From the NCBI GenBank assembly GCA_016219715.1, contig JACRKX010000035.1:1-54785 (forward strand): a DNA stretch of 54,785 nucleotides, written 5' to 3'. A model generated the notes under the pieces. The model was not told where the DNA came from and did not search any database. It saw only the letters and a program-made list of their open reading frames with translations. Shown one piece after another: positions 1 through 54,785 of the stretch (positions are counted from its first letter, which is position 1; each line of letters opens with the position of its first letter). The stretch is from Actinomycetota bacterium. GTDB taxonomy: Bacteria > Actinomycetota > Thermoleophilia > Solirubrobacterales > JACPNS01. Position numbers and translations under genes: made by a program.

Positions 1-34
1 CGTCGAGCGACTGGATCGCGAATGCGATGCGCAT
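1..34 (-). CDS. Partial glycosyltransferase (5' end only, runs off the window)
   Basis: ATG at 34 reads MRIAFAIQSLD, nearly identical to the N-terminus MRIAFGIHSLAG of the GT at 787-1995. Confidence 0.6.
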   Translation of the reverse strand, partial: MRIAFAIQSLD

Positions 35-52
35 AGGCCTTGCCCGCTCCGC

Positions 53-790
53 TCAGCCCCGGCCGGTTCCGGGCTCGATCTCGTCGTCGCCGACACGGCC
101 GTACACGCGAGCCGGCACGCCGCGCACCCTGGCGCGCGGATTGACATCGGCGGTCAGCACGGCGCCGGCGGCGACGAATGCCTCTTCGCCGACGGTCACG
201 CCAGGCGTCACCAACACGCCGCCGCCGATGCGACAGCCGCGACGAAATACAGGTGGCTCCTGGGTCGATGAATCGGTGACACGGCCGATCGCATCGTCGT
301 TCATTGTCATCACGCCAGGACCGAGAAAAACGTCGTCTTCTACGACCACCCCGCCCGTAATCCAGACCATGCTCTGCACGCGGACCCGCTCGCCGATCAC
401 CGCGTCGTTGCCGAGCGCACTGCCGCGACCTAGTACCGAGCCCTCGCCGATCGACGCTCGCTCGCGAACGTGCGCCTGGTCGCCGACGATGGCACCGGCA
501 CCGATTCGCGCTCCGGAAAACACGACGGCACCGGGTCGCACGACCGCCCCTTCGCCGATCGTCAGCGGCGGCGGCAGTTCGCGTGACGCCGTCGAGCGAG
601 CGCCGAGCGACGGCTGGCAGCCGAGCACCGCGCCGTGATGGATCTGCGCCCCCGCTGCGATCTCGGTCGCACTCTCGATGACGACGTTGGCGCCGATCCA
701 CGCCGTCTCGTCGATCGACACGTCGTCGCAAACCAGCAGATTGAGTCCGCGGTCGGACGTGTGCAAGTCTGGTTTGCTGGCTGTGGTCAT
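53..790 (-). CDS. Hexapeptide-repeat (left-handed beta-helix) acyltransferase, sugar N-acetyltransferase-like
   Basis: Repeated [IV]G-x-x-x-x hexapeptides; VEDDVFLGPG; C-terminal GVPAR motif. Confidence 0.85.
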   Translation of the reverse strand: MTTASKPDLHTSDRGLNLLVCDDVSIDETAWIGANVVIESATEIAAGAQIHHGAVLGCQPSLGARSTASRELPPPLTIGEGAVVRPGAVVFSGARIGAGAIVGDQAHVRERASIGEGSVLGRGSALGNDAVIGERVRVQSMVWITGGVVVEDDVFLGPGVMTMNDDAIGRVTDSSTQEPPVFRRGCRIGGGVLVTPGVTVGEEAFVAAGAVLTADVNPRARVRGVPARVYGRVGDDEIEPGTGRG

Positions 791-1995
791 CCCCGGCCTC
801 GAAGTTTGTCGAACGGGCGTGCAAGTGCGCCGGTCACACGGTGCCTGCGCGACCCGACGATCTCATCGAGCGTGGCCTGCGCGTATTCAAGCCGCTCGGC
901 CAGCCACTCGCGCTCTTGCTCTGCGATGGTCGCCCGCCGTGCCATCTCGTTCAACTCCGCACTGCGGATCTCGAGCAGCTTGCGCAGCCGGAAGGCATCG
1001 CTCTCGTGGCGCCAGTTGACGCGAGTCAGCCGCGCGAGTTCTTCGAGGTTGCCGGGATCGGGAGCATGCGGCGCCGGCTCGTCCAGGTACTTGCGGATGA
1101 AACCGACCAGCTCGGACACGTGAGTGACGACGGAATGATTGGCGACCATCAGGTCACGGTTGACCACGCCCATCTCCGTGTTGTAAAGCGCCAGGTCGGC
1201 GGCGAGCGCCTGGCCCGTCAGCGGACGCGGCCGGCTTCGCCCGCCGAAGTTGTCGTCGACTAGCTCGTCGTAGTTCGCGGCCGTCACCCACCCCTCGGCG
1301 CCGTTGTGGTCGAGCACGTACGCCGCCCGGCCGCAGGCCATCGCCTCGTGGATGACCCGCGCCTTGCCGAAGACGATGTCGGCACCGCTCAGCACCTCTT
1401 CCGGTGACATTTCGGCGCCGCCCGCGAGCGCTCCGGCCACCTCCAACTCGAGCCCGGCGATCTGGCATGCCTCGCGCAGCATCTCGAGCCGTGCGCCCGA
1501 CAGGTAGTTGCCGAACGACAGGGCCCGGCGGGGCGGATCGCTGAGCACGGTCATCGGCTTGAATCGCTCGATGTCGATGGGCTGCCGGATCCGCTCCACG
1601 GGAAGCGCGACCGACTGCGCGACGATGCGATCGTACGCACGGCGGTAGAGCGCGAACACCGCGCGAATCAGACCGCTCACCTGCGGCGGCATCTGAAGGT
1701 CGAAGGTGTCGGAGTGCGCGACGAAGAACTGCGGGCAGGCCGGTCGCACAGCGGCAAACTCCAGGGCCGACGGCGCGTCTTGGAGTAGCGCGGCGTCGAG
1801 ACCTTCGGGTAGCTGCTCTGGCCGTTCGGCAACCCGCAGGCCAAGCCGCTGCGCGACTTCGGCCGACGCACCGCCTTCCGGCGAACAGATCCAAACATCG
1901 TGGCCGGTGCGCTGCAACTCGTCGGCGACGGTCGTGACGTAGGACTCGGTCCCACCGAGCCCGGCCAGCGAGTGGATTCCGAACGCTATCCGCAT
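787..1995 (-). CDS. GT-B (family 4-like) glycosyltransferase with C-terminal coiled coil
   Basis: N-terminal GGTESYV..LQRTGHDV motif and EAMACGR motif; ATG at 1995 overlaps the upstream stop (TGATG). Confidence 0.8.
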   Translation of the reverse strand: MRIAFGIHSLAGLGGTESYVTTVADELQRTGHDVWICSPEGGASAEVAQRLGLRVAERPEQLPEGLDAALLQDAPSALEFAAVRPACPQFFVAHSDTFDLQMPPQVSGLIRAVFALYRRAYDRIVAQSVALPVERIRQPIDIERFKPMTVLSDPPRRALSFGNYLSGARLEMLREACQIAGLELEVAGALAGGAEMSPEEVLSGADIVFGKARVIHEAMACGRAAYVLDHNGAEGWVTAANYDELVDDNFGGRSRPRPLTGQALAADLALYNTEMGVVNRDLMVANHSVVTHVSELVGFIRKYLDEPAPHAPDPGNLEELARLTRVNWRHESDAFRLRKLLEIRSAELNEMARRATIAEQEREWLAERLEYAQATLDEIVGSRRHRVTGALARPFDKLRGRG

Positions 1996-2720
1996 CAGCG
2001 CCACCTCTCGAGCAGCTCGTCCTCAGTAACCTCGCCGATCTTCCGCGCCGGCACTCCGAGCATCTTCGCGCGCGGCTCGACGTCGCGCGTGACCAGCGAC
2101 GCCGCGCCGACGAAGGCCTCTTCGCCGATCTCGAGACCCGGGTTGATCTGCACGTTTCCGGCGACGCGACAGGCCCGGCGCAGGCGTGCGAAGGGCAGCG
2201 GCATACCGTCGTTGCGGTCGAGCGAATTGTCGTTGACTATGACGACGCTGGGCCCGACGAAGACGTCGTCTTCGATCACCGTGCGTGGTGAGATGATGCT
2301 GTTGTTCTGCACGGACGCGTTGCGCCCCACCGAAACGCCCTGGCTGACCAGCGCGTAACTGCCGAGCAGCGAGCCCGGCGCAAAGCTGGTGCCATCACGA
2401 ACGGTCGCGTGATCGGCGATGAACGCCGACTCGCCCAGGCGCGCGCCTCGGCTGACGATCGCGTTCGACCCGACGATCGCCCCGGGTCCAACCACGGTCG
2501 CGGCGTCGGCGGCGGATCTGAAGTTGCCTCGAACGCTGGGCCTGCCGACGGTCGCGTGATCCTGGATCTGAGCACCCGGCTCGACGATCGTGCCGCGGTA
2601 GAGAACCACATTGGCACCGATCGTGGCGTCGCCGGAAATCACCACACCGGGGCCGACGAGCAAGCCCGGTGCGCGGTCATCGGACCGCAGCTCGCCGGCA
2701 GCGGTGGCCCACTCGCTCAC
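1995..2720 (-). CDS. Hexapeptide-repeat acyltransferase (paralog of 53-790)
   Basis: IGANVV, IEDDVFVGP, IGEEAFVGA and GVPAR motifs; GTG at 2720 overlaps the amidase stop (GTGA). Confidence 0.85.
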   Translation of the reverse strand: MSEWATAAGELRSDDRAPGLLVGPGVVISGDATIGANVVLYRGTIVEPGAQIQDHATVGRPSVRGNFRSAADAATVVGPGAIVGSNAIVSRGARLGESAFIADHATVRDGTSFAPGSLLGSYALVSQGVSVGRNASVQNNSIISPRTVIEDDVFVGPSVVIVNDNSLDRNDGMPLPFARLRRACRVAGNVQINPGLEIGEEAFVGAASLVTRDVEPRAKMLGVPARKIGEVTEDELLERWR

Positions 2721-4147
2721 GCCGGCGCGGGCTCCGCCGGCCGGAAGCCCTGCCAGCCGATCACCTCTTGAACCTGTGCCGCGAGCGAGAGCAGCGTTGC
2801 CTCGCCGGCCGGACGCCCGATCAGTTGCACCGAGTGAGGCAGGCCGTCGTCGCCGATCGCCGTGGGCAGCGACACCGCGGGCTGCCCGGTGACGTTGATG
2901 ACGGCGGTAAACGAGGTGAACTCGGCGGACTTCCCAAATGCCGCCATGCCCTGCGTGGAGTCGATCGTGCCGATCGGAACCGGCCGCAGGTTGAGCACCG
3001 GCGAAAGGATTACGTCGTAAGGATCCATTGCCGCGATCAGGCTGCGGGCAAAGACGTTCGCTGTAGCGTTGGATGAGATCCAGTCGAGCACGTCGATCTT
3101 CTGCGTGAGCTGCCACATCTCCCAGGTCAGACGCTCGACGGAGTCTTCTGTGATGTCGCGGCCGCTGACGATTCCGGCGAATCGTGTGAGCGTGGAGATC
3201 CAGCCGCCGAAGACCTTCGAGAACATCAGCATTATCTCGCTGTTGTCCCACGGCAGGTCGACCGGCTCGACGTCGTGACCGAGCCGTTCGAGCAGCCTGG
3301 CGAAGTCGTTGACCTGTTCGACATGCGAAGGATCGACCGGCAGGTCGAGCGTGGGCTTGACGGTGTAACCGATGCGCAGTCGTCCCGGCTCACGGGCCGC
3401 CGCCAGCGCGAAGGGCTCAGCCGGCGGCGGAGCCCAGTTGGCGTCGCCGAGTTCCGGCCCCGACAGGACATCCAGGGCAGCGGCGGCGTCGGCGACGCTG
3501 CGGGTGAGCATCATGTCTTGCGTCAGCGGATGCTCGGCGAGCAGCGGCGCCCCCGACACGCGATTGCGAGACGGCTTGAAGCCGATCACGCCGCAGCATG
3601 CTCCGGGAATGCGCAGCGACCCACCGCCGTCGTTGCCGTGCGTGATCGGCAGGATGCCGGCCGCGAGCGCGGCCGCGGCGCCGCCGCTCGATCCACCCGG
3701 CGTGCGATCTGTGTCGTAGGGATTGCGGGCCGGGCCGTATCTGACCGGCTCGGTGACCGGAAGAATCCCCATCTCGGGCGTCTTCGTCTTGCCGATCACT
3801 ATGCATCCCGCCTGCTTGACGCGCCGCACGACGTTGCTGTCGAAGTCGGGCGTGAAATCGCCGAACAACTCGGCCCCCGCCGTGTACGGGTAGCCGGCGA
3901 GGAACGGCCCGATGTCCTTGATCGCGGTCGGCACGCCGGCGAACGATCGCCCATCGCCGGGCTTGACATCGTCTGCGGCGGCCAGGGCCCGCTCCGCGTC
4001 GATGATCGTGAAAGCGCCAAGCTTCGGATCGAGCTGTTCGGCGCGACGCAGGGACAGCTCGGTGAGTTCGCGCGAGCTGACTTCGCCGGAGCGCACCATC
4101 GCGGCCAGCTCGAGCGCGGGTCTGAAAAGGATGTCTGCGTCGGCCAC
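2717..4147 (-). CDS. Amidase signature family protein
   Basis: GVPTAIKD, GGSSGG and DGGGSLRIP amidase motifs; start placed at GTG 4147, 10 nt after TAGGAT. Confidence 0.92.
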   Translation of the reverse strand: MADADILFRPALELAAMVRSGEVSSRELTELSLRRAEQLDPKLGAFTIIDAERALAAADDVKPGDGRSFAGVPTAIKDIGPFLAGYPYTAGAELFGDFTPDFDSNVVRRVKQAGCIVIGKTKTPEMGILPVTEPVRYGPARNPYDTDRTPGGSSGGAAAALAAGILPITHGNDGGGSLRIPGACCGVIGFKPSRNRVSGAPLLAEHPLTQDMMLTRSVADAAAALDVLSGPELGDANWAPPPAEPFALAAAREPGRLRIGYTVKPTLDLPVDPSHVEQVNDFARLLERLGHDVEPVDLPWDNSEIMLMFSKVFGGWISTLTRFAGIVSGRDITEDSVERLTWEMWQLTQKIDVLDWISSNATANVFARSLIAAMDPYDVILSPVLNLRPVPIGTIDSTQGMAAFGKSAEFTSFTAVINVTGQPAVSLPTAIGDDGLPHSVQLIGRPAGEATLLSLAAQVQEVIGWQGFRPAEPAPA

Positions 4148-4225
4148 GGTGAAGCCGATCCTACCGGCGCGGGTCCACCGTTCGGACTCCACCGCCGATC
4201 TGGCACCCGTCAGCCGCGCGACCGG

Positions 4226-5164
4226 TCAGCCGATGCCCAGCCGATCCAGCAGTCCGTCGTCGCGCCTCCAGCCCTTGCGCACGCTCGCCCGCAGTTCGAG
4301 GTGAACGTGCGAATCGAGCAGCTCTTCGAGGCCGGGCCGCGCGGCAGCACCGATCGCCTTGATCATGCGGCCACCCTTGCCAATCACGATGCCCTTCTGC
4401 GACTCGGTCTCGACCCAGAGATTGGCGTGTACGTAAGTAATCGTGCCGCTGTCGTCGGCGGGTTCGACGCGCTCGATCTCATCGACGCGCACCTCGATCG
4501 CGTGCGGCAACTCATCGCGGGTGCGCGATAGGGCCTGCTCGCGGATCAGCTCGGCGACGCGGATCTCGAGCGGCTGATCGGTGGCCTCGTCGGCCGGGAA
4601 GAGAAATGGTCCCGGTGGAAGCATCTCGATCAGCGCCTCGATCAGCTCCGGCACACCCTCGCCCGTGCGAGCGGAGACGGGATAGATCTCGCCCGGCGCG
4701 AACTCGGCCGCGTCGAGCAACGCCTGGGCGGTGCGCTCCTTGCTGAGCAAGTCGATCTTGTTGACGGCCGTGACGACCGGCACTCCGGCCTGCTTGATCA
4801 AGTCGGCGAGATAGCGGTCGCCGCCGCCGGACTTCTGCTCGCCGTTGAGCACGAACAGCGCGCCGTCACAATCCGCGACAGCGCGGACCACACCCTTCTG
4901 CATGCGCTCGGTCATCGCGTCGCGCGGACGCTGGCTGCCAGGAAGATCGACCAGCACCAGCTGTGCATCGCGACGCGTCAACACACCGCGCACCTCGCGG
5001 CGGGTCGTCTGTGGCTTGTTGCTGACGATCGCGACCTTCTCGCCGACGATGCCGTTGATCAACGTCGACTTGCCGGCGTTCGGGCGGCCGGCGATCGCGA
5101 TCATGCCCGAGCGCGTCTGCATTCCATCGAACGACTGGAGGGTGCCGGGATCGTGCAGGCTCAC
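4226..5164 (-). CDS. era: GTPase Era
   Basis: GRPNAGKS, PQTTR, DLPG and NKID G-motifs; KH domain VIGKGG. Confidence 0.97.
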   Translation of the reverse strand: MSLHDPGTLQSFDGMQTRSGMIAIAGRPNAGKSTLINGIVGEKVAIVSNKPQTTRREVRGVLTRRDAQLVLVDLPGSQRPRDAMTERMQKGVVRAVADCDGALFVLNGEQKSGGGDRYLADLIKQAGVPVVTAVNKIDLLSKERTAQALLDAAEFAPGEIYPVSARTGEGVPELIEALIEMLPPGPFLFPADEATDQPLEIRVAELIREQALSRTRDELPHAIEVRVDEIERVEPADDSGTITYVHANLWVETESQKGIVIGKGGRMIKAIGAAARPGLEELLDSHVHLELRASVRKGWRRDDGLLDRLGIG

Positions 5165-5610
5165 GCGCCCGCCCGCTTTTCGAGCGAATCGACGATCTCG
5201 TCCTGCAGCGCGAGCATCTCGCCGTCGTCGGTCTCGTGGTCGAAGCCACAGAGATGCAGGACTCCGTGCACCGTCGCCTCGATCATGTCCTGGGTGTGTT
5301 CGGGACAGATCACGACATCGCCCAACTCGACCGGCGCGTCGTCGTGCCCGGACACGGGAAGCTCGCCCTGCGCGACACCCTCGGCGTCAACCGGGAAGCT
5401 GAGCACGTCGGTCGGCGAGTCCTTGTCGCGGTATTCGCGATTGAGCTGACGAATACGAGTGGCGTCGACGATCTCTATCGCGATGTGGCCGCGCGTGACT
5501 CCGAGTCGCGCCAGCGTGGCGGCCGCCGCGCCGGTGAGCGCATCGTCGTCGCTGCCGATCAGCTCGATGTCGGTAGCCGCGGCACCCGGTGCGGGACCGT
5601 TGGTGCTCAT
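5161..5610 (-). CDS. ybeY: rRNA maturation endoribonuclease YbeY
   Basis: LNREYRDKDSPTDVLSF and HGVLHLCGFDH motifs; lies between phoH and era. Confidence 0.95.
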   Translation of the reverse strand: MSTNGPAPGAAATDIELIGSDDDALTGAAAATLARLGVTRGHIAIEIVDATRIRQLNREYRDKDSPTDVLSFPVDAEGVAQGELPVSGHDDAPVELGDVVICPEHTQDMIEATVHGVLHLCGFDHETDDGEMLALQDEIVDSLEKRAGA

Positions 5611-6617
5611 CCCCGGCCGTCGTCACGCCGGCTGGGGCCGGTGCCGCCCTTGCGCCGCGACTTGCGCTGTTCTTCGAGTTGCTCGGCGTGCTCGGCATAG
5701 GCCGTAACGATGCGCTGGACGAGCTTGTGGCGGACTACGTCTTCGTCGCCGAACTTGACGAATGCGATGTCGTCGACGTCTTTGAGAATCTGGCCGACTT
5801 CGATCAGGCCACTGCGTTCGCCCTTCGGCAGGTCGATCTGCGTCACGTCGCCGGTGACGACGATCTGCGAGCCGAAACCCAGCCGCGTGAGGAACATTTT
5901 CATCTGCTCGGGCGAGGTGTTCTGCGCCTCGTCGAGGATCACGAAGCTGTCGTTGAGGCTTCTGCCGCGCATGAAAGCCAGCGGCGCAACCTCGATCGCT
6001 CCGCCCTCGAGATACTGGTTGACGCGCTCGGGTTCGAGCATGTCGTAGAGCGCGTCGAACAGCGGGCGCAGGTACGGGTCGACCTTGGCCATCAGGTCGC
6101 CGGGCAGGAAGCCCAGCCGCTCGCCGGCCTCGACGGCCGGGCGGGTAAGGATGATGCGGCTGACTTTTCGCGAGCTGAGCGCCTGGGCGGCCATCGCGAT
6201 CGCCAGGTAGGTCTTGCCGGTGCCGGCCGGGCCGACGCCGAAGGTGACGGTCTTGCTGCGGATCGCGTCGACGTAGTTCTTCTGGTTGACGGTCTTCGGC
6301 GCGACCTTTTTGTTGCGGTGTCGCCAGACGACGTCTTCGAGCACCTCGGCGGGGTTCTTGTGCTGATCGAGTGCGCCGGCGACCACGTCGATCGTGCCGG
6401 GTGCGATCTCGTGCCCGTTCTCGATCAGCTCGGCGAGTTCTTCGACGACGCCGCGCGCGGCGTCGACGTCGACGTCGTCGCCTTCGAGCGTCAGCACGTT
6501 GCCGCGCAGGTGGACGGTGCAGTCGAGGTGGTCTTCGAGCGTCTTGAGCACAGCGTCTTGGGTGCCGGCGAGCTCTGCGGCGACGCTGTTGTCGAGCTCA
6601 ATCGCGGTTCTGGTCAA
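5607..6617 (-). CDS. phoH: PhoH-like ATPase
   Basis: GPAGTGKT, RPAVEAGERLGFLPG, LAFMRGRSL and DEAQN motifs. Confidence 0.95.
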   Translation of the reverse strand: MTRTAIELDNSVAAELAGTQDAVLKTLEDHLDCTVHLRGNVLTLEGDDVDVDAARGVVEELAELIENGHEIAPGTIDVVAGALDQHKNPAEVLEDVVWRHRNKKVAPKTVNQKNYVDAIRSKTVTFGVGPAGTGKTYLAIAMAAQALSSRKVSRIILTRPAVEAGERLGFLPGDLMAKVDPYLRPLFDALYDMLEPERVNQYLEGGAIEVAPLAFMRGRSLNDSFVILDEAQNTSPEQMKMFLTRLGFGSQIVVTGDVTQIDLPKGERSGLIEVGQILKDVDDIAFVKFGDEDVVRHKLVQRIVTAYAEHAEQLEEQRKSRRKGGTGPSRRDDGRG

Positions 6618-7045
6618 GAGGTCAGGCGCTCCTTCACTGCCGCCTGCACGCGGTTGCCGTCGGCACGACCCTTGACCTGCGGCATCACGGCGCCCATCAC
6701 CTTGCCCATGTCGGCCGGCGCGCTGGCGCCGGTCTGCTCGATCGCGGCGGCGACGATGCCGGCAAGCTCGTCGTCGCTTATCTGTGCCGGCAGGTAGACC
6801 TGGATCAGCTCGGCTTCGCGCTCTTCCTGGGCGGCCGCGTCGTCGCGACCGCCGTCGCGGAAGGCCTGCGCGCTTTCGAGGCGCTTCTTGCGCGCGCTCT
6901 GCAGCACCGCGATCTCGTCGGCGCCACCTTCCTTGACGGCACGCTGTAGGTCGGCCACGACCATGCGCAGCGTCTGGACCTTGTCTTTCTCACCGGCCTT
7001 CATGGCGGTCTTCACATCGTCTTGAATCTGATCGAGAATCGGCAT
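6614..7045 (-). CDS. yqeY: GatB/YqeY domain protein
   Basis: KTAMKAGEK..., YLPAQIS and DMGKVMG...GRADG pattern. Confidence 0.9.
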   Translation of the reverse strand: MPILDQIQDDVKTAMKAGEKDKVQTLRMVVADLQRAVKEGGADEIAVLQSARKKRLESAQAFRDGGRDDAAAQEEREAELIQVYLPAQISDDELAGIVAAAIEQTGASAPADMGKVMGAVMPQVKGRADGNRVQAAVKERLTS

Positions 7046-7100
7046 GGGTTCAGGTTAATGGTCGCGGCCGACCAAGTGAGCAGCGCGCGCCGGAAGCGTT

Positions 7101-8042
7101 CTAGAACGTGAGGACGATCTTGCCCAGCTTGCCGCCCGCCGCAAAGCGGTCGTAGGCATCCTGGACGTCGTCGAACGCGTATGTCTGAGCCACCGGAACG
7201 GCAAGCGCGCCACGCTCGAACAGCGGAAGGACGTGGCGCTCGACCGCGCGGGCGGTGAGAGCCTTCTCTTCGAGCGGCCTTGCGCGCAGAGTGCTGCCTC
7301 GCAGCGACGCACGCTTGCCCATGATCGCGAGCAGATTGACGTCTGCCTTGAAGCCGGCGCCGACGCCGATTACGACGATGCGGCCGTCGGTGTTGACGGC
7401 CTTGAGGTTGGCGGGCATGTTCGGGGCGCCGACGAGTTCGAGGATCACGTCGAACGGGCCATGCGCTTCAAAACCCTCGGGATCGATCACGTCGTGGGCA
7501 CCAAGCGCCTTCACCTGGTCGCGAAGGTTGGCGTTGCGAACCGTGGCAGTGACGTGCGCTCCGGCCGCGGCGCCAAGCTGGACTGCGGCGGTGCCGACGC
7601 CGCCGGCGCCGCCGTGAACGAGCAGCCGCTCTCCGGGCTTCAGTCCACATTGAGTGAAGATCGCGTCGTGCGCGGTGGTGAACACTTCGGGCAGACCACC
7701 GGCCTGCGGCCAATCTAGAGCCGGCGGCACAGGCATGGCCTGGCGTTCGTGCACGACGACCAGTTCGCCCTGACCGCCACCACCGGCGATCGCCATCACG
7801 CGGTCGCCCTCGGAAAAACGGGTCGCGCCCGGGCCGAGCGCGGCGACTTCGCCGGCGAACTCGAGGCCCGGGATGTCTTGCGGTGAGCCCGGCGGCGCCG
7901 GGTAGGCGCCCTTGACCTGCAGCAGGTCGGCGCCGTTAAGGCCGGCGGCGCGCACGCGAACGAGGATCTCGCCCGCGCCCGGTGTCGGATCGGGGTGCTC
8001 CGCAACCGAAAGCTGGTTATCGCTAATCGTGACGGCACGCAT
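7101..8042 (-). CDS. NAD(P)H:quinone oxidoreductase (zeta-crystallin/PIG3, MDR family)
   Basis: GLEFAGEV, HGGAGGVG and GSTLRAR motifs; ends GKIVL. Confidence 0.9.
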   Translation of the reverse strand: MRAVTISDNQLSVAEHPDPTPGAGEILVRVRAAGLNGADLLQVKGAYPAPPGSPQDIPGLEFAGEVAALGPGATRFSEGDRVMAIAGGGGQGELVVVHERQAMPVPPALDWPQAGGLPEVFTTAHDAIFTQCGLKPGERLLVHGGAGGVGTAAVQLGAAAGAHVTATVRNANLRDQVKALGAHDVIDPEGFEAHGPFDVILELVGAPNMPANLKAVNTDGRIVVIGVGAGFKADVNLLAIMGKRASLRGSTLRARPLEEKALTARAVERHVLPLFERGALAVPVAQTYAFDDVQDAYDRFAAGGKLGKIVLTF

Positions 8043-8085
8043 CGTGGCGGCAGTCTATTGCCCACCCGATTACGAAGCGGTTCCT

Positions 8086-8110
8086 TGCGTAGAGATCCGA
8101 TCTCTACGCA
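8086..8110. repeat. Perfect 11-bp inverted repeat (possible terminator or operator)
   Basis: TGCGTAGAGAT-ccg-ATCTCTACGCA just downstream of the prmA stop; no U-tract. Confidence 0.55.
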
Positions 8111-8119
8111 TGACCTCCG

Positions 8120-8968
8120 TCAGTGTGAGAGCAGAAGGCCCGTCCAGCCGCCATCGCTTACGCGGCGGCGTTCGGTCAAGCCCAGGGCGGCGTAGGCGGC
8201 GCTGATTTCGTCGGCCTCTTCGACGAGCAGGCCGGAGAGAATGATGCGTTCGATGCCGTGGTCGCCAGGAAGCGCCGCGATCTTCTCGCAGACCTCCAGC
8301 AGAAGCGGCCGCATCAGGTTCGCCAACACCGTGGGCGCCAGCGACGGCAACCCCTCGCGCAGGTCGGCACGCTCGACCGCAAGCGGTGTGTCGTTCAAGC
8401 GCGCATTCACCTCGGTGGCCTCGACGCTCAACGGATCGAAGTCGCAGGCATAGATCGGCCCGAAACCGAGTTTGTGGGCGGCGATCGCCAGCACGCCCGA
8501 GCCACAGCCGAGGTCGACTACCTCGCCCCCACTTTCGCCACGCTCGGGCGCGATGTCCAGCAGCAGGTCGACGCATAGTCGCGTCGTTGGATGCGACCCG
8601 GTGCCAAACGCCTGACCCGGGTCGAGCACCAGCTCGACCACGTCCTCGCGCTCGCCGGACGGCTCCCACGTCGGACGCAGCAGCACGAACCCACGCGCTC
8701 CGTCACCGATCAGCACCGAACCGTGAAACTGCTTCCAGCGCTCGTGCCAGTCGTCGGCGACCTCACTGGTTGTCACCTCTACGAGGTCGTCTCCGACCGC
8801 CGCCTGCAGGTCGGGAAGCTCGGGGATCTCTCCGGGCGGACCGTAGACGGCGTACTCGACGATCTCGCCGTCGCGCACCTCCTCTACGCCGGTCGGCGCG
8901 AGTTCCATCAACTGCGCCAGCGCCAGATCGGCATGCTCGGCGCGGCAGCGAATGGCCAGGCGGATCAC
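8120..8968 (-). CDS. prmA: Ribosomal protein L11 methyltransferase
   Basis: DPGQAFGTGSHPTT, VVDLGCGSGVLAI and ILSGL motifs; follows dnaJ; start at GTG 8968 (VIRLAIR). Confidence 0.93.
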   Translation of the reverse strand: MIRLAIRCRAEHADLALAQLMELAPTGVEEVRDGEIVEYAVYGPPGEIPELPDLQAAVGDDLVEVTTSEVADDWHERWKQFHGSVLIGDGARGFVLLRPTWEPSGEREDVVELVLDPGQAFGTGSHPTTRLCVDLLLDIAPERGESGGEVVDLGCGSGVLAIAAHKLGFGPIYACDFDPLSVEATEVNARLNDTPLAVERADLREGLPSLAPTVLANLMRPLLLEVCEKIAALPGDHGIERIILSGLLVEEADEISAAYAALGLTERRRVSDGGWTGLLLSH

Positions 8969-8978
8969 CGCGGGACCG

Positions 8979-10124
8979 TCAGCGCAGCGCCCTGCGCAGT
9001 CGCGACAGGATGCCCTCGCCCTTCGGCGCGCGCAGATTGTCTTCGGTGACGGTCTCGGCAAACTTCTCGAGTAACTCGCGCTGCTCGTCGTTCAGGTTGT
9101 GCGGCACGCGCAGGTTGATGACCGCGTGCAGATCGCCGCGCGTGTTGTTGCGCAGGCCGGGCAGACCATGGCCCTTGATCTTGATCTCGTCGCCGTGCGA
9201 GGCGCCGCTGACGATCTCGATCTCGGCCGGTCCGTCGAGCGTCTCGATCTCGAGCGTCGCTCCCAGCATGGCGTCGTGAGCGTCGACGTCGACGACGGTG
9301 TAGAGCTCCGTGTCCTCGCGGTGGAAGCGGTCATCGTCGGAGACGTTTACGACGACGTAGAGGTCGCCGGGCGGGCCACCGTTTGCGCCGGCGTGGCCGC
9401 GGCCGGCGACGCGTATCTGCTGCCCGTCGGCGATGCCCGCCGGAACTTCAACCTTCACCTCGCGATCGACGCGCACACGGCCCTGACCGTTGCACTCGCG
9501 ACACGGTGTCTCGACCATCTCGCCATGTCCGTCGCAGACGTTGCATACGGCCTCGCGTGCCATCTGGCCAAGCACTGTGCGCGTGACGACACGAACGCGA
9601 CCGGCGCCGCCGCACTGCTCGCAAGTCTTCACGTCGCTGCCGGGCTCGGCGCGGGTGCCGTCGCATTGCGGGCAGGTATCGACGGCCTCGTACTGAAGCG
9701 TGCGCTCTACCCCGGATACCACCTGAGAGAGGTCGATCGTGGTGTCGATCGCCAGATCGCCGCCCTGACGCGGGACATTGCCAGTCGGCGAACCGCCACC
9801 TCCGAAGAAGCTTCCGGCCGCGCCGTTGAAGAACGCCTGGAAGATGCTGGCGAAGTCGCCGAATCCACTGAAGTCGGGCTCTCCGCCGCTGCGGCGCAGC
9901 CCTTCGTGTCCGAAGCGGTCATAGGTCGCGCGGCGCTCGGGATCGCTGAGCACCTCGTAGGCGGCGGCGATCTCCTTGAACTGCTCCTCGGCCTCAGGCG
10001 AGTCGTTGACGTCTGGGTGGTGCGTGCGTGCGAGCACACGGAACGCCTTCTTGATCTCTCGCTCCTCGGCGTTGCGCGAGACGCCGAGCACCTCGTAATA
10101 GTCGCGCGTCGTCGACATGCTCAT
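8979..10124 (-). CDS. dnaJ: Chaperone DnaJ
   Basis: J domain with HPD, G/F-rich region and four CxxCxGxG-type repeats. Confidence 0.97.
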
Positions 10125-11140
10125 GCGTAGACGTCGGCGACGAAGTCAGAGAGCTTCGCTGCGGCGTAGCGCACGCTGGCGATCGCGTGCGGGTAGTCCA
10201 TGCGAACGGGTCCGATCACGTTGACCGAGCCGAGATTGCGCGTGTGAGTGCCGTAGTTGGCCCCGACGACGCTGGCGCCGAGCAACTCCGCCGCCTCGTT
10301 CTCGCTGCCGATCCGCAGGTAGACGCCGCGCTCGTTGAGTCGCGCGCGCAGCAGGCGGGTGACGGCCTGGCGCTCTTCGACGGCCGACATCAGCCGATCG
10401 AGCCTCGGTATCGCCTCGTCGCGCGAGCCGGCCACCAGGTGACCCGCACCGCCGACGAACAAAGTCTCGTCGCCGGGAGGCGGCTCGAGGAAGGCTCCGG
10501 AGATCGCCTCGATGAAACTGCGCTCGACCTGACCGAGCTCTGGAGATAGAAGTCGCTGACGAATAGTGCGGGCCCCTAGCGGTAGGCCCTTGAGCACCTC
10601 GTTGAGATACCCGGTCGCCCACTGCACGAGACCCGGGTCGACGGCGCCGCCGAACTCGAACTGTCGCTTCGTCACGTTGCCCGAGGTCGTGATGACAACC
10701 GCGACGACCACATGGGGCTGCAAGCCGATCAACTCGACGCGCAGGATCTCTTCGGTAGAAAGCGGCGGCGCCGAAACCAGCGCCATCAGCTCGGTCGCCT
10801 CGGCGAGGGATTCGGTTGTCTGACGGATCGCGTCGGCTATTTCGCGGCGGTCGAAGCTGAGTTCGATCGGCGGTCGCGCGGGGCGCTCGCCACCGCGGCG
10901 CGCCAGCAGCCCGTCGACGAAGTAGCGGTAGCCGCCTTCGGTCGGCCGGCGCCCGGCCGAGGTGTGCGGCTGCTCGAGCAAACCGTGGCTGACGAGCACC
11001 GCGAATTCGTTGCGAACGGTCGAAGCGGCCCACGGAACATCCGGCCGATCGGCGATCGCGCGCGAACCAACGGGAGCGCCGGAGCGCGTGTACGCGTCGA
11101 CGACGATCCGCAGGATTTGTTCCTGGCGGGAAGTCAGCAT
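10121..11140 (-). CDS. hrcA: Heat-inducible transcription repressor HrcA
   Basis: [34 protein letters not shown] and IGPVRMDY motifs; start at ATG 11140. Confidence 0.95.
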
Positions 11141-11167
11141 GCAATGGAGGATAGTTTTGACGCGCCG

Positions 11168-12115
11168 ATGACTGCCCTCGTCCACTTCGACAACGTCTCC
11201 AAGCGCTACGGATCTCGTACCGTGATCGACTCGCTGAGCTTCAGCGTGCGGCCCGGAAGCGTGACCGGACTGCTCGGCCCGAACGGAGCCGGCAAGTCCA
11301 CGGCGATGCGCCTGCTGCTCGGAATCGCACACGCAAACGCCGGGCGCGCCGCGCTGTTCGGCCAGAGTGCGGGCGATCGAGGCTTCCGCGATGCGCTGCA
11401 CCGCTGCGGTGCCCTGATCGAAGAGCCGTCGCTGTATGCCAACGCGAGCGGACGCGCGAATCTCGAAATACAAGCCGCCGCGCTGGGCATCAAGCGCCGC
11501 GACCCGCGGCTCGATCGCATGCTCGAACTCGTCGGCCTCTCCGGCCGCGCAGGCGACAAAACAAAGAAGTACTCGCTGGGCATGCGCCAGCGCCTCGGCT
11601 TGGCGATTGCGCTTCTCAACGATCCAGAGCTGGTGATCCTCGACGAGCCGACTAACGGCCTTGACCCGGCCGGAGTGGTCGAGATCCGCGAACTGATCAA
11701 GTCGCTACCCGCCAGCGGCACCACCGTTCTGGTCAGCTCGCACCTGCTCTCGGAAGTGCAGAAGACCGCCGACCATGTCGTGATCATCGACCGCGGACGG
11801 CTCGTGCGCGACGACACCGTCGATGGACTACTGGCGACCGCCGGCTCAAATGGCGGTTTCGTATTGCGAGTCAACGACAGCCACCGCGCGGCGGCAGTCA
11901 GCGCGCTCGCCGCCAAGGGGCTCACGGCGGACTTCTCGGCCGACGGTTCGATCCTTGTGACGGGCGAGATAACCGCCGGGTCGCAGATCAGTCAGACGCT
12001 GGCTGAGGCCGGCGTATACCTCGACGAGCTGTCGCCACAGTCGGCCGACCTCGAGGCCGTTTTCCTGGGAATGACCGGCACCAGCAGTGGCGACGTTCCA
12101 GGAGGAGCCGCATGA
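11168..12115 (+). CDS. ABC transporter ATP-binding protein (bacitracin/lantibiotic resistance-like)
   Basis: Walker A GPNGAGKS, signature YSLGMRQ, Walker B ILDEP and SSH switch; alternative start at 11144. Confidence 0.92.
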   Translation: MTALVHFDNVSKRYGSRTVIDSLSFSVRPGSVTGLLGPNGAGKSTAMRLLLGIAHANAGRAALFGQSAGDRGFRDALHRCGALIEEPSLYANASGRANLEIQAAALGIKRRDPRLDRMLELVGLSGRAGDKTKKYSLGMRQRLGLAIALLNDPELVILDEPTNGLDPAGVVEIRELIKSLPASGTTVLVSSHLLSEVQKTADHVVIIDRGRLVRDDTVDGLLATAGSNGGFVLRVNDSHRAAAVSALAAKGLTADFSADGSILVTGEITAGSQISQTLAEAGVYLDELSPQSADLEAVFLGMTGTSSGDVPGGAA

Positions 12116-12837
12116 CGCTTGTGGCGGAACTGACCAAGCTGCGCGCGCTGCCGACACCTCGCGTGATCGCCGCCGTCTGCTTCGGCCTGACCTTGCTGGT
12201 CGGACTGATCCTGCTTGGCGTTCAGCCGTCCGACGCCACGGTCTATCGGGATATCGCCACAGGGCCGGCGTCGATCTTCGTGTTCATCGCCTCGATCGTC
12301 TTCGGCGCCTGGGTGTTCGGCGTGGAGTTCGGACAAGGAACGCTGCGGCGAGTGCTGACCGCCGAACCGCGCCGTGGAGTGGTGCTGGCGGCAAAAGCGC
12401 TCGTCGTAGTCTGCGGCGTGGCGGTCTTCGCGGCCGCGCTGATGGCGTTCTCGATCGGGCTGATTGCGCTGGTCGCGTCGGCCAGCGCAGTCGAACTCGA
12501 CATCGGCTACTCGTTCAAGGCGCTTGCCGCGATGACGATCGAGGGCACGCTCTTCGCGCTGCTTGCGAGTGCGTTCACATTGCTGTTTCGTAGTTACGCC
12601 GGCGGCATGATTGCCAGCCTCGCGATGGTCTTCGTGGGCGACGGCCTGATCGGCCTGTGGAGCGCCGTCCGCGACTACACGTTCGGAGCGAGCATCGATT
12701 CGATCGACGCCGCCTTCGACGTAACCGACGCCGACCCGACGTTCGCGCTCATACCGTCGATCTTGATCGCACTCGCCTGGGTTGCCGCGGCCGCGGTGCC
12801 GGGTGTAGTCCGCTTCCTGCGCGGCGACTTCAAGTAG
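12112..12837 (+). CDS. ABC-2 type transporter permease
   Basis: About six hydrophobic segments; EFGQGTLRRVLTAEPRR motif; ATGA overlap with the ATPase gene. Confidence 0.88.
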   Translation: MTLVAELTKLRALPTPRVIAAVCFGLTLLVGLILLGVQPSDATVYRDIATGPASIFVFIASIVFGAWVFGVEFGQGTLRRVLTAEPRRGVVLAAKALVVVCGVAVFAAALMAFSIGLIALVASASAVELDIGYSFKALAAMTIEGTLFALLASAFTLLFRSYAGGMIASLAMVFVGDGLIGLWSAVRDYTFGASIDSIDAAFDVTDADPTFALIPSILIALAWVAAAAVPGVVRFLRGDFK

Positions 12838-12846
12838 CGACCGAAG

Positions 12847-13764
12847 TCAGGCCGCGGCGGCGACTTCCGACTGCACGACGCCGAGCTGTTTGACCAGAAA
12901 CGCCGTCTGGTCCGCCACGGCCCGCTCGAAGGCATCGTCGAAGTAGATGTCGAAGTGGCCGCACGGGTAGATGCGATAGTCGGCGTTGGGCGACTCGCCG
13001 ACGTAGTGCTTCGCGGCCCAGGCCGGCGCGACCGTGTCGGCGTCACAGATACAGACGAGCGTCGGGCACTGCACGTTCTTGAGCTGCTTACCAGGGCGGT
13101 AGCGCGTGATCTGCCAGGAGACTCGCGCCCACACCCACTGTGGGTAGTTCAAGCCCTCGATCAGGCGTTCGACGCCGGGCAACGCGTCGGGCGCGGTCAT
13201 CAGCGCGGGCTGACCGGCGCTGCCGAACAGCAGCACGCGAGCCTTGCGGCCTCCGGTGGCGGCACCGATGGCGTCCATCGTCGCGCGCAGCGAGATCTTC
13301 AGCGAGCTGAGTGGATCGACGGTCAGACCCGAAGCCAGCCCGTCGGTGAACGGACACTGGCTGACGATCGCCTTGAGCTGACGGTCGCGCGCGCCGACGG
13401 CCATCACGTGACCGCCACCGAAGGAACTTCCCCACAGAGCCACGCGCGTGCCGTCGAGGTCTTCGCGGCCGCGCGCGTAGGTCAGGGCGGCGCGGATGTC
13501 GGCATGCTGCATGTCGATGTCGAGCAACTGGCGCGGCTCGCCTTCGCTGTCGCCGAAGCCACGGTAGGTGAAGCTGAGTGCAGCGATGCCTGCCTGCGCG
13601 AACCGCTCCGAGAATTTGTCGAGCGCCATCTCGCGCACGGCGCCGAGGCCGTGGCACAGCACCACGACGGGCGGGTTTTCGACGCCCTCTGGCTTGTAGA
13701 GCCAGCCTGCGCAGCGATCGCCGTGACTGTCGAACGAAACGTCTTCTCGGGTAAAGCCGCTCAC
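12847..13764 (-). CDS. Alpha/beta fold hydrolase
   Basis: CHGLG oxyanion region, GSSFGG nucleophile elbow and GHFD histidine; GGAGG RBS before GTG 13764. Confidence 0.9.
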   Translation of the reverse strand: MSGFTREDVSFDSHGDRCAGWLYKPEGVENPPVVVLCHGLGAVREMALDKFSERFAQAGIAALSFTYRGFGDSEGEPRQLLDIDMQHADIRAALTYARGREDLDGTRVALWGSSFGGGHVMAVGARDRQLKAIVSQCPFTDGLASGLTVDPLSSLKISLRATMDAIGAATGGRKARVLLFGSAGQPALMTAPDALPGVERLIEGLNYPQWVWARVSWQITRYRPGKQLKNVQCPTLVCICDADTVAPAWAAKHYVGESPNADYRIYPCGHFDIYFDDAFERAVADQTAFLVKQLGVVQSEVAAAA

Positions 13765-13883
13765 TTGATGTCCTCCGAAGTTATGAAGCACGCACGCGCC
13801 GGCGACGGGTGCGAGGCTGCGGTCGATTCCATGTCAACGCTATCGCGTGGCGAACGCGCAGGTCGGCCGCGCACCCGCGAAAT

Positions 13884-13996
13884 GGCCGTTTAACAAATAT
13901 GTAGTTCTGGACATTTCTGCGCGGCCATAACGGGCCGGCCGATGTTCTATTCAACATATTTGTTAAACGGTCCAATCGCGCCTTTGTTAAACGGCC
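13884..13996. repeat. AT-rich inverted-repeat element (perfect 17-bp arms plus a third partial copy)
   Basis: CCGTTTAACAAATATGT (13886-13902) pairs with ACATATTTGTTAAACGG (13954-13970); extra TTTGTTAAACGGCC at 13983-13996. Confidence 0.75.
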
Positions 13997-14070
13997 GAAT
14001 AGCGCCCCACCCGGCGATCAGATCGCGTCAGGACGCCACCCATTCAAAGTGCCCGGCACGGCTCTACGGC

Positions 14071-14105
14071 AAAACAAAGGCCGCCGCGATCGCTCGCGAC
14101 GGCCT
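14071..14105 (-). terminator. Rho-independent terminator of the MaoC pair
   Basis: AGGCCG-c-CGCGA...TCGCG-a-CGGCCT stem followed by a T-rich tract (TTGTTTT) on the minus strand. Confidence 0.65.
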
Positions 14106-14138
14106 GTACTTCTGAAAAGCCGCTCTGCGGCCGAGCGC

Positions 14139-14531
14139 TCAGGCGCTCGCGATCACGGCGACGCTGTTGCGAATGATGCGGTTCTCGCCCTGCGCCGCCT
14201 CGAGCGCGAGCGTGATGTGCTCGCCCTCTTCGCCGGTGACTTCGCCGGTGACGATGACCTCCTGCTCGGGCTGACCCATGCCACGGAACTGCGCGCTGAG
14301 CTTCTTGACCCTGGTCGGGTCGTTGCCGGCGGCCTGAATCGCGGCACGCTGAACCTGCGCCATCGACCAGAGGCCGTGCAGGATCGTGTTCGGCAGCCCG
14401 ACCATCTCGGCGAACTCCTTGTCGATGTGGATCGGGTTGAAGTCGCCCGACGCGCCGGCGTAGCGATGCGGCAGGTACTTGTCCGGAGTCACACGGACCT
14501 CTTCGATCTTTTCTCCGATTGTGAATCCCAT
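14139..14531 (-). CDS. MaoC-like dehydratase (HadB-like, catalytic)
   Basis: Hydratase-2 motif YAGASGDFNPIH and ILHG. Confidence 0.9.
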   Translation of the reverse strand: MGFTIGEKIEEVRVTPDKYLPHRYAGASGDFNPIHIDKEFAEMVGLPNTILHGLWSMAQVQRAAIQAAGNDPTRVKKLSAQFRGMGQPEQEVIVTGEVTGEEGEHITLALEAAQGENRIIRNSVAVIASA

Positions 14532-14534
14532 GAT

Positions 14535-14975
14535 CTAGACACCCCTCACGATGCAGGTCCAGTCGGCCGTGCAGACGGGCTCGCCGTCCTGGTTGACCGA
14601 CTCTGTGGTGTACACGTAAAAGCCTTTGCCGGCGTTCTCCTCGATCGACTTGACCGAGGCCGTGGTCGTGATGCGGTCGCCGGCCACGACGGGCTTGTGG
14701 AACGTGAAGTCCTGGGCGCCGTGCACCATCATCGCGAAGTTCATACCCACCTCGGGGTCGAACATCGCCGGGACGGCTGCCTTGCTGCTGAATACCACCG
14801 CGAACATCGGCGGCGCGACGAGGCCGGGGTAACCGGCGGCCTTGGCGGCCTCTTCGTCGTTGGAAAGCGGATTGTCATCGAAGGTCGCCGCCGTGTATTC
14901 ACGGATCTTCTCGGTGCCCACGACGTACTCGACGGGCTCGTACTTCTTGCCCACCGCATCGGTCTTGATTGCCAC
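14535..14975 (-). CDS. MaoC dehydratase N-terminal/HadA-like hot-dog protein
   Basis: EKIREY...DDNP, APPMF and VHGAQDF..HKPVVAGD pattern; adjacent to the HadB-like gene. Confidence 0.88.
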   Translation of the reverse strand: MAIKTDAVGKKYEPVEYVVGTEKIREYTAATFDDNPLSNDEEAAKAAGYPGLVAPPMFAVVFSSKAAVPAMFDPEVGMNFAMMVHGAQDFTFHKPVVAGDRITTTASVKSIEENAGKGFYVYTTESVNQDGEPVCTADWTCIVRGV

Positions 14976-15074
14976 TTCGCGAACTCCTTGGTTGTGGAGG
15001 AGGATTGCCCGCCGCGCGCCCAGCCCAGTCGATCAACCGGCTGAACGCGCGACAAGTGAAATGCGGTCGCGAGT

Positions 15075-15740
15075 CTACTGCGCGGGCGGTGCCGGCGGCT
15101 CGGGCGGCGCCGGTGGCGCCGGTGGCGGCGGCACGTCGCCGGCGGGCGGCGGCGGCGCGACGGGAGCTTCAGGGATGACACCCGGCGCCGGCGAAGGCTG
15201 ACCGGCCGGCGGCATCGGCTGGAATGCGGGCTGCTGAGCGTTTGCCGGAATACCCGCCGGAGCGCGACCGGAGTCGATGTTCCACACCTTGTTCAGTCCG
15301 TCCTGCTGGTACGCATAGGCGAGCGGCGGGATCAGCACGTAACCCAACACCACGATCCAACCGTTCATCTGATCGCCCGGGTACACGCCGACGACCTGCT
15401 GTGCGAGCTTCATGCGCTTGTACGTATTGATGTACGAGATGATCGCCGGCACGATGATCAGCGAGCCGAGCGTAATCGCCACGAGCGAGGTTCCCGGGCT
15501 GTCACCGAGACCCTGGACCTGGCGCTTTCGGCCAAGGTCTCTCATCTCACGATTGACCTTGTAATACCAGACGAGAAAATAGATGCCGAAGGTGATGAGC
15601 GGCAGCAGCGCCACTCCCCAGAGGGATCGGATCTTCGCTTCTTCGGGTCCGCCGGAAATCGGTACAGGCTCAGCCACGGTCAGCTCGCTTTCGGATTGAT
15701 TGACGCTCAACTCGAAAACTAACGGACTCGATCGACGCAT
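15075..15740 (-). CDS. DUF4234-like membrane protein with Pro-rich C-terminal tail (start may be near 15678)
   Basis: [18 protein letters not shown] and Q..LN.VW motifs; three TM segments. Confidence 0.75.
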
Positions 15741-15749
15741 GCGTTTGGG

Positions 15750-17527
15750 TTAGTCGTTCCCGTCCCCGTCGAGCTGAAGCACCGCCAGGAACGCCTCCTG
15801 CGGCACCTCTACGCGGCCGACCTGCTTCATCCGCTTCTTGCCCTTCTTCTGGTTCTCGAGCAGCTTGCGCTTACGCGAGATGTCGCCGCCGTAACACTTG
15901 GCGGTGACGTCTTTGCGGACGGCCTTGACGGTTTCGCGGGCGACGATCGAGGCGGGATGCGCTCGCGTAGGCGCTCGGTGAGCATGCGGCCGGCCGGGTA
16001 GGCCTTGTCCTTGTGCACGATCATCGAGAGCGCGTCCACGGGATCGCCGGCGAGCAGGATGTCAAGCCGCACGAGGTCGCTCGCGCGCATGCCGCTGACC
16101 TCGTAGTCGAAGCTGGCGTAGCCCTTGCTGCGGCTCTTGAGCTGATCGAAGAAGTCGAGCACGATTTCGGCGAGCGGCAGGTCGTAGGTGATCTGCACGC
16201 GCTGTTCGCTGATGTAGTGCATGTCGACGTGAACGCCGCGGCGCTCCTGACAGAGCTCCATCACTGCGCCGACGTACTCGCGCGGCGTGAGGATCGTCGC
16301 GCGGATGAACGGTTCCCGGATCTCCTCGATCAGCACCCGCTCGGGCATGTCCGAGGGCGAGTTGACCTTCATCTCCTCGGCGTTCGTCAGCGTGACCTCG
16401 TAGCGCACGTTCGGCGGCGTGGCCAGCAGCTCAAGGTCGTACTCGCGTTCGAGCCGCTCGCGCACGATGTCCATGTGCAGCAAGCCAAGGAATCCGCAGC
16501 GGAAGCCGAAGCCGAGCGCGCGGCTGGTCTCCGGCTCGTAAGACAGAGCCGCGTCGTTGAGCTTCAGCTTCTCGAGCGCGTCACGCAGGTCTTCGAAATC
16601 GTCGGTGCTGACCGGGAAGAGGCCGCAGAAGACCATTGGCTGCACCTCGCGATAGCCGGGCAGCGGCTCGGCGGCATGATTGGCCTCGGTCGTGATCGTG
16701 TCACCGACGCGCAGCTTCGCCACGTCTTTGATGCCGGTGATGATGTAGCCGACCTCGCCGGCGCTCAAGCCGCCGACGCTGGTCATCTTCGGACCGAAGT
16801 AACCGATGTCGTCGATCTCGGCCTTGGTCGGCGTCTGGAAGGTCTTGATCGAGTCGCCCTTCTTGAACTCGCCGTCGACGACTCGCACGTAGGCGATCAC
16901 GCCGCGATACTGGTCGAACTCGCTGTCGAAGATCAGCGCGCGCGGAGGCTTCGACGCGTCGGCCTCGGGCGGCGGGATCTTCTTCACGATCGCCTCGAGC
17001 ATTTCGTGCACTCCCTCGCCGGTCTTCGCGCTCATCCGCAATACGCCGTCGGCCGGCTCGCCGAGCAGCTCTTCGATCTCGCCGGCGACGCGCTCGGGTT
17101 CGGCGGAAGGCAGGTCGATCTTGTTCATCGCCGGGATCAGCTCGAGGCCGCCGTCGACGGCGAGGTAGGTGTTGGCAAGCGTCTGCGCCTCGACACCCTG
17201 CGCCGCGTCGACCACCAGCAACGCACCCTCGCACGCGGCAAGGCTGCGCGAAACCTCGTACGTGAAGTCGACATGGCCTGGCGTGTCGATCAGGTGGAAC
17301 TGGTAGGTCTCGCCATCATCGGCCTGGTAGTAGACCCGCACCGCCTGGGCCTTGATCGTGATCCCGCGCTCACGCTCGAGATCCATGCTGTCGAGCAACT
17401 GCGCCTTCATGAACTTCGGGTCGACGGTGTGCGTCACCTCGAGGATGCGGTCGGCCAACGTCGACTTGCCGTGGTCGATGTGGGCGATGATCGAGAAGTT
17501 GCGGATTCGTTCCGGAGGGATCTGCAT
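15750..17527 (-). CDS. lepA: Translation elongation factor 4 (LepA), frameshifted by an apparent ~40-nt deletion near 15950
   Basis: [17 protein letters not shown] and GFLGLLH motifs. The conserved C-terminus [30 protein letters not shown] continues in another frame to TAA at 15750. Confidence 0.93.
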
Positions 17528-17576
17528 GGGCCGCTGATTATGACGGCGACCACTCTGACCTCTGCCGAACGCGGAG

Positions 17577-19379
17577 TCAGCCGCGCTTCAGGCGCCCGGC
17601 GATCAGGCCGGTTATCTGGCGGGCTTCGGGGATGCGCATTACATAAACAGCAGCGAAGTACGCCGCCGCCCCGGCGGTCAGGCCCGCTGTCAGTGAGACG
17701 ACCTGCGCCCAGATCTCACGGCCGAGCGCATCGTCGAACACGTACCAGACTCCGTATGAGAGGACCGCGAGCAGCGCCGACGCGACAATCATCTTCGCGA
17801 TGGCGATCGCGGTCCGCTGCCCTTCGATTCCACCGAGCGGACCGCGCAGGTAGAGCGCCTGGGTGAGCGCCATCGCGACGGTCGCGACGCCGGTGGCCGC
17901 GACGATGCCCGCGACGCCGTAGGGCTCGTAGAGCAGATATGCGAGCACCGCGTTGATCACGAGGTTGCCGACCGAGATCGCGGTCGTCACCCACGGCCGC
18001 TTGAGGGCGAAGAACGTGCGGGCGAACATCAGGTTGGCTCCGCTGAAGGGCAGACTGAACGAGAACCAGATCAACGCTTCGGCGACGAGGTCGGTCGCCT
18101 CGGCGTCGAACGCGCCGCGCTGGTAGATCAGCCGCACGATCGGCACTGCCAGCACGGCGCTGGCGACTGCGGCCGGCACCAGCAGCATGAAGACCTGGCG
18201 TACGCCGTTGGCCATCGTCGAACGCAGGTTCTCGATGTCGCCGCGCGCGGCGAAGCGCGACATCGTCGGGAACAGGATCGTTGCGATCGCCACGCTGAAC
18301 ATGCCCTGCGGCAGCATGAACACGCGGAAAGCCTTGTCGATCGCCGCGGGCGCGCTCTCGCTGACGAACGAGCCGAAGAAGTTGTTGATCGTCAAGTTGA
18401 AGTTGATCAATCCGAGCGCGATCGTGACCGGCAGCATCAGCAACAGCACCCGCTTGACGTTGGGATCGCGCCAGTCGAATGCGCGGCCGAAGCCCTCGCC
18501 ACTCGCCTTCTTCCGCACCAGCGGTAACGGCATCAGCATCTGTACCACCGTTCCGAGCAGCACGCCGATCGCGTAGGCGTAGATCTGCGTGTCCTCGGGA
18601 AAGACCGGCACCAGCCCGACGATCGCGGCGATGATCACGATGTTCCAGAACAGCGGCGCGATAGCCGGGATCTCGAAGTGGTCGAAGGAGTTGAGGATGC
18701 CGACAAAGAGGCCGGTCAGGCCGAGCAGCACGACGATCGGGAACAGCACCTGCGAGAGCCCGACGGTGAGGTCCGTCAGCTCGGAATCGAACCCCTTCGC
18801 AAAGACCGGCATGATCCATGGCGCCAGCAGAATGAACAGGCTGGTGACAGCTCCGAGGACGATCAGGATCACGTAGAACATCGTGCTCGCCAGGCGGAAT
18901 GCCTCACGGCGCCGGCCCTGTTCGAGCATCTCGGTGAAAACGGGCACGAACGCGGCTTGCAGGGCGGCGTCGGCGAATAGCGCGCGAATCAGATTCGGCA
19001 CGTTGAAGGCGATTGTGAACGCCGAAGCGGCACCCGAGACGCCGAAGTAGCGTGCTGCGACGATCTCGCGGATCAGGCCGGCAACCCGCGAGAGACCGGT
19101 CGCGATCGAGAAGAACGCCGCGCTGAAGGCCAAGCGGCGGGCGGGCGCGTCGTGGCCGGGCTCGCCGGCCGGGATCTCGTCGCCGGCGTGAGGTTCGCTG
19201 TGCGCCGCGCCGGGCAGCGGTCCTTCGCCCGCCAGCGGGTCGTCGCCCGCGCCCGTGGGTTGCCACGCGGCGGCGTTCGGGGCGAGGTTCTCTGCACCCT
19301 CCGCCTCCGCTTCGCGGGTGCGATCCTGCTTGTCGTCTGAAGATTCGATCTGGCGCCCTCTACACTCTGCGGCCTGCAC
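17577..19379 (-). CDS. murJ: Lipid II flippase MurJ (MviN); start uncertain
   Basis: SRVAGLIRE...[14 protein letters not shown] and RGAFD motifs; many TM segments. Confidence 0.93.
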
Positions 19380-19417
19380 GGCGTTCTCAACTGGATTCGC
19401 CGCGCAAGCCTAAACAC

Positions 19418-19675
19418 ATGGCAAACATCAAGTCACAGCAAAAACGCATTCTTCGCGCAGAGCGCGAGCGCGACGAGAACCGCCGCTACACGTCGGCGAT
19501 CAAGACCTACTTCCGTCGCCTCGAAGCCGCCACCGACGCCGAGACCGCCGACGCCGAGCTCAAGACGCTCACGTCGAAGATCGACAAGGCCATCAAGCGT
19601 GGCGCGCTACACAGGAACAACGGCGCTCGCAAGAAGGCCCGCGCCGCTCGCATCCGCGCGCGCGTCGGCGCCTAG
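19418..19675 (+). CDS. rpsT: 30S ribosomal protein S20
   Basis: MANIKSQQKR...IDKA...LHRNNGARKK. Confidence 0.97.
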   Translation: MANIKSQQKRILRAERERDENRRYTSAIKTYFRRLEAATDAETADAELKTLTSKIDKAIKRGALHRNNGARKKARAARIRARVGA

Positions 19676-19702
19676 CGCCCGCGGCCGTAGCCGCCGTACT
19701 CG

Positions 19703-19728
19703 CACCGGCCATCGCGGCCGGTGTTTTT
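19703..19728 (+). terminator. Rho-independent terminator after rpsT
   Basis: CACCGGCC-atcgc-GGCCGGTG followed by TTTTT. Confidence 0.8.
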
Positions 19729-19736
19729 GTGCGCCC

Positions 19737-20729
19737 TCAGCCAGAGATCGCCGCGACCGTGGTCAGCAGCTCGGTCTGCGGATCCAGCGCGCTGCCGCCC
19801 TTCACAGCGCTGTCGAGCCGGGCGATCTTGACGAGCGCCGCTCGCAACGCAGGCCCGCCGCGCCGCGAGGCCTGGTCTTTGATCTTGTTGACCAGCCACG
19901 GCTGCATCTTCAGCGTCTCGGCGATCTCGCCGCCCCGTCCGCTCTCGACGAGCGCAGCGACCGATTGGGCCTGACCGAACGAGCGGGCGAGCATCGCGAC
20001 GATTCGCGGCGGCGGCTCGCCGGCCGCAAGCAGTTGCTCTGTGATGCGGATCGCGCGGTCGCGATCGCCTCCGACGGCCGCATCGGTCAGTGCGAAGATT
20101 TCCGAGGTGGCCTCGCCGCTGCCGCAGAGCTCGACGTCTTCAACTGCGATCGCCTGGCCGGGCCCGACCATCAGCGCCAGTTTCTGAAGCTCGCTGAGCA
20201 ACCGGCGCTTCGGGCTGTAGCGCCGCGACGCGGTCGCCTGCTTGGCGGGCTCGCCGGTCAGCTCGATCATTAACTGCGCCGCGCGCGGTTCGAGCGTGAC
20301 GCCAAGCTGTTCGGCCTGCTGCTGTAACCATCCCGGCATCTCCCTGGGCGACGGCGGCTTGAATTCGCGCAGCTCTCCCCCGACCGCCGCGACCGCCCCG
20401 TCGATCGCCTTCAGCGGCTTCTTGCGGCAGATCAGCACCGCGGTTACGTCCATGCCCGCCTGCCCGAGCTGCTCAAGCGCGTCGACGGCCGGACCGACGT
20501 CGGCCGCGCGCCAGTTCTCGACGCCGTCGGCAAGCACGATTCGGTGACCGGGCAGCAGGCTCGGTGACGTGAGTGCAGTCGCGAAACTCTGCGGCGTGCA
20601 GGCATCGCCCGACAGCACCTCGAGCATCGCGCCGTCGGACTCGGCGCGCGCGGCGAGACGCTTCCTGGCCTGGTCGATCTTCACCTCGTCGTCGCCGGTG
20701 AACAGGTATGCGGCTTTCAGGTCGGCCAT
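19737..20729 (-). CDS. holA: DNA polymerase III delta subunit
   Basis: AYLFTGDD, SELQKLAL, IFALTDA and D..VKGG motifs; comEC-holA-rpsT synteny. Confidence 0.9.
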   Translation of the reverse strand: MADLKAAYLFTGDDEVKIDQARKRLAARAESDGAMLEVLSGDACTPQSFATALTSPSLLPGHRIVLADGVENWRAADVGPAVDALEQLGQAGMDVTAVLICRKKPLKAIDGAVAAVGGELREFKPPSPREMPGWLQQQAEQLGVTLEPRAAQLMIELTGEPAKQATASRRYSPKRRLLSELQKLALMVGPGQAIAVEDVELCGSGEATSEIFALTDAAVGGDRDRAIRITEQLLAAGEPPPRIVAMLARSFGQAQSVAALVESGRGGEIAETLKMQPWLVNKIKDQASRRGGPALRAALVKIARLDSAVKGGSALDPQTELLTTVAAISG

Positions 20730-20772
20730 CGTCGAAACGTTAGGCGACGGCGCGGCGCTCGAGAACCGTGCG

Positions 20773-23154
20773 TCACGACGCGCCCTCGATGTGCCGCCGC
20801 ACGCGAATCTCGCCATTGGGGCCCGCGCTCACCGCGATCGTGCCGTCACGGTCGGTGCGAAAGACACTCACGCCGGCGCCGGCCAGGGCACCCAGTGCCT
20901 GAGCCGTGGGATGCCCATAGTGGTTGTCGTCGCCGACGCCGATCGCGGCCACACGCGGGCGGATACGCGAGAGCACTACCGGAAGCCCGTCGTCTGCGCT
21001 GCCGTGATGTGAGACCTTCAGCAAGTCGACTGGCGGCAGTGCAAGCGCGAGCAACTGCGGGCTCTCCGCGTCTCCGGCGGCAAGCATGCGCAGCGGTCCG
21101 GCCCGGACGACCGTCACGGCCGCGCGCGTGTTGGGATCGGCCGGCGGCGGCGCGCCGGGCGATTGCCTGCGCGGTCCGAGCAGATCCACGCGTAGATCGC
21201 CACAGGTCCATCCCGCTCCTTCGATCGCGGCAGAAGAGCGAACTCCGGCGGCCGCGAGCCGCGAACGCAGTTCGTCGAATCTGAGTTCGGTGGTATTGCC
21301 GCCGCCATCGAGAAAGGTGCGAACGGCAGGCCGGCCCGCCGACGCGATCTCGCCGAGGCCGCCGTCGTGGTCGAGTTGGGGGTGTGTCGCGAGGACCATG
21401 TCGAGCCGCCTAACCCCGAGTCGCGCGAGACGCGCCGGCAGGTCACGGCCGGGCGGACCGCCATCGATCAGCGCACTGCAACCGTTCGATCCGAGCAACA
21501 GCGTGGCGTCGCCCTGACCGACGTCTAGGAACACGATCGAGGGCCGCGGCAGTCGCACCGGCGCCGGAGTAGCCAACCATGCCAGGGTCGCGGCCGCGAT
21601 CGCGATCGCACACAGGAGCGGCGCCCGCCTGGAGCGGAGCGAGGTTGGGGCCGGAAGCCGCGGCAAGAGCCCGTTGGCCGCCAATCCCGCGAACACGATC
21701 GGAAGCGCGAGCGCGGCGAGCGTAAGGCCGCCGAAGCTCGGTACTTGAAGCTGGGCGCCGGGTACGGCCGCGGCGGTGTGCGCAAGCGTGATCAGACTGC
21801 CCAGCAGGAAGCCATTGGGTGCGTTTAGCAGCGCCCCCAACGGCGCGGAAAGCTGGCCGATCGCGGCCGCGAGCGAGCCGAGCCAGACGATCGGGCCGAT
21901 CAGCGGACCACCGATCACGTTCGCGGCCAGAGAAACCGCCGAGAAAGTGCCGAAGTGATGCGCCATCAGCGGAGCGGTGGCCAGCGTGGCGCCGGCGGTG
22001 ACCGCGAACCCCTCGGCAACCCACGCTGGCCAGCGCTTCAGCCAACGTGTGAGCGGCCGCGAAAACGCGACGATTCCGAGCACCGCCGCGAAGCTCAGCT
22101 GGGCGCCGACATCGGCGGTGGCCCGAGGATTCCAGCCGAGCACCGCGATCGCACCGAGCAGCAGCGCATACCCACGCGAGGCCGGAGTGGAAGCGAGCAT
22201 CGCAGCCAGCCCCGCCAATCCCATCGCTCCAGCGCGCACCACCGATGCCTGCGCGCCGCAGAGTGGAACGTAGACGCAGATCAATGCGACCGCGATCGCG
22301 AGGCGAGGCCGTCGCCCCATCCCGCTTGCCGTCGCGATCGCCTGCACGAGAATCACGAGCAGCAGCACGTTTTGGCCGCTGACGGCAAGAATGTGCGAGA
22401 GACCGGCGACCCGAAAGGCGTCGGCCGTCGGCTCGGGAATGCCATCGTCGCCGCCCAGCACCATGCCGCGCAGCAGCGCGGCGGGCTCGGGCGACAGACC
22501 GATCGCAAGCGCCCGTTCGGAGCGGCGTCTGATCGAGTCGACGAAGCCGAATGCGCCGCCGCGCCGAGTACCCGACCGTTCGACCGAGCGCGCCGCGACG
22601 CGGCGGCGCACGCCGTTGCGCAGGAGATAACGCGCGTACGACCTGGCAGCCGGCGAACCGGCCGAACCAGAGACGCGCGCAAGCGAGCCGCGCACTACGA
22701 CGCCGTCGCCGATCGAGAGCCCGGCCGGCGCGGCGAAACGGCTTCGCACCTCGACGAGCTGCCGGGCCCCGCCGGGCGCCCGCACACGGAGACGCATCGT
22801 CGAACCGCCGAGCGAGCCCGGGCGTGGGCGCTCGACGAGTTCGCCTCTCAGAGCGACGGGCACACCCGCGGGCAATACGGCGAGCGGGTCGGCGTCGATC
22901 GAATGCAGTCGCGCCTGGCCGGCCGCCCCGGCCGCGACAAACATCGTGAGCGCGATGAGCGCGACGTGGGCGCGGGCGCCGCAAGCCAGCAGCGCCAGCG
23001 CCGCCGCCGCGCCGGCAAGCGCCTGAACGACGGATGGCAACGGGCTGAGCGCCAGTCCAAGCGCCGTCGCTGTGGCCGCGATGTGACGTGGGCTGTCGCC
23101 GATCGCGGCCGCCAGTTGAAGGCGGCTCCGAGGGCCGGCCCTTGCATCGCTCAC
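20773..23154 (-). CDS. comEC: Competence protein ComEC/Rec2
   Basis: GLSHILAVSGQN, QLSFAA, metallo-beta-lactamase DVGQGD, THPQLDHDGG, HHGS and NHYGHP motifs. Confidence 0.93.
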   Translation of the reverse strand: MSDARAGPRSRLQLAAAIGDSPRHIAATATALGLALSPLPSVVQALAGAAAALALLACGARAHVALIALTMFVAAGAAGQARLHSIDADPLAVLPAGVPVALRGELVERPRPGSLGGSTMRLRVRAPGGARQLVEVRSRFAAPAGLSIGDGVVVRGSLARVSGSAGSPAARSYARYLLRNGVRRRVAARSVERSGTRRGGAFGFVDSIRRRSERALAIGLSPEPAALLRGMVLGGDDGIPEPTADAFRVAGLSHILAVSGQNVLLLVILVQAIATASGMGRRPRLAIAVALICVYVPLCGAQASVVRAGAMGLAGLAAMLASTPASRGYALLLGAIAVLGWNPRATADVGAQLSFAAVLGIVAFSRPLTRWLKRWPAWVAEGFAVTAGATLATAPLMAHHFGTFSAVSLAANVIGGPLIGPIVWLGSLAAAIGQLSAPLGALLNAPNGFLLGSLITLAHTAAAVPGAQLQVPSFGGLTLAALALPIVFAGLAANGLLPRLPAPTSLRSRRAPLLCAIAIAAATLAWLATPAPVRLPRPSIVFLDVGQGDATLLLGSNGCSALIDGGPPGRDLPARLARLGVRRLDMVLATHPQLDHDGGLGEIASAGRPAVRTFLDGGGNTTELRFDELRSRLAAAGVRSSAAIEGAGWTCGDLRVDLLGPRRQSPGAPPPADPNTRAAVTVVRAGPLRMLAAGDAESPQLLALALPPVDLLKVSHHGSADDGLPVVLSRIRPRVAAIGVGDDNHYGHPTAQALGALAGAGVSVFRTDRDGTIAVSAGPNGEIRVRRHIEGAS

Positions 23155-23762
23155 GGCTGGAGCTGCCCGCGCAGCGACTCAAGCCGTTTGTCGCCGATTC
23201 CCGGTACCTCGCCAAGCTCGTCGACAGACCGGAAGCCACCGTGCTCAGTGCGGTAGGCGACGATCTTCTCGGCGAGACCCGGCCCGACGCCCTCGAGTTC
23301 GTCGAGCTGGTCCACCGTAGCGGCGGACAAGCTGACGGGACCGGTTGCCCCACCCCCGCCGGTCGTTACGACGCCGCTCGCCGGAACGATCACCTGCTGT
23401 CCGTCGGACAGTCGAAGCGCGAGGTTGACCGCGTTTAGATCTGCCTTCGAGCTGGCACCACCGGCGGCGGAGATCGCGTCGCCGACTCGATCGCCATCGC
23501 GCAGCCGGACCACACCCGGACGCCGCACCGCTCCGGCGACGTGGACGACCAGTGCGGAGAACTTCTCGGCCGAAGCGCCAGACGCACCCGCTGCGCCCGT
23601 TGCACCCGCCCGGCCGGACCGGAATTCGCCGGAAGACTGATCTACCGGAGCTGGTGTGCCGGCCTCGGCGGCCACCGACTTCATGTAGCGAGCCCCGATC
23701 AAGGCGACCGCCAGCGCGGCCGCGGCATAGACCACCAGTAGAGGACGGCTCGTTTCGTTCAC
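23151..23762 (-). CDS. comEA: Competence DNA-binding protein ComEA
   Basis: N-terminal TM, SLBB domain VVHVAGAVRRPG, HhH motifs LEGVGP and VPGIG; start at GTG 23762. Confidence 0.92.
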   Translation of the reverse strand: MNETSRPLLVVYAAAALAVALIGARYMKSVAAEAGTPAPVDQSSGEFRSGRAGATGAAGASGASAEKFSALVVHVAGAVRRPGVVRLRDGDRVGDAISAAGGASSKADLNAVNLALRLSDGQQVIVPASGVVTTGGGGATGPVSLSAATVDQLDELEGVGPGLAEKIVAYRTEHGGFRSVDELGEVPGIGDKRLESLRGQLQP

Positions 23763-23875
23763 ACCGCCGACGCTAGGGATCGCCTGCCGACGAAACAAGA
23801 CACGATCGTCAAGAAAACGTCACGAACTCGACAAATCTCACGCACAAACCGCCGGCGATTCAGCAGACGGTCTGA

Positions 23876-23891
23876 TCGAACATACGTTCCG
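23876..23891. promoter_or_regulatory. LexA (SOS/Cheo) box upstream of rmuC
   Basis: TCGAACATACGTTCCG matches the Gram-positive GAAC-N4-GTTC core; 28 bp before the rmuC ATG. Confidence 0.7.
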
Positions 23892-23919
23892 TCCACGCCG
23901 GCTGGCATGATGGAAGTTC

Positions 23920-25221
23920 ATGGAAATCGCACTGCTCTTGATCACGCTGCTCGCCGTCGCCGGGCTGGTCGCTTACATCGCCGTCGTCCAGCCACGCGCA
24001 CTCGCCGCTCACAGCGAGGCCGAGCGCATCCGGCTGCTCGAAGAACTCGAGCAGAAGCGCCTCGCCGACGACCAGGCCCGCGCTACGCACGAGCAGGCAC
24101 TCGAGAACCGCCTGCTCGAAGCCCAGGCCAAGATGGTCGACCGGCAGGCAGAAACGTTCTTGAAGCTCGCAACCCCACAGCTGAAGCAGGTCAGCGCAGC
24201 CAACGAGCAGGCACTCAAGGAGCGCCAGGGCGAGATCGACAAGGGTCTCGAAAGCCTGCGCAAAGAGCTCGAGAACGTCCGGCAGTTCGTCACCAAGACC
24301 GACAGCGAGCGAGTGCGCAGCATCAGCGAGGTCTCGAACATGGTCAAGGAGTCGCGCACCGTCACCGAAGCGCTGCGCCAAGACACGGCCAAGCTCAACG
24401 AGGCGCTCGCCGGCGGCCAGTCGCGCGGCCAGTGGGGTGAGCGCGTTGCCGACGACGTGCTGCAAATCGCCGGCTTCATCGAGGGCATCAACTACATGCG
24501 CCAGCACACCACCGCTGACGGCAACCGCCCCGATTTCACATTCCTGCTGCCCGACGATCGCAAGCTACATATGGATGTCAAGATGCCGATGGCCGCCTTC
24601 AAGCGCTACCTCGACGCACCGACCGACGGCGAGCGCGACACCGCCGCCAAAGAGTTCGTCCGCGACGCGCGGCAGCGCATCAAAGAGGTCACGTCGCGCG
24701 ACTACATAAATCCCGACGAGGGCACGCTCGACTACACGCTCGTGTTCATCCCGAATGAGCAGGTCTACGGCTTCATCCACGAGCGCGACCCCGAGATCGT
24801 CGACTTCGCCCTCACACAGCACGTCGTGATCTGCTCCCCGCTGACGCTCTTCGCGGTACTCGCCGTCATCCGCCAGTCGATCGAGAACTTCCGCCTCGAG
24901 GCGCGCACCAAAGAGATCCAGTCGGCGATCGTCAAGTTCCGCCAGCAGTGGGACAAGTACACCGAACAGATGGACAAGGTCGAGACCTCGATCAATCAAG
25001 TCAACAAGCGCTGGAACGAACTCACGACCACCCGCACGAACCAGCTCGACAAGCACATCGAGAAGGTCGACGCGCTGCGGTCCGGCCACGAGATCGACGG
25101 CAGCGACGACCAGCCGGCCGCATTGCCCTCGCCCGCAGATGTCGAAGACGAGATCCTCACCCTCGCCTCGGGTGAGCTGTTCGTTTCGCCGGGCGACCCC
25201 GGCGACGAGACAGACATTTAG
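23920..25221 (+). CDS. rmuC: DNA recombination protein RmuC
   Basis: N-terminal TM, coiled coil, RGQWGE, RPD...DVKMP nuclease motif, FIPNE and SP.TL. Confidence 0.93.
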   Translation: MEIALLLITLLAVAGLVAYIAVVQPRALAAHSEAERIRLLEELEQKRLADDQARATHEQALENRLLEAQAKMVDRQAETFLKLATPQLKQVSAANEQALKERQGEIDKGLESLRKELENVRQFVTKTDSERVRSISEVSNMVKESRTVTEALRQDTAKLNEALAGGQSRGQWGERVADDVLQIAGFIEGINYMRQHTTADGNRPDFTFLLPDDRKLHMDVKMPMAAFKRYLDAPTDGERDTAAKEFVRDARQRIKEVTSRDYINPDEGTLDYTLVFIPNEQVYGFIHERDPEIVDFALTQHVVICSPLTLFAVLAVIRQSIENFRLEARTKEIQSAIVKFRQQWDKYTEQMDKVETSINQVNKRWNELTTTRTNQLDKHIEKVDALRSGHEIDGSDDQPAALPSPADVEDEILTLASGELFVSPGDPGDETDI

Positions 25222-25317
25222 TTAACCCGCGAGTAGATCCCGTAGCAAGAAACGGGTAAATACGCCGAGAACCTCACCCGTTCGGGGTAGAAGCTTGCAA
25301 GTTCGCGTTCATTGGGG

Positions 25318-25346
25318 TTGCACGCGAAGGGAAACGTCCATAGACT
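25318..25346 (+). promoter_or_regulatory. Housekeeping sigma70-type promoter
   Basis: TTGCAC-N17-TAGACT upstream of the ORF at 25427. Confidence 0.6.
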
Positions 25347-25363
25347 GCGATTTGCTTCTCGTA

Positions 25364-25379
25364 TGTGACGTCGAGCACA
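25364..25379. promoter_or_regulatory. CRP/FNR-family binding site
   Basis: TGTGA-cgtcga-GCACA, a 9/10 match to TGTGA-N6-TCACA. Confidence 0.55.
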
Positions 25380-25426
25380 ACTTCGGCGTCCCACTCGGCT
25401 AATGGACGCCCATCTCTGATGGGACT

Positions 25427-26413
25427 ATGGAGGACAAAATGACCGCAGGGACCGGCCCTAACCCTGTTGAGCAATCGATCGCTCCTGAGAACGGAACTCA
25501 AAGTCCGTTCCAGCGTTTCGCGCCCGCCGACCGCCTGCGCGACCTCGACAACGGCGACGTCCGCGGCGCCGATCTCGGGTTGTTTGGCCCGGACAGCGTC
25601 ACCTGGAGGATCCACGCCCACCCGATCGTTGTGGTCGGCGGTTTTCGTGCGCTGATCATCCAGTCGCTGCACCCGCTGGCAATGGCCGGCGTCGCCCAGC
25701 ACTCCGACTACGCCCAGAATCCGATCGGCCGCTTTCGCCGCACCGCGCAGTACATGCACCACGTCGTCTACTCCGACACGCAGACCGCGCGCGCGGCCGC
25801 CGCGCACGTGCGCAAAGTACACGAGTACATCAAGGGCATCGACCCCGTCACCGGACGCAGCTACGACGCAAACGATCCCGAGCTCTTGCTCTGGGTGCAC
25901 TGCGTAGCCGCCCACTCCTGCATCACCGCCTACAGCGCCTACGTGCGTGAGATCGACGACGCCGAGCGCGACCGCTACTTCGCCGAGCAGGTCGCTGCTG
26001 CCGAACTGATCGGAATCCCGCGCGAAACCGTGCCCGACAGCACGGCCGCTTACCGCGACTACTTCGCCTCGATGCAGTCAAGCCTCTGCCTTAGCCGTGC
26101 GGCCGCCGACACGATCCGCTTCGTCTCGCGCCCGAACATGCGCCTCGTCAAGGCCAGCGAATGGCCGTTCGCGATCAATCTCAAGTTCGCCGGCCACGCG
26201 TCAGTCACCTTGGTGCCACGGTCGATCCGCGAGATCGCCGGCCTGCGCAAGCCCGGTCCGCGAGAATGGGCACTGGCGCGCGTCGTCGCGATGAACGCCA
26301 AGGCACTCGACCACGCACTGCACTTCAAGCAGGTCGCCAACACGATCGACGGAATGACCAGTCGCGCGTTCGGCACCGAGCCGCTACCGGCAGCCGCTCG
26401 CGGCCACAGCTGA
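25427..26413 (+). CDS. MpaB/DUF2236 (Lcp-like) oxygenase family protein
   Basis: GLFGPDSVTWRIH, QSLHPLAMAGVAQHS and YDANDPELLLWVH motifs. Confidence 0.88.
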   Translation: MEDKMTAGTGPNPVEQSIAPENGTQSPFQRFAPADRLRDLDNGDVRGADLGLFGPDSVTWRIHAHPIVVVGGFRALIIQSLHPLAMAGVAQHSDYAQNPIGRFRRTAQYMHHVVYSDTQTARAAAAHVRKVHEYIKGIDPVTGRSYDANDPELLLWVHCVAAHSCITAYSAYVREIDDAERDRYFAEQVAAAELIGIPRETVPDSTAAYRDYFASMQSSLCLSRAAADTIRFVSRPNMRLVKASEWPFAINLKFAGHASVTLVPRSIREIAGLRKPGPREWALARVVAMNAKALDHALHFKQVANTIDGMTSRAFGTEPLPAAARGHS

Positions 26414-26505
26414 GTCACCCACAGCACACCTGCGAGCCGCACCCGCAGGCACGCCAACGAGCCGCGCCCACGGAAGCCACACCGGCCGACAGCCGACTCG
26501 AGCCC

Positions 26506-28215
26506 CTACTTGATGCTAAACGGCGCAGTCTTGGCCGGAGACTTGCCCTTGGCAGAGTCGGTGGCGACCGCGTTTAGCCGGTAGCTGCGAGCGGCCAGTC
26601 GCTTGCCGCCGATCTTGCGTGTGATCTTCAGGCTGTTGCGACCGGCTTTGCCGTTGTGGCGGAACGACTTAGACGCGCGCACCCACAACGTGCACTTCTT
26701 AGCGCGGCTGTTCTTGCGGGTGGCCTTGCGGCACTTCCCGTCGACCACGCGGCCGACCGTCTTGCGCTCGACGAAGAACGTAACGCGTGCCTTTTCTGTG
26801 AGCGTGTAGCGGATCTTCGCCCCGGCGCGAACCGTGCGCGGCGAGACCTTGAGAGTCTTCACCCACGGCGGCGTGTCGAACGAAATGGTCTTGGCCGCGC
26901 CGGCTCCGCCGGCACAGAACGTGGTCTGGCCGGTGTAGACCTGCTTGGTCGAGCATCCTGAGTCGTCGGTGGTCGTGAGCGTCACCTGGTAGACGCCGGG
27001 TTTGGCGAAGGTGTGGTCGAGCTTTGCGCCGCCGTTGACGGCACTCGTCGTGTCGCCGAAGTCCCAGTCGTAGCTGGCGATTGAACCGCGCCCGATCGTT
27101 GATGATCCGCCGTCGAACGACACCGAAAGCGGCCGTGTGTTCGCGCTGGCCACAAAGTCTGCGACCGGCGCTGGCGCTGGGCGAAACACAAGTCGTTCTG
27201 GTTCTCCCGGGTTATAGGCGGCGGCAAACGTGAAGGCAACCGGCTGACCGTCAGCGCCGATCGGCGATACCCAGATGCCGTTCTGCGCTCCGCCGTCGCG
27301 CATCGCGTAGAGGAATCGCCCGTCGGGCGAGACTGCGGTCGACTGCACGTCTTCGATCGAAAGGGGTGTGCCGACCGCGCTAAGCGTGCCGTCGGGCGCG
27401 ACGCGAATCGTGGTGACCGTGTCGGCGTTCGAGTCGCCGACGTAGACGTGGCCGCCAGACGGCGCCACGCCGGCGAAATCGGCGCTAACGTCGCCGGTCG
27501 GAACCGGAGTGCCGAGCGCCGCCAACGATCCGTCGGCCGCGATCGAATACGACGACACGATGTCGCCGCCACCCGGCTTCGAAACGGAGAACAGGAAGCG
27601 ACCGTCCGGCGAAACCTGGAGCGTGACGGCCCCTCCAAGCGGCGTGTTGCCAAGCGACGTGAGCGTGCCGTCGGAGCCGACCGAGAACCGCACGATCTGG
27701 TTGGAGATGACGCCGTAAAGGTGCTTACCGTCTGGCGTGACGGCGATGTCGCCGAATTCGGTGCCCGACATGAACGGCGAGCCGCCGATCTCGGTGAGCG
27801 CGCCACTCGCGTCGATCGAATAGACCTGAACACCCATGGTCAGGTTGCGCGTCGGGAAGTACGCGAAACGCCCGTCGGGTGAAACGACCGGGCCGTAAGC
27901 CTGGTTGGCGACGATCTTCGGCTGAGCCGGCGTGACCGTGCCAGCCGCGTCGACCGAGAACCCGCGCACGCCGCCGCTGAAGAGATACGAGGTCACGCCG
28001 CGAGTGCCATCGGGGGTCATCGAGAAACCCATGGTGCCGCCCCCTGTCACGCTAAACGGCGAACCGCTCAATTGGCTCAGCGAACCGTCCGCGGCCGTCG
28101 TGAAGCCGGCGACCTGGTCGTCGCTGTAGAGCGGCGCATAGAGCGTGGCCGCGGAAGCCGATCCGGCCGTAAACAGCGCAGCGACCAGCGCGACGAGAAT
28201 AAGTCTGTTGAGCAC
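26506..28215 (-). CDS. Secreted lactonase-type beta-propeller + PKD domain + basic C-terminal domain protein
   Basis: Signal peptide ending ASA; repeated (S/T)PDGR(F/H)(L/A)Y blades; PKD YDWDFGD...HTFAKPGVYQVTL. Confidence 0.85.
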   Translation of the reverse strand: MLNRLILVALVAALFTAGSASAATLYAPLYSDDQVAGFTTAADGSLSQLSGSPFSVTGGGTMGFSMTPDGTRGVTSYLFSGGVRGFSVDAAGTVTPAQPKIVANQAYGPVVSPDGRFAYFPTRNLTMGVQVYSIDASGALTEIGGSPFMSGTEFGDIAVTPDGKHLYGVISNQIVRFSVGSDGTLTSLGNTPLGGAVTLQVSPDGRFLFSVSKPGGGDIVSSYSIAADGSLAALGTPVPTGDVSADFAGVAPSGGHVYVGDSNADTVTTIRVAPDGTLSAVGTPLSIEDVQSTAVSPDGRFLYAMRDGGAQNGIWVSPIGADGQPVAFTFAAAYNPGEPERLVFRPAPAPVADFVASANTRPLSVSFDGGSSTIGRGSIASYDWDFGDTTSAVNGGAKLDHTFAKPGVYQVTLTTTDDSGCSTKQVYTGQTTFCAGGAGAAKTISFDTPPWVKTLKVSPRTVRAGAKIRYTLTEKARVTFFVERKTVGRVVDGKCRKATRKNSRAKKCTLWVRASKSFRHNGKAGRNSLKITRKIGGKRLAARSYRLNAVATDSAKGKSPAKTAPFSIK

Positions 28216-28245
28216 GGCGAAGACTGTAGTCAGAAAACGCCTGGC

Positions 28246-30789
28246 TTACCTGACAACGATGTTGACGAGTTTGCCGGGCACGACGATCTGCTTGACCGTC
28301 TCTTTGCCGTCGATGTGCGACTGAACTCGCTCGGACGCGCGGGCGAGTTCGATCAGTTCGTCTTCGCTGGCGTCGGCCGCGGCCTCGATCTTGTCACGCA
28401 CCTTGCCGTTGACCTGCACGACCAGTGTGATCGAGTCCGATGCGAGATACGCGGCGTCGGCCGCCGGCCAGGTGACCTCCCAGACGCGCCCTCCGCCGAG
28501 CATGTCGTAGACCTCCGCGCCGAGATGCGGCGCGAACGGAAACAGCAGCGAACCGGCGGTAGCCGTCGCGAAACGCAGCGACGAGGCGTCGGCATCGTCT
28601 GAATCCAGCAGCGCGTCTTTGCACTTGTAGAGCTCGTTGACCAGCTCCATCACCGCCGCAATCGCGGTGTTGAACGCGAAACGTCCCTCCATGTCGCCGG
28701 TCACCTTGTCGATCGCCCAATGCGCCTTGCGCATGACCGCCTGCGCACCGTCGCTCAGCGCTCCGCTCGAACGGTCGGCGTCGGCCGACTGCGGGGCTGC
28801 CACGCCCAGCGACGCATCGGTGCGCTGCTCGACCTCAACTGCCAGGCGCCATAGCCGCGCCAGGAAGCGATGCACACCCTCGACCCCTTCGTCGGCCCAG
28901 TCGGCGTCCTGGTCGGGCGGACCGATGAAGAGGATGTAACAGCGAGCCGTGTCGGCGCCGTACTTCTCGACGTAGGCCGACGGGCTGATCACGTTGCCCT
29001 TGCTCTTGCTCATCTTCGCGCCGTCGCGCGTGATCATGCCCTGCGTAAAGAGGTTCTTGAACGGCTCGACGGCGCCCACGAGGCCGAGATCGTGCAGCGC
29101 CTTGGTGAAGAAGCGCGCGTACATCAGGTGCAGGATCGCGTGCTCGACGCCACCGATGTAGTTGTCGACCGGCATCCACTCGTTGAGCACGGCGCGATGC
29201 CAGGCCTCGCGGTCGTTGCGGGCGTCTGTGTAGCGCATGAAGTACCACGATGAGTCGACGAACGTGTCCATCGTGTCGGTCTCGCGCCGGGCCGGGCCCT
29301 TGCACTCGGGGCAATGCACCTCGACCCAGCCGGTCGCCGCGGCCAGCGGGCTCTTGCCCTTGGGCACGTAGTCGTCGATATCCGGCAGCTCGACGGGCAG
29401 CCGGGCCTCGGGCACGGGCACGATGCCGCAGTCGTCGCAGTGCACGACCGGTATCGGGCAGCCCCAGTAACGCTGGCGGCTGACCAGCCAGTCGCGCAGC
29501 TTGTAGTTGACGGTGGCCTTGCCACGGCCATCGGCGCCGAGCCACCCGGTTATCTCGCGCTTCGCGTCGACCGAGCTCTTGCCGCTGAAGTCACCGCTGT
29601 TGACGAGCACGTCGCTCTCGGTCGACGAGACGTAGGCCTGTTCGGCGAGCTGTTCGGAGATGTCTGCCGGCTGACCGCCCTCGCCGGCTGGCGCGATCAC
29701 CTGGCGGATCTCGATGCCGTACTTCTTCGCGAACTCGTAGTCGCGCTGGTCGTGAGCAGGCACGGCCATGATCGCGCCGGTGCCGTACTCCATCAGCACG
29801 TAGTCGCTGACGTACATCGGGATCGCCTCGCCATTGACGGGGTTGACGACACTGCGACCGAGCGGCACGCCGGTCTTCTCCTTGTCGTCGGCGCCGCGCT
29901 CTTCCTTGCTCTTGCGGGCTGCGGCGTTGACGTAGTCGCGCACGGCTTGCTCGGCGCCCGTGCCTTCGGCGAGCTTGAAGACGTCGGGATGCTCGGGCGC
30001 CATCACGAAGAACGTCGCGCCGAACAGCGTGTCGGGGCGAGTCGTGAAGACGGGATAATCGATGCCGAGTTCTTCACAGGAAAAGACGACCTCAGCGCCC
30101 TCGGAGCGGCCGATCCAGTTTCGCTGCATCGTGATGACGTTGTCGGGCCAGCTTTCGAGCTGCGCGAAGTCGTCGAGCAGTCGCTCCGCGTACTCGGTGA
30201 TCTTGAAGAACCACTGCTTGAGCTGCTTGATCTCGACGGCCGCGCCGCAACGTTCGCAGTGGCCGTCGACGACCTGCTCGTTGGCCAGAACCGTCTGGTC
30301 GTTCGGGCACCAGTTGACGGCCGCTTCCTTCTGGTAGGCAAGGCCGGCCTCGAACAGCTTCAGGAAGATCCATTGCGTCCAGCGGTAGTAGCCGGGCTCG
30401 TGCGTGCCGAACTCACGATCCCAGTCGATTGAAACGCCCCATGTCTCGAACTGGCGGCGGAACTCGGCGATCGCGTCTTCGGTGCTCTCGCGCGGGTTCT
30501 CGGCAGGCAGACCGAAGCTGTCGTAGCCCATCGGGTGCAGCACGCGCATGCCGTTGCGGCGACGGTAGTGAGCGAGCGCATCGCCTACGGAGTAGACCTT
30601 GAGATGCCCCATGTGCGGCTCGCCGCTGGGATACGGGAGCATTTCGAGCACGTAGGAGCTGGGCCGGTCGTCGGGCTTGTTGCTGACGTGCCAGGTCTTC
30701 TCGTCGCGCCAGATCTGTTGCCACTTGGGCTCGATCGTCGTCGGGTCGTAGCGCAGGTGCTGGACGTCGCTCTCGGCGGGGGTGCTCAT
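28246..30789 (-). CDS. leuS: Leucine--tRNA ligase
   Basis: PYPSGEPHMGH, FTTRPDT editing domain, SRQRYWG, GGVEHA and KMSKS motifs; start at ATG 30789. Confidence 0.97.
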   Translation of the reverse strand: MSTPAESDVQHLRYDPTTIEPKWQQIWRDEKTWHVSNKPDDRPSSYVLEMLPYPSGEPHMGHLKVYSVGDALAHYRRRNGMRVLHPMGYDSFGLPAENPRESTEDAIAEFRRQFETWGVSIDWDREFGTHEPGYYRWTQWIFLKLFEAGLAYQKEAAVNWCPNDQTVLANEQVVDGHCERCGAAVEIKQLKQWFFKITEYAERLLDDFAQLESWPDNVITMQRNWIGRSEGAEVVFSCEELGIDYPVFTTRPDTLFGATFFVMAPEHPDVFKLAEGTGAEQAVRDYVNAAARKSKEERGADDKEKTGVPLGRSVVNPVNGEAIPMYVSDYVLMEYGTGAIMAVPAHDQRDYEFAKKYGIEIRQVIAPAGEGGQPADISEQLAEQAYVSSTESDVLVNSGDFSGKSSVDAKREITGWLGADGRGKATVNYKLRDWLVSRQRYWGCPIPVVHCDDCGIVPVPEARLPVELPDIDDYVPKGKSPLAAATGWVEVHCPECKGPARRETDTMDTFVDSSWYFMRYTDARNDREAWHRAVLNEWMPVDNYIGGVEHAILHLMYARFFTKALHDLGLVGAVEPFKNLFTQGMITRDGAKMSKSKGNVISPSAYVEKYGADTARCYILFIGPPDQDADWADEGVEGVHRFLARLWRLAVEVEQRTDASLGVAAPQSADADRSSGALSDGAQAVMRKAHWAIDKVTGDMEGRFAFNTAIAAVMELVNELYKCKDALLDSDDADASSLRFATATAGSLLFPFAPHLGAEVYDMLGGGRVWEVTWPAADAAYLASDSITLVVQVNGKVRDKIEAAADASEDELIELARASERVQSHIDGKETVKQIVVPGKLVNIVVR

Positions 30790-30800
30790 TGGACGGCAGG

Positions 30801-31472
30801 TTAGTCGCCGGACGGCGGCACACCCTCGCGCCACGACCGGCCCTCGATCAGTCCGCGCAGAACCAGTCCAGTCAGCAGCGCGACGACCGCGGCCATTGCC
30901 AGCCCTCCGATTGCCGCACAGGCAATGCGAGCAGCGGTGTCATCGGGAGCGGCGGCCAGCGCGATGAAGGTGAACGGCAACCCCGCAAACCACGCGAGGG
31001 CGTTGACGGTCACCCAGCGCCCGGCCGCGGCGACGTGCCGTCGCAGCACGAGCGACTGCGCCCAGCCGATCGAAAACAGCATCACGGGAACAGCCGACAC
31101 ACCGATGATCGCCAGCAGAACATCGGGAACGCGATCGCCAAACGAGTCGCTGAGCATTCCCGGCATCATGCCCAGCGACCATGCGACGCATGCGGCCAGG
31201 GCCGTATTGCGAACCCATTCGCCACGCTCGAACCCGGTCAGCTCGTCACGCAGCACACGTGACTGAGCCCAGCCGAGCACAGCCCCCTCGCCGGCGCCGG
31301 CCAGCACGACCGGTAGGTAAAGCGCGGCGTCACCGAGGCCAGCCGTGGCAAGCGCGCCCCAGACCGACATTGGCACCATGAACCCAACGAACTCGCCGAA
31401 CGTGGCATGTACCACCCAGCGGCCGAGTATGCCTCGCGGGCGCGGCACGGCCGCGCCTCGATCGTCTGTCAC
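30801..31472 (-). CDS. Hypothetical multi-pass membrane protein
   Basis: About six hydrophobic segments; internal duplication GWAQS.VLR...WV..(T/N)ALA; GTGA overlap with the upstream gene. Confidence 0.7.
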   Translation of the reverse strand: MTDDRGAAVPRPRGILGRWVVHATFGEFVGFMVPMSVWGALATAGLGDAALYLPVVLAGAGEGAVLGWAQSRVLRDELTGFERGEWVRNTALAACVAWSLGMMPGMLSDSFGDRVPDVLLAIIGVSAVPVMLFSIGWAQSLVLRRHVAAAGRWVTVNALAWFAGLPFTFIALAAAPDDTAARIACAAIGGLAMAAVVALLTGLVLRGLIEGRSWREGVPPSGD

Positions 31473-32143
31473 GCTGGCGACTGGGATTTCCCAGTCCTGC
31501 GCCGCAGTTCACGGAACTGCTTGGTCTGCATCACCCAGTGAACGGGCTCCCAGAACAACCACGCGCTGACCTCATTGGGCAGCCGCGGCTCGGCCCGGGC
31601 CACGCCGCCGACAATCAGCCGCGTGCGACCGCCGGGCAGTTCGCGCAGGTGGAATGCCCAGGTGCTGTCGCTGAAAGACTCCGGTGACTCGGTCGCCGGA
31701 TCGAACATCCGCCCCGACGGCAGCACCATCGGCGCGCGCAGGATCAACGTGTGCGGTGGGTCCGCGAGCGCGACGTCGAACCAGTGGTCGCTCTTGGTCG
31801 TGCTGCGTATGCGGTCGCCGGTCGCCACGGCCCAATCGGGATTCAACTCGCGAGCGCTCGGCCGGCCGCCGTTGTCGAGCCGATCCCAGCTGTAGAAGCC
31901 CGCGCGGTCGCAGCCCATCTGCGCCAGCCACGGCCACACCTCGGACGGCGGAGCATCGAGCGTGGTCGCCATCACCGGCTGACGTTCGCCGCCCTCGACC
32001 AGATCGTCGCCGGGGTAGGTTGCGGCGTTCTCGGCCTCGGTCGCGCCCCACGTGAGCATCAACGGCCGGAAGACCAGGGCGTACGCGGCAACCGCACTCG
32101 CAAGGCCCGCCAGGCCGGCGCACCGTCGTAGCCGCCCGCGCAT
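31469..32143 (-). CDS. SRPBCC-like protein
   Basis: WGAT.AE, PGDDLV, APPSEVWPWLAQMGCDRAGFYSWD and TWAFHL...RTRLI motifs; start at ATG 32143. Confidence 0.8.
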   Translation of the reverse strand: MRGRLRRCAGLAGLASAVAAYALVFRPLMLTWGATEAENAATYPGDDLVEGGERQPVMATTLDAPPSEVWPWLAQMGCDRAGFYSWDRLDNGGRPSARELNPDWAVATGDRIRSTTKSDHWFDVALADPPHTLILRAPMVLPSGRMFDPATESPESFSDSTWAFHLRELPGGRTRLIVGGVARAEPRLPNEVSAWLFWEPVHWVMQTKQFRELRRRTGKSQSPA

Positions 32144-32568
32144 CACTCCTCCCCGGCGGGTACCAGCCGCACGACCGGGATCTCGCGACCGGCGCGGATC
32201 TGAACCTTGTCTAGCAACGGGTTGAGTTCGATCAGCCTCCTCCACAGCTCGTCACGCTCACCGGGCTCAGCCACTTTCGCGCGCGCGCTCCACAGGCGAC
32301 CTCCGGTCTGCACCATGACGCCGGGGTCGGCCTCGATGTTGCGGAACCACTGTGGAGCCTCTGGCGCGCCGCCGGCCGCGGCCACGATCAGCTTCTCGCC
32401 GTCGACCTCCTCGTATTGGACGGGCGTGCGGCGCGGTAGGCCGCTGGTTCGTCCGGTTGTGGTCAGCAGCAACACGCGATGACCACCGAAGCTGCCGCCG
32501 ACACGGCCCTGCGTGCGGTCGTACACCCAGGCGTTGAGATGATTGAACTTGACCTTCAGCGACGACAC
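32143..32568 (-). CDS. Deazaflavin (F420)-dependent nitroreductase family protein (Ddn-like)
   Basis: LLLTTTGRTSG.PRRTP, P.WFRNI...P and REIPVVRL motifs. Confidence 0.9.
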   Translation of the reverse strand: MSSLKVKFNHLNAWVYDRTQGRVGGSFGGHRVLLLTTTGRTSGLPRRTPVQYEEVDGEKLIVAAAGGAPEAPQWFRNIEADPGVMVQTGGRLWSARAKVAEPGERDELWRRLIELNPLLDKVQIRAGREIPVVRLVPAGEE

Positions 32569-32610
32569 ACGCTGAACGCTACAGATCGCCGGGCGAGCGC
32601 GTATCCGTGG

Positions 32611-33234
32611 TCACTGCGGATCGCGCCACATCAGGTACAGGCGCGGACCGCCACGTGGCAGGTCGTATTCGCCGGTGACCTTGAACCCGCGCCCCTCGTA
32701 AAACGGGACGTTGGCTTCCTTTGACGACTCCAGGTAGGCGCCAACACCCTGCTCGTCGCAGCGCCCGAGCACCGGCGCAACGACCGTCGCCCCCAGCCCC
32801 TGGCCCTGCGCAGACGGAGCGACGCCCAGATCCGACAGGTACCAGTGTGGTCGCTGTGGGTGCTGGGACTCGACCCCCATGAAGCCGCGCACGATCGCCG
32901 GCACGCGCGGCAGCAGGCCGGGATGAAGGCTCGCTCGCAACATGCGCAGTTCATCGCGCAGCGGCATGCGCCAGTGGCCCGGCGGCATCCAGAGCGCCGC
33001 CGCGTCGCGCCGATCGGTGGTCCACACCTCACCGTTGCGCTGCGCCTGCGCCACGTCGACCGTATAGACGCGCGGCAGAATGCGCCGGCGCAGGTCGTCG
33101 TCGGGAAAGATCCACTCGGCCACCGGGTCGTCGTAAAACGCATCGGCGAGCGTGCCGGCCAGTTCCGGCCGGTCGGCCTCCGCCGCGAGATGCGTGCCCG
33201 CCGCGGGCGCGCGTGGGACTGCGTCTGGACCCAC
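32611..33234 (-). CDS. GNAT N-acetyltransferase (puromycin N-acetyltransferase-like)
   Basis: AFYDDP, HWYL..LGV, QGQGLG and AYLESS..NVPFYE motifs. Confidence 0.9.
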   Translation of the reverse strand: MGPDAVPRAPAAGTHLAAEADRPELAGTLADAFYDDPVAEWIFPDDDLRRRILPRVYTVDVAQAQRNGEVWTTDRRDAAALWMPPGHWRMPLRDELRMLRASLHPGLLPRVPAIVRGFMGVESQHPQRPHWYLSDLGVAPSAQGQGLGATVVAPVLGRCDEQGVGAYLESSKEANVPFYEGRGFKVTGEYDLPRGGPRLYLMWRDPQ

Positions 33235-33239
33235 CGGCC

Positions 33240-33931
33240 TCAGAGATCCTGTGCCGTCGGCCGGACGAGGATCAGGTTCACATCGACGTGCGCGGGCTGT
33301 GAGAGCGCATAGAGCACTGCACGCGCGATGTCTTCTGCCTCCAGCGCGCCCTCGCCCGCGCCGCTGTCGAAGAACGGCGTGTCAGTCATTCCCGGCGCGA
33401 TCAAAGTGGTGCGCACGCCGCTGCCGTTCAAGTCCTGCCGAAGCGACTCGGCCATGCCGTGAACCGCGAACTTGGTGGCCGAGTAGAGCGAACCCTTGAT
33501 TGACCGCGCTCCCGCCACGCTGCCGGTCAGCACGAAGTGACCCTTGCGCGCGCGAATCTCGTCTTGGGCGGCGCGGATCGTCAGCGCCGGACCGAGCACG
33601 TTTGTCAGCACCATGTCGCGCCAATGTTCTGGCGTCTCAGCGGCGAAACCGCGCGCGGCGCCGAAACCGGCGTTGGCGAAGGCCGCGTCGAGCCGGCCGA
33701 AGCGATCGATGGCGGCCGCCACGACGGCTTGCTGATCTGCGAAGTCGGTGACGTCACAGCGCACGGCGAGAGCGTCGTCAGGCCCGAGCTCGCCTGCGAG
33801 CGCGGCAAGCTTGTCTTCAGAGCGAGCCGCCAGCACGACCTTCCACCCGGCTGACACCGCCAAACGCGCCGTGGCGGCGCCGATGCCCGTCGAGCCGCCG
33901 GTGATCAGCAGTACGCGGCCTTCGCCGCCAC
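33240..33931 (-). CDS. Short-chain dehydrogenase/reductase (SDR); no in-frame start found
   Basis: TGGSTGIG, NAG and YSATK motifs. The nearby GTG (~33931) is out of frame. Confidence 0.85.
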
Positions 33932-34029
33932 GTGTCTCGTGGAATCGGGCCTGCGGCGGCCGGCAACCGGGCGAGCGGCAGCGAGCAAGGCTGCGTGTTC
34001 GGCAGAGACGACGACGCGGCCGGGCGCGC

Positions 34030-35100
34030 TCAGACCGCGATGCGAGAGTCGTCGTCTTCGCGCGAGGTGCCGACGCTGCCGGGAATGAAGTGACAGACCC
34101 GGTTGCGGCCGGAGTTCTTCGCAGCGTAGAGTGCGGCATCGGCCGCTTCGAATACGTGGTCGTAGTCGAAGACCTCGCCGTGAGAGGAGCAGCTCACGCC
34201 GAAGCTCATCGTCACGTTGAGTCCACCGCGGCGGCCGGCGGCCACAGAACGGTGCAGCCGGTGGGCGAACGCAAGCGTCTCGTCGAAGTCGGCGCCCGGG
34301 AGCAGCAGCAGGAACTCCTCGCCGCCGATCCGGTAGGCCAGGTCGAAGGCGCGCAGCTCTTTGCGCAATAGGTAGGCGAGATCCTTCAGAACGGCGTCGC
34401 CGACCTGGTGACCGTGCTCGTCGTTGATGACCTTGAAGTGGTCGATGTCGGCGACGATCACGCCAATCGGCTCGGAGGTGATCGCCGAGCGCTGGGTCAG
34501 CTCCTCGGTGCGGTTGGCCAGCGCGTGGCGGTTGAGCAGGCCGGTCAGCGGATCGATCACGGCCTCGGTGCGGTGTTCTCGGTCCGACTGCATCAGCGCG
34601 GTCGAAAGAATCGCGGCACTGATCACCAGGGCGATCGGCGCGAACAGGCTCGGGGGGTCGCTGAGCACGGCAGAGGTGTCGACGGCAAAGGCCACGCCGA
34701 CCATCATCAAGACGGTGGTGGCGACTCCGATCGTCACACCACGCACCGAGAAACGCGCGCTGAGCGTCACGATCGGGATCGCGAACCATGCCATCGCAGG
34801 CGAATCGACGCCGCCGGTCAGCGCGACGCTCGCGGCGATCATCACCTCCGACGCGGCCCATCCGGCGAACAAGACGTTTTCCGGCTTGGAAACACCCTCG
34901 GTCTGCCGGCGAGCAAACGTGAAGAAGACGCCGGCGACCGTCAACGGGATCAGCGTCCACCAGCCGATCCACGGCCCGCTGAGAACCAGGCACACGGCCA
35001 GAACCAGCAGCGCCTTCCGGCGCAGCGGTTCGATGCGCGCGTCCATGTCGAGCATCCGCTCGCGGTCCATGCCGTCCCGAATCAGCCAGGAATCTGCCAT
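34030..35100 (-). CDS. Membrane-bound diguanylate cyclase (GGDEF)
   Basis: About five TM segments; DPLTGLLN, DIDHFK.IND..GH..GD, RAFD I-site and GGEEF motifs. Confidence 0.93.
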   Translation of the reverse strand: MADSWLIRDGMDRERMLDMDARIEPLRRKALLVLAVCLVLSGPWIGWWTLIPLTVAGVFFTFARRQTEGVSKPENVLFAGWAASEVMIAASVALTGGVDSPAMAWFAIPIVTLSARFSVRGVTIGVATTVLMMVGVAFAVDTSAVLSDPPSLFAPIALVISAAILSTALMQSDREHRTEAVIDPLTGLLNRHALANRTEELTQRSAITSEPIGVIVADIDHFKVINDEHGHQVGDAVLKDLAYLLRKELRAFDLAYRIGGEEFLLLLPGADFDETLAFAHRLHRSVAAGRRGGLNVTMSFGVSCSSHGEVFDYDHVFEAADAALYAAKNSGRNRVCHFIPGSVGTSREDDDSRIAV

Positions 35101-35107
35101 TGCCTAC

Positions 35108-35135
35108 AGATCGGCCAGAGCGTGGGAGAAATTGA
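35108..35135 (-). promoter_or_regulatory. Putative sigma28 (FliA/WhiG-type) promoter of the DGC
   Basis: TCAA-N16-GCCGATCT ending 7 nt before the ATG. Confidence 0.5.
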
Positions 35136-35224
35136 CGGAAAAGTGGCTAATTCCCGTTAATTAAGTGTTACGTCCACCGAGAGGAAGACAAACATGCCCC
35201 TCGACGGGTAGGAACTCCGGCTTG

Positions 35225-35258
35225 CGCGGGGTCTCGCCTGCGCACGAGACCCCGCGCG
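35225..35258 (-). terminator. Strong hairpin ending the nar-like operon
   Basis: CGCGGGGTCTCG...CGAGACCCCGCG 12-bp stem just after the cytochrome c stop. Confidence 0.6.
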
Positions 35259-35271
35259 ATGCCGGCTCGCC

Positions 35272-35688
35272 CTACTGGGCGAGGCTTTTGACGTATTCAG
35301 CGATCGCCTTGCTGTCGGCTTCGCTGAACTTGCCTTTGTAACTGGCCATTGCGGCAGGCGGGTTCTCGAGGATGTCGACGATGTATGCGGTGTCGACCTT
35401 GCCCCCCTTTGCCCCCTGTGCTCCCCACAATCCGGCCCATGTCGGGCCGGCGCCAGAGCCGCCGTCGATCGTGTGACACGACGTGCAGCCATTGCTTTCG
35501 GCGAGCGACTTTCCGCTGCCGGCAAGTTTTTCGTCGTACTTGACCTCGCTCGATGCGGCCGGCCCACCGGCCGCGCCACCGGTCGCGTCTTCTTCCCATG
35601 GGCTCGTCCAGAGCGCGACTCCGACGATCGCCACAAGCACTGCCAGCCCTGCCGCGACGAGCGGCATCGAGGACGGCTTGACATTCAT
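35272..35688 (-). CDS. Membrane-anchored monoheme class I cytochrome c
   Basis: N-terminal hydrophobic anchor, CTSCH heme motif, GPTWAGL and distal Met (PAAM); ATGA overlap with the narI stop. Confidence 0.88.
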   Translation of the reverse strand: MNVKPSSMPLVAAGLAVLVAIVGVALWTSPWEEDATGGAAGGPAASSEVKYDEKLAGSGKSLAESNGCTSCHTIDGGSGAGPTWAGLWGAQGAKGGKVDTAYIVDILENPPAAMASYKGKFSEADSKAIAEYVKSLAQ

Positions 35689-36338
35689 GACATCACCCTC
35701 CTGTAGCTGCGCACCGACTGGAACGGCCGCACGAAGTAGCTGAATGGATACGTCCACATGTGGACGAGCTTCGTGAACGGGAAGTACGCGAACAGCAGGA
35801 GCGCGGCGCTGATGTGGATCTTCGCCAGCACCGGCAGCCCGGACATGCCGGTCGCGTCGGGCGAGAAGCTCCAGAACAGACCCTTCAGCCACGGACCGAC
35901 CGTCATCGAAAGCCCGAAGGACTGGTCAGAGACGACCGGGTAGAGACCGCAGGTCACGATCGTCACCAGCAGCACGAGCACGATGTAGTCGTCGATCTGA
36001 CTCATCGCGCGCATCTCGGGCACGACGATCCGGCGGATCAACGCCAGCCAGAAGCCGTAGAAGGCAAGTGCCCCCGCGGCGAGTCCGGTCCACTTGAACC
36101 AGGTGACCATGTCCATGTTCGTGGTCAGCGCACCGATCAGTCCCAGCAGGTGCGCGCCGAACAGAACGATGATCCCCCAGTGGAACGCGAGTGCCGCGAC
36201 GCTCATCGAGCGCCGCTCGATGAACCCGCTTGCCCGGGTCGTGAAGGTGAAACCGCCGCGCATCCGCCGGATCACCGGCACGACCAGGAACAGCGTCAGC
36301 GCGATGTACGGCAGCCCGACGAACAGAAAGTCATCCAT
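35685..36338 (-). CDS. narI: Nitrate reductase/NXR gamma subunit (di-heme cytochrome b)
   Basis: Five TM segments; four His ligands (FHWG..GAH, KIH, FPFTKLVH). Confidence 0.9.
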   Translation of the reverse strand: MDDFLFVGLPYIALTLFLVVPVIRRMRGGFTFTTRASGFIERRSMSVAALAFHWGIIVLFGAHLLGLIGALTTNMDMVTWFKWTGLAAGALAFYGFWLALIRRIVVPEMRAMSQIDDYIVLVLLVTIVTCGLYPVVSDQSFGLSMTVGPWLKGLFWSFSPDATGMSGLPVLAKIHISAALLLFAYFPFTKLVHMWTYPFSYFVRPFQSVRSYRRVMS

Positions 36339-37032
36339 TGGCCGTTACTCCCTCGATTTGAATCAACTCCGACTTGGCGCCCTGGCCCTTGGGCTCGGGC
36401 TCCGGCAGATCGCCGGCTTCGTGGCGCAGGCAATCGCTGAGCGCCTCGGCAAGGTGGCTGTATGGCGTGTCCTCGGTGGCGAGCTTCTGCGCGAACAGGC
36501 GCACGCCGGGCCAGATCATGCGCTCGATGAAGCGCAGTCGCAGCGCCGCGTCGTCGCCCCGCGCACCTGCCGTCAGTGCCAGGAACTCGACGACCGCCGG
36601 CAGGAAATCGGGCATCTCGGCGCCGATCTCGAGGCCGAAGTGCTTGAAGATGTTGCCGATCTCGATCATGTACTGGTTGCGGTCGGAGACTCCGGCCGCA
36701 GCACAGGTAGTTGGCTCGTCGAACTGATAGCTGCCCAGGTACAGCGGGCAGCGAGGGTTCAGTTCGAGCAGCGCCAGGTAGTCCTCGACCGCGACCGAGT
36801 CGTACCCGGCGCGGAACTCGCGAAGGTGGACGACCGTTTCGGTGCCGATCGCCTCGGCGTCGACGAGTACATCTCGCACCGCCTCGTCGGTCAGCGTGAG
36901 CGGGTCGATCTCCTCCGGGTAGAGGAACCACTCCGAAATCATCCGGTAGACGGCGGTTAGCGCGTCAGCGTCGTGCGTGGCGTCGCTGTCGGCCGGCGTA
37001 CCGGCGGCCAGCGCGGATTCAGGCGGCTTCAC
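36331..37032 (-). CDS. narJ: Mo-cofactor insertion chaperone (NarJ/TorD family)
   Basis: LYLGSY, EMPDFLPAVVEFLA and TPYSHL motifs; lies between the beta and gamma subunit genes. Confidence 0.85.
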   Translation of the reverse strand: MKPPESALAAGTPADSDATHDADALTAVYRMISEWFLYPEEIDPLTLTDEAVRDVLVDAEAIGTETVVHLREFRAGYDSVAVEDYLALLELNPRCPLYLGSYQFDEPTTCAAAGVSDRNQYMIEIGNIFKHFGLEIGAEMPDFLPAVVEFLALTAGARGDDAALRLRFIERMIWPGVRLFAQKLATEDTPYSHLAEALSDCLRHEAGDLPEPEPKGQGAKSELIQIEGVTANG

Positions 37033-38642
37033 TGTGCATCTCCCCCATTGGTCTGCTGCGCCCGCCGTACCGCGGGATCGATGTCTACGACGTAGCCGTT
37101 CTTACGCGTCGGGTACAGGTCGCGATGCGGGTTGACGTGCAGCTTCTCGGTTCGGTGCAGCGGTGAGTTGGGCGCCATGTCGTCGAAGCCCATGAAGCCG
37201 CGCTCGATGAACGGGTCGGCATCGGCTTCCTCGCGGCGAGTCGTCGGGATCACGAAACGCTCCTTCAAGAAGGCCAGCGAGAGCAGCCGGAACATGTGGT
37301 CGGCTTCCTTCTTGTTCAGGCCGACATCTTCGAGCACCTTGAGGTTCTCGACGCCATCGACCTGCTCGGAGCGCTTGTACTGCCGCAGCGCCAGCTGACG
37401 CCGGAGCGCGACCTTGACCGGCTCCTCGTTGCCGGCCGCAAACATCGAGGCCAGGTACTTCAGCGGCACGCGGAAGTCCTCGAGCGCCGGCAGCCACTCG
37501 CCGGTGGAATTCCAGACGCCACGCTTGTCGAGCATCGTGACCATCGGGCTCTCCGGCGGCACGTAGAACAGCGACGGCATCGTGCGGAACTCGGGGTGCA
37601 GCGGCAGCGCGATGTTCCAGTCGATCACCATCTTGTAGACCGGCGAGCGACGGCAGGCATCGAGCCACTCGTCGCTGATGCCCTGCTCCTTGCAGGCGGC
37701 GATCACCTTCGGGTCGTTGGGGTCGAGGATCAGCTCGCGCTGTGCCTCGACCAGCTCGTCCTCGGGCCTCGCGGCCATCTCCGCGACGCGGTCCATGTCG
37801 TAGAGCAGCGGACCCATGTAACGGATGCGGCCCGGACAGGAGTGGAAGCAGGCCGGTGGCTGGCCGGTTTCAACGCGCGGATAGCAGAGGATGCACTTCT
37901 CCATCTTGCCCGTGCGCCAGTTGTAGTACGTCTTCTTGTAGGGGCACGAGGTGATGCAGTAGCGCCATGCGCGGCAGCTGTCCTGGTCGATCAGGACGAT
38001 GCCGTCCTCTTCACGCTTGTAGGCGGCGCCACTCGGACAGGCGCCGGCGCATCCGGGGTTCATGCAGTGATTGCAGATGCGCGGCAGGTAGAAGTAGAAG
38101 ACCTCTTCGTAGCTGAGCAGTGCGTCGCGCTCGGCCTCTGTGAAGTCCTTGAAGTTGACGTCCTTCTTTCCGGTCTCGTTGGTGCCGGCGGCGTTGTCTT
38201 CCCAGTTGACGCCCCAGGTGACCTCGATGTCCTCCTCGCCGGTGATCAGCGACTTCGTGCGACCGATCGGCTGCTGCTTCTTCTTGTGCGGCGAGTGCAG
38301 GTCCTCGTAGGTAAACGTGAACGGACCCTTGCCCGAATAATCCTCGAGCTGCGGCATCTTCGAGTTGGTGAAGAGGCTGAGCATGCCGCCCAGCCGCGAG
38401 CGGGCGCGCAGCTTCAGCGGCTCGCGCTTGTTGCCGGTCGGCACCCAGCCGCCCTCGTACTTCTCCTGGTTCTCCCACTCCTTCGGGAAGCCGATCCCGG
38501 GCTTGGTCTCGACGTTGTTCCACCACATGTACTCCGCGCCCTCGCGGTTGGTCCACACGTTCTTACATGCGATCGTGCAGGTGCTGCAACCCAGGCACTT
38601 GTCGAGGTTGAACACCATCGCTATCTGTCGTCCGACTTTCAT
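37029..38642 (-). CDS. narH: Nitrate reductase/nitrite oxidoreductase beta (Fe-S) subunit
   Basis: LDKCLGCSTC...C, CNHC..PGC...C, CRAWRYC...CPYKK and CILCYPR...CFHSC clusters; LPLHPEFRT. Confidence 0.93.
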   Translation of the reverse strand: MKVGRQIAMVFNLDKCLGCSTCTIACKNVWTNREGAEYMWWNNVETKPGIGFPKEWENQEKYEGGWVPTGNKREPLKLRARSRLGGMLSLFTNSKMPQLEDYSGKGPFTFTYEDLHSPHKKKQQPIGRTKSLITGEEDIEVTWGVNWEDNAAGTNETGKKDVNFKDFTEAERDALLSYEEVFYFYLPRICNHCMNPGCAGACPSGAAYKREEDGIVLIDQDSCRAWRYCITSCPYKKTYYNWRTGKMEKCILCYPRVETGQPPACFHSCPGRIRYMGPLLYDMDRVAEMAARPEDELVEAQRELILDPNDPKVIAACKEQGISDEWLDACRRSPVYKMVIDWNIALPLHPEFRTMPSLFYVPPESPMVTMLDKRGVWNSTGEWLPALEDFRVPLKYLASMFAAGNEEPVKVALRRQLALRQYKRSEQVDGVENLKVLEDVGLNKKEADHMFRLLSLAFLKERFVIPTTRREEADADPFIERGFMGFDDMAPNSPLHRTEKLHVNPHRDLYPTRKNGYVVDIDPAVRRAQQTNGGDAQ

Positions 38643-38663
38643 AGCTGTCTCCTCACCCTCGAC

Positions 38664-41600
38664 CTAGAGGTCCTTGTATTCCTTGAGTTGCTCTTCGCGG
38701 AAGATGACCTTGCCGTCGCTGCCGAGGGGCATCTTGCGGATGGCGATCGCCATGTCACGTTCCGCGGGGCTCGTGCCCCAGTAGTTCAGGCCGTAGCTGA
38801 ATTGCGCGTAACCACCGGGCATGAACGACGGGTTCATCTGGATCCGCGTCGGCGCGTTGTTGTTGCCACCGCGCAGGTCGCTGAGCTTGCGATCACGCGC
38901 CAGGCGGCTGAACGGCACGTTGAGGTTGCGCTCAGACATGTGGTACATCACGGCCGTGCCACGCGAGACCTGCTGGCTGACGGCGGCGCGCGCCACGACG
39001 ATGCCGGTCTCGCTGTAGGCCTCGAGCCACTCGTTGTCCTTGATGCCGACTTCCTCGGCGTCCTTCGGGTTGAGCCAGACGACCTGTCCGCCGCGGAACA
39101 TCCGCTGCATCCAGAGGTTGTCCCAGAAGTTCGAGTGGATCGACCACTTGCCGTGCGGCGTGAGGAAGCGGAAGATCTTCGAGTCCTTCTCGATCTTGCT
39201 CGGGTCGAGCACGCCGGTCATCGTGGTGTCGATCGGCGGCTTGTAGACGGGGAAGGCCTCGCCCAGGTCCTGGTAGACCTGGTGGTCGTGGTACAGGTCG
39301 ATGCGGCCCGAGAGCGTGCGCCACGGCACGAGATGCTCGACGTTGACCGTCCAGGGCGAGTAGGTCCTTCCGGGGGGTTCCAGTCCAGACCAGTGCGGTG
39401 AGGTCAGCACGCGGCGCGGCGCTGAGATCAGATCGTCGTACTTGAAGGAGTGATCGCGCTCGCCCTCGACGATCTGGGCAAGCTCGAGACCGGTGCGCTC
39501 CTCGAGCGCCTTCCAGGCCTTGTGCGCGGACTCGCCGTTGGTTTCGGGCGATAGCTTGAGGATCACCTCGGCGACCTGCACGTCCTTCTCGAGCGAAGGC
39601 AATCCGTTGTCGGTGACGCCGATCCGGTGGTCGGTCTTCATCTCCTCGTAGAAGTCGCTGATGTCGTAGTTGATGCCCTTCACGCCGTAGTTCTTGTTGG
39701 CGTTCGGCCCGAGCGACGTGTACATCTCGAAGACGCGCTTGTAGTCGCGCTCGACGACCTGGATCTTCGGCATCGTCTTGCCGGGGATCATCTCGACCTC
39801 GCCGTACTTCCAGTCCTTGATCGAACCCCAAGGCTGCGCGTACTCGTCTGGCGTGTCTGTCGCCAGCGGCGTCAGCACCAGGTCGCGGACCGGCTCGGGG
39901 AAGTGCTTCTCGGCGAGCCAGCTGAACTTCTCGGCGATCAGCTTGAAGGCGTCCCAGTCGCTCTTTGTCTCCCACGCCGGGTCGTGCGCGGCGGAAAACG
40001 GGTGGATGAAGGTGTGCAGGTCGGTGACGGTGATGTCGGACTTCTCGTACCAGTGAGCGGCCGGCAGCAGAATGTCGCTGTAGTTACTGGTGGACACCAT
40101 GCGCAGCTCGACGTTGATCAGCAGGTCGAGCTTGCCCTCGGGCACCTTCTCTCCGTCGCGCCACTCGATCTCCTTGACCATGCCTTCGGCGGCGTCGGGC
40201 TCGGCCGTCGCGTTGTGGTGCGTGCCCAGCAGGTGGCGCAGCGCCAGCATGTGGCCGCGCATCGAGGTGCCGATCAGGTTGCCACGCCAGACCATCAGCG
40301 CGCGCGGGAAGTTGGCGGAGTCGTCGGGATCTTCGACCGCGAAGCGCAGCTCGCCGGTCTTGAGCTTCTCGACAACGTACTGCTCGATCTGCTCGTCGGT
40401 CGTGGCGCCGGTGGCCTCGGCGTCCTTGATGATCTCGATCGGGTTCTTGTTGAGCGCCGGCTGGAACGGCAGCCAGCCGTTGCGTACGGCGACGGCGTTC
40501 ATGTCGGCCGAGTGGTTGTACTTGGGCATCTCCGAAGCCCAGGGCACCATGATCGGGTCTAGCTGCATTCCGTCGTAGCGCCACTGGTCGGTGTGGAAGT
40601 ACCAGTAGGAGGTGCTGTTCATCACTCGCGCCGGCTGGTGCCAGTCGCGCGCGATGCCGATCGTGCCGACGACCGCCGCGACGTTGCGGATCTTCTCGGT
40701 GCCGACGTAGTGGCACCAGCCACCGCCGTTGACACCGTGACATCCCGTCAGCGCACCGAGCAGCACGCCGAAACGCTGGTAGAGATCGCTGTGGTACCAG
40801 TGGGTCGCGCCCGGGCCGGCAATGATCAGCGACTTGCCCTTCGTCTTCTCTGCGTTCTCGGCCCACTCGCGGGCGATACGGATCGTGACCTCGCGGCTGA
40901 TGCCGGTCTCCTGCTCCTGCCAGGCCGGCGTGTAGGTCTGCGAGGCGTCGTCGTAGTCGACCGGGTACTCGCCGCCCAGTCCGCGCACGACGCCCATGTG
41001 TGCGCAGAGGAGGTCGAAGCCGGTGGTCACGAGGACTTCCTCGCCCGATGCGGTAACAAGCTTCTTCACCGGCACCTCGCGCATCGTCTGCCCGACAACA
41101 GCGTCGGGGTCGCTCTCGCCAACATCTACGCTGAAAGTGCCGGTGAAGTCAGGAAATGCCGTCAGCGCGCGCTGGTCTTCCATGCCGAGCAGAGACAGCG
41201 CCGGGTCGAATTCCTCGCCGGTCTGGGAGTCTTTCTGCTCAAGGTTCCACTTGCCGCTGTGCTGCTCTTCCCAGCGGAAGCCAAGCGTGCCGTTTGGCAG
41301 GCGGGTGCGGCCGGACTCGTCCATCTCGACGAGCTTCCACTCGGCATTCTCGACCTCGTTGTGAGCCGTCAGATCGGCGGCGCGCACGAGGCGGCCGGGC
41401 ACGTAGTGGTCGCCCTTCTTCTCGAGCTTCAACAGGAACGGCAGGCTGGTGTACTTCTTGACGTACTCCTGGAAGTACGGCACCTGCCGGTCGACGAAGA
41501 ACTCCTTCAGCACGACGTGGTTCATCGCCGCGAGGATCGCGGCATCGGTGCCGGCCTTCAGCTGTACCCAGGTGTCGGCGAGCTTGGTGACGTCGCTGTA

Positions 41601-42419
41601 GTTCGGGCTGAAGACGACCATCTTGCCGCCCTTGTACTTGAACTCCGAAGCGAAGTGGGCGTCTGGCGTACGGGTCATCGGCAGGTTGGTGCCCATGTTG
41701 ATCCAGTAGGTGCTCTGGTACCAGTCGGCACTCTCGTGCACGTCGGTCTGCTCGCCGAAGTTCTTCGGCTGGCAGTGCGGGTTGTCGTGGTACCACTCGT
41801 AGAAGCTGTTGATGCTCGCGCCCAGCAGGCTGGTCAGACGCATGCCGGCACACCAGCTGACCATGCTCATCGCCGGAATCGGGCTGAAGCCGGCGATGCG
41901 GTCGGGGCCCCACTGCTTGATGGTGTGGATCAGACCGGCCGAGGCGAGCTCTGTCGCCTCGTCCCAGCTGACCCGGCGCCAGCCTGCCTTGCCGCGCTCG
42001 GCCTTGTAGGCGGCGGCGCGCACGGGGTCGTTGACGATCGCGCCGAAGGCGTCTACGGGATCGAGCCCCTTGCGACGCTCCTCGCGGTAGTAGTCGAGCA
42101 GCGCGCCGCGCACGTACGGGTACTTCGGGCGGACCGGGCTGTAGACGTACCAGGAAGTAGAGATGCCGCGCTGGCAGCCGCGCGGCTCGTGATTGGGGGT
42201 CTCGCTGTTGATCTGGGGCCAGTCGGTCTTCTGCAACTCCCAGCAGATCACGCCGTCCTTGACGAAGACCTCCCAGCTGCAAGAACCCGAGCAGTTGACT
42301 CCGTGGCTGGTGCGCACGGTCTTGTCGTAGCTCCAGCGGTCGCGGTAGAAGTCTTCCCACTGACGCGACCTGTCGGTCACGTGAAACCAGCGCGACTTGC
42401 GAGTCTTGGACTGGGCCAT
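38664..42419 (-). CDS. narG: Nitrate reductase/nitrite oxidoreductase alpha (Mo-bisPGD) subunit, no Tat signal
   Basis: HGVNCSGSC FS0 motif, EPRGCQRG, FSPIPAMS, GEQTDVHESADW, TRTPDAHF and TPHGKWSIHS; start at ATG 42419 after GGGAGG. Confidence 0.93.
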   Translation of the reverse strand: MAQSKTRKSRWFHVTDRSRQWEDFYRDRWSYDKTVRTSHGVNCSGSCSWEVFVKDGVICWELQKTDWPQINSETPNHEPRGCQRGISTSWYVYSPVRPKYPYVRGALLDYYREERRKGLDPVDAFGAIVNDPVRAAAYKAERGKAGWRRVSWDEATELASAGLIHTIKQWGPDRIAGFSPIPAMSMVSWCAGMRLTSLLGASINSFYEWYHDNPHCQPKNFGEQTDVHESADWYQSTYWINMGTNLPMTRTPDAHFASEFKYKGGKMVVFSPNYSDVTKLADTWVQLKAGTDAAILAAMNHVVLKEFFVDRQVPYFQEYVKKYTSLPFLLKLEKKGDHYVPGRLVRAADLTAHNEVENAEWKLVEMDESGRTRLPNGTLGFRWEEQHSGKWNLEQKDSQTGEEFDPALSLLGMEDQRALTAFPDFTGTFSVDVGESDPDAVVGQTMREVPVKKLVTASGEEVLVTTGFDLLCAHMGVVRGLGGEYPVDYDDASQTYTPAWQEQETGISREVTIRIAREWAENAEKTKGKSLIIAGPGATHWYHSDLYQRFGVLLGALTGCHGVNGGGWCHYVGTEKIRNVAAVVGTIGIARDWHQPARVMNSTSYWYFHTDQWRYDGMQLDPIMVPWASEMPKYNHSADMNAVAVRNGWLPFQPALNKNPIEIIKDAEATGATTDEQIEQYVVEKLKTGELRFAVEDPDDSANFPRALMVWRGNLIGTSMRGHMLALRHLLGTHHNATAEPDAAEGMVKEIEWRDGEKVPEGKLDLLINVELRMVSTSNYSDILLPAAHWYEKSDITVTDLHTFIHPFSAAHDPAWETKSDWDAFKLIAEKFSWLAEKHFPEPVRDLVLTPLATDTPDEYAQPWGSIKDWKYGEVEMIPGKTMPKIQVVERDYKRVFEMYTSLGPNANKNYGVKGINYDISDFYEEMKTDHRIGVTDNGLPSLEKDVQVAEVILKLSPETNGESAHKAWKALEERTGLELAQIVEGERDHSFKYDDLISAPRRVLTSPHWSGLEPPGRTYSPWTVNVEHLVPWRTLSGRIDLYHDHQVYQDLGEAFPVYKPPIDTTMTGVLDPSKIEKDSKIFRFLTPHGKWSIHSNFWDNLWMQRMFRGGQVVWLNPKDAEEVGIKDNEWLEAYSETGIVVARAAVSQQVSRGTAVMYHMSERNLNVPFSRLARDRKLSDLRGGNNNAPTRIQMNPSFMPGGYAQFSYGLNYWGTSPAERDMAIAIRKMPLGSDGKVIFREEQLKEYKDL

Positions 42420-42900
42420 TTTTTGCGTTCCTCCCAATTTTCCGCGGTGGTTTGCGGGTGGTCAGGAGCCGGTGCGCAGATCCGGCCCGATGCGGCGCAG
42501 GTATAGGCCGCAAAAGCACTTCGGTCAGTCGTGATCCCCGTCGTAACGGAGACGACGTGGCCAACGTACATGATTTCCCAATCGTTGTGTGTAAATCCGC
42601 CGCAAGTTTTTCCCAATTGGGGTAGGGAAACTCGGATTTGCACTTTGAAAATGCAAGTCTGCGGTTTTCTACTGGTCGTGTTGCGGGTTTCCGCGGGGGC
42701 TGGCTTCCCGGCAAGCGGGTCCCGGCAACGCCATCGTCACACCCCTGCTTGCGATCCGGCCCCGGCCGCCGAGACCGCCCGGATCGGCAGTTTTCTGTAG
42801 TTTGCAAAGGGTTGCGCGAGAAGTGCTCGCAAACTTCACCCAAAAAGAAACGTGATCCACATCGTGGAACGCGGAGCGCGACCAGAAAGGGATCAAGCAC

Positions 42901-43410
42901 GTGGACCTATCGAATCGAGAGTTTTGGGCAGTCGCCCACGGAATGATCTTCGGCGCAGCGTTCTTGCTCGCCTTCGCCGGTGGATTTGCCGGCTTCTGGA
43001 GCCTCAGGCCGGAGCTGGTGACTCCCGCGGGAGTCACAGAGCGCGTCAAGAGGATGGTTCTCGGCACCGTATCGATGGCGGCCATCGCCTGGGCGACGGT
43101 GATAACAGGGACCTGGATCGTGTATCCGTGGTACCGCGAGAAGGTGCCAACGAGCGCGCGGTCGGAGCTGCTGGCCGATCCGAACACGGCGGACTGGCAC
43201 GAATTCGGGATGGAGTGGAAGGAGCACGCGGCCTGGATCGTGCCGATGCTCGCCACCGCGGCGGCGTTCGTCGTCCTGTACTACCGCGAAGACCTAGTTC
43301 GCAACAAACAGGCCAGACGTCTCGGTCTGACGCTGCTGACGGCATCCTTCGCGATCGCCGCAGTGGTGGGATTGCTGGGCGCCCTGATCACCAAGAACGC
43401 ATCGGTCTGA
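42901..43410 (+). CDS. Uncharacterised 4-TM membrane protein with three His
   Basis: Hydrophobic helices; AHGM and WHEFGMEWKEH; host-like codon usage. Confidence 0.75.
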   Translation: MDLSNREFWAVAHGMIFGAAFLLAFAGGFAGFWSLRPELVTPAGVTERVKRMVLGTVSMAAIAWATVITGTWIVYPWYREKVPTSARSELLADPNTADWHEFGMEWKEHAAWIVPMLATAAAFVVLYYREDLVRNKQARRLGLTLLTASFAIAAVVGLLGALITKNASV

Positions 43411-43420
43411 GGAGGTCGAG

Positions 43421-43801
43421 ATGACAAACGAACAAGAGCTCTCAACCGCCGGCGACTCCCCGGCAATCGCGGCCGTGCCCGGCAACAGGGTCAATGGCCC
43501 CGCGGTCGCCGCAACACTGGCCGCCGGCATCGGCTCCCTGGCGCTCGGCATCTTCGTGGTCCTCGCGGAGGCCAGCACATCGATGCACGATTTCCTCGAG
43601 TTCAGCAAGGACGTCGGACCGCTGGCAGGCAAGACGATCCTCGCCGTCATTGTGTACCTGGTTTCCTGGGGCATCCTTCACGTCATGCTGAAAGCTCGCG
43701 ACGTTGCTTGGAAACCGGCGATGTGGGCCACCGGCGTGATGGTGGCGCTGGGGTTGCTCTTCACGTTTCCGCCGTTCTTCCAGATGTTCACCGTCGAATA
43801 G
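43421..43801 (+). CDS. Uncharacterised 3-TM membrane protein
   Basis: GAGGAGG RBS; NGPAVAATLAAGIG, VGPLAGKT and TFPPFF; 10 bp after the previous gene. Confidence 0.75.
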   Translation: MTNEQELSTAGDSPAIAAVPGNRVNGPAVAATLAAGIGSLALGIFVVLAEASTSMHDFLEFSKDVGPLAGKTILAVIVYLVSWGILHVMLKARDVAWKPAMWATGVMVALGLLFTFPPFFQMFTVE

Positions 43802-43861
43802 CGCGCGCCACCGCAAGGCGGTCGCACGGCGTGGCCGGCGTCAGGTAGTGTCGCTCTCCTG

Positions 43862-45046
43862 ATGCCGGCCACCACAAAAGACCGCAGCTACGACATCGTG
43901 CTGTTCGGGGCCACCGGGTTTACCGGCGGGCTGACGGCCGAGTATCTCGCGTCAAACGCCCCGCGCGAATTGCGCTGGGCACTGGCCGGCCGCAACCTCG
44001 CGAAGCTCGAAGCCGTTCGCGAGCGCCTGGCGTCGATCGACCCCGCATGTGCCGAGTTGCCTCTGCTGATCGCCGACTCCACCGACGAGGCATCGCTGCC
44101 CGAGCTGGCCGAGTCCACCCGGGTGCTCGTGTCGACGGTCGGTCCGTACGCGCTCTACGGCGAACCTCTGGTCGCCGCCTGCGCGAAGGCCGGCACCGAC
44201 TACGCCGACCTCACCGGCGAGCCGGAGTTCGTCGACAAGATGTGGCTGAAGTACGACGCGACGGCCCGCGCCAGCGGAGCCCGGTTAGTGCACTGCTGCG
44301 GCTTCGATTCGATTCCACACGATCTCGGCGCGTATTTCACTGTGTTGCAGCTCCCCGAAGGAGAGCCGGTCACGGTCGAGGGCTACGTGCGCGCCGGCGG
44401 TGAGTTCTCCGGCGGCACGTTCGCCTCCGCGATCACCGGCTTCTCGCGCGCACGCCAGACGCTCAGCGCCGGACGCGAGCGACGTGGCAAGGAAACCCGC
44501 CCAGCCGGGCGCAAGGTTCACGGTCAGACACGCCCGCCCCACCGCGACCAGGAGCAGGGCGGCTGGGTCGTGCCGCTGCCGACGATCGACCCGTTCGTCG
44601 TGCGCCGCTCGGCCGCTGCGCTCGACCGCTACGGACCCGACTTCACCTACGGGCACTACCTGGTCATCAAGCGTCTGGCCTCGCTCGCCGGGCTCGGAGT
44701 GGCGATTCCGACCACGATGCTGGCCGCGCAACTGCCGCCGGCGCGCAAGGCGCTGATGAAGCTCGCGCCTTCGCCGGGCGAGGGACCTTCAGAAGAGAAG
44801 CGCTCGAAGTCGTGGTTTTGCGTGCGCTTCGTTGGCAGCGCGAACGGCGCCCGCGTGGTCACAGAGGTGTCGGGCGGCGATCCCGGCTACACCGAGACCG
44901 CGAAGATGCTCGCGGAGTCAGCGATGGCGCTGGCGCTCGACGACATCCCGAGCCGCTCAGGCCAGCTAACGCCGGTTGCAGCGATTGGCGACGCACTACT
45001 CGAACGACTGCCGAAGGCCGGCATGACGATTCGCGTCGTCGACTGA
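43862..45046 (+). CDS. Saccharopine dehydrogenase-like / trans-acting enoyl reductase
   Basis: GATGFTG, ALAGRN, TVGPY, DLTGE, CGFDSIP and DPGY.ET motifs. Confidence 0.9.
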   Translation: MPATTKDRSYDIVLFGATGFTGGLTAEYLASNAPRELRWALAGRNLAKLEAVRERLASIDPACAELPLLIADSTDEASLPELAESTRVLVSTVGPYALYGEPLVAACAKAGTDYADLTGEPEFVDKMWLKYDATARASGARLVHCCGFDSIPHDLGAYFTVLQLPEGEPVTVEGYVRAGGEFSGGTFASAITGFSRARQTLSAGRERRGKETRPAGRKVHGQTRPPHRDQEQGGWVVPLPTIDPFVVRRSAAALDRYGPDFTYGHYLVIKRLASLAGLGVAIPTTMLAAQLPPARKALMKLAPSPGEGPSEEKRSKSWFCVRFVGSANGARVVTEVSGGDPGYTETAKMLAESAMALALDDIPSRSGQLTPVAAIGDALLERLPKAGMTIRVVD

Positions 45047-45056
45047 ACTTCGCGAA

Positions 45057-47009
45057 CTAGCGCTTGATCCTGAACTTAACGGTCTTCGCGCCGCTGGCCG
45101 ACGATCCGTTTCGAGCTACGGCGGACAGTCGATACCGGCCGGGCTTCAGCGGCTTCGACTCGAGCCGCCCGGTGAACCGGAACGAGTTCGCGCCGGCCAC
45201 ATCGGTGCGCTTGAACGACCCAATCGACTTGTAGCGCGTGCACGACTTCAGCTTCCTGCCGGTCGACCTGCGCGGCTTGGCTACGCACTTGCCGTTCTTC
45301 CTGACCCCGGCAAGCGGGCGCTGAACAGTGAACGTCGTCTGCGCCGCGAGCGTGTCGGTGTAGCTGACGACGGCTCCGGAGGCCGCGATGCTTGCCCCTT
45401 TTCGCGCCGCCTTGAAGACCGAGGGACGAACCTTCAGCGATCCGATCACGGGCGTTCCCGTGATCGTGACCGACATCGCCTGAGTCGATGAGTTGCCGGC
45501 ATCGTCTGTGGCTGTGACGGTCACCGCGAAGGTACCGCCGGACGCATAGGTGTGCGTTCCGCTGCCGGTGCCCGTCTGCCCGTCGCCGAAATCCCAGGTG
45601 ATCGTCGGCGACGAATCCCAGAAGTCCGTTGCGGTGGCCGCGTACGCAAGCGGGGTGCCACTGGCACCGGTGGCGGCGATCGTGACTCCGGCCAACGCCG
45701 GGGCGACCGGATCGAACTGGGCCACCTTGACGACCGACGGTGAAGTGGAGGTGTTGTAAACGAGAGCGCCATGCCCCTGGCTGGCCATGACTACCTCTGG
45801 CGTGTTGCCGGTCGCGACGTTCGGGAACGGAGCGAACGAGGTCGTGCCGCTCGCGCGAAAAGCCACGCTGATATCGGCGCCGTTATTCCATGTGACGAGA
45901 GCGTTGCCCTGTCCGTCGATCGCCACACGCGGGTTAGAGGATGCGCCGCTGCCCGGCGACGTCAAGTTGATCGGCGTGACGCTCCAAGCGCCATTCGTGC
46001 CAGTGCGCTGCGACGCCTGAATCAGCGTGTCGGCGCCGACCACCCGCTCCCATACGGCTACCGCATCGCCGCTTTCGTTGACCGCGATGCGCGGGTTCGA
46101 GATCGAGGGTGGCGCCGCATTGGCAACCACGGTGGCGGTCGTAATGGCGCCGTTACTGGCCGCGCGCGTCTTTACCTTGAGGCCATTGCTACCGGGAGGC
46201 CAGTCGCGGTAAAGGATCGACACGTTTCCGGAGCCGTCGATGCCGAGCGATCCCTGACCGGCGTCTGTGTTGTTCGAGGACAGCTGCAAGTTCGGCGCGG
46301 CGAACGGACCCGCCGCCGGCCGGTAGACGAGATCGCTGTACCAAGTTCCAACCGGAATTCGATCCCAGCCGGCAGCCGCGTCGCCATTGGCGTTGATTAC
46401 GGCGTGCATGCCTCCCTGCGGGGTGCCGGTTGCCCCCGGGGGGCTGGTCGCCGCTTCCCAAGCGCCGCCAGAAGGCTTGTAGGAGACCTGGTAGGTGTTT
46501 CCACGCACCCACACCGCGATCGCGTCGCCGTCGCCGTTCACCGCTCCGGCGATCGTCGAGACGTCGGCGCCGGCCGCCGAAAGATTGGTCGCGGCGCCCC
46601 AAGCGCCACCGGCCGGCTTCTCGGCCACCTGCGCGATGTAGTTCGCGCCGTTGCTGCGCACGAAGAAGGCGTAGGTGCGTCCGCTGTCATCGATGCCGAC
46701 CGAGCCGGTGGAAACGCTCACAGGCTGCCCGGTGCTCGAAGCGGTCAGCGTCGAGAAATCGCCACCGACAGGCTTGATCGCGGCACGCATCGTGGTCGGA
46801 CTCGACGCCGGCGCGGACCACATCGTGATCAGGTCTCCGGCCGAGTCGACGTCGACGCCGAGATTGCCCGTGGGCTCCTCTCCGCCCGGCGAAGCAGTCA
46901 GATGCGGCGACGCGAAGTTGACGCCGAACGCGATCGCCGTGGTGGCGAAAAGCGCCAGCAACGCAAGCGACACGGTCGCGAAAATGGCCCGATTAGAAAT
47001 GCCCCGCAC
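45057..47009 (-). CDS. Secreted repeat (beta-propeller-like) + PKD + basic C-terminal domain protein
   Basis: Signal peptide; repeated (N/D)xxG(D/N)A..(V/A)W units; PKD TWDFGDG..HTYASGG; start at GTG 47009. Confidence 0.8.
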   Translation of the reverse strand: MRGISNRAIFATVSLALLALFATTAIAFGVNFASPHLTASPGGEEPTGNLGVDVDSAGDLITMWSAPASSPTTMRAAIKPVGGDFSTLTASSTGQPVSVSTGSVGIDDSGRTYAFFVRSNGANYIAQVAEKPAGGAWGAATNLSAAGADVSTIAGAVNGDGDAIAVWVRGNTYQVSYKPSGGAWEAATSPPGATGTPQGGMHAVINANGDAAAGWDRIPVGTWYSDLVYRPAAGPFAAPNLQLSSNNTDAGQGSLGIDGSGNVSILYRDWPPGSNGLKVKTRAASNGAITTATVVANAAPPSISNPRIAVNESGDAVAVWERVVGADTLIQASQRTGTNGAWSVTPINLTSPGSGASSNPRVAIDGQGNALVTWNNGADISVAFRASGTTSFAPFPNVATGNTPEVVMASQGHGALVYNTSTSPSVVKVAQFDPVAPALAGVTIAATGASGTPLAYAATATDFWDSSPTITWDFGDGQTGTGSGTHTYASGGTFAVTVTATDDAGNSSTQAMSVTITGTPVIGSLKVRPSVFKAARKGASIAASGAVVSYTDTLAAQTTFTVQRPLAGVRKNGKCVAKPRRSTGRKLKSCTRYKSIGSFKRTDVAGANSFRFTGRLESKPLKPGRYRLSAVARNGSSASGAKTVKFRIKR

Positions 47010-47143
47010 GGCGCAACGGTACAGGATGCGGAAGCGTACGAACCGAAATTTGTGGCCGTTGGTGGACACAGCACCGATCGGTTGGCCAAGTGGCGCGAAT
47101 CGGGAACGACGCAACCACGACTTCCGCGACCGGGCTGGGGAAG

Positions 47144-48841
47144 TCACTGCATCACGAGTTCTTGGGGCGAAGTGCCCGGCTGCCGGGCCGCGGGTGGTCG
47201 TCGCCCGCTCAGATAGTCGCTGGCACGCACGAGCGCGTCGTCGATCGTCGGCAGCACGCGGTTTTCGTGGGCGAGCGCATCAAGCACGCCGACCTCTTCG
47301 ATCAGGCGCCGGTGCTGCGGACGCACGCAGACAAGCATGACCTTGATCCCGCGGTTCTGGAGGCGCGTGACTAGCTCTCCTAGTGCCTGCGCGCCGGTGG
47401 CGTCGAGCATGCGGAGCCGGCCAAGCCGCAAGATGACCACCTCGACGTCGGTCACGTCGGTGAGTTCGAGCAAGAATCGCTGCGCCGCGCCGAAGAACAG
47501 GGCGCCGTCGAGCCGGTACGCAACGACGTGTTCGCCGATCAGCTCGTGCTCGAGCGTCGGATCGATGTCGACAGAATCGAGCGGATCGCGTTCGAACGAC
47601 GCTGAGCGGGCAAGCTCGCGCAAGGCAAGGACCGAAGCGAGCACGATGCCGACTTCGACGGCCACGACGAGGTCGAACGCGACGGTGGCTGTGGCGGTGG
47701 CCAGCAGCACGGCGGCATCGGCCCGGGTCGAACGAAGAATGCGTCCAACGGAACCGAACTCGACCATGTGTACGGCCGTGACCATCAGCACGCCCGCCAG
47801 GGCCGCGAGCGGTACAAGGCCGATCGCCGGCGCGAGCAGCAGCACAACGGCGACCAGAACGACACCGTGCGTCGTCGCGGCCAGGCGAGTGCGAGCTCCG
47901 GCACGCACGTTGACCGCGGTGCGCGCGATCGCGCCGGTGGCGGGCATGCCGCCAAACAGCGCCGAGGCGGCGTTGGCCACGCCCTGACCGAAGAGCTCTC
48001 GATCGGGATCGTGCTCCTCGCCGTCGGCCATCCCGTCTGCGACCCGGGCCGAGAGCAAACTCTCGATCGCGGCAAGCGCCGCCACAGCGAAGACGGCCGA
48101 GACCAGCTCCGGTGCCTGCTGGAAGTCGAAACCGGGCAGACCGGGCAGCGGCAAGCTTGATGGGATCGCGCCGATACGCGGAATCTCCCAGCCGGCAAGC
48201 TCGGCCAGTGCGGTCGCCACGACCACCGCGACAAGAGACGCCGGAAGCGAGCGGTGCATGCGCGGAAGGACGACCATCAGCAACGAGACGATGGCCACCA
48301 CCGCAACCGCCTGCCAGTGGGCGCCGGCGGCGTTGGATAGGGCGCTGGCGGCACTTACCGCGGTGTTCTCGGCCACCGGAGCGGAAAGGCCGAGCGCCGC
48401 GGGTACTTGCTGCAGGAAGATGATGATTCCGATGCCGACCGTGAACCCTTCGATCACCGGCCATGGCAAGAAGCTGACGTAGCGGCCAAGCCGGGCGGCA
48501 CCGGCGAGCATCAGCACCGCGCCGGCCGCGAGCGCCACAATGATTACCCCGTCGAAACCGACTTTCGCCACCACCGGCGCCAGAACGACCGTCATCGCTC
48601 CCGTGGGCCCGGAAACCTGCACGTTCGAGCCGCCAAACACGCCGGCCGCGATGCCGGCCACGATCGCCGTAACCAACCCCGCGCGGGCACCGAGCCCCGA
48701 CGCGACACCGAAAGCCAAGGCCAGGGGTAGCGCCACGACCGCAACCGTCACGCCTGCTAGCAGATCAACGCGCCAGGAGCTACGAAGCGCGGCGTAGTCG
48801 CCCCTTCGCGGCAACAGGCGTGACAGCGAACCGTCTCTCAC
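47144..48841 (-). CDS. SulP family anion transporter with STAS domain
   Basis: DLLAGVTV..ALPLALAF, SGPTGAM, ATGAIART and STAS GALFFG...DATG motifs. Confidence 0.93.
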   Translation of the reverse strand: MRDGSLSRLLPRRGDYAALRSSWRVDLLAGVTVAVVALPLALAFGVASGLGARAGLVTAIVAGIAAGVFGGSNVQVSGPTGAMTVVLAPVVAKVGFDGVIIVALAAGAVLMLAGAARLGRYVSFLPWPVIEGFTVGIGIIIFLQQVPAALGLSAPVAENTAVSAASALSNAAGAHWQAVAVVAIVSLLMVVLPRMHRSLPASLVAVVVATALAELAGWEIPRIGAIPSSLPLPGLPGFDFQQAPELVSAVFAVAALAAIESLLSARVADGMADGEEHDPDRELFGQGVANAASALFGGMPATGAIARTAVNVRAGARTRLAATTHGVVLVAVVLLLAPAIGLVPLAALAGVLMVTAVHMVEFGSVGRILRSTRADAAVLLATATATVAFDLVVAVEVGIVLASVLALRELARSASFERDPLDSVDIDPTLEHELIGEHVVAYRLDGALFFGAAQRFLLELTDVTDVEVVILRLGRLRMLDATGAQALGELVTRLQNRGIKVMLVCVRPQHRRLIEEVGVLDALAHENRVLPTIDDALVRASDYLSGRRPPAARQPGTSPQELVMQ

Positions 48842-49152
48842 GAAACCTGCAACTCGTCGCGCGAGGCGGTGAGCATGTCGAGCAGCATCTGCCGTGAAAC
48901 CGAAAGCAATTCAGCGATGCGCTCGTCGGCGAGCATGTAGATGACCGAAGCCCCCTCTCGACGCGAGACAACGAACCCGGCGCGCCGCAGGATGCCCAAC
49001 TGCTGCGAGAGGTGCGACTGCTCGGCCTCTACGTCGGCCAGCAACTCGGCAACCGACCGCTCACCCTCGACGAGCAACTCGAGGATGCGAATGCGCAACG
49101 GATGCCCGAGCGCCTTGAAGAATTCCGCCTTGAACCGAGGGATGTCTCTCAT
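48838..49152 (-). CDS. ArsR/SmtB family transcriptional regulator
   Basis: FKALGHPLRIRILELL and SHLSQQL..LR motifs; GTGA overlap with sulP. Confidence 0.92.
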   Translation of the reverse strand: MRDIPRFKAEFFKALGHPLRIRILELLVEGERSVAELLADVEAEQSHLSQQLGILRRAGFVVSRREGASVIYMLADERIAELLSVSRQMLLDMLTASRDELQVS

Positions 49153-49372
49153 GCAGATTAGGAGAATATCACAATATCGTCATATTCTGGACCCGCAAGT
49201 TACGGACGCCTTCCAGAAGAGACCTCTCCCAAGAGGCTTTGAACTCCCCATGAGGCTCTGAGCGGTGCGAGATTCGCCACGCGCAGGGCGCCGGTGGTGA
49301 GGGAGCGATCTTTGGATCGTGACCGATCCACCAAGCCCGAGCATGGCGAAGATCGTGCCGATCAGAGACTCA

Positions 49373-49445
<73 letters not shown>

Positions 49446-49483
49446 TTGCGAGAAAGGATCTTAGCGAGGCGCGGGCGGCGCGG

Positions 49484-49921
49484 TCACTCGTCGGCGGATG
49501 GCTTGCGGCGAGCCTGCTTGACGTCGGCGCGCTTGCGCTTCTCGCCCAGCCGTTTCTGCTTTGCCGCGGCCGACGGCTTCGTGGGTTTGCGCGGGCGCTC
49601 GACCTTCAAAGCGTCGGCCAGACGCTCGCCGAGTCGCTGCAGCGCCAGCTCCCGGTTGCGGTGCTGAGAGCGCGCGTCCTGACTGACCGCAGTCACAACC
49701 GGTCCGAGCTTGCCATCGACACGCTTCTTCTGCACCGGACCCAACACCTCTGAGTCCCACACGCGAAACACCGCCTCGACCCGCGATTCGGTCTTGTTTG
49801 CGTGCTGTCCGCCGGGCCCCGAGGAACGCGAGACGCGCAGCTCGACCTCGTGCAGCGGAATCCGCACCCGTCCGTTGACGACCAGCTGGTCGCCGCCGTC
49901 TGTCAACCCTTGTGCAGCCAC
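49484..49921 (-). CDS. arfB: Alternative ribosome-rescue peptidyl-tRNA hydrolase ArfB
   Basis: RSSGPGGQHANK, RSQHRN and basic tail RKPTKPS...KRLGEK. Confidence 0.92.
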   Translation of the reverse strand: MAAQGLTDGGDQLVVNGRVRIPLHEVELRVSRSSGPGGQHANKTESRVEAVFRVWDSEVLGPVQKKRVDGKLGPVVTAVSQDARSQHRNRELALQRLGERLADALKVERPRKPTKPSAAAKQKRLGEKRKRADVKQARRKPSADE

Positions 49922-50268
49922 GTCACCCGATTCTCGAGCCTCCGGTTTGAATGTGCCAGGTTCCGCAGCGCGCTGACCAGCTCGGGCACCCGCTCGCGCG
50001 AGTTGCCGAACTTCTTGGAATCGATGAGCACGATTCCGAAGTGGTGCATTCCAGACTGCTTCGACTCGCGGCCCTCCGCGAGGAAGTGGTCGACGTTGAA
50101 CGTCACGACCGCGCGCTTCTCTTCGATCGCGTGCATCACGATTTCGTGGTCGGAGCTGCCGCGCAGGTGCTGATGCTCGCCGACGGCCGATGCGTCGACA
50201 CCGGACTCGCGAAGTTGTCTGGCGGCCTCCGACGGAATCATCTCGTCGAGGAGGAATCGGCGCTTCAA
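49903..50268 (-). CDS. DUF5615/VapC45-like PIN-domain protein
   Basis: FLLDEM, SDHEI..HA..EKRAVVTFNVDHF and HFGIVL motifs; start at TTG 50268. Confidence 0.78.
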   Translation of the reverse strand: MKRRFLLDEMIPSEAARQLRESGVDASAVGEHQHLRGSSDHEIVMHAIEEKRAVVTFNVDHFLAEGRESKQSGMHHFGIVLIDSKKFGNSRERVPELVSALRNLAHSNRRLENRVTWLHKG

Positions 50269-50276
50269 CTCGCCGG

Positions 50277-50678
50277 TCAGTCCGGGGCGTCTTCGCCGCC
50301 GGTCAGCTCCAACGCCAGCTCCGGCGCGTCGCCCCACAGCTGCTCGAGCCGGTAGTAGTCGCGCACCTCGGGCAGCATGATGTGCGCGATGCAGTCGCCG
50401 TAGTCGAGCAGGATCCAGCTGCGTTCGCGTTCGCCTTCAGTGCGCACGGGCAGCATGTCGAAGTCGAGCTTCATTCCCTCGCGGATCGCATCGTGAATCG
50501 CCTTGACCTGGCGGTCCGTGCGACCGCTGCAGACGATGAAGTAATCGGTGAAGTTGGCGAGCCCGCGCACGTCTAGCGCGACGACGTCGAGCGCCTTCTT
50601 GTCGTCCATCAGCTCGGCGATGCGGCGCGCGAGGCTCTCGCCGCCGATCTCGGTGCTCTGCTGCTGGGTCAAATTCAT
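50277..50678 (-). CDS. rsfS: Ribosome silencing factor RsfS
   Basis: DKKA.DV, DYFIVCSG...RQVKAI, WILLDYGD and YYRLEQLW motifs. Confidence 0.95.
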   Translation of the reverse strand: MNLTQQQSTEIGGESLARRIAELMDDKKALDVVALDVRGLANFTDYFIVCSGRTDRQVKAIHDAIREGMKLDFDMLPVRTEGERERSWILLDYGDCIAHIMLPEVRDYYRLEQLWGDAPELALELTGGEDAPD

Positions 50679-51271
50679 CGGTAGAGCCCCTCCTGCTCGA
50701 TGTACTGGGCTACGGCCGGCGGCATCACGTGCGTGACCGAACGGCCACGATAGACGCGATCGCGGATCAGCGAAGCCGATAGATCGATGCGCGGCATGTC
50801 GAAGCTGATCGCCGGCTTGCGCGACGCGCGCTCCACCTCAGCCAGTGCCTCGGCAACGTCGTGTTCGACGCGCGCGGCTACGGCCACGGTGGCCAATTCC
50901 GCGATTCGCTCGGGGCGGCGCCAGTTGCCGAACGAAAGGGCCTGATCGGCCCCAACGATCAAAGTGAACTCGTCGCCTGGAGAATCCGCCGTCAATTGCT
51001 CCAAGGTATCGACGGTGTAAGACGTTTCGGCCCGGTCGATCTCGACCTCGGTGACATCCAGATCGGTCTGTCCGACGACCGCGAGCCTGCACATCTGCAA
51101 TCGCTGTGCCGGCGAGGCGTCTTGTTCGGGATCGAGATCGCGGTGCGCCGGGTGCGCGGCCGGCACCAGCAGCACGCGCTGCAGGTCGAGCTGGATACGA
51201 GCTTCCTGGGCGCAGATCAGATGCCCGTGGTGGGGCGGGTTGAAGGTTCCTCCGAGCAGGCCGATGCGCAT
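50675..51271 (-). CDS. nadD: Nicotinate-nucleotide adenylyltransferase
   Basis: GGTFNPPHHGH, SYTVDTL, IVGAD and LSASLIR motifs; start at ATG 51271. Confidence 0.95.
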   Translation of the reverse strand: MRIGLLGGTFNPPHHGHLICAQEARIQLDLQRVLLVPAAHPAHRDLDPEQDASPAQRLQMCRLAVVGQTDLDVTEVEIDRAETSYTVDTLEQLTADSPGDEFTLIVGADQALSFGNWRRPERIAELATVAVAARVEHDVAEALAEVERASRKPAISFDMPRIDLSASLIRDRVYRGRSVTHVMPPAVAQYIEQEGLYR

Positions 51272-51285
51272 GACGCCGGCGCGGA

Positions 51286-52557
51286 CTAGCCGCGCACCTG
51301 CCCCTCGCCGCGCACTATGTACTTGTAACTGCACAGCTCGCGAAGTGCGATCGGACCGCGTGCGTGCAGCTTCTGCGTGGAGATGCCGATCTCGGCGCCG
51401 TAGCCGTACTCGGCGCCATCGGTGAAACGCGACGCAGCGTTGACGTAAACGGCGGCCGCATCGACACTGCCGGTGAAGACTTCGGCCGACTGCTCGCTGG
51501 GTGTGACGATCACCTCGGAGTGGCCCGTGCCGTAGCGGTTGATGTGCTCGATCGCTTCGTCGAGCGAGTCGACGACCTTGACGGCGAGGACCATGTCGAG
51601 GTACTCGTCGGTCCAGTCGCGCTCGGTCGCTTCGAGCACTTCGGGGCCGCCGGCACCCGAGAGGGACTGCGTACGGGCGTCGCCGTGAAGGCGCACTCCC
51701 TTGTCGTCCATCGCCTTGAGGATGCGCGGCATGAACTCGTTTGCGACGTCTTTGTGTACCAGCAGCGTCTCGGTGGCATTGCAGACCCCCGGTCGCTGAG
51801 TCTTTGAGTTGATCGCGATCGCCTCGGCCATGTCGAGGTCGGCGCCGGCGTCGACGAAGACGTGGCAGTTACCGGCGGCGGCGTAGATCACGGGCACCGT
51901 GGCCACGCTCTTGAGCGCATGCTTGAGGCCCTCTCCACCGCGCGGGATGATCAGGTCGATCACGCCCTCCTGGGTGGCCAGTTCGGCCAACTCGTCGCGA
52001 TCGCCACCGGTCACGATCGAAACGGCCGCCTCGGGAAGGCCAGCGGCCGCAATCGCGTCACGCGCGACCTGCGCGAGCACGGCGTTCGAGTTTGCCGCCA
52101 CCGACGAGCCGCGCAGCACGATCGCGTTGCCGCTCTTCAGGCACAGCGCGGCGGCATCGATTGTGACGTTCGGGCGCGCCTCGTAAACGACGGCGATCAC
52201 ACCCAGCGGAACGGCGACCTTGCGCACCTTCAGGCCGTTGTACATCTCGAACTCGCGGATCACGCGACCGGCCGGGTCTTCGAGCTCGGCGACCTTGCGG
52301 GTGTCGGCGGCGATGCCGGCCAGGCGGGTCTCGTCGAGCTTGAGGCGATCCATCAAGGCTGCTTCTAGGCCGGCTTCGCGCCCCGCTTCAAGGTCGCGTT
52401 CGTTGGCGGTGATGATCTGCGCGGCGCTGGCCTCGATCGCGTCGGCGATCGCCAGGACGCCGCGATTCTTCGTCGCGGTGTCGAGCAGCGCAAGCTCGCG
52501 CGAGGCCGCCTTGGCCTCAGCGCAGATGTCGGTGACTGTTTTCGCAGCGATCGCCAT
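51286..52557 (-). CDS. proA: Glutamate-5-semialdehyde dehydrogenase
   Basis: VYEARPNVT, IPRGG, GVCNATETLL and GAEIGISTQKLHARGP motifs. Confidence 0.97.
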   Translation of the reverse strand: MAIAAKTVTDICAEAKAASRELALLDTATKNRGVLAIADAIEASAAQIITANERDLEAGREAGLEAALMDRLKLDETRLAGIAADTRKVAELEDPAGRVIREFEMYNGLKVRKVAVPLGVIAVVYEARPNVTIDAAALCLKSGNAIVLRGSSVAANSNAVLAQVARDAIAAAGLPEAAVSIVTGGDRDELAELATQEGVIDLIIPRGGEGLKHALKSVATVPVIYAAAGNCHVFVDAGADLDMAEAIAINSKTQRPGVCNATETLLVHKDVANEFMPRILKAMDDKGVRLHGDARTQSLSGAGGPEVLEATERDWTDEYLDMVLAVKVVDSLDEAIEHINRYGTGHSEVIVTPSEQSAEVFTGSVDAAAVYVNAASRFTDGAEYGYGAEIGISTQKLHARGPIALRELCSYKYIVRGEGQVRG

Positions 52558-52597
52558 GACAATTCCGTTACCGAGAATGTATCGGTGCGGCCGGGTT

Positions 52598-53941
52598 TCA
52601 GCGATCGCACTGGATCGGCATCCACGCGTACAGCCGCACGCTCAACGGGTCGGCGTTGGCCGAGGCCACGATCGGATCGGTCGAGTCGGGAGGCCGTAGC
52701 TCGCCAAAGATCCAGCGCACCGTCGGCCGGTTGTTGCGCGACACGTCGGCCAGCTCGAAGTACTTCCATTTCGAGATCTTGCGGCCATATCGCTTGAGCC
52801 GCATGTTGCGCAGCGTGTAGTTGGGATCGCAGTAGCGCATCTCGTCGAGCAGCGTGAACTGGTCGGTGCCGGCGCGCACGATGCCGCGGACCATGCCGCC
52901 ACCCGCCACCCCAGTGGTCGCGGCCGATGCGTAGGTGGCCTCGCCGAACTGCGGCTTGGGGTTGTAGGTGCTGTAGGGCATGTTGTTGTCGACCTGCTTC
53001 TCGCCGGGCAGCACGATCAGCTGGGTAGCCGACTCGCCGAAGTACTGACCGACCATGTAGGCGCGACCGGGGCCATAGCCGCTCTTGAAGATGTGATGCC
53101 CGAGCGTCTGCGGCGGCAGCACGGGCGCAAGCGTGGTCGATCCGCAGCCGAAGTCGTAGACACGCGCCTTGGCGTCGAGCCACGACGGCAGCGCACGACG
53201 GTCGACGAATCCGCGCACGCGCAGCGCGGCGGTGCGCCCGGGACGGGACTTGCCGCCCGGCGAGCCGAGCGCCGGATTGAAGGCGACCATCGTGAAGTTC
53301 GGGTCGCGCAGCCAGCGCCAGGTGGTGACCGGCGCCAGCGGTTCACCGGCCATCGTCGTGACCGGTACGGGCGAGAGCCGGCAGGCGTCGCCCTGGATCT
53401 CGAAGGCACGCGTCGCGTCGCGGCCGGCCCATTTGCTGCCGACGTACCACCCCCAACGCTCGGGGTGGCGTTTGATCTGAGAGACGTCCTCCCAATGAAT
53501 CGTCGTTATCGGGCGACCGAAGCTGTCGCTCACATCGTAGCTGTAGAGACCGTCGATCGGCCGCAGTGACTCGAGGAAGCGCGCCTCCTTACGTGTGGTG
53601 CGGTCCTCGGTGCCGCGGCGCGCGACGCGGCACGACGGCAAGTTCGGCGCCGGGTAGTGCGTGCGGCGCACGCCGTTGCCGAACTTGCGCCAGATAACTG
53701 TGTTCTGCCCGCGCGGGGTGAAGCCGTAGAACGGAAAGCCGTATGGCGTGCTGTGACGCCAGACATCGTTCTGGCGCAGCGCCGGGAACGCTGGCCCAAG
53801 CGCGGGTTTGGCGCACTGGGCGGCGAATGGGCTTGGCTTGGCCGGCTTGCGCTTGGCGGCGGCCGTTCCCGGCGCGGCCAGCGCGGTAGCCGTCACGGCG
53901 ATCAAGGAAAGCAGCAGAGTGATCGAGCGAAATCGTCCCAT
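52598..53941 (-). CDS. Hypothetical secreted protein
   Basis: ATG 53941 followed by a signal peptide (MGRFRSITLLLSLIAVTATALAA...); no domain recognised. The ORF-track fusion to the GNAT is a frameshift effect. Confidence 0.7.
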   Translation of the reverse strand: MGRFRSITLLLSLIAVTATALAAPGTAAAKRKPAKPSPFAAQCAKPALGPAFPALRQNDVWRHSTPYGFPFYGFTPRGQNTVIWRKFGNGVRRTHYPAPNLPSCRVARRGTEDRTTRKEARFLESLRPIDGLYSYDVSDSFGRPITTIHWEDVSQIKRHPERWGWYVGSKWAGRDATRAFEIQGDACRLSPVPVTTMAGEPLAPVTTWRWLRDPNFTMVAFNPALGSPGGKSRPGRTAALRVRGFVDRRALPSWLDAKARVYDFGCGSTTLAPVLPPQTLGHHIFKSGYGPGRAYMVGQYFGESATQLIVLPGEKQVDNNMPYSTYNPKPQFGEATYASAATTGVAGGGMVRGIVRAGTDQFTLLDEMRYCDPNYTLRNMRLKRYGRKISKWKYFELADVSRNNRPTVRWIFGELRPPDSTDPIVASANADPLSVRLYAWMPIQCDR

Positions 53942-53999
53942 CGGAGAGATAACAACACCGCCGACCTGCCGATGCGGTCTGCCTCTACGCGGGCGGGCG

Positions 54000-54484
54000 T
54001 CAGCCGTCGAAGCCGAGTCTGAAGTGCTTGCTGACCACGGTGAAGCCCTCGCGTTCGTAGAGAGTCGAACCGCGTCGAGTCCACGCTCGCGCGCCAGGTC
54101 GACCAGGTAGCCCAGCAGCGCGGCACCGTAGCCGTGTGAGCGCCACTGCCCTGCGGTGACGAGATCGTCGACGTAGAGCGACCGGCCGTGGGCAAGGTTG
54201 AGGATGATGCGGTAGCCGGCAACGGCACGGCAGTCATTGCCCTCGAACAGCCCGACGATGCGATAGCCGTCTTCCTGGTGCATGCCCCGGTAGCGAGCGC
54301 TGAAGGTTCCGAGCGTCAGGTCGGTGCGCAACTCGTGCATGACCGGATAGGCCGCCTCGACGTCGGCGTCTCCGGTGCCGAGTTCACGGATAGTGAAGGC
54401 AGCGTCGGGCCGCCGGGCCGGGGAGGCCGCTGGCTCTGGTGGCTGCTGGTCGAGCGTTGGCTGTTCGGGCGGTTGTTCGCTCAC
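54000..54484 (-). CDS. GNAT acetyltransferase, frameshifted by an apparent deletion near 54061
   Basis: LYVDDLVT...RSHGYG motif A; the C-terminus YEREGFTVVSKHFRLGFDG* is in a different frame. Confidence 0.8.
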
Positions 54485-54494
54485 AACGAGCAGC

Positions 54495-54785
54495 CTACGT
54501 CAGCACGAGATGGTCGCGGTGCACGGCCTCGTCGGTCGCGCGCGGCATCAGCCGCTGGACCGCGTCGAGCTTCATACCCTTGATCTGGCGCAGCTCTTCG
54601 GCGCTGTAGTTGACGATGCCCTTGGCGACGACGCGACCGTCGTCGGCGGCGATCTCGACCGCGTCGCCGGCCGAGAACTCGCCCGTCACATCGACGATGC
54701 CGACCGGCAGCAGGCTCGTGCCCTGACCGGTGAGCGCACGCTCGGCTCCGGCGTCGATCACGATCGTGCCGCAGGACTCCTTGGC
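54495..54785 (-). CDS. proB: Glutamate 5-kinase, C-terminal PUA domain (partial)
   Basis: IDAGAERAL, SLLPVGI..V.G.F..GD.V and EAVHRDHLV motifs; upstream of proA. Confidence 0.9.
   Translation of the reverse strand, partial: AKESCGTIVIDAGAERALTGQGTSLLPVGIVDVTGEFSAGDAVEIAADDGRVVAKGIVNYSAEELRQIKGMKLDAVQRLMPRATDEAVHRDHLVLT

Follow-up and report, generated by a model that had tools for sequence, protein, structure and literature searches.

Three described systems stand close to the operon reported here: (i) the NarCGHJI set of Thermus thermophilus; (ii) the nitrite oxidoreductase (NXR) of Nitrobacter, with NxrA-NxrX-NxrB, a cytochrome c, and NarJ and NarI homologues; and (iii) the canonical NarGHJI of E. 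coli, Bacillus, and Rhodococcus. The Thermus nitrate reductase (NAR) is described, in the passages of PMC7694296 that deal with it, as a heterotetramer, NarCGHI, in which NarC is a periplasmic cytochrome c bound to the membrane. According to the same passages, NarC interacts with NarI, maturation depends on it, and it has been proposed as an electron branch; furthermore, dnrS encodes an oxygen-sensitive activator of the Thermus nar genes (PMC7694296). As for the NXRs, passages of PMC8387239 state that they catalyse both directions and that what sets the direction is not known.

The window (i.e., the whole stretch of 54,785 nucleotides that was analysed) contains, at 35272-42419 on the minus strand, a five-gene operon encoding (i) a NarG-like alpha subunit; (ii) a NarH-like beta subunit; (iii) a NarJ-like chaperone; (iv) a di-haem NarI; and (v) a mono-haem cytochrome c. 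A first-pass annotation had described these genes as tightly linked, and the linkage was confirmed: alpha and beta are 21 nt apart, and the three following junctions are overlaps of 4, 8, and 4 nt. Its call of the host as a probable member of the Thermoleophilia is consistent with the names of the nearest alpha homologues (Actinomycetota 82%, Solirubrobacteraceae 77%). The annotation had also proposed that the enzyme could oxidise nitrite. This idea finds little support, and the operon, judged by its sequence, is probably a cytochrome-c-containing respiratory nitrate reductase. It lies in an island context and, like the Thermus nar set, is mobile and accessory in character.

The alpha gene (38664-42419, minus strand) encodes a cytoplasmic, NarG-type Mo-bisMGD catalytic subunit of 1251 aa, which scores 1482.6 bits against TIGR01580 narG (cut-off 1084). 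Its residues 16-1231 are collinear with residues 27-1229 of the E. coli NarG structures (1236 bits), and a 15-sequence alignment shows that the FS0 ligands (HGVNCSGSCSW...RGC) and the Mo-ligand Asp of QTD are kept. The start is the ATG at 42419, with a GGGAGG Shine-Dalgarno sequence in front of it; a TTG-started ORF reaching to 42437 is just 6 aa longer. Direct reading of the N-terminus (MAQSKTRKSRWFHVTDRSRQWEDFY...) reveals no twin-arginine with a hydrophobic stretch, in agreement with the earlier statement that alpha has no Tat signal. The beta gene (37029-38642, minus strand; 537 aa) encodes a NarH-type Fe-S subunit (PF13247, PF14711) with 658.8 bits against TIGR01660 narH (cut-off 524). 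The gamma gene (35685-36338, minus strand; 217 aa) encodes the NarI di-haem b membrane anchor, with 173.7 bits against PF02665 and 111.2 bits against TIGR00351 (cut-off 105.6). Alpha, beta, and gamma thus all lie above the NCBIfam narG, narH, and narI equivalog cut-offs, which places the enzyme in the NarGHI type.

In NarI, four histidines (H53, H63, H175, and H193, counted from Met1) are invariant in a 10-sequence alignment that includes the E. coli, Thermus, and Nitrobacter homologues. The clade to which the window enzyme belongs (clade C, see below) lacks about 5 NarI residues past the second His. This loop was considered as a means to discriminate NXR from NAR and dropped, Nitrobacter and Thermus being alike there. 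Between beta and gamma lies the gene of the NarJ-like assembly chaperone (36331-37032, minus strand; 233 aa), a weak match (TIGR00684 40.3 bits, cut-off 59.4; TIGR03482 27.5 bits; no Pfam match) which keeps that place, and an identity of 45-51%, in three relatives.

The last gene (35272-35688, minus strand) encodes a membrane-anchored, mono-haem class I cytochrome c of 138 aa (PF13442, 36.0 bits; PF00034, 34.4 bits) with a hydrophobic N-terminal transmembrane helix and the haem motif CTSCH; Met114 and GPTW are invariant among four orthologues. The stop of narI and the start of the cytochrome c gene overlap as ATGA, and the cytochrome is translationally coupled to narI. It is encoded directly 3' of narI in 3/3 loci of relatives that extend that far, and in 4/4 complete operons of the subclade. 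Thus, as in the Thermus-type NarCGHI, the nar operon includes a further gene, for a c-type cytochrome, and the window protein aligns weakly to both haem domains of Thermus NarC (33% and 32% identity; E 1e-5 and 3e-4). Nevertheless, the Thermus-type details differ: NarC is di-haem (two CxxCH motifs), has 262 aa, and is encoded first, whereas the window cytochrome c is mono-haem and encoded last.

Operon-encoded cytochromes c are found with the Thermus NAR and the Nitrobacter NXR alike, and the window genes can also be read as a cytoplasmic NXR. In that case, nitrite would be oxidised at alpha and the electrons would travel outward by way of beta, both haems of NarI, and the anchored cytochrome to the caa3 oxidase, as extra energy for a heterotroph (lithoheterotrophy) and not for autotrophy. 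Such an enzyme is considered unlikely. In its favour, the coupled cytochrome gene is kept throughout the complete subclade operons, and a cytochrome c on the outer face together with a caa3-type oxidase is what a cytoplasmic NXR requires; the genome does carry a COX2-cytochrome c-COX1 (caa3-type) set, plus a second haem-copper oxidase. Likewise, in Nitrobacter a cytochrome c gene with two CxxCH motifs lies directly before nxrA, and passages of PMC7694296 describe a route from the NarI homologue to the NarC homologue and on to the oxidase.

The first-pass annotation had based its proposal on motifs. Those that it quoted are present in the translations (EPRGCQRGISTSWYVYSP in alpha; PRICNHC, CRAWR, and CILCYPRVETGQPPACFHSC in beta), and the reference motifs that it had named are right in the fetched sequences, i.e., GCPRGAS, PRLCEHC, and PTVCSETC in E. 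coli, and GCQRGIS, PRICNHC, and PPACFHSC in Nitrobacter. As NXR markers, they proved not to be diagnostic. Nitrobacter and the window indeed share GCQRGIS, PRICNHC, CRAWR, and PPACFHSC, but Thermus NarG also has GCQRGIS and Thermus NarH also has PRICNHC, along with APACAHSC; PRICNHC is present even in the genome's own canonical NarH (contig C99). Furthermore, GCQ is the ancestral state, because the outgroup enzymes carry it. A different motif beside the Mo-ligand Asp, QTDVCES, is an empirical Nitrobacter-type signature derived in the present analysis: it occurs in 114 of 120 full-length proteins among those listed around Nitrobacter NxrA. The window alpha reads QTDVHES instead, like Thermus, which argues against a Nitrobacter-type NXR.

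In trees of alpha and of beta, the NarG-type enzymes form three well-supported clades, and the window enzyme falls in the third one. This clade C (support 100/99) includes enzymes of Hydrogenobacter, Thiocapsa/Thiocystis, Truepera, and Marine Group II archaea. In the alpha tree, it is separate from the Nitrobacter NxrA clade (100/99 and 100/100), where Thermus is also found; in the beta tree, the window subunit stands among those of clade C, whereas canonical NarH on the one hand, and Nitrobacter NxrB together with Thermus NarH on the other, lie elsewhere. In these trees, a Thermomicrobiales MAG stood in for named Nitrococcus and Nitrolancea sequences. The Nitrobacter loci were found via the published F1norA primer; a tblastn search of plasmids yielded the canonical and Thermus references and no Nitrobacter plasmid copy.

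Forcing the window enzyme together with the Nitrobacter-type clade, a group named after the tree had been seen, costs 585.6 lnL and is rejected (p-AU 4e-129). The earlier assignment to a cytoplasmic NXR/NAR clade therefore holds insofar as the enzyme is cytoplasm-facing and non-canonical, and fails insofar as it lies outside the Nitrobacter-type NXR clade. Grouping with canonical actinobacterial NarGH, which the first-pass annotation had listed as evidence against its own proposal, is not what the trees show: forcing the window subclade into the canonical clade A is also rejected (p-AU 1.5e-72), and it is the genome's other NarG, on contig C99, that is sister to Rhodococcus (100/100). In favour of an NXR, clade C and the Nitrobacter/Thermus clade as one group are not rejected (p-AU 0.19).

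Identities of the window alpha amount to 46% with Nitrobacter NxrA, about equal to those with canonical NarG (47% with the C99 protein, which belongs to a different clade), 51% with Thermus NarG, and 55% with the clade C enzyme named for Hydrogenobacter thermophilus. Hydrogenobacter thermophilus respires nitrate. The source names of the homologues, which are automatic labels, are all nitrate reductase or a generic KEGG name. Within the same class, closer NXR look-alikes were observed: L071 and L080 are 66-68% identical to NxrA, and the Gaiellaceae protein P0253 70%.

Clade C also holds the enzymes of Thiocapsa rosea, T. roseopersicina, and Thiocystis violacea, which form one 90% cluster, 58% identical to the window alpha. 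According to passages of PMC6050957, a second type of cytoplasmic NXR is known from Thiocapsa KS1, a point in favour of nitrite oxidation. The Thiocapsa sp. KS1 entry (NxrA WP_093186287.1, as cited in PMC8387239) is not among the 15 listed of the 79 members of that cluster, and a possible link between the window enzyme and the KS1 NXR is no more than a lead. Slightly more doubtful still than an NXR in general is a working NXR of a third cytoplasmic lineage, possibly that of Thiocapsa KS1, which in a heterotrophic Thermoleophilia member would pass electrons from nitrite via the anchored cytochrome c to the caa3 oxidase.

The window operon shares features with each of the three described systems. 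With Thermus, it shares a cytoplasm-facing NarGHI, an operon-encoded membrane-bound c-type cytochrome, and the motifs GCQRGIS, QTDVHES, and PRICNHC; nevertheless, Thermus belongs to the other non-canonical clade, with Nitrobacter NxrA, and has narK/narT genes that the window operon lacks. With Nitrobacter, it shares the architecture and orientation of the enzyme and the presence of a clustered cytochrome c gene, but both alpha and beta are only 46% identical. Moreover, in Nitrobacter the alpha and beta genes are separated by one of 234 aa, whose absence here is a further point against an NXR, and a di-haem cytochrome c is encoded upstream. Finally, the canonical NarGHJI (C99 included) agrees with it in the four gene families and their order, in the cofactor ligands, and in the full-length E. 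coli collinearity; it differs by GCPRGAS, PTVCSETC, the lack of a cytochrome c, and the adjoining narK and moa genes.

The upstream non-coding region (42420-42900, minus strand) contains a 19-nt palindrome, TTGCAnTTTnAAAnTGCAA, at 42638-42656; allowing up to 2 mismatches, the 2.23-Mb genome has no other copy. The idea of an NsrR- or FNR-like site was dropped, the palindrome being unique in the genome and unmatched elsewhere. A promoter scan called no sigma-70-like promoter within 35000-43000. Two small ORFs farther upstream of alpha (42901-43407 and 43421-43798) were considered as parts of the system and also dropped, with no Pfam match and no counterpart in the loci of relatives.

The close relatives G053 and L083 (alpha 77% identical) share the five-gene operon, and in both a gene for a GAF-wHTH-BTAD regulator lies immediately upstream, followed by a TGGAACC-N4-TGGAACC direct repeat. 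The same repeat occurs in L086, next to a similar C-terminal coding end, i.e., the 3' end of the regulator gene. Upstream of narC, Thermus encodes a GAF protein to which the G053 regulator aligns (36% over 134 aa, E 2e-16; 30% over 210 aa, E 8e-13), and this Thermus gene is, by its position, dnrS. A DnrS-like regulator beside the operon argues for a nitrate reductase and against an NXR. The adjoining regulator is found in the relatives, not in the window: both regulator and repeat are absent from it, and no such regulator was found in the genome (tblastn, E ≤ 1e-5), which counts against the nitrate-reductase reading.

The first-pass annotation had seen no NarK or Mo-cofactor genes in the window, and a Pfam scan of its 51 ORFs found none. 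Contig C99 of the same genome carries a second, canonical nar operon (narK-narK-narGHJI) with narK and Mo-cofactor (moa) genes, and in this genome (G000) as well as in G053 it is the canonical operon that the NarK-like genes accompany. On the one hand, with the canonical nar/narK/moa set complete, there is room for the second enzyme to have another role, such as nitrite oxidation; on the other hand, both Nar types are also present in G053, and owning two Nar-type enzymes is ordinary. No nitrate/nitrite transporter adjoins the window operon, which counts against the nitrate-reductase reading too. The FocA/NirC family is absent from G000 and G053, and this, like the distance from NarK, weighs against an NXR.

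Nitrobacter has RuBisCO, and its large subunit scored 462.8 bits as a control, whereas the same screen found none in G000 (86% complete) or in G053, which carries the same operon and is 99% complete; RuBisCO was the CO2-fixation marker covered. For a nitrite-based lifestyle, the screens of both genomes thus found neither RuBisCO-based CO2 fixation nor nitrite import of the FocA/NirC type, and the gene complement lends no support to lithoautotrophic nitrite oxidation. Moreover, known nitrite oxidisers comprise, as counted in passages of PMC12998223, 13 genera in four phyla, with no Actinomycetota, and the closer look-alikes of NXR in the same class also speak against the window enzyme. No claim of a nitrite oxidiser among Actinomycetota or Thermoleophilia appears in the titles and abstract openings listed by literature searches, nor in passages of PMC3504966, PMC8528921, and 10.1101/2025.11.29.691269.

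A further alternative, regarded as very unlikely, is either a Nar-type reductase of another oxyanion (chlorate, perchlorate, or selenate) or a NarI-cytochrome c unit whose main activity, that of a quinol:cytochrome c oxidoreductase, would supply other reductases with electrons. [quoted passage not shown] For the second version, Thermus NarC has been proposed to stand in for complex III in nitrite and NO respiration (passages of PMC7694296), and a Chloroflexota carrier of a clade C enzyme (G472) has a NirK above the cut-off (357.9 bits) and a cytochrome c gene before alpha. Nevertheless, both G000 and G053 carry a cytochrome b gene, suggestive of complex III, so that no stand-in is required, and G000 (86% complete) shows no clear NirK (best model match 133 bits, cut-off 296), no NirS match, and no clear NO reductase. 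The lack of a clear nitrite reductase also weighs against the nitrate-reductase reading, since branched electrons would have no evident recipient.

A nitrate reductase is the favoured reading because (i) the core subunits pass their cut-offs, alpha is collinear with E. coli NarG, and the FS0, Mo, and NarI-His ligands are kept; (ii) clade C holds the Hydrogenobacter thermophilus enzyme and the Thermus NarCGHI gives a precedent; and (iii) relatives with the same operon carry a DnrS-like regulator, RuBisCO was not found, and two Nar types are ordinary. Such an enzyme would be a membrane-bound, cytoplasm-facing NarGHI-type complex with a fourth, outward-facing subunit, the anchored cytochrome c, co-made with NarI. 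The NarJ-like chaperone would insert the molybdenum cofactor. Electrons, presumably derived from menaquinol, would enter at NarI and pass through its two b haems and the NarH Fe-S chain to the NarG Mo site, where nitrate would be reduced to nitrite on the cytoplasmic side. In the role proposed for Thermus NarC, the cytochrome c may pair with NarI on the outer face, stabilise the complex, and form an electron branch to the c-type cytochrome pool. Next to the canonical C99 set, the whole would serve as a second nitrate reductase, accessory in role and horizontally mobile.

If, against expectation, the enzyme did oxidise nitrite, the Actinomycetota would have their first nitrite oxidiser, one that is not an autotroph; the process would then extend to a fifth phylum and to heterotrophic growth. 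If it is a nitrate reductase, the operon adds one more accessory nitrate reductase from clade C, a barely characterised group that occurs widely among uncultured bacteria and archaea. Calling "nxrA" versus "narG" by motif or best match in metagenomes is unsafe, since the "NXR motifs" are ancestral states common to proven nitrate reductases. Finally, a small anchored cytochrome c translationally coupled to NarI, in a probable member of the Actinomycetota, would carry the "NarC" idea from Thermus over to a different clade and a different type of cytochrome.

The operon of the window consists of five minus-strand genes: (i) the NarG-like alpha subunit (38664-42419; 1251 aa); (ii) the NarH-like beta subunit (37029-38642; 537 aa); (iii) a NarJ-like protein (36331-37032; 233 aa); (iv) NarI (35685-36338; 217 aa); and (v) a cytochrome c (35272-35688; 138 aa). 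Alpha, beta and gamma score above the cut-offs of the NCBI curated models for narG (1482.6 bits; cut-off 1084), narH (658.8 bits; 524) and narI (111.2 bits; 105.6), the chaperone is weakly NarJ-like (40.3 bits; 59.4), and the last gene matches cytochrome c domains of Pfam. Alpha starts at an ATG (42419) with GGGAGG just 5' of it, and the genes follow one another with a 21-nt gap and then overlaps of 4, 8 and 4 nt, the narI stop overlapping the cytochrome c start as ATGA. Reading frames, family scores and packing confirm the five-gene operon of the first-pass annotation, which had also correctly reported that the N-terminus of alpha lacks a twin-arginine signal and that the window (51 ORFs scanned) holds no NarK or Mo-cofactor gene. 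Along its whole length, window alpha runs collinear with E. coli NarG structures, and the alignments show conservation of the FS0 ligands, the QTD Asp and four NarI His. Such an operon would encode a NarGHI enzyme to which an outward-facing cytochrome c is added, the complex being assembled by the NarJ-like chaperone.

Three large protein searches returned mostly unnamed relatives, and named anchors were taken from plasmid records (Thermus thermophilus, E. coli, Rhodococcus, Bacillus and Paracoccus) and from Nitrobacter genomes, the latter located by a scan of species-representative genomes for the published nxrA primer F1norA (PMC12542910). The cluster of Nitrobacter sp. TKz-YC01 reads di-haem cytochrome c, NxrA (1214 aa), a 234-aa gene, NxrB, a 342-aa ORF, a NarI homologue and a NarK-like stretch. 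As a side observation, this "Nitrobacter-specific" qPCR primer had 38 exact matches in the species-representative genomes (L012-L049), 12 of them labelled Nitrobacter and the others Chloroflexi/Anaerolineae, Flavobacteriales, Saprospiraceae, Burkholderiales, Xanthobacteraceae and others; three of four non-Nitrobacter genomes checked had a NarG-type gene at E<=1e-100.

Window alpha shares 46% identity with Nitrobacter NxrA, 47% with a second NarG of the same genome (contig C99) and 51% with Thermus NarG; C99 NarG and NxrA likewise share 47%. A quick alpha tree (n=59) and a careful one (39 of those 59; 1263 columns, LG+G4) are concordant in giving three clades: (i) clade A, canonical (100/100), with E. 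coli, Paracoccus, Bacillus, Rhodococcus and C99 NarG, the last two being sisters (100/100); (ii) clade B (100/100), with Thermus NarG, Nitrobacter NxrA and NxrA relatives at 69% identity or more; and (iii) clade C (100/99), with window alpha and its relatives. With the root on a long outgroup branch, A and B are joined at 88/82, and a B+C constraint is not rejected (p-AU 0.19). Constraining the window subclade to join Nitrobacter-type sequences (lnL loss 585.6, p-AU 4e-129) or clade A (lnL loss 344.6, p-AU 1.5e-72) is rejected, both constrained groups having been chosen after the tree was seen. The beta tree (13 rows) returns the same three groups. Because of these trees and AU tests, the operon can be placed neither with canonical actinobacterial NarGH nor within the nitrite oxidoreductase (NXR) clade to which it had first been assigned; in the compared set NXR is represented by Nitrobacter, with Nitrococcus, Nitrolancea, Methylomirabilis, PcrA, SerA and Thiocapsa KS1 lying outside it.

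The motifs on which that assignment had relied were accurately given; they are not diagnostic of NXR. GCQRGIS occurs throughout clades B and C, Thermus NarG included (Hydrogenobacter has GCQRGVT), PRICNHC also occurs in Thermus NarH and in the genome's own canonical NarH, and CRAWR also in Bacillus; PPACFHSC is found in clade C and Nitrobacter, Thermus having APACAHSC. Since the outgroup, namely the genome's two ethylbenzene-dehydrogenase-like enzymes, reads NPRGCQKG, GCQ is ancestral and GCPRGAS a derived mark of clade A. What marks the Nitrobacter type is the position two residues beyond the Mo-ligand Asp: 114 of 120 full-length proteins among those listed around NxrA have QTDVCES, whereas window alpha shares QTDVHES with Thermus, and QTDVHE[SA] occurs in 62 of 134 full-length proteins among two clade C lists. 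Neither clade membership nor signature residues support the operon being a nitrite oxidoreductase that delivers electrons via the cytochrome c to the oxidase, a reading that we regard as unlikely, even if the architecture would permit nitrite oxidation.

Two further features were seen in clade C. A Hydrogenobacter-like subgroup (P0094 and 38 other proteins of the clade C lists) reads QTENCES where others have QTDV.ES, so that, if the alignment holds at this point, the presumed Mo-ligand Asp would be replaced by Glu. In the NarI alignment (window 35688-36338 and relatives), about five residues right after the second His of helix II, on the outer face where E. coli NarI binds quinol, are missing from clade C proteins, a deletion not shared by Nitrobacter or Thermus.

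The closest relatives of window alpha are 88%, 82%, 78% and 77% identical, and the NCBI names in the clusters of the 82% and 77% relatives are Actinomycetota and Solirubrobacteraceae; the initial placement in Thermoleophilia fits these cluster names (names, not marker genes). At 54-71% identity, clade C is named for Chloroflexi, Armatimonadetes, Phycisphaeraceae, Luteitalea, Gemmatimonadetes, several Alphaproteobacteria, Truepera, Marine Group II archaea and Hydrogenobacter thermophilus. One 90% cluster in this range contains Thiocystis violacea, Thiocapsa rosea, T. roseopersicina and Halochromatium, and these Thiocapsa enzymes within clade C are a lead in favour of nitrite oxidation, Thiocapsa KS1 being described as a second cytoplasmic NXR type (PMC6050957). 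The nitrite oxidisers listed in another source comprise 13 genera in four phyla, none of them Actinomycetota (PMC12998223). In a 201-genome sample of its own class, any NarG-type match was found in 38 genomes and the window type in two (G000, the genome of the window, and G053), so that this type is rare there; the same-genus genome G149 (96% complete) had no NarG-type match. Classified by nearest reference, 19 class loci were of C99 type (14), Thermus (2), Nitrobacter NxrA (2; 66-68%) and window type (1). Given these 66-68% loci and Gaiellaceae- and Acidimicrobiales-named proteins with 70% identity to NxrA, NXR look-alikes closer than the window enzyme already exist in Actinomycetota.

In the window cytochrome c, a single hydrophobic helix at the N-terminus is combined with one CxxCH motif and a conserved Met; the protein is therefore a mono-haem class I cytochrome, membrane-anchored on the outer face. 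A cytochrome c gene lies directly 3' of narI in all three relatives' loci reaching that far (G053, L083, L086; 40-42% identity), three further loci stopping short of this position, and such genes also flank the operons of the Chloroflexota clade C carrier G472 (one CxxCH, upstream), Nitrobacter (two CxxCH) and Thermus (narC, two CxxCH). No such gene appears in the annotation of the three annotated clade A clusters compared, and the sole clade B/C locus compared without one (L085) ends inside beta. Maturation and attachment to the membrane are reported to require Thermus NarC, which is described as a periplasmic, membrane-bound cytochrome binding to NarI and as a possible electron branch to other reductases; the same source likens the Thermus cluster to that of Nitrobacter, where electrons would run the opposite way, to the oxidase (PMC7694296). 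The alignments of the window cytochrome with the two NarC haem domains (E 1e-5 and 3e-4) are weak, and its alignment with the cytochrome c domain of the caa3-type oxidase of this genome is equally so. An operon cytochrome c is found alongside both catalytic directions. A different substrate, or a role mainly in electron branching, seems very improbable. NXRs are reported to run both ways, the control of direction being given as unknown (PMC8387239), and the direction of catalysis cannot be fixed from sequence.

The genome (2.23 Mb, 125 contigs, 86.4% complete, 4.0% contamination) has a second nar operon on C99 with higher family scores (narG 1732, narH 782, narJ 111 and narI 204 bits). It forms a canonical cluster of moaC, moaB, moeA, two NarK-like genes and narGHJI (L009:8095-19871 = C99:36094-47870), the moa, moe and NarK-like genes preceding the nar operon, by which no cytochrome c gene was found. 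NarK-like genes adjoin the canonical operon in G053 as well. The two ethylbenzene-dehydrogenase-like alpha subunits (type II DMSO-reductase family) lie on C11 (L011:4696-10043; best solved match 2ivf_A, 517 bits), in the order beta, alpha, 405-aa ORF, and, standing alone, on C123 (L010:7624-10746). Two haem-copper oxidases and a cytochrome b gene are present: (i) a single 957-aa ORF on C110 (L182:9974-12844) in which COX2, a cytochrome c domain and COX1 are fused, followed by COX3; and (ii) just upstream, a COX2/COX1 pair with ctaA and ctaB (L182:4060-8785). The first-pass annotation had proposed a screen for CO2 fixation; RuBisCO was found neither in G000 nor in G053 (99% complete, same operon), the Nitrobacter control being positive, which leaves nitrite oxidation unsupported on this side too. 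No FocA/NirC family member was found in these two genomes, NirK-model matches were below cut-off in both (133 and 182 bits, respectively) and above it in G472, and the NirS screen of the genomes yielded no convincing NirS. The DNA of the window is present in four DNA runs of one groundwater study, from which it probably derives.

A gene for a GAF-GAF-wHTH-BTAD regulator lies just upstream of alpha in G053 (L081:13298-15322) and in L083 (4050-6161), with a TGGAACC-N4-TGGAACC direct repeat between regulator gene and alpha; the repeat also precedes alpha in L086. A haem A synthase gene (COX15/CtaA) adjoins the regulator gene of G053 on the opposite strand. The GAF and wHTH-BTAD parts of the G053 regulator align (E 2e-16 and 8e-13) with the GAF protein upstream of Thermus narC, which by position is dnrS, described as an oxygen-sensitive nar activator (PMC7694296). 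This dnrS-like regulator is the best hint, albeit an indirect one, that the relatives' operons may be switched on for anaerobic nitrate respiration, and it lends no support to nitrite oxidation. Neither the regulator nor its repeat was found in the 86.4% complete window genome. About 220 nt upstream of the alpha start there is a 19-nt palindrome, TTGCACTTTGAAAATGCAA (42638-42656), the only match in the whole genome to the query TTGCAnTTTnAAAnTGCAA at up to two mismatches, with a direct repeat, ATTGGGAAA, slightly downstream.

The operon sits in a stretch (34136-49484) with a tRNA gene at its border (49373-49445), which contains a GGDEF gene, the nar-cytochrome c operon, two small ORFs, a saccharopine-dehydrogenase-like gene, a PKD protein, SulP and ArsR, between an SDR/leuS side and an RF-1-domain/rsfS/nadD/proA side. 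Between the same conserved flanks, G149 has no counterpart of this stretch and carries about 10.6 kb of other DNA; G+C is 64.3% in the stretch vs 66.7% in the rest of the window. It looks like a variable island beside a tRNA gene and like an acquired, dispensable module. Since the C99 operon with its NarK-like and moe/moa genes already completes the conventional nitrate-respiration set of the organism, the window operon is extra to it, and probably encodes a second, acquired Nar: a respiratory nitrate reductase that, as in Thermus, contains a cytochrome c.
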